Assembly: GCF_004010195.1 (NCBI RefSeq)
Contig: NC_057719.1
Span: 23,794,313 to 23,832,118 of the forward strand
Reading direction: 5' to 3'
Source: Chiloscyllium plagiosum
Taxonomy: Eukaryota
DNA length: 37,806 nt
The notes under the pieces are model-generated. The model saw only the letters and a program-made list of their open reading frames with translations. It searched no databases and had not been told where the DNA came from. Below are positions 1 to 37,806 of the stretch, in pieces. Made by a program: the position numbers and the translations under genes. Within the stretch, counting starts at the first letter, position 1. Each line of letters begins with the position of its first letter.

Positions 1-430
1 TAAATGAAGATGAGGGGATTTTGTTTCTCTCAGTGGGTATGATACTTTGGCATTTTCTCCCCTACAGAGTGGGGGTGGTAGCATTATTAAATATTTTTAA
101 ATAAGAAGTAAATACTTACAACCAGATCCTTTGTACCTCAGAGTTCTGCAATCTTTCTCCATTCACTGCTTTTCTACTTTTTATACTAAAGTGAACAAGT
201 TCACAGTTTTCCACATTATTTTCACTTACCCATACTCAATTAATGCTTTGCAGACTCCTTATGTCCTCTTCACAACTTTCTTGACTGGGAAGATAGACAA
301 ATGTTTTCAGATATGTAAAGATGTAACGTTGAGGTCACAATTAGACTAGCCATGATTGTAATGCATGGCAGAGCAGGTTTGAGGGATCATGTGCTCTACT
401 CCCACCCCTAATTCATATCTTCGTATGTAG
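1..430 (+). mobile_element. Degraded CR1-type LINE 3' end, with an apparently inverted CR1 piece at ~130-280
   Basis: GAGGTCACAATTAGACTAGCCATGAT...GGCAGAGCAGGTTTGAGGG...CTACTCC...CCTAATTC resembles the CR1 3' UTR also seen at 13045-13392 and, inverted, at 36565-36935. Confidence 0.55.
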
Positions 431-439
431 ATTATATCT

Positions 440-1145
440 GACAGCCAACTTAAGCACAGCAACCTATACACAAATAGCATGTGATAATGATAAGACATTA
501 TATTCTCTTTATTCATGTTGGTTGAAGGGTAAATATTGGCAAGGAGAATATAGGAGAACTTACTTTAAAGAGTGCCGTGGGATGTTTTACACCCACCTGA
601 AGGAAAATCTTCAGCTTATTGTCCCACTCAGCAGACTAAATCTAAAAACAATGTACAGCATCCGTATTTTTTTTAAAATGAGACAGGCACTGGTATAGCA
701 GTAACATCTTGGGGCTAGTCACTCCAGCTCCACCCCAATACACTGTGGGTGTGGGTTCAAATCCCACTATAGCAGATATTAAAATTTGACTTCAGTTTAA
801 AAGTTAGTCTAATGGAGATCATGTTATCATTGTTGCTCTTGTTAAAAACAAACTGGCTCACTATCCTCTTTAGGGAAGGAAATCTGTGTCTTTACCTGGT
901 CTGGACTACATATAACTCCAAACCCACAGCAATGTGGTTGCTACTTAACTGACCTCTGCCCTGGTACTAACAAGCCACTCAGTACAAGGTGCAATTTGGG
1001 AAGGGTATTAAATGTGGCCTAGCAAGTAACACCAACATCTCATGACTCCCAAAACCGACTGGGTTCAGTACTGGTGCATTGGCTGAGATTTTGTGTTCAC
1101 ATACTGGTAGCAGCACTACAGCTCACAATGTTTTGAATTAGAGAT
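440..1145 (-). mobile_element. Deu-domain SINE (SacSINE1/AmnSINE1-like), split by an LF-SINE-like insertion
   Basis: Minus strand of 440-640 reads AGGTGGGTGTAAAACATCCCACGGCACT...GCCAATATTTACCCTTCAACCAACAT...ATTATCACATGCTATTTGTG...GCTGTGC (Deu-domain-like). A 5' part appears to resume at ~1060-1145 (CACAAAATCTCAGCC...CAGTACT). Recognised from memory of the consensus. Confidence 0.6.
690..1046 (+). mobile_element. LF-SINE-like tRNA-derived SINE
   Basis: B-box-like GGTTCAAATCC; diagnostic core CTTTAGGGAAGGAAATCTG...CTTTACCTGGTCTGGACTACATATAACTCCAAACCCACAGCAATGTGGTTG...CAAGCCACTCAGT; LINE-derived tail. Confidence 0.7.
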
Positions 1146-1714
1146 AAAATTGTCTCCACAGATCTATGCCTGCAAGGAAGTGTGTTAAGATCAAATGCTA
1201 GGCTCCTATACAAGTGGCATGGTTAAGATGAAAAATCTGGTGGAATTGGAGTTGTGTTTGCAAAACATACTCTTGAAAGGCTTGTGCTGTTTCATCACAT
1301 GATATGAAACCAGACAATACACATCCCAATTTCTGGGTTGTTGTGTCACAACTGACATAATTAGCAGAACATGTCTATTCCACAAGTCAATGAGGTGGAA
1401 AGCAGGAAAAATGGGTGCAAGGATAGCCTGAAAATGTTTCTAACAATCTGCAATTAAGGTTTTCAAGATTGTTCCCATAGCTCCTTCTGTGTTTACCAAC
1501 CCATATTTAATCATCAGAATATGAATAAACACTGTGTACATGGGATCAATCAAAAAATGCCAGTTGCAAAATCATGTATTTCATTATTAAATCACAAAGA
1601 TCCTGCCAGTTTTCCCTTTAGTTGCATTCAATTTACAGCTGATTGCAAAGTAAGACTGATCCCTTTTGAAATCATATGAAGAGTAGTCAGTAAACTTATA
1701 ATTTCGTAGGTAAG

Positions 1715-3034
1715 ATAGAGTCATAGTCATAGAGATGTACAGCACGGAAACAGACCCTTTGGTCCAACCTGTCCATGCCAACTAAATATCCCAACCCAAT
1801 ATAATCCCACCTGCCAGCACCTGGCCCATATCCCTCCAAACCCTTCCTATTCATATACCCATCCAAATGCCTCTTAAATGTTGGAATTCTACCAGCCTCC
1901 ACCACTTCCTCTGGCAGCTTATTCCATACCTCTGTGTGACAAAGTTGCCCCTTAGGTCTCTTTTATATCTTTCCCCTCTCACCCTAAACCTATGCCCTCT
2001 AGTTCTGGGCTCCCCAACCCCAGCGAAAAGACTTTGTCTATTTATCCTATCCATGCCCCTCATAATTTTGTAAACCTCTATAAGGTCACCCCTCAGCCTC
2101 CGACGCTCCAGAGAAAACAGCCCCAACCTGTTCAGCATCTCCCTGTAGCTCAGATCCTCCAAACCTGGCAACATCCTTGTAAATCTTTTCTGAACCCTTT
2201 CAAGTTTCACAACATCTTTCCGATAGGAANNNNNNNNNNNNNNNNNNNNNNNNNNNNNNNNNNNNNNNNNNNNNNNNNNNNNNNNNNNNNNNNNNNNNNN
2301 NNNNNNNNNGGGCCCAGCACCGATCCTTTTGGCACTCCACTGGTCACAGGCCTCCAGTCTGAAAAACAACCCTCCACCACCACCCTCTGTCTTCTATCTT
2401 TGAGCCAGTTCTGTATCCAAATGGCTAGTTCTCCCTGTATTCCATGAGATCTAACCTTGCTAATCAGTCTCCCATGGGGAATCTTGTCAAATGCCTTACT
2501 GAAGTCCATATAGAGCACACCTACTGCTCTGCCCTCATCAATCCTCTTTGTTACTTCTTCAAACAACTCAATCAAGTTTGTGAGACATGATTTTCCACGC
2601 ACAAAGCCATGTTGACTATCCCTAATCAGTACTTGCCTTTCCAAATACATGTACATCCTGTCCCTCAAGATTCCCTCCAATAACTTGCACACCACTGAGG
2701 TCAGGCTCACTGGTCTATAGTTCCCTGGCATGGCCTTACTACCCTTCTTAAACAGTGGCACCACGTTAGCCAACCTCCAGTCTTCGAGCACGTCATCTGT
2801 GACTATCGATGATACAAATATCTCAGCAAGCGGCCCAGCAATCACTTCTCTAGCTTCCCACAGAGTTCTAGGGTACACCTGATCAGGTCCTGGGGATTTA
2901 TCCACCTTTATGCGTTTCAAGATATCCAGCACTTCCTCCTCTGTAATATGGACATTTTGCAAGATGTCACCATCTATTTCCCTACATTCTATATCTTCCA
3001 CATCCTTTTCCACTCTACATACTGATGCAAAATA
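1715..3034 (-). mobile_element. 5'-truncated CR1-clade LINE (HER1-like): ORF2 RT remnant plus 3' UTR and short tandem tail
   Basis: ORFs 2207-3097(-) and 1851-2369(-) give KSPGPD, DWRLANVVPLFKKG, NYRPVSLTSV, YMDFSKAFD, GVPKGSVLG and LERRRLRGDLIEVYKIM. The tail ends CTCTATGACTATGACTCTAT. An 80-N gap lies at 2230-2309. Confidence 0.95.
2230..2309. other. Assembly gap (80 N)
   Basis: Run of N in the sequence. Confidence 1.
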
Positions 3035-4945
3035 ATTAATCTTGAGCTGCGCAGGTCTAAACATTTTAGGTTTGGTCCTGGATCTATAGTGAAGCAATTG
3101 ATCTCAGCAAAAGTATTAGTATGGTTATTACATAAAGCCTTATTCCTTTTACATTATGGAACAAAATATTAGCCATAGGTTGATTGCTATTGAGGTTCTA
3201 AAGCTGGACAATACAACAGAAGAGAATGCCTTTCATAATTATTAGCATGCTAGGTTTCAAATTGAAGAAAGGCCACTTGGGCAAAAGTCAACACCTTCAG
3301 GAAAAATGAATAGAGAGAAGAATTTCTGTAAAAGTAACCTTTCACTTCAGTGTAATTGTGGTGTATGGTATTGCAACACTGTAGCAATGACAACAAAATT
3401 GCCCTTCAGGAAATATGGAATGATTGCGTGGTGGGGGGAGTGGCGGGGTGAGAGAGATGTGAAGGCAGCTTGTCAAATTAAATGCTGATCATTTCTCACT
3501 TCCAGTGATGTTTTTAAAAAGGTTCTAATATCAGGAAAATGGCATGTCTGTGCAGGTACAAGTAAAGCTAATCTAAATTTCAAATGCACAGTTCACAATG
3601 AGTTATATTAAAATAATCGTATCTTCACAAAGAGCTGCTTCTTTTTTTTTAACAATGCATATCAATCTTCAGAAAACAAGCAATTTAACTTAATATGAGT
3701 TTCTGCCCTCGCCTGAATGGGTCCAAAATTATTACCTTAAAGCTATGACAAGCATTACCTTAAATGCTTACTGTATTTATGTTCATAATGGACACTGTAC
3801 TGCCTAAATAGTTAACAACAGAAGTTTAACAGCTGATGAATGTTGCTTTTATAGGGAGTAAGGTTTAATACTAACATATCCTTGAATACTTAATAAATTA
3901 GTAACTCTTTGCTATTACCTAAAGGATTATGTGTTCATCACAAGGAAATCTTTGCATCCTTCTATGTTCAGGAAAAGATAGATCTACTTTGTTGTAGATG
4001 AAGACCATGCAAAGAGGTGTTGGCGGATTGTGAAAAAGATCTGAGAAATCAGCCCTGTAGTGAGTTACCTTCAAATGTGACAAATACTGCAACAATTTTG
4101 CGCTCAACAAGACTCCATAGCAACAATAAGGGAAATGACCAATAGAAAGCTGAGGACAATCAAGGTTGCCTGAGAAGATCAGTCTCAGGGTTTAAAGTTG
4201 AAGAGAGACTTTAGAGCCCAGGGAGATGGAGGATGGACTGCGGGATTGGTTTCTCTTGGGCAGGTGATGTGGAAGGAAGTTGGTAAATACAGCATTTTCA
4301 AGTCACTATGCCTGTTAATGCTTTATTTAAACACTAGTGGATGGCTGAGTTTGGCACCTGCTCAGCTCCTATTTTGTGGGGTGAGTTCAGTGGTGGGCAG
4401 GAAGGTAGGTGGGTTGACACCAACTGATTTTATGCATACATCCCCAACCTACACCAGAAAACATCCCCATCAGGGTCCATAAATCTACCCATGAGTGAAG
4501 AATCTGTAAATCTAGAGTCAGAGACTTAAGACAGTACCCATGTGATACCTGGGTTAAAGCCAGGAAATGGTGGACAGATGAAAACCCAGTTTAATGTCTG
4601 GGCAATTTTATAACTGAAGCCTCCACCCTCTCCAATTCCTCAAAACGACTTCGCCTGAACTCCTGACCCAAGTATACCTTGTCCGGCACAAACTAGACAC
4701 GTCCCAAACAACCACCTGACTACCCCCACAAGGCTGGCCACCATCTCACCCACTTTGCACCTCAGCCACCTACTACCTTGACCACCTTCCCTATTAACTT
4801 CACCCACCTACCTACCGACATCACCCAACCACTCAGCCTACCGATTCACTCATTTGTCAACTCACCCATTCAATAACACTTCCAATGGAATTTTAAACTT
4901 TACAAAATGGCAGTAAATCCTTTAGAAAAGGTCCCCTCTCCCCAG

Positions 4946-5563
4946 CGCCACAAAGCTGGTTCCTTTCTTTCTAAAAGCTGTTCGTTTTCTCAGAAGGGTC
5001 GTAAACGCTGCCGGTGCCAATTAGACTGGTTTAGTACAGAGATTAAAGGGTATTGAGAGGCCTTTTTGTTTATATATAAACAGATGAGACTTCAGACCAA
5101 AGTGGTCATCTTTTAGAAGTGACCTGTATAATGAAAGGGGGGTGGTCAGCTCTCTAGCTGAGCAGTTCAGTCCAGAACTAGTTGGGAGTTCAACAGTGAG
5201 CTGTGTGGAAACAAACTCTCTCTCTCTCTTTCTGTCCTTCTAACTTCAAACTGTAAGCATCTATTCCTTTTTTTATATTGTGTTTTAAGGGTGTTTGCTT
5301 ATTGGGACTGTTGTGTATATTCGGATCAGCATAATTAAGCCGAATTTGGATAGACTGAGTTCTGTAGGGGTTCTTTATTCTGCACTTTATGTTTCATTGT
5401 GTACTTTTGTGAATAAATTTTAGTCTTTTTTTATAACCTGGTAGTCAACCTTGCTAACATATTCCGGGTAATTTTCTCTGTACATGTATTGAAACAAGTT
5501 GCAAAGTTATGGTCTGAGCTGCCTACTTAAGAATGTTTAAATGGTCTGGCCTAGTTCATAACA
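4946..5563 (+). repeat. 5' LTR
   Basis: Starts CGCCACAAAGCTGG (the usual terminal T is a C here) and ends CATAACA. About 90% identical to the 3' LTR in a ~200-bp stretch counted by eye. Followed by a weak tRNA-Pro-like primer-binding site (TGGG...GGGAT). Confidence 0.93.
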
Positions 5564-5663
5564 GATTGGGTTTTTTTTGTGGGATTTTAAACAGCGAGTG
5601 GGAGGTGCTAGCATCTTTATTTTGGGTGTTGGTTTGGTTGGGTAAACAAAGCTTGGAATAGTA

Positions 5664-6434
5664 ATGGCTCTTTCAGTCACCAAAAGTTTTCTGGATGTGG
5701 ATGCGGTGACTTTGGAAGTTTTGCAAAAGGTGAATAAGACCAAGCTGCAGGAATTAGCAGAGAAGCTGGAATTGGAACTGCCTGCTTCTGTGAGGAAAGG
5801 AGAGATAATTACAGCAGTAGCTCAGCATTTGAACTTGCTGGAGAAACCATTAGAATCTATAGAGATGGCAAGAATTCAATTGCAAATGAAGCATCTTGAG
5901 TTAGATGCGAGAGATAAGGAAAGGTCAGCAGAAATGAAACAGTTTAAAAGCAGAAAGGAGAGAAGAGAGAGAGCAGCAGAAGAGAGGGAAAAAGAGCGAG
6001 CAGAGAATGAAAAAGAGAGAGCTCTTGAACTTCAAAAACTGACACTTAAAAAGGAAAGTCAGCTGAAAAGCCTGGAGATAAAGGCTGAAGATAACCTTTG
6101 CAAGGAAGTAATGCAAACTCATGTGGGAGAGCAGAGAGTTAAAACAACAAGGTTAGCAGCTGAAGTGGCTGATGATTATGAGCTGGTTCATAAAACTTGG
6201 TTTGGCTTCCGGAATTAATTTCAGTTCATGAGGGATAGAAATTGGGACAAAGAGAAATCCTCATGTGGAAAGAGAAAGGTAGATCTCAGTGAAGTTCATA
6301 AGAATAATTTACCACAGGATAAAAAAGAAACACATGAGAGGGACAAAGAAGTTAAAAAGCTCCGTGTTTTCATTGTAATACAGTGGGCCACACAAAATCT
6401 CAGTATTGGTGGGCTGGCAGAAAGCCAGATGTAG
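5664..6434 (+). pseudogene. gag: gag remnant: coiled coil, C-terminal part and mutated zinc knuckle
   Basis: ORF 5664-6218 (E/K/R-rich coiled coil, then THVGEQRVKTTRLAAEVADDYELVHK); frameshifted zinc-knuckle-like CFHCNTVGHTKSQYW near 6365-6410. Confidence 0.8.
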
Positions 6435-6619
6435 GAAAACCGGACAAGCCTGAAAGTTTTGTTGGGCTAGTAATAAAATGGACAAGGGAAGTTAGACAAC
6501 TGCCTCAAAGTGCACAAGATGATAAGAGGTTGGTTAAGGAGGAAGTGCCAGATCTGCTTAAAATGTATACATGAAAGGTAACGTTTATTCACGTAGGCCA
6601 GGATTATTTTGTGAGGAGT

Positions 6620-7177
6620 TTACAATATGAAGGGACACAGGATCCTCTCAGTCTGTAATGCTGAAGGATGAGGAGACATGTACTCCTGAGAGACTATTGC
6701 CAGAAAAGGTACTGGTAACAGGAATTCATGGTGAGACAAGAAGTGCTCAATTATGTAAAGTGAGGCTAGAGAGTCCAGAGAAGAGTGGAAAATTTGTGGT
6801 CGGAGTACTGTACAAACTCTCAGCTCCAGGAATACAATCTGTCCCTGCAAATGATACAGCTGATTCTTCGGTAGGCGTGCTGCCTACTCTAGTTGAAAAA
6901 CCAGTGGAAACGCAGGCAACTGAAGATATGAAGGACATTTATCCAGGAATTTTCCCTGATTGTGTGGTCACAAGATCACAGAGGCATACGCTGAAGCAGG
7001 AGAGATCAAAAGGCACAGATAAGGAAGCTGACATAGCTTCATCTGAGACTACTTTGATCAGTGGCACAGAGCACGAACAAATAAGTAAACATGCAAGTAT
7101 CTTTAGCTCTGCTAAGCCGATTGAATTACAGCAGAACGATGAGTACCTAAAACAGTTATATCACAAGGAATTTACAA
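6620..7177 (+). pseudogene. Aspartic protease remnant and linker
   Basis: RDTGSSQSVML at ~6631-6663 (DTG active-site motif) continuing into ORF 6658-7200; interrupted by a SINE at 7178. Confidence 0.8.
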
Positions 7178-7500
7178 AGATTAGATTCACTACAGTGTAG
7201 AAACAGGCCCTTCAGCCCAACAAGTCCACACTGACCCTCCGAAAAGCAACCCACCCAGACCCATTCCCCTACATTCACCCCTGGCTAATACACCTAACAC
7301 CACGGCAATTATCATGGCCAATTCACCTAACCTGCACATCTTTGGACTGTGGGAGGAAACCAGACCACCTGGAGGAAACCCACACAGACACAGGGAGAAT
7401 GTGCAAACTCCACACAGACAGTTGCCCGAGGTGGGAATTAAACCCTGGTCCCTGGCGCTCTGAGGCAGCAGTGCTAACCACTGAGCCACCATGCTGCCCC
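7178..7500 (-). mobile_element. HE1-type SINE inserted in the LTR element
   Basis: Minus strand starts GGGGCAGCATGGTGGCTCAGTGGTTAGCACTGCTGCCTCA (A box) and ends GAAGGGCCTGTTTCTACACTGTAGTGAATCTAATCT; same family as 19192 and 35103. Confidence 0.92.
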
Positions 7501-8871
7501 AAACGGAGAGTGAATGCATCCCTGTGTGTTATTACTGAACAAATGATGTCTTAACGAGGAAATGGAGACCGTGGCACAGTCAAGCAGATGAGAAATGGGC
7601 AGAGATTCATCAAATTGTTTTGCCAATAGGGTATAGAAAGGAGGTGCTATGAGTGACGCATGAGCTACCACTAGGAGGTCATTTATGGATGAGGAGAACA
7701 CAGGCTAAAATACAAAGACATTTTTACTGGCCTGGACTACACAAGGATGTAGCTGAATTTTGCTAGACGTGTCATACATGTCAGCTAATCGGAAAACCGC
7801 AGGCAGTAATAAAACCTGCACCTTTAATACCTATTCCAGCAATTGAGGAGCCTTTCACAAGACTCTTGATTGATTGCATAGGACCCTACCTCAAACAAAG
7901 AGTGTGAATAAGTATTTATTAACAATAATGGGTGTGTTGACTGGATTTCCAGAGGCAATCCCATTACGCAACATCACAGCTAAAAGAATTGTAGAAGAAT
8001 TACTTAATTTTTTTACGAGATACGGACTACCAATAGAGATCCAGTCAGATCGATGATCAAACTTCATATCCAAACTATTCAAGGAGGTTATGGATAACTT
8101 GGGAATAAAGCAATTCAAATCTATTGTGAACCACCCGGAATTGCAGAGAGTGCTAGAGAGATGGCATCAAACACTATAGACTATGTTGAGGGCTTATGGT
8201 CGGATTATCCAGATGATTGGGACAAGGGAGTTCCGTTTGTACTTTTTTCAATCAGAAATGCACCGAATAAATCAACCAAATTCAGTCCATGTGAATTAAT
8301 TTTTGGGCATGAAGTAAGAGGACTCTTAAAATTGATTAAGGAGAAATTAATAAATCAGCATTCAGAGACCACCCACTTGGATTAAGTGTCAAATTTTAGA
8401 GAACGATTAAATAAAGCCAGAGAGTTAGCTGAACAGAATTTTAAAGTATCACAGCATACATTGAAACAGGAAGCAGATAAGAAATCACAAATTCACAATT
8501 TTGCAATTGGGGATAAGGTATTGGTGTTACTTCCAATAACAGGAGAGCCTTTAAAAGCAAGTTCTAGTGGATCTTATCAAATTGAGAGGAAATTGAGTGA
8601 GGTCAACTACTTGATAAGGACTCCAGACAGGAAGAAATCTCACAGAATGTGTTATGTGGATATGCTGAAAAGGTACTTTGATAGGGAAGGAAAGCAAGAG
8701 GAGAAGGTGTTAATGATTACAGCACAGAAGAAAGAACCAAGTTCAGAGGATTCTGAATTGGACATTCCTCAAATCAAATTGGACAATGAGGAAGCTATCA
8801 TAAATTGGGATAAATTATTGAATTACCTTCCACAAGGAAATCGAAATGACTTGAAAGAGTTATATACATAA
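7501..8871 (+). pseudogene. Integrase remnant (HHCC, DDE and GPY/F-like regions)
   Basis: HEL..GGH at ~7659; FYWPGLHKDV..C*TCHTCQ at ~7720-7785; DCIGP at ~7872; IQSD at ~8040; LERWH at ~8153; DWDKGVPFVLF; GDKVLVLLP...SGSY. Confidence 0.9.
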
Positions 8872-10145
8872 GGAGATAGATAGAAATAAACTGGGATGTA
8901 CTAATTGTGCATGATGTAGATATAGGAGATACTGTTCTGATTAAGCAAAATCTTTACAGGCATAACCCTCTAAACTTGGCACAGGTTCAGGAGGAGATAG
9001 GTCGCATGCTCCGAGATGGCATAATCAGAGCTCACTGTCATGGTGCCAAAGCCAGATGGCACCCAACCGTTATGTGTGGACTATAGCAATGTAAACGCCG
9101 TTACACAGACTGATGCATATCCAATTCCACGGTTGAAGGAATGTGTTGAAAAGGTGGGACAAGCAACTTACGTTTCTAAGTTGGACTTGCTCAGAGGCAA
9201 CTGAGAAGTACCTCTGTCAGAGAGAGCAAAGGCAATTTCAGCTTTCGTATCGCCAGATGGACTATGTCAGTTCAAAGTCATGCCATTTGGTATGAAAAAT
9301 ACCCCAGCCACTTTTCAGTGACTGACTAATAAGGTCATTGCCAGATTACCCAACTGTGTGGTGGATATTGATGACTTGGTGATTTTTAGTCACTTGTGGA
9401 AGGAACATTTACAACATTTATCACACTTGTTTGATTGACTTGAGAAAGCAGGCTTGGTGGTAAACCTAGCTAAAAGTGAATTTGCCAAAACTCAAGTCAT
9501 CTTCCTGGGCCATGTTATTGGACATGGACAAATGGCTCCATGGGATTTGAAAACGAAAGTAATTGGGCCCACACCATCAACAAACAGTTCCTGGGATTGA
9601 GTGGGTTTTACTGGAAGTTTGTGCCAAACTTTAGCAGCGTGGCTGCTCCACTCACCGAATTATTAAAAAAGGGCAAGAAGTTTCAGTGGACAGCGGACTG
9701 TTAAAAGGCATTTAACAGCCTAAAACCTGTGTTAACCACTGACCCAGTATTAGTCACACTGGGTTACACAAAACCTTTCAAGGTGGCTATCGACGCCAGT
9801 GATGTGGGTGTTGGTGCGGTGCTCCTGCAGGAAGATGACAAGGGGACAGAAAGACTCATCAGGTATTTTTCAGCAAGTTGAACATTCATCAACAGAAATA
9901 TTCAGTGGTGGAGAAAGAGACTTTAAGCTTGGTGTTGGCATGACAACATTTCAGTGTTTATATTATCAGCAATGCATCTGAGACAATCATATACATTGAT
10001 CATAACCTATTGACATTTGTGGAAAGGTTTCAGGACAAAAATGCCAGACTGTTAGATGGAGTTTGTTGTTGCAGCCATTCAATTTGACAATTGTGCATGT
10101 GACAGGTTGTGAAAACATGATTGCTGATGCGTTATTGAGACCTGA
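8872..10145 (+). pseudogene. Reverse transcriptase and RNase H remnant
   Basis: VPKPDGTQPLCVDY, DAYPIPR, VSKLDLLRG, VMPFGMKN, VDIDD (YIDD mutated, ~9361), FLGLSGFY; RNase H IDASDVGVGAVL, EKE, DHN, ADAL; stops and frameshifts present. Confidence 0.9.
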
Positions 10146-10289
10146 ATTTGCATGTAATTGTGCAGGTTAGCGTGTTTATAGTTAGTCTTATATATATGTG
10201 TGATAAGACTATTAACCAGGTTTTTGAAGGGTTTTAAAAATGAAGCCATCTGTTTAGTATTGATGGTTCATTTTTCTTTCGGGAGGAGG

Positions 10290-10935
10290 TGCCACAAAGC
10301 TGGTTCTATTCTTTCTAAAAGCTGTTCCTTTTCTCAAGGATACTATGTCCTTGGGTTTTCTTCAGAAGGGTTGTGAACACTCCCAGTGCCAATTAGACAG
10401 CTTTGGTACAGAGATTAAAGGGTATTGAGAGGTCTTTTTGTTTATATATAAACAGGTGAGACTTCAGGCCAAAGTGGTCATATTTTAGAAGTGACCTGTA
10501 TTACAAAAGAGGAGTGGTCAGCTCTCTAGCTGAGCAGTTCTGTCCAGAACTAGTTGGGAGTTTAACAGTGGGCTGCATGAAGACAAACTTTCTCTCTCCT
10601 TATGCCCTTATAATTTCAACCAGTAGTTGACGTGTGTTCCATTTTTTTACTGTGTCTTCAGGGTGTTTGCTTATTGGGACTGTTGTGTATGTTCAGAACA
10701 GCAAAATTAAGTCTAGTTTGGATAGACTGAGTTCTGTAGGGGTTCTTTATTCTGTCCTTTATGTTTCATTGTGTAATTTTGTGAATAATTTTTTGTCTGT
10801 TTTAAAATGTGGTAGTCAACCTCACTCACTTAATCTGGGTAATTTTCTCTGTACACTTACCAAAGCAAATTGCAAAGTAATGGTCTGGGTTGCCTGTTGA
10901 AGAATGATTTGAGTGATCTGGCCTAGTCCATAACA
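10290..10935 (+). repeat. 3' LTR
   Basis: TGCCACAAAGCTGG...CCATAACA; has ~25 bp near 10337-10362 that the 5' LTR lacks. Confidence 0.93.
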
Positions 10936-11654
10936 CCAGCAAACCCCCTCCTGGCCACCAACTCTACTTTCGGTAGTGCATTTATTGGGTTACTGAAAAA
11001 GCCTGGCCCAGAAAGGTCCTGGAATTAATACTAAGTAGTGTGGAGATAGGGAAATGTTCAAGTGGAGCATCAATCTGACACTTGGAAGATCTGGGCTCAT
11101 GTATTTCCTCGTTCAGATGCTGTCCAGCCTGACATGATTTACCTCGATGTTTTGTTTTAATTAGTAGTATGGCTGACAAAATCTCCAGAACTATGTTTTA
11201 AAAATACTCAGTATTGTTGCAGTGGTGACAATGGTTAGAATGGCAATGCAAACTCAGGTTTAAAATAGAGTCGCTGAGGTTATTGAATTACAAATACCCT
11301 TTTACAAGTGTTAAAGGTCAGTAACTCATGAGTGATGAAAATAGAAATGAAAAATGACAGTCTCCGATTATTAAAAAATGGGAACACCTGCAACTCACAG
11401 TCACTGGTGTCCAGATTCTTTTAAATTGCAATGACCATGATCATCATGTAAATACATTTTAAATGTGATTGTTATTCTGTACAGGATGCGTATAATACAT
11501 CATGTGGAACGTCAATTACCAGCAAGAGAAGGCCATATATAAAATAAGGCAAAGATTTGCCATTTCTTACTGTTTTTCATCATGCTGCCTACACCTGTAC
11601 ATGTATTGAATTTCCTCTTTGATTTTCAACAACAATAAAAAATAATCAAATACA

Positions 11655-11930
11655 AACACATGGTTGCAGATGCTGGAGACCTGAAATGGAAACAGAAAGT
11701 GCTCAAGAAACTGCACATCGAATAGCATCTGTGGAGAGCAAAGTGAGTTAATGCTTCAAGTTCAATGTGACTTCTTCGGAACTAAAAGAGCTGGAAAATT
11801 ATCATTTTTATTTTGCTGACAAAGGGGAAGGGGCAGCAAGCGGAACAGATGGTGAGGGTGCACAGAGAAAAAGGCAAAGGGAGAACTCATGGCAGAAACA
11901 GGTGCTAATGATATGTGTGAATAGTAAGAA
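11655..11930 (-). mobile_element. Old Penelope-like 3' terminal fragment (third family)
   Basis: GCAGATGCTGGAGACCTGAAATGGAAACAGAAAGTGCT...GCATCTGTGGAGAG...GAGTTAA resembles 34851-34951 and the Penelope terminus at 31984. Confidence 0.55.
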
Positions 11931-13044
11931 ATAGGTCAGCTCTACTGAGAGCCAACCCTTGCAAATAATTGGGGCATTACACCCTTCCCCCCCATGAATA
12001 TATTTGAATATTGACAATGCCCAAGCAAGGGATGGCAGACTCATTTTACACAGTTAGCTTGTCACGTGTGGACTGGACCATATTGTGCTAGTTCCCAGAA
12101 TATATATCTTGTACGATGCATAAAAGGATGACACATGTTTGCCAGTCTCAGTCTTGGCATATATTTCATGTTATCCATTCCTTTTGGCATGTATCACCTA
12201 GATGTTGATAAAGGCTTCAGTATTTCTGTGTCCATGTGCTGTCTGACTGGGGATTGTAGGTTGTGATGTTACAGCTAGCTCTTAGACTTCATTGATATAC
12301 TTGCGTGCCATGAAACATACTTGACCTTGATACTCGGTGGGACACTTCTTCACGTGCTATTGTGCAGGTGTTGGACTTCGGGTTTCTCTGAGCAATTAGA
12401 TTTCTTGCACATATCAGTCCAATATCCTCTTGTTGAATATAGTTTGCATATGTTCCAAAATGTTAAATATGTTGTGTGAGACAATGTACAATTCACACAG
12501 GATTTGGATATTTTACTGAACCTGTTGATAGCTGCTATTGTTGTTGTGAAGTCCTGAAGATGTGGCAGAGAGCCCATAATTGCTTTAAATGTGCATCTTT
12601 CTATCAGTGTGTTAAAGATTTTTTTTTGGTTTGTCTAAAAGTCCACTTCTGAAGGATTTAATAAGTGTAAGGGCAATGACCAGTTTTATCAGTTTTCAGC
12701 GAAGTCAGTTTTGATTAAATCATATGCCATCATTTTGTATCAGCACCTGCCTATGAATAATTCACTGAGCTATTGCGGGTATGAGGGTGGTGGCCTGAAG
12801 CTGACTTGAAGTTGATCTGCTAAGATTTGAAAACTTTTGTCTAAGTCTTTGTGATCATCATTAGAAACACTGGAGGATCTTAATCTTCTTAATCCTTAAT
12901 GTCCCAAAGCAATAAGGAAGCTTGACTGCCTGTCTTTCTTCATAAGATATCTGTTATTCTATGAGTTGAAGATTGGTTATTTTCTTTAAATAACTGAAAT
13001 TCTGACAGCATATCAATGGATTGTCAACGCATGCTCCAATACAA

Positions 13045-13392
13045 AGTCCTGATGAATCCTAGCAGGGTAAATGTAGAGAGGATATTTTGCCTTCTAGGAG
13101 AATATTGAATTAGTGTGAGTGTTTAAAAATCAAGAGTTGCCTATTTAAATTAGAAATCATGTACAATTGCTTCTCTCAGTGTTGTGTATCTATGGAACTG
13201 ATGGCGAAAGCTGATTGTAGAGTATTTTTAATGCAGAGACTAAATCTTGTTAAGCAAAGAGTTGTAAGATTACGAGCAGTAAGCAAGAATGTAGATGTGA
13301 GGTTACAGTCAGAGGAGCCTTGATCTTAGAGAATGACGGAGCTGGCTGAAGGGGCAGAATAGCAAACACCTGCTCCGAATGAGTATGTTCAT
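13045..13392 (+). mobile_element. Degraded CR1 3' end
   Basis: CAGGGTAAATGTAGAGAGGATATTT...TTCTCTCAG...GAGGTTACAGTCAGA...GGCTGAAGGGGCAGAATAG...CCTGCTCC. Confidence 0.65.
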
Positions 13393-13829
13393 AAATTTGC
13401 TCTCCGTTTTTATTGTGCTCATTATGCTCTTTAAAGATATCAGGATAAAAATCAGTATTGCAGTGCAGTACATTTATTCTGTATTTCATTGTTTGCTGCG
13501 GTTTCAGTTCATGTGAGACTGGTATCAGTATTGTGGTAGACGGGACTCACTTGAGCCAAGCTTAGAATAGTGACCTGGTAAATCAAATAGCATGACCTTT
13601 TGAAAAGGTTTTAAATTAGGTGGAGGATATATACTCTTATAAAGTAAAAAAATGTAGCATTATGCAGGACAACTACTTTGCCCAGACAGGGACTGGAAAG
13701 GACAGAGTTTACAGGCATTAGAAACAAATAGTTAATTGATTCAAAGAGGAGGAAATGGTAAAATGGAGAAAATGTTATTTTACTTAAATTTGCATTGCCT
13801 TTGGAACAAATTAAATCATTTAATCATTT

Positions 13830-14183
13830 AAAGGGGACATTTTCAGAACTGATACTTAGGGTAGTGCCACAGTGTCACAGAAATCTGTCTGGGGACATAA
13901 TTATTTAGTATATGCATTAATGGCTTGGATGGCAGAAATGAATGTACTACTGGCAAATATACAAATGATACAAATAGGTGGGAAGGCAAATAATGACCAT
14001 GGCACAATTGCATCACAGAGGTATATAGATAGGTTGAATGAGTGGGCAAAGACTTGGCAGATGGAATATAATGTGAGTATTTTTGCAGGGAGGAAAGAAA
14101 AGCTGAATATCACTTAAATGGAGAAAGACTGCGGAAGGCTGCAGTACAGAAGGAATGGAGGTGCTTGTGAATGAATCATACAA
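13830..14183 (+). repeat. Local direct duplicate of 17014-17373 (decayed CR1 RT segment)
   Basis: Near-identical ~355 bp; ORFs 13901-14113(-) and 17085-17303(-) translate almost identically. Confidence 0.92.
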
Positions 14184-14248
14184 CAAGAGCATGATCTTAT
14201 AGTCCTTATTGGGGCACGTTTATAACAAGATCACAGTAGACAATGAAA

Positions 14249-14410
14249 TAGGGGCAACCTCGATTATCCAAACAATATAGGTGGAATATTTTGTTCAGAT
14301 AATCGAATGTTCAGATAACACCGTCTATCCAAGTATCAGGACCTTGAGATCTTGTTCGGATAATCTGAAATTTGGATAATCAATGTTTGGATAATCAAGG
14401 CTGTACTGTA
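14249..14410. mobile_element. Tc1/mariner (pogo/Tigger-type) MITE
   Basis: Terminal inverted repeats CAACCTCGATTATCCAAACA / TGTTTGGATAATCAAGGCTG; right end ...TACTG followed by TA; internal repeated (G)GATAATC motifs. Confidence 0.7.
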
Positions 14411-14432
14411 GTATGAGGTATGTGATTTTTCA

Positions 14433-14654
14433 GAGCTGAAAATGTGTTGCTGGAAAAGCGCAGCAGGTCAGGCAGCATCCAAGGAGCAGGAGAATCGACG
14501 TTTCGGGCATGAGCCCTTCTTCAGGATTCCTGAAGAAGGGCTCATGCCCGAAACGTCGATTCTCCTGCTCCTTGGATGCTGCCGGACCTGCTGTGCTTTT
14601 CCAGCAACACATTTTCAGCTCTGATCTCCAGCATCTGCAGTCCTCACTTTCTCC
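14433..14654 (+). mobile_element. Palindromic Penelope-derived mini-element with hammerhead-like cores
   Basis: Arms 14430-14526 and 14528-14624 (97 bp, 2 mismatches, 1-nt loop); unpaired ~30-nt tail; perfect 14-bp TSD TATGTGATTTTTCA at 14419-14432 and 14655-14668. Confidence 0.9.
14530..14557 (+). ncRNA. Minimal hammerhead-ribozyme-like core, mirrored on the - strand at ~14497-14524
   Basis: CTGAAGA-A-GGGC-TCAT-GCCC-GAAA-C-GTC: catalytic boxes, 4-bp stem II and a palindromic ACGT in place of stem III, as in Penelope-like-element minimal hammerheads. Stem I pairing is weak. Confidence 0.65.
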
Positions 14655-14968
14655 TATGTGATTTTTCAATAGGACCATCAGGAAGGGAAGAGTACTGAGA
14701 TAGCTTTGTTATTCCAAGTAAGTGGAATAAGTAAGAAATCAAATCTTAGATAATTTGATGTGAACAAACTTTGGGTGGAGACAATAAGTAACAAGTGGAA
14801 GAAGATACTGATAGGTGTAGTCTATAGGTTCCTTAACAGAAGCTGTTCTGTAGCCTAAACAATACATCTTGAGGTAATGAGTGAATTTTAAAAAGGCAGT
14901 ATATCAGTCATTGGTGATTTAAATCATCATTTAGATTGGGAAAATTAAATTGGCTGAGATAGTCAGTC

Positions 14969-15197
14969 CTGGAAATGTGTTGCTGGAAAAGCGCAGCAGG
15001 TTAGGCAGCATCCAGGGAACAGGAGAATCGACGTTTCGGGCATAAGCCCTTCTTCAGTAAACTTTCCCCATTCCTGAAGAAGGGCTTATGCCCGAAACGT
15101 CGATTCTCCTGTTCCCTGGATGCTGCCTGACCTGCTGCGCTTTTCCAGCAACACATTTCCAGCTCTGATCTCCAGCATCTGCAGACCTCACTTTCTC
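14969..15197 (+). mobile_element. Palindromic Penelope-derived mini-element with hammerhead-like cores
   Basis: Arms 14969-15057 and 15074-15162 (89 bp, 1 mismatch, 16-nt loop); core CTGAAGAAGGGCTTATGCCCGAAACGTC at 15074; perfect 15-bp TSD CTGAGATAGTCAGTC at 14954-14968 and 15198-15212. Confidence 0.9.
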
Positions 15198-15574
15198 CTG
15201 AGATAGTCAGTCGGCAACAATAAAAATAATCAAATAAAAATACAGGGTTACAGAAACTGGAGACCTGAAATAGAAACAGAAAGTGCTAAAGAAACACTGC
15301 ACATTGAGTAGCATCTGCAGAGAGCAAAAAGAGTTAATGTTTCAAGTCCAGGACAGCTTCATAGAACAAGTTGTTTTGGTCAGAACCAGGGCTCCTGCTA
15401 TTTTAGATTAGGTAATGTGTGATGCGACAGTTTAATAAATTATCCCAGAATAAGAGACCCCCGAGGGAACATTGACCATAGCTTTTAGAATTTAGCATTC
15501 GGTTTGAGAATGAGAAATGTGGGTTGAAACAGCTATGCTAAATATAAGAAAGGTTACTTAAATAGAATAAAGGG

Positions 15575-15760
15575 AGGTGATGGCTTAGTGCTATTATCGC
15601 TGGTCTGTTAATTTAGAGATCCAGCTAATGCTCTGGCATAGAGTGGCATTTGAATCATTAATTTTTTTAAAAACTGGAATTAAGCGTTTAATGGTGACCG
15701 TGAATCCATTGTCAGTAGTCGAGAAACCCTTCACTAATGTCATTTGGGGAGGAAACTGCG
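15575..15760 (+). mobile_element. LF-SINE-like 5' fragment
   Basis: GGTGATGGCTTAGTGCTATT...CTGGAATTAAG...TAATGGTGACCGTGAA...TTCACTAATGTCATTTGGGGAGGAAACTGC resembles 690-890. Confidence 0.5.
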
Positions 15761-15955
15761 GCTAAGTTGGTTGAAGTGAACTGGGAAAAGAGTTGAGCAG
15801 AAAAAAATAGTTGAGGAACAATGGGAGATGTTTAACAAATAGATCATGACTCACAACTAGGTTATAGCCCAGTGAGGAAAAAAACATTTCTCAGAAAGAG
15901 ATAAACCAACAATGGTTAACCAGGGAAGCTAAGGATAGTCTCACGTTGAAAGAAA

Positions 15956-16151
15956 CTAGGCAAAAATGAGGACTGCAGATGCTGGAAACCAGAGTCTAGA
16001 TTAGAGTGGTGCTGGAAAAGCACAGCAGGTCGGGCAGCGTCTGAGGAGCAGGAGCAGTCCTGATGAAGGGCTTTTGCCCAAAACGTCGATTTTCCTGCTC
16101 CACGGATGCTGCCTGAACTGCTGTGCTTTCCCAGCACCACTCTAGTCTGGA
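15956..16151 (-). mobile_element. Asymmetric palindromic Penelope-derived mini-element
   Basis: Tail at the left; inverted arms; hammerhead-like core on one arm only (CTGATGAAGGGCTTTTGCCCAAAACGTC, ~16060); 16-bp TSD CTCA(C/G)GTTGAAAGAAA at 15940-15955 and 16152-16167. Confidence 0.85.
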
Positions 16152-18629
16152 CTCAGGTTGAAAGAAAGAGTGTGGTAAAGATTAATGGCAATCACAGGTT
16201 TGGAAAAGGTTTACAAACCAACAAAAGATGAGCAAATAAACTAATTAAGAGGAAGAAAATAAAAGGGTAAACTAACAAGTGATACAAAAATGGACAGAAA
16301 GAACATCTTTAAATATATTAAAAGGAAGAGAGAGGTCAAAGTGAATGTGGATCCCTTAGAAATGAAGCTGAGGAAATTATGGAGAAGCAAGAATTGGGAA
16401 ATGTTTTGAAAAAAATACTTCACATCAGTAAAGGACATTAATAGCATTTCAAAAATACAAAACTTCAAGGGGCCCAAGGAGGAAAGAAATAAACACAATA
16501 ACTCTTATTAGAGAAAAAGCCTTAGTGAAACTCCCTTTAAAGGCTGATACATTCCCTAGAACTGATGGGTTGCATCATAATTTTTTAAAAGAATGTAGCT
16601 ACAGCGATAGTGGGTGAGCTAGTAATAATCTTCCAAGAATCCTTAAATCAGGAAAAGTCCCAGAGGATTGGAAAACTGTTAATATAATAGCCTTATTGAA
16701 AATGGAAGGGAGAGAAAATGTAACTCTCAGCTAGTTTGTTAACATCTGTCATTGAGCAAATGCTCGAATCTATTAACTCCATGATTCCATGGAGATAAAA
16801 TCAAACCTGACAAATTTATTACAGTTCATTGAGAAAGTAACTATCAGGGTAACCAATAGATAGATAAAGAGGAAGCAGTAGATAGGATATATTTGGATTT
16901 CCAAAGATACCACACTTAAATCTATTTAATAAGATAAGAGCCCATGGTGTTGGGGTTAGTAAAATAGCTTGGATAAAGGATTGGCTAACTAATCAAAGAC
17001 AGAGAGTTAGGTAAAAGAGGACATTTTCAGAACTGATACTTAGCGTAGTGCCGCATTGTCACAGAAATCAGTCTGGGGACACAATTATTTAGTATATATA
17101 TATATATTAATGGTTTGGATGGCAGAAATGAATGTACTATTGGCAAGTATATAAATGATACAAATAGGTGGGAAGGCAAATAATGACCATGGCACAATTA
17201 CGTCACAGAGGTATATAGATAGGTTGAGTGAGTGGGCAAAGACTTGGCAGATGGAATATAATGTGAGTATTTTGGCAGGAAGGAAAGAAAAGCTGAATAT
17301 CACTTAAATGGACAAAGACCACGGTAGGCTGCAGTACAGAAGGAATGGAGGTGCTTGCGAATGAATCATACAAAGTGAGCATCCAAGTTCAGCAAGTTGT
17401 AGGTAAGACAAATAGATTGCTGGTCTGTATTTCAAAAGTATTATTGAATAGCAATGGCTGAATGACTTACTTCTGCTATTACCTCTTATTGCCTTACATT
17501 CTTTTATCATCTCTTTTATTTGTGTTGTGGCATTTGTGGGTGACAAAGAAGTGCCGTGACGTCATCGATACCTTTTTTATATTTCATGCATTTTCTGAGA
17601 AGAAAGATGATAGAATATAATGAGACAATATAATGACATCTGGACATCTTGGTATAGCAAGCGGTATTTTCCAGTATTTCTGTAGTTTGTTTTGCGAGCA
17701 TTTTAATAGATTGGACCAGTCGGCGAACCTTTATAAACTCGTTTTTTAAAAAAGAAGACCAGCTCTGGCCTCTGTCCTTTTAAAAGGGTGGAAGTACTCT
17801 CAGATTTTTTTTCTCTCTCTGGTTTCCGCTCTATTGATGTTACCATGCTTCAGTATGGGCTGTGGTTTTTGGTTGTAGCTTGACGACTAACTTCAGCTCT
17901 GATCTCAGGCAGTCGATTAGAAGTTGTCAGTTAAAATACCACTGCTCCTAACACATTTCAGCCTTTACTACCGCTAACTAGCTGTCACTATTAACTTCTA
18001 GTGCCCATGTACTGTTACAAAGACTTGGTTTCTCGGGTAAAATACCACTGCCAATGTGATATCTGCTGAGTGCTGCCAGACATGTTAGCTCATATAATAA
18101 ATACCAAAATTTTGGTTTCTTGTTGACACAGATGTCTTAAAGTTTATTAAAACACTAACTACTTACATTGCTATAATATTGCACTTACATATATTCAAGA
18201 TTTGATTCTTATTGACGTCATTGTACACAACATGCACATAATATACTCAATAAATACATCACACTGACCCTGTTTCAACCATGGTTAAATGTTATATACC
18301 TTGATATCATGCCTTCAAAGTGCATTGCCTATCTGGTCAAGAATCTGCAATTACACAACATCTATTCCCTCAAATATACGGCTATCCATTAAAATTAAAA
18401 CCAGCAGTATGAGCTTTTATATTTTCTGACTTATTGTTGCAAGTAATCAATTCAATCTTTATGTCCATCTGAAGTTTATCCTTGTGCATTTCAACAAAAT
18501 GTACAAATAATTTCTGGAAATCTTGTTTTACCCAATACAGGCTAAAATATAGCTAACATTATCAATCTCAAAAAGAACATAAAGTTTTATATCACTTATT
18601 TCAAAATCTGGTGTCTGATAATATTTGAT

Positions 18630-18835
18630 GTGGAGACTCTGGTGTTGGACTGGGGTATACAAAGTTAAAAATCACACAACACCAGGTTATAGTCCAACAG
18701 GTTTATTTGGAAGCACTAGCTTTCAGAGCGCTGCTCCTTCATCAGGTAGTTGTGCCCACAACCACCTGATGAAGGAGCAGTGCTTCAAAAGCCAGCGCTT
18801 CCAAATAAACCTGTTGGACTATAACCTGGTGTTTG
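18630..18835 (-). mobile_element. Palindromic mini-element of a second Penelope-like family
   Basis: Inverted arms AACACCAGGTTATAGTCCAACAGGTTTATTTGGAAGC...CTTCATCAGGT / ACCTGATGAAG...GCTTCCAAATAAACCTGTTGGACTATAACCTGGTGTT; - strand core CTGATGA-A-GGAGC-AGC-GCTCT-GAAA-GCTA; possible decayed 14-bp TSD (11/14). Confidence 0.75.
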
Positions 18836-19019
18836 TTATTATATTTCATTATGAAAGATTGATTATTAATATTTAAAGTCTATATTGTGCCTGGCTTCCT
18901 AAAAGGATTAATCATGAGAGAGGGAGAAATACAAAAAGAAGTTGAAATGTAAAAGAAAGAAAAAATTGTTTATCATGACAACCTAATTTCTCACTATGGT
19001 TTAAACCCAGAGAAATATG

Positions 19020-19172
19020 TCTTGTAGGAAATGTTGTAGGCAATTTTCTAAGAGCAAACTACCACAAACAGCAATGCAATATTGACCAGATAATTTATTT
19101 ATATGGTATAGATTGACCAGAACACTAGGGCTGGCTTCCCTGCTGAACTCTAAAAATAGCGTCATGATATCT
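19020..19172 (-). mobile_element. Deu-domain SINE fragment
   Basis: CCACAAACAGCAATGCAATATTGACCAGATAAT is the reverse complement of the Deu-domain ATTATCTGGTCA...CATTGCTGTTTGTGG. Confidence 0.55.
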
Positions 19173-19191
19173 GGGCTAAAAACACAATAAA

Positions 19192-19504
19192 GGGCGGCAC
19201 GGTGGCACAGTGGCTAGAACTGATGCCTCACAGCGCCAGAGACCCAGGTTCAATTCCTGCCTCACGCAACTGTCTGTGTGGAGTTTGCACATTCTCCCCG
19301 TGTCTGTGCGGGTTTCCTCCGGGTGTCCGGTTTCCTCCCACAGTCAAAAAATGTGCAGGTTAGGTGAATTGGCCATGCTAAATTGCCCGTAGTGTTAAGT
19401 GAAGGGGTAATTGTGGGGGAATGGGTCTGGATGCATTGCTCTTCGGAGGGTCGGTGTGGACTTGTTGGGCCGAAGGGCCTGTTTCCACACTGTAAGTAAT
19501 CTAA
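19192..19504 (+). mobile_element. HE1-type SINE
   Basis: GGGCGGCACGGTGGCACAGTGG (A box), GGTTCAATTCC (B box), central GGAGTTTGCACATTCTCCCCGTG, LINE-like tail GGGCCGAAGGGCCTGTTTCCACACTGTAAGTAATCT. Confidence 0.93.
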
Positions 19505-22500
19505 AAGTGAATAAAGCATGACAAATATTATGTTTGAAAGTATGTATTAAGAATAGTAATTAAAAACTGCGAGCAAAATAATTCATAATATCTATTGAAA
19601 TCCCATGTTTTATTTTCTGGAATAAAATTAACCAAAGTAGCAATCTAGGTTACAATATGAAAGATGTTAAAATATTTCACCAGACATAATGTTTGCAAAC
19701 TTTAAAAAAAGTTCCACAACCATAGCTTATAGTTATTATTGTAATACAGGAGACCTAAACATTATTGTAGTTGCATAGCTTCAATCACATTTCCAAAATT
19801 AATTTGGTTACGTCATGCTAAGAAAATGAAAATGTTTTTCATTTTAGTCCTTTAAGGATTGTCATAGTTTTAAATATATTAGAAACAATTTCAAAAGTAT
19901 TTCACTCTAATTTCATTCCTACCCAAAGACTGGTTTTATAGATAAATATCAATTCTTTGGTGAATCCTAAGAGATTGTCTCTGAAGAATATAATTAGAAT
20001 GAATTTGGAATTGAAAGCTCAACATAACCATTATCATATATTATATTCCCCATGATGAATTAGTAACACTGGAAGCTCATTACTGCTCAATTGTCTGAAC
20101 AAGTGATAAACATTTATGATAAACAAAAAGCACAATAGCCAAACAGGGAGTTCTTAATGCTTATTAAACTCTTTAAGAATTTACATTTTACTACTTAAGT
20201 CTCATGCAAAATCAAAGTTATCACAAAGACAATAATTACTAACAAAGAAAATTGTATTACCAAGAAAGAAAGCAAAGCACTGACATAACACAATAGGAGA
20301 CCTTTGTGTAAACAGTACAGAAATATTATTTGATATTAGGAAGCAAGGCAAATATAGATTTCAAATTGTAAAAGTCAGTCTTTCATAATGAGTCAAATAT
20401 TATCAGATATTAAATTTTGAAATAAGTGACAAAGGACATTTTTCTGTCCTTTTTTGTAATTGATAAGTCAGTTACCTCAATGGCTGTAATAGGTAAAATA
20501 TTCACCGTAATAGAACATGTAAATCATTCTGTGCAAAAAAATGTTACAATTTTACTGTCCATGGATAATTTATATAGTCATGACCAATTTCAGCTTGAAC
20601 CACCTTGAAATAGCTGTTTGACATATATATTTTAGAAACCCTCATCAATACTGAATGTATATCCACACAAATAAATCACTGAAAGGGATTTTTGTTCCAA
20701 CAAAATATGTATTTATTTAGGAGTGCTTAATGAAATTCATTCAGCTAAAAGGGATTTATATGTCTATTTTTCAACCACTATTTGTACATTTTACTTCTCG
20801 AGCAAATATATTAATTGGGTCAAAATCCTCTCATGGTCTGTATGCTACAGTAAATTAAATTCTATACAAATGCAGTAAATTTGATCTATTAGTTCTTGCA
20901 CTGACAGATATACACATTGTGTGAAAATTGCATAATACTGTCATCTGCTGACCACTGTAAGCAATACTTTGCAACAATATTATTTCTCAGAAAGCAGTTA
21001 TCTCTAGTGCACAGTGCCCCCTGGTGTAACCTTTTAGCAATGAACACAAAAAATTTAAACTCTCTTCCCTTGTCAGTTTCATGTCTTTTCAATTCCCACA
21101 GGTTCCACAAGCATCTCTGAGCAACTACTGCTGGAGGGGCTTACAGGTCTCTGAGAGTAGGGAACCCACTTTAAGTGGGCACCATCATGTGATTCATTCA
21201 GACCTTACACCATTTCAGTGGGGTCACAAAGACAAAGGCACAAAGACATATGGTGAAGCATGTTGTATGACGTAGTTTTTTTCCAAGAATTAATGCTGAA
21301 GACTGCATTAAGCTCCACCTAATCTGATGACAGGTTAAGGACTTAGGCAGGGAAAGCCAGAAAATCTTCACATATCGAAGACTACAATCTTGCCATCCTA
21401 TGTCTCCCAAAAGTTTTCTAAGAATGTCTTTATTTTCATCGTGCAAGAAGCTACATCTTGTTTAAGACAACAGCCTGTTCTCATTTGAGTACATTGTGGT
21501 ATTACTCTAACACTTCAGACCAGATAGATCTTGCAGACCCAGTCAGAAAAGGAAGATAGTGGGGACTATCTACCCAACTTATGGTGGCAGTGTATAATCA
21601 CGTGATAAAACTCACATCACTGGTGAGCAAGATCAGGTGCTGGAGGCAGGAATAGCAGTGGAGACTCCTTATTGCAGAAGATAGGCATCTCCAAGCTCTG
21701 CTCAGCTAAACACATCAACAAAGGAATAATCTGGAAGAACGGTCAGATTCTGTTTTTCCAGCCATACTGCACACATTTGGAGATGGATTGAAGGAGTCCA
21801 ACTCTAGCATGAGGGCCATGATATCTTAGACTTTCACAGTGATGTCTAACATCCATGAAAAGGGTGGTCACCTGCATATAGTATCCAGCTGAGTAGTCAA
21901 ATGACTGCACAGGGACCTACACCTATAGCTTACACTCAGAAGGCAGAACCTTATGCCCTCCACAGTCATTTTCTTTTGGTTTGGGGGGCATTTAATTCGG
22001 CAAGAAAGTAATGGGCGAGGATTTCATTATGTTCCCACCTCCACTCCAATTAAATACATGGTGGGATGACCCACAGACTACCTTCCCACTGCAACACCAA
22101 TAAGTACTTTCAGTGGACCATTAACGATGTGTAAGTGATTCGTTCCACTTAAACTAGTATTGACCCAATGGTGGGCAGGGGGCTTGCCAGTGAATGATAT
22201 TCCCTTATTCACAGGCACTCAATATCTGGCATTGGGAAGGATGATGAAGTGAAAACCATCCTCCTGCCTATGACTCCAGCCTCCCTCCAGGCAACAAAAC
22301 CCTCACTCCCCCACTCACCATCATTCTTCTGTGCCTGTGCCTTTACATCCACTTACCGCCTTCCCCTCCCCACCCCCACCCCAGCCCCAGCCCCAGCCCA
22401 AATCCACCACTCTACTGATCTGAGGGCTTTGGTGGTTGTAGTACCAGCACTGGCTCCTTGGTGATGCTAAAGAGCTGCTGGCTACTGATAGGGGAGCGTA

Positions 22501-22736
22501 GGAGCATCAGGAGGCAACCAGGAACCTGGCAGCATGAGGGTTCCTGCTATTTTATTCTATTTACGCTAACACTATTACTAGCACAGTTAGATCTACAAAT
22601 CTTCTCAAAACTCACTAACAGTTAGTTACTTCTTAATATTACTTATTGGGAGTTTCTACACATACACTCTTAGAGACTTCGAGTTCCTTATCTGAGAATA
22701 TCACTCTTTCCAAGACTACAACACACTTCATTTTTA

Positions 22737-22973
22737 TGTTGCAATAACTGCACAGAGGCTGGTATCTCGTCACCAATTCACCCTTTCTTTACTTTTATAC
22801 ATTATACTGGCAATGGCCAGCCAGCTCCGAATCAGTCCACTGAATTGACGAGATTCTACATCCACTGTTAATTTTTTTTCTCTCCCCTATTAATATTGGT
22901 CATCCAGAGCTTCCAGGTTGGCTCCAATCAAGAATCTCATATCAATTAGATCAACCTGATTCCAATCGCTATG
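22737..22973 (-). mobile_element. Possible solo LTR (Gypsy-like)
   Basis: Starts TGTTGCAATAACTGCAC; resembles from memory a shark LTR family (CACCAATTCACCCTTT...CCAATCAAGAATCTCATAT); no clear TSD. Confidence 0.35.
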
Positions 22974-24409
22974 TATGTATATAGTATTTACATACATACA
23001 TAAATACAGCTCTCCAGTACAACATCTAAGGCCTCTCCCTTTATAAGCTGCTTCCAGTCTGAACTCACAGTAACATCATCAGTTACATCATCATTATGTG
23101 CCCATTCAGTATACCTGTAGCCTTTTACTTAACTGCCACAATGTCTGAAACCTCCACTCTGGGCTCTTTGCTGGGGAAAGCCTTCTGATGATCTGCTAAA
23201 TGCCTGAGTAGCAGAAGACATGGAAAGAGGTGACACAAGTGGATCCTGCTGCTTGTCCAGTTCGTAGCCAAAGATCCCTATTGTCACTGCAAGATTTTGC
23301 CATGAGGCTTCCCTTTTAACTAGGATGAAATAAAAAATGTCTTTGACCATTCAGCGTTCTCTTGGGTCTCAGTAGCAGGAAATTGCCGGTAGGCCTTTGG
23401 ACTTATACTGAAATGGGGTTGATGGAATCAGGGGCTCTACTGAAAGAATGTGCTCCAATTTTGCATTCCCCCTTTTCCAAGGCAGAGTATAGTACACTGC
23501 CTTTTGTTCTGATGGTCATAGCAACACTCCTGCATTAATGCAGGTGGTGTGATCTTTGCTGGGGCCCACATGTCTTATGCAGAATCTTAAAATGGGGCGA
23601 TGCCAATTGGGTTAGATGAAAAGGAATGAGAGGAAGATCTTCTGGGTCATTAGCAGTGACATAAACATTTTGAGCCTCGTGACCTGTAGCTGGTCTGTAA
23701 CATCTATATAATTCTATCCAATGCATTGCACAGACAGGAGTAGAATTGAGTTTTAGGACCCAAATTGTGAGAGCAACAGGAGGCAAGGGAGAGCAGGCCA
23801 ACTGCAATTAGAAACACTTGGGTAGTAGCCCAGAGAGCACTCGAGATGAAACCTAATTATCTGTTTTCATTACATAAGTTAAGTTGAATGTGGATTAGGA
23901 ACAACTTTAGCTTGTTTATTCTTTTAAGAGGACAGAAGCGTTAAACCTGATTTCCGATTTCAGTTAAATTGAGCTTCGATTGTTTAGCTGCAGGCACAAA
24001 ATTGTCTGTTGTGTTAAAGTAAGCTATTGCATATGTAGACAATTCCTAATGACAATTAAATAGTCCCTGAATGTTAAATATTCTCTGCGCATTACAAGGA
24101 ATGTGTGGCAGCCAAAACAGATGAAAGGCTTAGGGAGGATGAAAATGGAAACTGCAACAATTATCGTGAAGGGATGTGATCCAAAGTGGCACTGAAGTTT
24201 TCTGAGGAGTGGAAATCTCATGCAGCTCCACATTTTGGAGAGGAGATTATGATCAGGTCTCCCTCAGCAATATGGAGCCATGCTTCCATTCAGATAGTTC
24301 TGACTTAGTGCAGAGGAAACCACACACCCCTTTCCCTGCAGTTAGCTGCCATATTCTGAAATTTAGCAGTCCTCACAGTGACTGCTGACAAATGGCAACT
24401 ATGATCTTC

Positions 24410-25060
24410 AGGTGCTAGATAGGTAAAGGGGAATAGAGTGCCAGACAAGTAGGGCACCAGTTAGGTAGAGTGCCAGAGTACCAAGTAAGTAGGATGCCAG
24501 GTGACTAGGGATTATAGTTCCTGGTTGGAGGACCTTTGATAACCACGGTATAAGCTGGTTAGGATGTCAGCTGGGGAATCATAGGTAGCCAGGGGTAGGA
24601 TGCTAGATGGATAGGGGCAAGTTACCATGTATGTAGAGCTCAGGTGGGTAGGGTTCCATCAGGGGGTTGGGTAGGATGCCAGTGTTGAGATACACGTTGA
24701 GAGACTTTGGGCTACTTATCTGAGAATATCACACCCTCCAGCACTACAACACACTTAATTTCTATGTCAAAAAGTGTGGCGCTGGAAAAGCACAGCAGGT
24801 CAGGCAACAACCAAGGAAGAGGAGAGTCAAGGTTTTGGGCATAAACATTGACTCTCCTGCTCTTCAGGTGCTGGTTGACCTGCTATGCTTTTCCAGCCCT
24901 ACACTTTTCAACTCTGACCTCCAGCATCTACTGTCCTCACTTTCTCCTACACTTTATTTCTATGTTAAATAGGCGTTGTTTAGCTGGTAATTATGTTGAG
25001 TTTGGTCTGGTGCTAGGTGAGTAGGATGCCAAGTGGGTAGGTCATGAGGATCTGAGGTAA
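24410..25060. repeat. Degenerate G-rich tandem-like repeat (GGTAGGATGCCAG motif), interrupted by the 24768 element
   Basis: Many imperfect copies of (G/A)GTAG(G/A)(A/G)TGCCA. Confidence 0.55.
24768..24948 (+). mobile_element. Older palindromic Penelope-derived mini-element lacking the CTGA box
   Basis: Diverged inverted arms; tail CTCCAGCATCTACTGTCCTCACTTTCTCC; 17-bp TSD ACACTT(A/T)ATTTCTATGT at 24751-24767 and 24949-24965. Confidence 0.85.
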
Positions 25061-25462
25061 CTTAGTGCAGTATTTACAGTAAATCGGGTTTGGGGGAGTT
25101 AGAACTGAACTGGGTCCAGCCCAATCAGGGTGCTGTAAGGAGATTAGGAAGGATGCACTTGGGAGATGACCTGATTAATTGGTCCTCAGTAGTTAGAAAA
25201 TGTACTTAATTGTTCAACGTTTCCTGAATAACTATTTTACTTAATTTCATTGGAACCCTCGGAAGGCTATAATTTAAATGGAGACTTTTGGAAGGCTCCA
25301 GGCATAGGGAAATTGCCCAGCAGAAAATTCAATTTCCTCAGCAATTCCTTTGGAGTATGCCATGATGAGGCTTTAGCAGAGATTTGCCTGATATATAACT
25401 CCAATCTATGTTGGCATAACAACTATCTGACCAGCAGAAAATGCCTGCTATTAAGATACAAT

Positions 25463-26248
25463 ATGTAAAATATTATGTGGACCCATGTAAGTATATCATT
25501 AACTTTTAAACAAAGGACACTTTGTTAAGGAAAATGGCACTGAGTATAAAAACAACAAATTTGCACATGTAAACAGCAGGTAGCTTCAATGGAGTCATTT
25601 AGTCTTTGACAGTTTTTATAAAGGTCACACCACCCAGCTTTGGATGAAATAGGACTATTTCATTTTCGAACTTGAGGAAAAAGAATTTTACTTCTTTCTT
25701 GTGATTCCTGTCAGCAATGTGCGTTAGCTGAAAATGGCGGTGGACTCTTGGAGAGAATTATTTGGAATCTAACCCATTCTCTTCCAATAAAGAAAATTTA
25801 ACCAGCTACAACTGTTTTAGGAACAATACCCTACTACCATTTGGGAAATCTGTGACTTATCCTTTGTTCATGATTTGCCTGTTATTTGACCAAAGTATTT
25901 CAAAATTAACTTTCTGTAGAGTTAATATTTTTTGTTTCTTCACATACCTTTGTGAGTAATAGATTGTTTTCAGAGTATATACATATGTGTAAAATTTGCA
26001 TAATGCAAACAGTTTGTCAATTGCCTTTGTATGTCTTATTGAGTAAGTTTGTTTTTGTAATGAATCAGTTGTTTGTTGTCAAATAAAGAAATCTGGTGGG
26101 CAAATTCTTCACATTAAACTTGACACAGTCTGAGACCAATATTATTGCCATATCACCAACCAAAGTTAAAATTTGTTATGGGCAGTGGCGGAATGGAACG
26201 AGAAAAGGAAATAGTGCACACTTCCAATCTCAATGGTCAGGCAATAAT
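25463..26248 (+). mobile_element. Possible old solo LTR
   Basis: TG start, AATAAA near 26082, and a 3' end (GTGCACACTTCC...GGTCA) resembling a remembered shark LTR terminus; boundaries uncertain. Confidence 0.25.
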
Positions 26249-26324
26249 GAATAATAGTTTACTGTTAACAAGTAACATGCTGTGAAGTTATCATAGACAT
26301 GCATTCCATAATAATTAACACTGG

Positions 26325-26760
26325 GCTACAGAAGGAGATATTTGAAATGTTGGTTAAAGGTTTGGGCAACAGGCACATTTTAAGGAGAGTTTTACATGAG
26401 AAGAAATTGCTGCAGAGCCAGAGGAGAGAGAGAGAGAAAGAGAGAGAATTTGAGACCTTAGGGCCATGACAACTAAAGATATGTCACCAATCATGACACA
26501 GAGTTGTTTGCAAATGCACAGGGGTCAGTTTGAAGAATGTAGAGTTCTCTGAGTATTGTGAGGTTAGTGATGGTTACAGAGATAGGGCCATTATAGGCTT
26601 GAGTGGGAGTTGATGCAGGATAGGATAAGGGCAACAGAATTTTGCCATGAACTGGTGTATGTCAAGGGGTGACACGAAGTTCAGCCAGAAACACATTGGA
26701 ACAATTGGGAACTGCACAGGCATGGATGACCATTTGAACAGCTCATGAGCTTGAATTAAA
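26325..26760 (-). mobile_element. Old L2-like LINE 3' region
   Basis: AAGGAGATATT...TTTTAAGGAG...GAGAGAATTTGAGACCTTAGGGCC...GGTTACAGAGATAGGG resembles an inverted L2 3' region (compare ~36150-36530). Confidence 0.45.
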
Positions 26761-26791
26761 GGTAGACACTCACCATGTGATGGTGTATGTC

Positions 26792-27019
26792 GAGACTGTG
26801 GTGCCGGAAAAGCACAGCAGGTCAGGCAGCATCCGAGGAGCAGGAGAGTCAACGTTTTAGGCATAAGCCCTTCATCAGGAATGAGGGGCTTATTCCTGAT
26901 GAGGGGCTTATGCCCGAAACATCGATTTTCCTGCTCCTCAGATGCTGCCTGACCTGCTGTGCTTTTCCAGCATTGCACTTTTGACTCAATCTCCAGCATC
27001 CACTGTCCTCACTTTCTCC
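26792..27019 (+). mobile_element. Palindromic Penelope-derived mini-element with hammerhead-like cores
   Basis: Centre CTTCATCAGGAATGAGGGGCTTATTCCTGATGAGGGGCTTATGCCCGAAACATC; 17-bp TSD ATGTGATG(G/A)TGTAT(G/A)TC at 26775-26791 and 27020-27036. Confidence 0.87.
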
Positions 27020-27200
27020 ATGTGATGATGTATATCTGTATTTATTGTGAGAGGATATGAAGGTGGAAGCCCAATTCAAAGTCAAACAGCTGCCAACAAC
27101 CTGGTTTAACCTGAGACAGTAGCTGTAGAAGGTACTGTAACATATGTTTACATAGTTTGTAAAAAGACCTAAATAAATTGGCTTTTGTTTATCCAATATG

Positions 27201-27419
27201 GATTAGAGTGGTGCTGGAAAAGCACAGCAGTTCAGGCAGCATCCGAGGAGTAGGTAAATCGATGTTTCAGACAAAAGCCCTTCGTATTCCTGGTGAAGGA
27301 CTTTTGCCCGAAACGTTGATTTTCCTGCTCCTCGGATGCTGCCTGAACTGCTGTGCTTTTGCAGCACCACTCTAATCCAGAATCTGGTTTCCAGCATCTG
27401 CAGTCATTGTTTTTACCTA
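27201..27419 (+). mobile_element. Palindromic Penelope-derived mini-element (same subfamily as 15956)
   Basis: Inverted arms GATTAGAGTGGTGCTG.../...CAGCACCACTCTAATC; mutated core CTGGTGAAGGACTTTTGCCCGAAACGTT; perfect 14-bp TSD GTTTATCCAATATG at 27187-27200 and 27420-27433. Confidence 0.88.
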
Positions 27420-29089
27420 GTTTATCCAATATGTACCGGACAGTATCATGGCAAAATTAATGTTCTAATGATCGCTGTTGAATTAAGTTAACATATAAAC
27501 TAAATAGAGTTAAGTGTCAAGAATCAATAAAGTAATGTACTGGAATTAGATATTAGGTGAAACGGGTAGCCAGTAAAATGAACATTCAGGTAGATGAAGG
27601 GTATGCATGTTACAGGAGTCACCATATTTGACACTTCCCCTGAATACAACAACAGATAAGAGACCTCACATTGCTGTGCATGTTACTTATTAGATATTAG
27701 TGTAGCTGCATGAGAAGATGGCACACTTTGAAGAAGCCTTGAAATTAAAGAATGAGGGACAATGCTACTATCGGGTAGATATGCCAAGGTTGCACTTCAT
27801 GTGGTATTGCCTTCAGTCCTAATGTTCATCTATGTTAAGACCCAGTACTAGTCAGCTATGAAATCACATATTTATACAAATATCTAACCTTCAGGATATC
27901 ATGCTCAAGATGTAATATATAATTGCCAAATTTACTTTTGCAGTATGCTGTTTCACCTTTGTGCATCTCACAGTATTTTTTTTCATTGTACAACAAGATA
28001 GCATATCAAAGACTCAATTGTAATCCAAAGAAATACCTCTATGTGAACTATAGATGTTGAGCACACATTTTTCAAGTATGCCATTGTAGCTCCAGTCATG
28101 TCTGAGGTTATTTAATTGGGCAATGGTGCAGTTTATCTCTGGTTCAGATAAGGATTTGGGGCCTGGAGGACTAGTTCCTCTGAGTGAATGATGAAAAAGA
28201 ATCTAGAAAAAGAATGGAATTGCATCATTTTATTTCTAACAATGCATGAAACTCAATGAAATAGATGCTGAGCAATTGTAGATCATGCTCATTCAGAAAC
28301 CAGATAAAAACGCATTTGAAAAATATGGTGCTGAAAGTTGTAAAGTGGATGTGTACCCACTTTATCAATGATAAGATTGAATTCATAAAAGTAAATAAAG
28401 AAAAATAGAAGGAAAGTACAAACTTACACGAATACAAAAATGTTTGATATTAGAGAAATGTGTGAAAAGCGTGTACGAAATGCACTTTCAGTGCTATATA
28501 GCCCTGGCACCTCAATCACTAAATTTTCTGCTCTCTCCCATTCCACCTTGTCCACTCATGAGACCCAGCACAAAGTTTCGATCACCATTCCAATAGCATA
28601 TGGTGGAAGTATTAGATGAGACACTAAAGTATGTATCTCCAAGTAAAATATATTTTTGTAGAATATGTTTACAAATAGACAGAAAGAGTTTGCATAAACT
28701 AGTGAGCAACAAAAATACAAAATAAAGAAGTTGAAATGTAGAAAACACCTGAAGAACAAAAAGGAAGAAACGGCACTGACCCAACAAACACAACAAATTG
28801 ATGAACATTTCAAGCAGACAACACAGACATAAAAAAGATGACAGTTATAAAGCACCAAACTTTTTTATTGGAGAAATAGATTGCACAATTTTAATAATAA
28901 CAAACTTTAATGCTTCTGACATGTGGATACTTTCAATTCAATTTCATTGATTGAGTTATCATCATTTAGATGTTTCTATATCTGGCTTACTTTCAACATA
29001 ATGTAGATAAACTATGTACATTACAACAGTGTCAAAATTCTCCTCAAGTTCTACAGCAGTCCATGCAACAAAATGTGTAGAATAGTCAA

Positions 29090-30382
29090 GCTTAGCTGAT
29101 AAATGCCAAGTAACATTCACACCACACAAGTTCCAGACAATGATCATCTCCTGCAAGAAAGAATCAAACTTTGACCCTTGATATTCAATAATATTATTAT
29201 CACTGAATCCCCCTCAATCAACATTCTGTGGGCTTCCTGTTGACAAGAAACTGAACTGGACTAAGCATGTAAATACTGTGTCTATAAAAGCAGGTCAGAG
29301 CTTGGAGATTTGATGATGTGTAACTGAAGAAAGAAATGGAGGCGAAAGAACTCAGAGAAATAACTATTGATGTTTTGAACAGAAGAGCAAGACTTAGAAA
29401 ACATAAAGGTGGATAAAGCTCCAGGACCTGCTCAAGAGTATCCCAAGACATTGTGGGAAGTTAGGGAAGAAATTGCAGTACCCCTAGTAAAAAATGTTTT
29501 GCATCCTCTACAACCACAGATGAGGTGCCATAGGACAAGAGTGTGGTTAATTTTATGTCTTTATTTATGAAAGGCTGCAAGGACAAGTCTGGGAACTGTA
29601 GACATGACATTAGTGGTGGGTAAGTTGTTGCAGATGATTCTGAAAGTTAGGATTTACATGCATGTGGAGAGACAAGGGATGATTAGGGATAGTCAGCATG
29701 GATGTGTGCGAGAGAAATCTTGTCTCACAAAATTGATTGAGCTTTTTGAGGAATTATTCAAATTGATTGAGGAGAACAAAGCAATATTCATTGTTTACAT
29801 GGACTTCAGTAAAGCTTTTGACAAGATTCCGCATGCTAGACTAATTAGTAAAGTTAGATCTATGGGATTCAGGGTGAGCTGACCAATTGGATACAAAATT
29901 GGCTTGACAGTAGGTGGCAGAGGGTTGCAGTGGAGGGTTGTTTTTCAGACTGGAGACCTGTCACCAGTGGTGTTCCACAGGGATCAGTACTGGATACATT
30001 TTTATTTGTATAAACAATTTGGATGAGAATATCAGAGGCATGGTTAGTAGGTTTGCGAATGACACCAAAATTGTCTGTCTGCCATCTACACAGCTCAGGA
30101 GTGTGATGGAATATTCTCCATTTCCCTGAATGACTGCAGCTCCAACAACACTCAGGAAGCTCAACATTATCTAGGACAAAGCAACACACTTGTCTATCAC
30201 CCCATCTAACAATGTGAACTTTTGCTCTCACCAGCACTGAGGCACAGTAGTAGCAGTGTGTAGTAAATATCACTTCAACAATTCACCAAGACACTGTAGA
30301 CAGCAGTCTCAAATGTGCAACTTCTACTGTCTCAGAGGACAAGGGCAGCAGCTGAAAACCACTACATGCAAGTTCCCCTCCT
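29090..30382 (+). mobile_element. Decayed CR1/L2-group LINE RT C-terminus, split by a CR1 fragment
   Basis: ADKCQVTFTPHKFQTMII, KLNWTKHVNTVSIKAGQSL at 29090-29310; resumes RSVMEYSP...AAPTTLRKLNII at 30072-30382. Confidence 0.7.
29385..30071 (+). mobile_element. CR1 (HER1-like) RT fragment
   Basis: ORF 29604-29882 (IRDSQHG..KSCLT, YMDFSKAFDKIPH); GVPQGSV; FANDTK; homologous to the 1715-3034 element. Confidence 0.9.
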
Positions 30383-30394
30383 TCCTTGGAACTT

Positions 30395-30593
30395 TGTTTT
30401 TTATTCATGGAATGTAGTCATAACCGGCTGGGTCAACATTTATTAGTCATCCTTCCCTTGAGAAGGTGATGGTGATCTGTCTTCATGAACCACTGCAGTC
30501 CACTATGCGTAGGTAGACCCACAATGTTATTATGGAAAGGATTCCAGGACCTTGACTCTACAATACTGAAGGAATAGAGATATATTTTCAAAT
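30395..30593 (-). mobile_element. Inverted 3' end of the same LINE family as 29090-30382
   Basis: Minus strand GGACTGCAGTGGTTCATGAAG...CACCTTCTCAAGGG...AATAAATGTTGACCCAGCC...CATTCCATGAATAAAAAA matches 33480-33645(+). Confidence 0.7.
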
Positions 30594-31161
30594 ACACAAA
30601 ATAATTCCTCTTTATTTACCAAACGTGATTTAATTTAATTTGATTTACTTAATGTCAAGTGTATTTATTACAAATAGATCGAAAAGTGTTAATTAGTGTT
30701 GCCACTCTCCGACACCATCTTCAGACACAGAAAGTAAACCAAAACACAGAATGTAAAGCCAGGAATATAAAACAATAAAGTTCCTCTTACAGTCTGATCT
30801 CAATAAGGTTAAGGCTTCCTTGCAATAGCTCCTGCTTCAAGTTCAGCCATGGGCCTGGACTTGAGCTTCTCCATCCTGATGCCTTGAAGTCCCTCTGCTA
30901 AACTGATGACACTGCTGCACTTTACCACGTTACCACCACTAGATCAAAGAGTGACCACTCTCCGTGCCATCTTGCCTCCACTAACGCAACTGTGTTAGTT
31001 CACATTGGAACAACCTCACCAATGCAAGCTGCCAGTTCTGCAGGATCCTATACTGGAGCCAAACTCACTGCCATCAGGCACCAGGCCTAGCTGCAGACCT
31101 GGAGCCTCAGCTCAGCCTGTGAGTCTGGACTGGTGGGGAGGCAATTAAATCTGGGCAGTCC

Positions 31162-31745
31162 CAGTCCCCATCCCAATGCCCTACCTGACACGCAGACCCC
31201 ACCTCAATGCCCTGCCTGACACACAGTCTCCATCCCAATGCCCGATCTGACACGCAGTCCCCACCCCAATGCCCTGCCTGACACACAGTCTCCACCCCAA
31301 TGCCCTGCCTGACACACAGCCCCTACCCCAATGCCTTGCCTGACACACAGCCCCTACCCCAATGCCCTGCCTGACACACAGTCTCCACCCGAATGGCCTG
31401 CCTGACACACAGCCCCTACCCCAATGGCCTGCCTGACACACAGACACACAGTCCCCATCCCAATGCCCTGCTTGACGCGCAGTCCCCACCTCAATGCCCT
31501 GCCTGACACACAGATCCCACCTCAATGCCCTGCCTGACACACACAGTCCCTACCCCAATGCCCTGCCTGACACAAAGCCCCCATCCCAGTGCCCTGCCTG
31601 ACACATAGTTCCCACCTCAATTGCCTGCCTGACACACAGTCCCTACACCAAAGCCCTGCCTGACACACAGCCCCCATCCCAATGCCCCATCTGACATACG
31701 GCTCCGAACCCAATGTCCTGCGTGACACACAGTCCCAACCCAATA
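31162..31745. repeat. Minisatellite, 31-bp unit, about 18 copies
   Basis: Unit approximately CAGTCCCCACCCCAATGCCCTGCCTGACACA; first two units start at 31162 and 31193. Confidence 0.95.
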
Positions 31746-31983
31746 CCCCAACTGTTATTCCCCTCCCCTCCATGTTAGTGTCTTCCTAAGAGCCTCCAAG
31801 TCCCCATTCTGCAGATCCTCTGCTGTGGCCCAAGCCTCAATCTCAGTTAAATTGTTCATGTTATTTTGCTCTTTCAATCACAGACTACTACTCACCAACA
31901 TTTGCTTCTGATAGGTTCATTAGTGAACAGCTCCTTTCAAAATCTTCCACTCAAAACAACTCAGCGTATCACTCTTTAGCAGG

Positions 31984-33354
31984 GAGACTGCAGATCCTGG
32001 AGATCAGAGATGAAGAATGTGGTGCTTTAAAAGCAGAGCCAGTCAGGCAGCATCCGAGGAGCAGGACAATCAAAGTTTCGAACATAAGCTCTTCATCAGG
32101 AATAAGGGGGTGGCCCAAGGGGGCTAAGAGGTTAATGGGAGGGGGTGGGGCTGGAGGGAAGGTAGCTGGGAAGGTGATAGGTAGATGAAGGTGGAGGTGA
32201 GGGTGAAAGGTCAGAGAGGAGTGTGGAGCAGATAGGTGAGAAGGAAGATGGACAGGTAGGACAATAGGGCAGTGCCGAGTTGAAAGGTTGGATCTGGGAT
32301 AAGGTGGGTGGGGAGGGGAATTGAGGAAACTGGTGAAATCCACGTTGATCCCATGTGGTTGGTGGGTCCCAAGGCAGAAGATGAGGTATTCTTCCTCACG
32401 GCGTCGGGTGGCTAGAGTTTGGCGGTGGAGGAGGCCCAGGACTTGCATGTTCTTGGCGGAGTGGGAGGGGGAGTTAAAATGTTTGGCCACAGGGCGGTGA
32501 GTTTGTTTAGTGTGTGTGTCCCAGAGATGTTCTCTAAAACGTTCCGCAAGTTGGCGACCTGCGTCCTCAATGTAGAAGAGACCGCATCGTGAGCAACGGA
32601 CAGCAGATGACTGGAGACGTACAAGCAAATCTCTGTCGGATGGGGAAGGATCCTTTGGTGCCTTGGACAGAGGTGAGAGGGGAGGTGTGGGTGCAGATTT
32701 TGCACACCTTGCATTGAAAGGCGAAGGTGCTGGGAGTGGATGGCGAGTTGGTGGGGAGCGTGGACCAAACAAGGGAGTCGCAGAGGGAATGGTCTCTATG
32801 GAACGCATAAGGTGGGGAGGGAAGTATATCTCTGGTAGTGGGGTCTGTTTTTACGTGGCGGAAATGGCGGAGAATGATACGGTGTATCCGGGAGTTGTGG
32901 GGTTGAAGGTCCTTGTTGCAATTGGAGGTGCGGGGTTAAAGGCGGAGGTGCGGGAAGTGGAAGAGAAGTGTTGGAGGGCATCATTGACCATGCGGGAGGG
33001 AATATTGCTGTCTTTGAAGAAGGAGGCCATCTGGGATGGTCTATGATGGAATTGGTCCTCCTGGTGTAGTGGAGGCGGAGGAATTAGAATTAAAGGATAG
33101 CATTTTTACAGGAGGCAGGATGGGTGGAGGTGGGTTCGAAGTAGATGTCCGTGTTGAATCGGTTTCCAGAAATGGAGATGGAAGAGGAGGGAGGTGTCCG
33201 AGATGGTCCAGGTGAACTTGAGGTCGGGGTGGAACGTGTTTGCGAAGTTGATGAACTGTTCAATCTCCTCATGGCACTACGAGGTGGCACCGATACAGTC
33301 GTCGATGTAACAGAGGAGAAGGTGGGGAATAGTGCTGGTGTGCAGATGGACTGT
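31984..33354 (-). mobile_element. 5'-truncated Penelope-like element: RT remnant, GIY-YIG endonuclease and 3' terminus with hammerhead-like core
   Basis: ORF 31969-32808(-): RCSRCGLFYIE...LAERFREH...PVAKHFN...EEYLIFCLGT..PHGIN. RT YIDDCIG..EIEQFINFANTFHPDLKFTW at ~33200-33310. Terminal CTGATGAAGAGCTTATGTTCGAAAC. 11-bp TSD TCTTTAGCAGG at 31973-31983 and 33355-33365. Confidence 0.9.
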
Positions 33355-33379
33355 TCTTTAGCAGGCCACACTGTAGTCA

Positions 33380-33645
33380 AAAGGCCACCTGACCTAGAAG
33401 GAGAAGGGAAGCAGATAAATGGCAACGTCATCACATGAAATTTCCCATCAAAGCCATGCGTCATTCTGACTTGCGTCATCGTTCCTTCACTGTTGCCGGG
33501 TCAAAATCTTGGAACCCTCTCCCTAACAGCACTGTGGATTGCAAAGGTTCAAAAAGCAATTCACTGCCACTTTCTTAAAGGCAACTAGACATAGGCAATA
33601 AACGCTGGTCCAGCCAATGACATTCCATGAATGAATAAAAAAGAT
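33380..33645 (+). mobile_element. LINE 3' end whose tail is shared with the LF-SINE-like element
   Basis: GTTCCTTCACTGTTGCCGGGTCAAAATCTTGGAAC...CCTAACAGCACTGTGG...GGCAATAAACGCTGGTCCAGCC...CCATGAATGAATAAAAAAG. Confidence 0.7.
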
Positions 33646-34850
33646 GCTCCTCAGCGAAAAGATTAATACTTCTGTATAAACCACAGCCTGCACATTCATC
33701 ATATTTGATAAACTTTTCCTTTAGTTACATGACGCATACAATATCTATTCAAATAGTTTTTTTGTAGAGGTACAATCTATTCAAACAGAACGTTCTCCTC
33801 TGACATTGATTTCTCCCACCCCCACTCTAATGCTTTCATTAGAAACTGCTGACCTGTTAACTATGGTTAATACATTATAAGCACAATTTAATCAAAGTTA
33901 CATTTGACCTATTACTGTACTGGCAGACATGAGTATTTGAATACTTCGCTCACAGGATCCACTTTAGCAGCAAGTTTAAATGTTAATTTGCTGTCAGGGT
34001 TCACTTCATGGTTTTAACCACTGGGGATCTGGGCCATCTCCTATTAAAAATGCTCTTTAATATTGTCTGAATGGCACTGTCAAGCTCATGAGGACAAAAG
34101 AGAGCATCAATGCTGCAGTTAAAGCAGCGTTGGCTTAAACAGAAAGCTATTACAGCTGCAAACTGCAGTAGGACTTGAATGGCCTAGTGTGCTGCAATTA
34201 CAAACTCATTCTGTGATGTTATTACAATGGAGCAATTTAGTGAGAACACAGCACCCTTCTAAAGTGACACCATCACAGCAATATGGAAGGACAAAGTTAA
34301 AATGTTCTCAATTTGAATTATAAATTTTATATTTATCAACAAGTCAATCTGAATGATCAAACGGAAGAAATATAATTGCTGAATGAAAAGGTAATTCAAA
34401 TGCGAGACCTCTGATATTTATGCTAGGATCCTATCAATTCATAGCAAGTCATAGAAAAGCAAAAGTTTTTTTATTAATTAAAAGAGATGTATTTTTAGAG
34501 ACTCCAACATCTACAACTTGAACTTCTTATCCAACGAGGCACTGACAGAAATGGCTTCCTTCTGTTCTGTTCTATCAACTGTGCTGCGACTGTTTTGGCG
34601 TCACTTTGCTTATTATGGGTATGATCATTTGTTCACCATGTAAGGTTTTTGAGCTGCTTATTCCAAGAGTAAAATATTTCAGAAATGGAAGTGGTATACT
34701 AATCTACAGAGAGACATTGATTTGATGAGTGTCCATTGTGACACACAATTAGTTCACTTCAGTCAGAAAAACATACTGATAATTAGCAAGCTATTTTCTG
34801 AAAATATTGGAAGACAAATTTAAGGAGAAATCAAGCATTCTTCATTTGTA

Positions 34851-34951
34851 ACAAGATCAGAAATTGCTGGAAAAACTCAGCAAGTCAGGCAGCATATGTG
34901 GAGAGAAAGAAAAGCTAACCTTTCTGGTCCAATGACCTTTCTTCAGAATAA
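34851..34951 (-). mobile_element. 101-bp single-arm Penelope-derived insertion with a decayed hammerhead-like core
   Basis: Perfect 14-bp TSD ATTCTTCATTTGTA at 34837-34850 and 34952-34965; - strand begins TTATTCTGAAGAAAGGTCATTGGACCAGAAAGGTTA. Confidence 0.8.
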
Positions 34952-34974
34952 ATTCTTCATTTGTAGGTATCCTG

Positions 34975-36530
34975 ATGAAAGTAATAATGGGATGTGCAAC
35001 ATCTCCTTCTCAACCACGAGCATCAATTTTCTCAAAAAAGCATTCTTGATTGGTCTACTGTTTCTAAATACTATTCACTCTTTGTCTAGCTACTTTTTTT
35101 AAAGATTAGATTTACTTACAGTGTGGAAACAGGCCCTTCGGCCCAACTAGTCCACACCGACCCTCTGAAGAGCAACTCACCCAGACCCATTCCCTACATC
35201 TAACACTACGGGCAATTTACCTAACCTGCACATCTTTGGACTGTGGGAGGAAACCAGAGCACACCCACGCAGAGAATGTGCAAACTTCACACAGACAGTT
35301 GCCTGAGGCAGGAATTGAACCCAGGTCTCTGGCAATGTGAAGCAGCAGTGCTAACCATTGTGCCACCATGCCATCCCTTGTTGAAGCTCAGTAAACTACA
35401 TATTTATCTCTCCTACAACTGCCTCTTCAAACCTCACTTTTGTAACCCCAATCTACTGACAGTGTCCTGGTCAAAGTTAGCAATGATAGTGCCAGTAACT
35501 TCAAATATTATCTCATATTGTCTTACTCAGTACGTCTACAATGTTCAGTTTGGTCAATCACATCTGTCAACTTCATCATCACTCCTCTAGTTTAATATGG
35601 TAGTATTGCTCTCACATGGTTCCTTTACAATGTAGCTCCTCCACCACTCACTGGATGGCCCCAAACATTTAAATTCCCCAAAGATCCTAACCTAGCCTCC
35701 CTTAATACCCTTTCTAATCTGTATGCTGTCCACTGATAGCATCAACCGTAAATGCTGGAACAGCTTCCATGTATGTGTTGACAACAAAGCAACCCTGGCT
35801 CCTTGCATGACACCACTATCACCTTTGTGTATCAGACGGCCTGGCTTCTAGTAGGTCATAGATAAACCACAATGTTGTTTCATTGAACATTGACAAGACC
35901 AACACCATTGCCACTGTATTCCCCTAAAGGTTTTTTACCATGATGCCATAACATTCTAATGAGGCACCTTGTACTATTTTACCACCGTCGGATGTTATAT
36001 GAATGCACGTTGTCAATATCCTGGAACATTACTAAGGCTGCAGCACTTTCTGAAAATAAACTTAAAAGGATATTATTGATGGTCCCACAACAAATACCAA
36101 GGACATTCCCAACTGCTTCCTGCAGCCAAATTAAGCTTCATGTGGCCTTAGCATCTTAATGAGGCTGACACATCATTTCCTATTGATTATCAAGATCATT
36201 GACCTCCACTGGTGTAACATACCCTACTGTCACCAACTTTCTGTACATTCCTCATCACCTCTAGGCTCATTGTCTCAAATGCCCTTCTTGCAGACCTTGC
36301 AGCCTTCAACCTGCACAATTTCCAACTTGACCAAAATGGTCAATTCCTGCCCATATCTTGTCCCATACTATGTCCTCTTCCCCTCCTTAATGAGCTACAT
36401 TTGCCCTGATTCCATGAGGATATTAAATGTAAACTCTTCGACATTGTCTCATGATTCTCTACACCTGCATCTCCTTTGCGTAGCTTAATCTAGCATCCTC
36501 TCTATTGGAAGGGTCTACCTCAGCCCTATT
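34975..36530 (+). mobile_element. Old L2-clade LINE RT remnant, interrupted by an HE1 SINE
   Basis: STDSVLVKVSND at ~35452, ALTWF at ~35608, FLICMLS..SFHVCVDN (FHMYADD-like) at ~35710-35785. Confidence 0.65.
35103..35377 (-). mobile_element. HE1-type SINE with internal deletions
   Basis: Homologous to 7178-7500 and 19192-19504. Confidence 0.9.
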
Positions 36531-36564
36531 CTCTGAATCTCCTGTTTCAAACCTCTCTAGTAGT

Positions 36565-36935
36565 CTACATAAGAACTAGGAACAAGAGTAGGCAATTCAG
36601 TTCCTCAAGCCAGCTCCGTCATTTGTTATGATCATAGTTGATCTCACTTCGACCTCAACTCCACTTTCCTGCCCATTCTCCATAACTCTTCAACTCATTA
36701 CTAATTAAAAATTCATCTCCTTCTTAAATTTACTCAGTGTCCCAGCATCCATCACTGTCCGTCGTCATGAATTCCGCAGATTCACAACCTTTGAGAGAAT
36801 TGGTACCTCTTCATCTCAGTTTTAAATCTGCTACCCCTTATCCTAAAATTGTGACCTCTCATTCTAGATTGTCCACATGAAGAAACACCCTTTCTATGTT
36901 TACTTTTTCAGTCTCCTTCAGCACCTTACATATAT
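36565..36935 (-). mobile_element. CR1 3' end
   Basis: CATAAGAACTAGGAACAAGAGTAGGCAATTCAG...TTCCGCAGATTCACAACCTTTGAGAG... is an inverted CR1 tail plus ORF2 C-terminus. Confidence 0.75.
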
Positions 36936-37159
36936 CAAGCTCTGCTCTGCTTTTAATAACTCATTGGTAATATATCCCTGCTCAACAGACAATGTGTACT
37001 GACTGAAGCCTGAATAGACACTCAACCTCAGCACCATGTAACGTTACTGCCCCCTCTCATGGTCTGCTGTTTTCTCCCAAACAGAGAGGAGGATCTGTAA
37101 AGTGCAGATACTTGAAGTTGGGATCACCTGAAGGTACAATGCATCCAATCTTAAGCACC

Positions 37160-37335
37160 ATAAGACCATCAGATATAGAGACCAGTAAGTCCATTGAACC
37201 TGTTCCATCATTCAATGAGATCATGGCTAATCTAAATCTTCAAATGCACTGTCCTGCCTTTTCCCCTGATCCTGTGACTGACCAAAACTCTATCTCAGTC
37301 TTGAATATACTTAACAATCCAACCTCGACAGCCTT
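37160..37335 (-). mobile_element. Short CR1 3' end
   Basis: CATAAGACCATCAGATATAG...CCATCATTCAATGAGATCATGGCTAATCT. Confidence 0.6.
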
Positions 37336-37806
37336 GGAGTACACAATTGTAAGACACAGAATTTATAGCAAAAGTTTACTGTATGATGTAACTGAAATGA
37401 TACATTGAAAAATACCTTGATTGTTTGTTAAGTCTCTCATCTGTTAGAATGACCAAGATAGTTTCACTTCTTTCACTTGTAAATCACAAATATTTTTTAA
37501 ATGTTACATTCTCAGGTTAACTGTAACAATTGGTGTCAGGCCAGATAAGATGTTGAAGGTGTCAGCCCCTGTGTTCTGTTGTCTGTGCTATAATGTTTAG
37601 ACTGATTGTAATAAAAAAAAATGAGTTAACAGAGTCGTACGTGGATTCATGCAGTTTTTGAGCAAAGTATAATGTAACTCTGCAAGTACAAATTCGCCCC
37701 ACAAACGTCTTTGTGTATATGTGCGTGTGTGTGTGTGTCTGGGGTGAGGGGTTATGAGTGTCTGTGAGTGAGAGTGTATATGTGTGTGTGAGTGTGTAAA
37801 GATGTC
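37336..37806 (-). mobile_element. Probable interspersed repeat, possibly a Penelope-like 3' UTR, with a (TG)n-rich tract; runs off the window
   Basis: GACACAGAATTTATAGCAAAAG...AAGTCTCTCATC...TGCAAGTACAAATTC resembles a remembered shark repeat; TG-rich 37710-37800. Confidence 0.4.

Follow-up and report, generated by a model that had tools for sequence, protein, structure and literature searches.

The window, a 37,806-nt stretch of the Chiloscyllium plagiosum genome, contains six fold-back insertions that, judged from the linker motif of a relative, are the shortest insertions of a Penelope-like element (PLE) of the Neptune/Nematis type. They are stubs, dead copies left by a very common endonuclease-bearing (EN+) PLE, in a known layout, and do not constitute a new mobile system. 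The arrangement of an inverted pseudo-LTR (pLTR) plus a one-sided tail has already been published for EN+ PLE insertions, among them Pen2a_Av (PMC3846280) and those of Craig et al. 2021 (PMC8557442). Each stub was probably built afresh where it inserted: two short cDNAs would have been primed on opposite target strands and joined head to head.

Positions within an arm are numbered from the first C of CUGANGA, taken as 0. The original prediction had placed six inverted-arm insertions in the window, and all six were recovered there, head to head throughout, with arms of 66-98 nt that are 80-98% complementary. Copy 1 lies between perfect 14-bp target-site duplications (TSDs; plus strand, 14419..14432 and 14655-14668) and consists of a tailless inverted arm (14433..14525, minus strand; +91 to about -2) and a tailed arm (14526..14654, plus strand; -4 to +124), whose tail covers about 14620-14654. 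The base before this tailed arm is a G where the source has C. The minimal hammerhead of copy 1 spans 14526-14561 on the plus strand, with a predicted cut after 14557. Copy 2 (14954..15212, plus strand) belongs to one and the same young subfamily as copy 1 and has perfect 15-bp TSDs (14954-14968/15198-15212), a tailless arm at 14969-15060 (+88 to -3) and a tailed arm at 15060-15197 (-14 to +123). Copy 3 (15940..16167, minus strand; 16-bp TSDs 15940-15955/16152-16167 with one mismatch) is reversed relative to the other window copies, its tail lying on the left; its tailed arm (16053-15956, minus strand) begins at +33 and its tailless arm (16058-16151, plus strand) at -2. Copy 4 (24751..24965, plus strand) has TSDs of about 17 bp with one mismatch, which can be extended from 24751/24949 to 21 bp with two mismatches. 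It folds at +12/+21, the CUGANGA half is missing from both arms and no hammerhead core is left. Copy 5 (26770..27033, plus strand) is bounded by TSDs of 16-19 bp with one to two mismatches (26770-26788/27015-27033), and its arms start at about -8 and -7, with decay in both cores. Copy 6 (27187..27433, plus strand) has perfect 14-bp TSDs (27187-27200/27420-27433), arms starting at +5 and -5, and CUGGUGA as its core.

The TSDs, originally given as 14, 15, 16, 17, 17 and 14 bp, are real, with wider limits for copies 4 and 5. The proposed common architecture of inverted arms, tail and TSDs also stands, copy 3 departing from it in its orientation and in the start of its tailed arm, and copy 4 in the loss of the CUGANGA half. 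Cores on both strands had been expected in the best copies; read from the window sequence, they are intact only in copies 1 and 2, and substitutions in GAAA, GUC or CUGA are found in copies 3, 5 and 6. The six copies are spread over five subfamilies. Their density, 6 in 37.8 kb compared with a genome mean of 1.7 (Poisson P 0.009), refers to a window that was chosen for those copies. In five translated stretches of the window no host exons were recognisable by eye. If transcribed, the copies would give dsRNA hairpins as predicted (fold energies of -84 to -196 kcal/mol), and an intronic or read-through stub would form 60-100 bp of dsRNA that could be mistaken for a microRNA precursor or a MITE.

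A 5′-truncated, broken coding parent copy lies at 31980..33350 on the minus strand, with remnants of an RT thumb and a GIY-YIG domain, a C-rich 3′ UTR and, after it, the same hammerhead-plus-tail unit as in the stubs (32106-31980, minus strand). The three broken Penelope frames of the window gave no relevant Pfam match; among four pieces from relatives one matched GIY-YIG, namely P0001, the natural frame of the relative L239 (PF01541, E 7.8e-05, 23.3 bits at a cut-off of 22.6). The region upstream of GIY-YIG in P0001 we take to be an RT thumb. In P0001, IIYCIRCTRCGLLYIGET places two cysteines between GIY and YIG, with histidines downstream, which is the CCHH motif that PMC8557442 defines as a criterion for EN+ PLEs. 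Its RT-EN linker contains CNRKKCKTC, a CX2-5CxxC motif that is a criterion of the Neptune/Nematis clades and, according to PMC8557442, is lacking in Penelope/Poseidon. By this linker motif, the parent EN+ PLE is classified as being of the Neptune/Nematis type.

The unit from -4 to +125 is found at the 3′ end of long copies and as a leader upstream of the ORF. With this double position, inverted copies and an optional tail of 30-40 nt, it has the features of a pLTR, and the suspicion that the pieces stem from a Penelope-like pLTR equipped with a tail and a minimal hammerhead was borne out, the unit being the end of coding copies. In one of 20 loci fetched (L267), the unit (+45 to +127) continues into the leader and the N-terminus of the ORF, with a likely ATG past the tail. 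None of the 20 loci was a full-length copy with a leader starting at -4; L267 starts at +45.

Hammerhead pairing was tallied in 131 copies, found with a pattern that required the core, so that core conservation is partly circular. The stem II pairs 8:19, 9:18, 10:17 and 11:16 are mostly G-C or C-G, with a compensatory A-T at 9:18 in nine copies, the conserved core and paired stem II being those of a minimal type I hammerhead. Stem I pairs at -1:28 in 102, at -2:29 in 111 and at -4:31 in 112 of the 131; position -3:30 is U-U in 81 and U-A in 13, and minimum-energy folds lack stem I. The monomer folds weakly (z 0.65 for copy 1 and 0.07 for copy 2). Arm ends at +26 to +30 number 15 of 278, against 6.9 expected from the flanks (P 0.005), a count that includes one end counted twice and a few doubtful parses and that bears only indirectly on the predicted self-cleavage after GUC. 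A model search of the window, suggested with the original prediction, returned no hammerhead family from Rfam, only below-threshold matches to miRNA hairpins.

For the genome-wide view, 160 evenly spaced 10-kb stretches were sampled. From 249 elements, 193 were kept after exclusion of 11 that lay at the edge of a stretch and 45 whose identity was below 82% or whose 3′ ends were short. The sample contains 71 fold-back minis, equivalent to about 150,000 genome-wide or about one stub per 22 kb, and stubs outnumber body-bearing copies by about 4 to 1. Of 44 fold-backs delimited by TSDs, 42 measure 113-245 nt. TSDs measure 11-20 bp with a mode of 15, those below 11 bp being undetectable at the threshold used; the search score of 11 was reached by 37 of 69 sampled fold-backs and by none of 400 shuffled flank pairs. 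A separate retrozyme-like family, one of the origins first proposed, is not supported by these data: fold-backs are present in all ten subfamilies and body-bearing copies in nine of them, the identical layout recurs in long fold-backs with arms up to about 900 nt, and 52 of 56 arm-arm junctions are of distinct types. Body-bearing copies and stubs of those nine subfamilies share identical diagnostic bases. No head-to-tail array of the unit was evident when the match list of the 160 stretches was read by eye; where two units lie near each other on one strand, as in L081, body or leader sequence is present. We found no published description of an ORF-less hairpin-stub class, although supplements of the cited papers may list shark families.

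The arms have two classes of 3′ ends, at about +88-92 and about +123-126, some 35 nt apart, which agree with the two positions at which RT starts, on either side of the tail, in PMC11167929. Exactly one arm is tailed in 66 of the 71 minis (both in one, neither in two, two unclassified), far from an independent choice (chi-square P 3e-13); solo arms divide into 55 tailed and 51 tailless (n = 108). When the two arms were compared for 5′ reach in 38 TSD-defined copies, the tailless arm was ahead in 15 (in 11 of them by at least 10 nt) and the tailed arm in 14, with nine ties. A single template switch, as also proposed, or a snap-back cannot account for the 15 copies in which the tailless arm is ahead. 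In 48 young copies, the two arms differ at 24 of 476 diagnostic sites compared with 25% after shuffling, and those of L182 differ at one subfamily site; this concordance fits one RNA, two RNAs of one source or later gene conversion alike. Across 48 copies of mixed age, a ranking by arm-to-arm distance gave no information, the own arm being nearest in 12.

Viewed genome-wide, the breakpoints are not random, as had been suspected. Among 278 arm 5′ ends, 82 fall at -9 to -1 and nine at -58 to -10, 49 extend into the element body and 138 lie at 0 or beyond. Per base at risk this amounts to 0.071 ends in the wall and 0.003-0.005 just upstream (before seven body copies were reassigned), with arm ends taken from local alignments and uncertain by a few bases. 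This wall sits at the 5′ (far) edge of stem I of the hammerhead, with the predicted cut about 30 nt downstream, and at a switch to C-rich sequence. It also coincides with an Inr-like TCATTCC. An untemplated G is in excess at the wall: 13 of the 27 arms whose 5′ end is at -4 show a G at -5 (P 0.005), in a test that pooled selected and evenly spaced loci and in which several of the 13 may be bases of the partner arm (e.g. in L010, L138, L003 and window copy 1); on a set contaminated by body copies there was no signal (5 of 40). Self-cleavage was rejected as the maker of the main wall because of its distance of about 30 nt from the cut, and splicing because the upstream sequences have no AG before -4 (at -6/-5). 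The RT stop at the ribozyme that had been considered fits less well, since the wall lies at the far edge of stem I and not at RT entry or the cut site.

The outer junctions show microhomology of 1 nt or more in 34 of 43 cases on the tail side (null 0.42, P 9e-7) and in 20 of 28 on the tailless side (null 0.45, P 0.005). Four arm-arm junction types recur, one as a pair inside a single subfamily (L079, L151:9096) and another, L151:7340/L184:9692, in two different subfamilies and with built-in microhomology. The region from -6 to +6 is a small inverted repeat, many fold centres have loops of 0-2 nt, and self-primed patches occur at some junctions (L126, L182). Assembly anew at each site is supported by the outer-junction microhomology, by the fact that either arm can reach further 5′, by the 52 distinct types in 56 junctions and by the single tailed arm in 66 of 71 minis.

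The transcript would start at about -4, the 5′ edge of hammerhead stem I. The protein would nick both strands about 15 bp apart, as the TSDs and the Anolis enzyme in vitro suggest, and each 3′ end would prime reverse transcription on the same RNA, at about +124 for the tailed and about +89 for the tailless arm. If the sites used are those in the leader, the two cDNAs would run off the end of the RNA after 90-130 nt; long copies would arise from the start sites of the 3′ copy, and solo stubs from the loss of one cDNA. The cDNA ends would join via short homologies, trimming or short self-primed patches, as the junctions show in part, and each junction would therefore be different. The shape of the stubs probably reflects simultaneous copying, by the PLE enzyme, of the 5′ end of a single RNA onto the two strands of the cut target. 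That the roughly 150,000 stubs are fossils of one reaction, with a dimeric enzyme, one capped RNA, two start sites on two target strands and two run-off ("strong-stop") leader cDNAs, is plausible at slightly less than even chances.

With two primings retained, the wall might mark not the 5′ end of the RNA but a strong arrest of RT within the 3′ copy of a long transcript, either at the ribozyme or where the C-rich UTR begins. Its position at the edge of stem I, where -4 pairs with +31, and at the switch to C-rich sequence would agree with this, as would the 49 of 278 ends that lie past the wall, where truncation is infrequent. A pause of RT is expected, however, at helix entry and not after unwinding, which would put the stop at about +31 rather than -4; with the weakly folding monomer (z 0.65 and 0.07) and the G excess at -5 and leader position of the unit, which favour an RNA end, we regard such a stop as rather unlikely. 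The excess of stubs over body-bearing copies (about 4 to 1) could point to a short non-autonomous template RNA, transcribed from -4 by an internal promoter of the solo or hairpin stubs and moved in trans as a SINE or a monomeric retrozyme is, with hairpin formation still taking place at insertion. Internal initiation by RT would make a defined 3′ end unnecessary (PMC11167929), animal retrozymes have their origin in pLTRs (10.64898/2026.07.22.740005) and one of the ten subfamilies lacks a body copy in the sample. However, since the other nine have body-bearing copies with identical diagnostic bases, no stub-only lineage is needed, and in the absence of an evident head-to-tail array from the match list read by eye, this source is unlikely.

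Self-priming, the interpretation given in PMC3846280, combined with endonuclease-mediated resolution of the tail (PMC8557442), would let a single tail-primed cDNA fold back, copy itself to about +89 and be resolved there. The one-sided tail and identical arms would follow, and the inverted repeat at -6 to +6 and the patches at L126 and L182 would suit it, but the tailed arm would have to reach at least as far as the tailless one, which is contradicted by 15 of 38 copies, with a difference of at least 10 nt in 11. The microhomology on the tailless side and the 51 tailless arms among 108 solos indicate priming there as well, and together with the 0-2 nt loops at many centres they make self-priming improbable. 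We give very little credence to a hairpin copied whole from masters, MITE-like or as a circular retrozyme-like unit: the narrow sizes (42 of 44 within 113-245 nt), uniform TSDs and four recurring junction types are what it predicts, yet 52 of 56 junction types are distinct, long fold-backs have a like layout, the type L151:7340/L184:9692 spans two subfamilies with its microhomology built in, and the six window copies fall into five subfamilies. A MITE-like unit, whose copies would share their internal structure, inverted repeats at both termini and a short TSD of fixed length, was also rejected as a classification, given the distinct junctions, the one-sided tail and TSDs of 11-20 bp with a mode of 15.

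The preferred reading, assembly from two cDNAs primed on opposite strands, bears on the origin of inverted pLTRs and one-sided tails in PLEs, which PMC8557442 and PMC11167929 pose as open. The stubs offer counted predictions for the existing in vitro system, concerning strand versus start site, one or two RNAs and the RNA start. If the single-reaction version is true, one mechanism would account for the pLTR itself, which would be a leader cDNA that jumped, as well as for its inverted copy and the tail on one side only, and the hammerhead would be sited to clip the capped first 31-32 nt.

In L1 twin priming, a nick in the second strand primes a second cDNA, giving a 5′ inversion joined by microhomology. 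The shark stubs would resemble this in second-strand priming and microhomology-joined inversion, but L1 arms come from adjacent, largely non-overlapping parts of the RNA, whereas the two shark arms, begun at two fixed start sites, copy an identical stretch of 90 nt. Non-LTR (animal) retrozymes (10.64898/2026.07.22.740005) are likewise non-coding, pLTR-related and equipped with a type I hammerhead; they form head-to-tail tandem units, whereas the shark copies are head-to-head pairs with their own TSD. As a non-LTR retrozyme the stubs were therefore rejected, all six window copies being head to head and no array being evident in the 160 stretches. The hammerhead corresponds to those of metazoan PLE pLTRs (PMC4209133) in CUGANGA, a 4-bp stem II and GAAA, in the palindromic ACGU that replaces stem III and in a putative short stem I. 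In D. virilis the intron ends at the 5′ end of helix I (PMC4209133), whereas the shark sequence has no AG at -6/-5.

As in Poseidon PAc of Anolis in vitro (PMC11167929), two internal RT start sites bound the tail, and the hammerhead lies about 90-125 nt upstream of them. In that system both strands are cut and extended, a dimer is predicted and hammerhead cleavage is dispensable for insertion; the paper does not assign its two start sites to the two strands of a single insertion and reports no strand difference in start site. The PAc ORF begins in stem II, whereas the likely ATG of the shark element lies past the tail (L267), and the clades differ. The in vitro model is of the Poseidon clade; the shark element carries a Neptune/Nematis linker. 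Pen2a_Av and other EN+ PLEs share with the stubs an inverted pLTR that stands head to head with the direct copy and is shorter than it, a palindrome at the junction, a 30-40 nt tail on one side and a TSD around the whole insert. In contrast to these, the shark inserts mostly lack an ORF, number about 150,000 and have a sharp 5′ wall, and their TSDs are about 15 bp compared with 8-10 bp in A. vaga.

Six fold-back insertions flanked by target-site duplications (TSDs) are real components of the window (copies 1–6, starting at 14433, 14969, 15956, 24768, 26792 and 27201), with arms of 66–98 nt and a complementarity of 80–98%. Each possesses a TSD of 14–17 bp, as the original prediction stated, three of them perfect and three with one or two mismatches. 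The underlying unit, a hammerhead core followed by a short 3′ tail, spans about −4 to +125, position 0 being the first C of CUGANGA; a tailed arm has its 3′ end at about +124, a tailless arm at about +89. In the window parse, the tailless and tailed arms start at −2 and −4 in copy 1, −3 and −14 in copy 2, −2 and +33 in copy 3, +12 and +21 in copy 4, −8 and −7 in copy 5, and +5 and −5 in copy 6. Copy 3 lies in reverse orientation, two intact cores, one on each strand, are restricted to copies 1 and 2, and copy 4 has no core. The hammerhead check by Rfam on the window returned only below-threshold matches to miRNA hairpins.

A broken, 5′-truncated coding copy on the minus strand (31980–33350), with many relatives in the 3.56-Gb genome, terminates in the same unit as the six insertions. 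A natural frame from one relative yielded a match to the GIY-YIG endonuclease with two cysteines within and a CX4CxxC linker, a type described in PMC8557442 as a trait of Neptune and Nematis, not Poseidon. In one of 20 fetched loci (L267, which begins at +45), the unit runs on into a leader and then the ORF N-terminus. The unit thus also leads into the ORF and is therefore a pseudo-LTR (pLTR), present at both transcript ends. The tail end (window 14640–14656; L267:525–600) reads CTCAC, a pyrimidine tract and TAG shortly before a likely ATG, a sequence similar to a splice branch point followed by an acceptor (3′) site; no donor was identified. In a partial tandem (L081:2137–2708), the first unit does not stop at its tail but continues for ~145 nt, through leader sequence to the beginning of the ORF, and then jumps to a second unit. 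Five tandem repeats of a 53-bp Penelope ORF piece (L152:4204–4459; profile −767 to −715) look like repeated template slippage. A 31-bp minisatellite (31095–31803) adjoins the tail of the window's Penelope copy.

A search profile built from 21 long copies gave 363 matches in 160 evenly spaced 10-kb genome stretches (1.55 Mb excluding N) and 249 unit-bearing elements. Removing 11 edge elements and 45 old or short ones left 193, namely 85 fold-backs and 108 single arms (solos). ORF-less short fold-backs with both arms starting after −20 (minis) numbered 71, equivalent to 46 per Mb and, by extrapolation, ~150,000 in the genome. TSDs of 52 inserts measured 11 (1), 12 (3), 13 (6), 14 (12), 15 (17), 16 (11), 17 (1) and 20 bp (1), at a threshold that 0 of 400 shuffled pairs attained and below which TSDs <11 bp are invisible.

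The noted clustering of breakpoints was borne out genome-wide, in both solos and fold-backs: among 278 arm 5′ ends, 82 lie at −9 to −1 (peak −4/−3), 9 at −58 to −10 and 138 at 0 or beyond, while 49 continue into the body. This wall lies ~30 nt upstream of the predicted hammerhead cut after +27. A minor bump at +26 to +30 (15 ends versus 6.9 expected; one end is counted twice and a few parses are questionable) may record cleaved RNA. Position −4 is the 5′ edge of hammerhead stem I and also the A of TCATTCC, which resembles the Inr consensus. Of the 27 arms ending at −4, 13 carry a preceding G in place of the C of the source (P 0.005), which is suggestive of cap copying, some of these G's possibly being the partner arm's. 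At the junction of L073:9107–9335, the extra G is present on both arms. A third related family is represented by a 101-nt antisense solo with a perfect 14-bp TSD (window 34837–34965); its end lies immediately upstream of the CUGAAGA core that this family carries, as if the same wall applied there.

The suggestion of a separate retrozyme-like family is not supported, since every one of the 10 subfamilies includes fold-backs and 9 include body-bearing copies (7 counting tail-bearing copies alone). A hairpin copied whole as a unit is unlikely as well: 56 junctions comprise 52 distinct types, four recurring, copies 1–6 are spread over five subfamilies, and long fold-backs (e.g., L222, L224 and L230) share the mini layout. 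Transcription of stubs from their own internal promoter is possible. We consider it very probable that the insertions are de novo stubs of Penelope-like elements (PLEs); the full mechanism, including run-off at the RNA start, appears somewhat favored.

In the genome sample, arm 3′ ends fall into two groups, at ~+88–92 and +123–126. In PMC11167929, two reverse transcriptase (RT) start sites bound the tail of an Anolis element at matching positions, and its enzyme, a predicted dimer, cleaves both strands and extends them. Of the 71 minis, 66 pair a tailed with a tailless end (two tails in one, no tail in two, two unclassified), compared with 55 tailed versus 51 tailless among the 108 solos. Target–element microhomology exceeds a two-sided chance model at both outer junctions (tail 34/43, tailless 20/28). 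Among the 38 copies delimited by a TSD, the arm with the greater 5′ reach is the tailless one in 15 and the tailed one in 14, with 9 ties, and arms within one copy are concordant (mismatches at 24 of 476 diagnostic sites versus 25% when shuffled). Together, these observations fit a single RNA giving rise to two cDNAs, with one use of each start site; two RNAs of one source are possible. A single snap-back of the tailed cDNA is unable to yield the 15 copies with the longer tailless arm. PMC3846280 attributes the palindromes to self-priming, with an antisense strand as template; the counts given here argue against this for most copies. Short self-primed patches lie between the arms at L126:1627–1836 and in the L182:4821 region (listed as L182:4993–5235).

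The window contains further repeats. An unrelated, second hammerhead-bearing family forms a fold-back at ~18625–18833 (arms 18678–18754 and 18757–18833, extra tail at left), whose flanks showed no clean TSD and which the original prediction did not mention. Remains of a Gypsy-type LTR retroelement (4947–10909) include an integrase C-terminal match and direct repeats at a spacing of 5.37 kb. Pfam RVT_1 matches mark LINE-type RT fragments at 2207–3103 and 29571–29882, and by eye copies 2 and 3, together with the sequence around them, sit amid such LINE debris. A ~360 bp duplication with 93% identity (13830–14192 and 17014–17382, 3.19 kb apart) flanks copies 1–3.

The class of the six insertions is real and very common; it varies on a PLE layout that is already known and does not constitute a new element. 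PMC8969392, PMC3846280 and PMC8557442 describe pLTRs in inverted arrangement, with a palindrome at the junction, a tail on one side and a TSD; minimal pLTR hammerheads have low activity according to PMC4209133. Full-text searches of mostly non-subscription literature listed no account of shark fold-back stubs that lack an ORF, nor of the two RT start sites being used as a pair. Such stubs provide a countable record of PLE insertion. Retrozymes are likewise pLTR derivatives, but 10.64898/2026.07.22.740005, in which palindromes are unmentioned, defines them as tandem units, whereas the window insertions are fold-backs with inverted arms.
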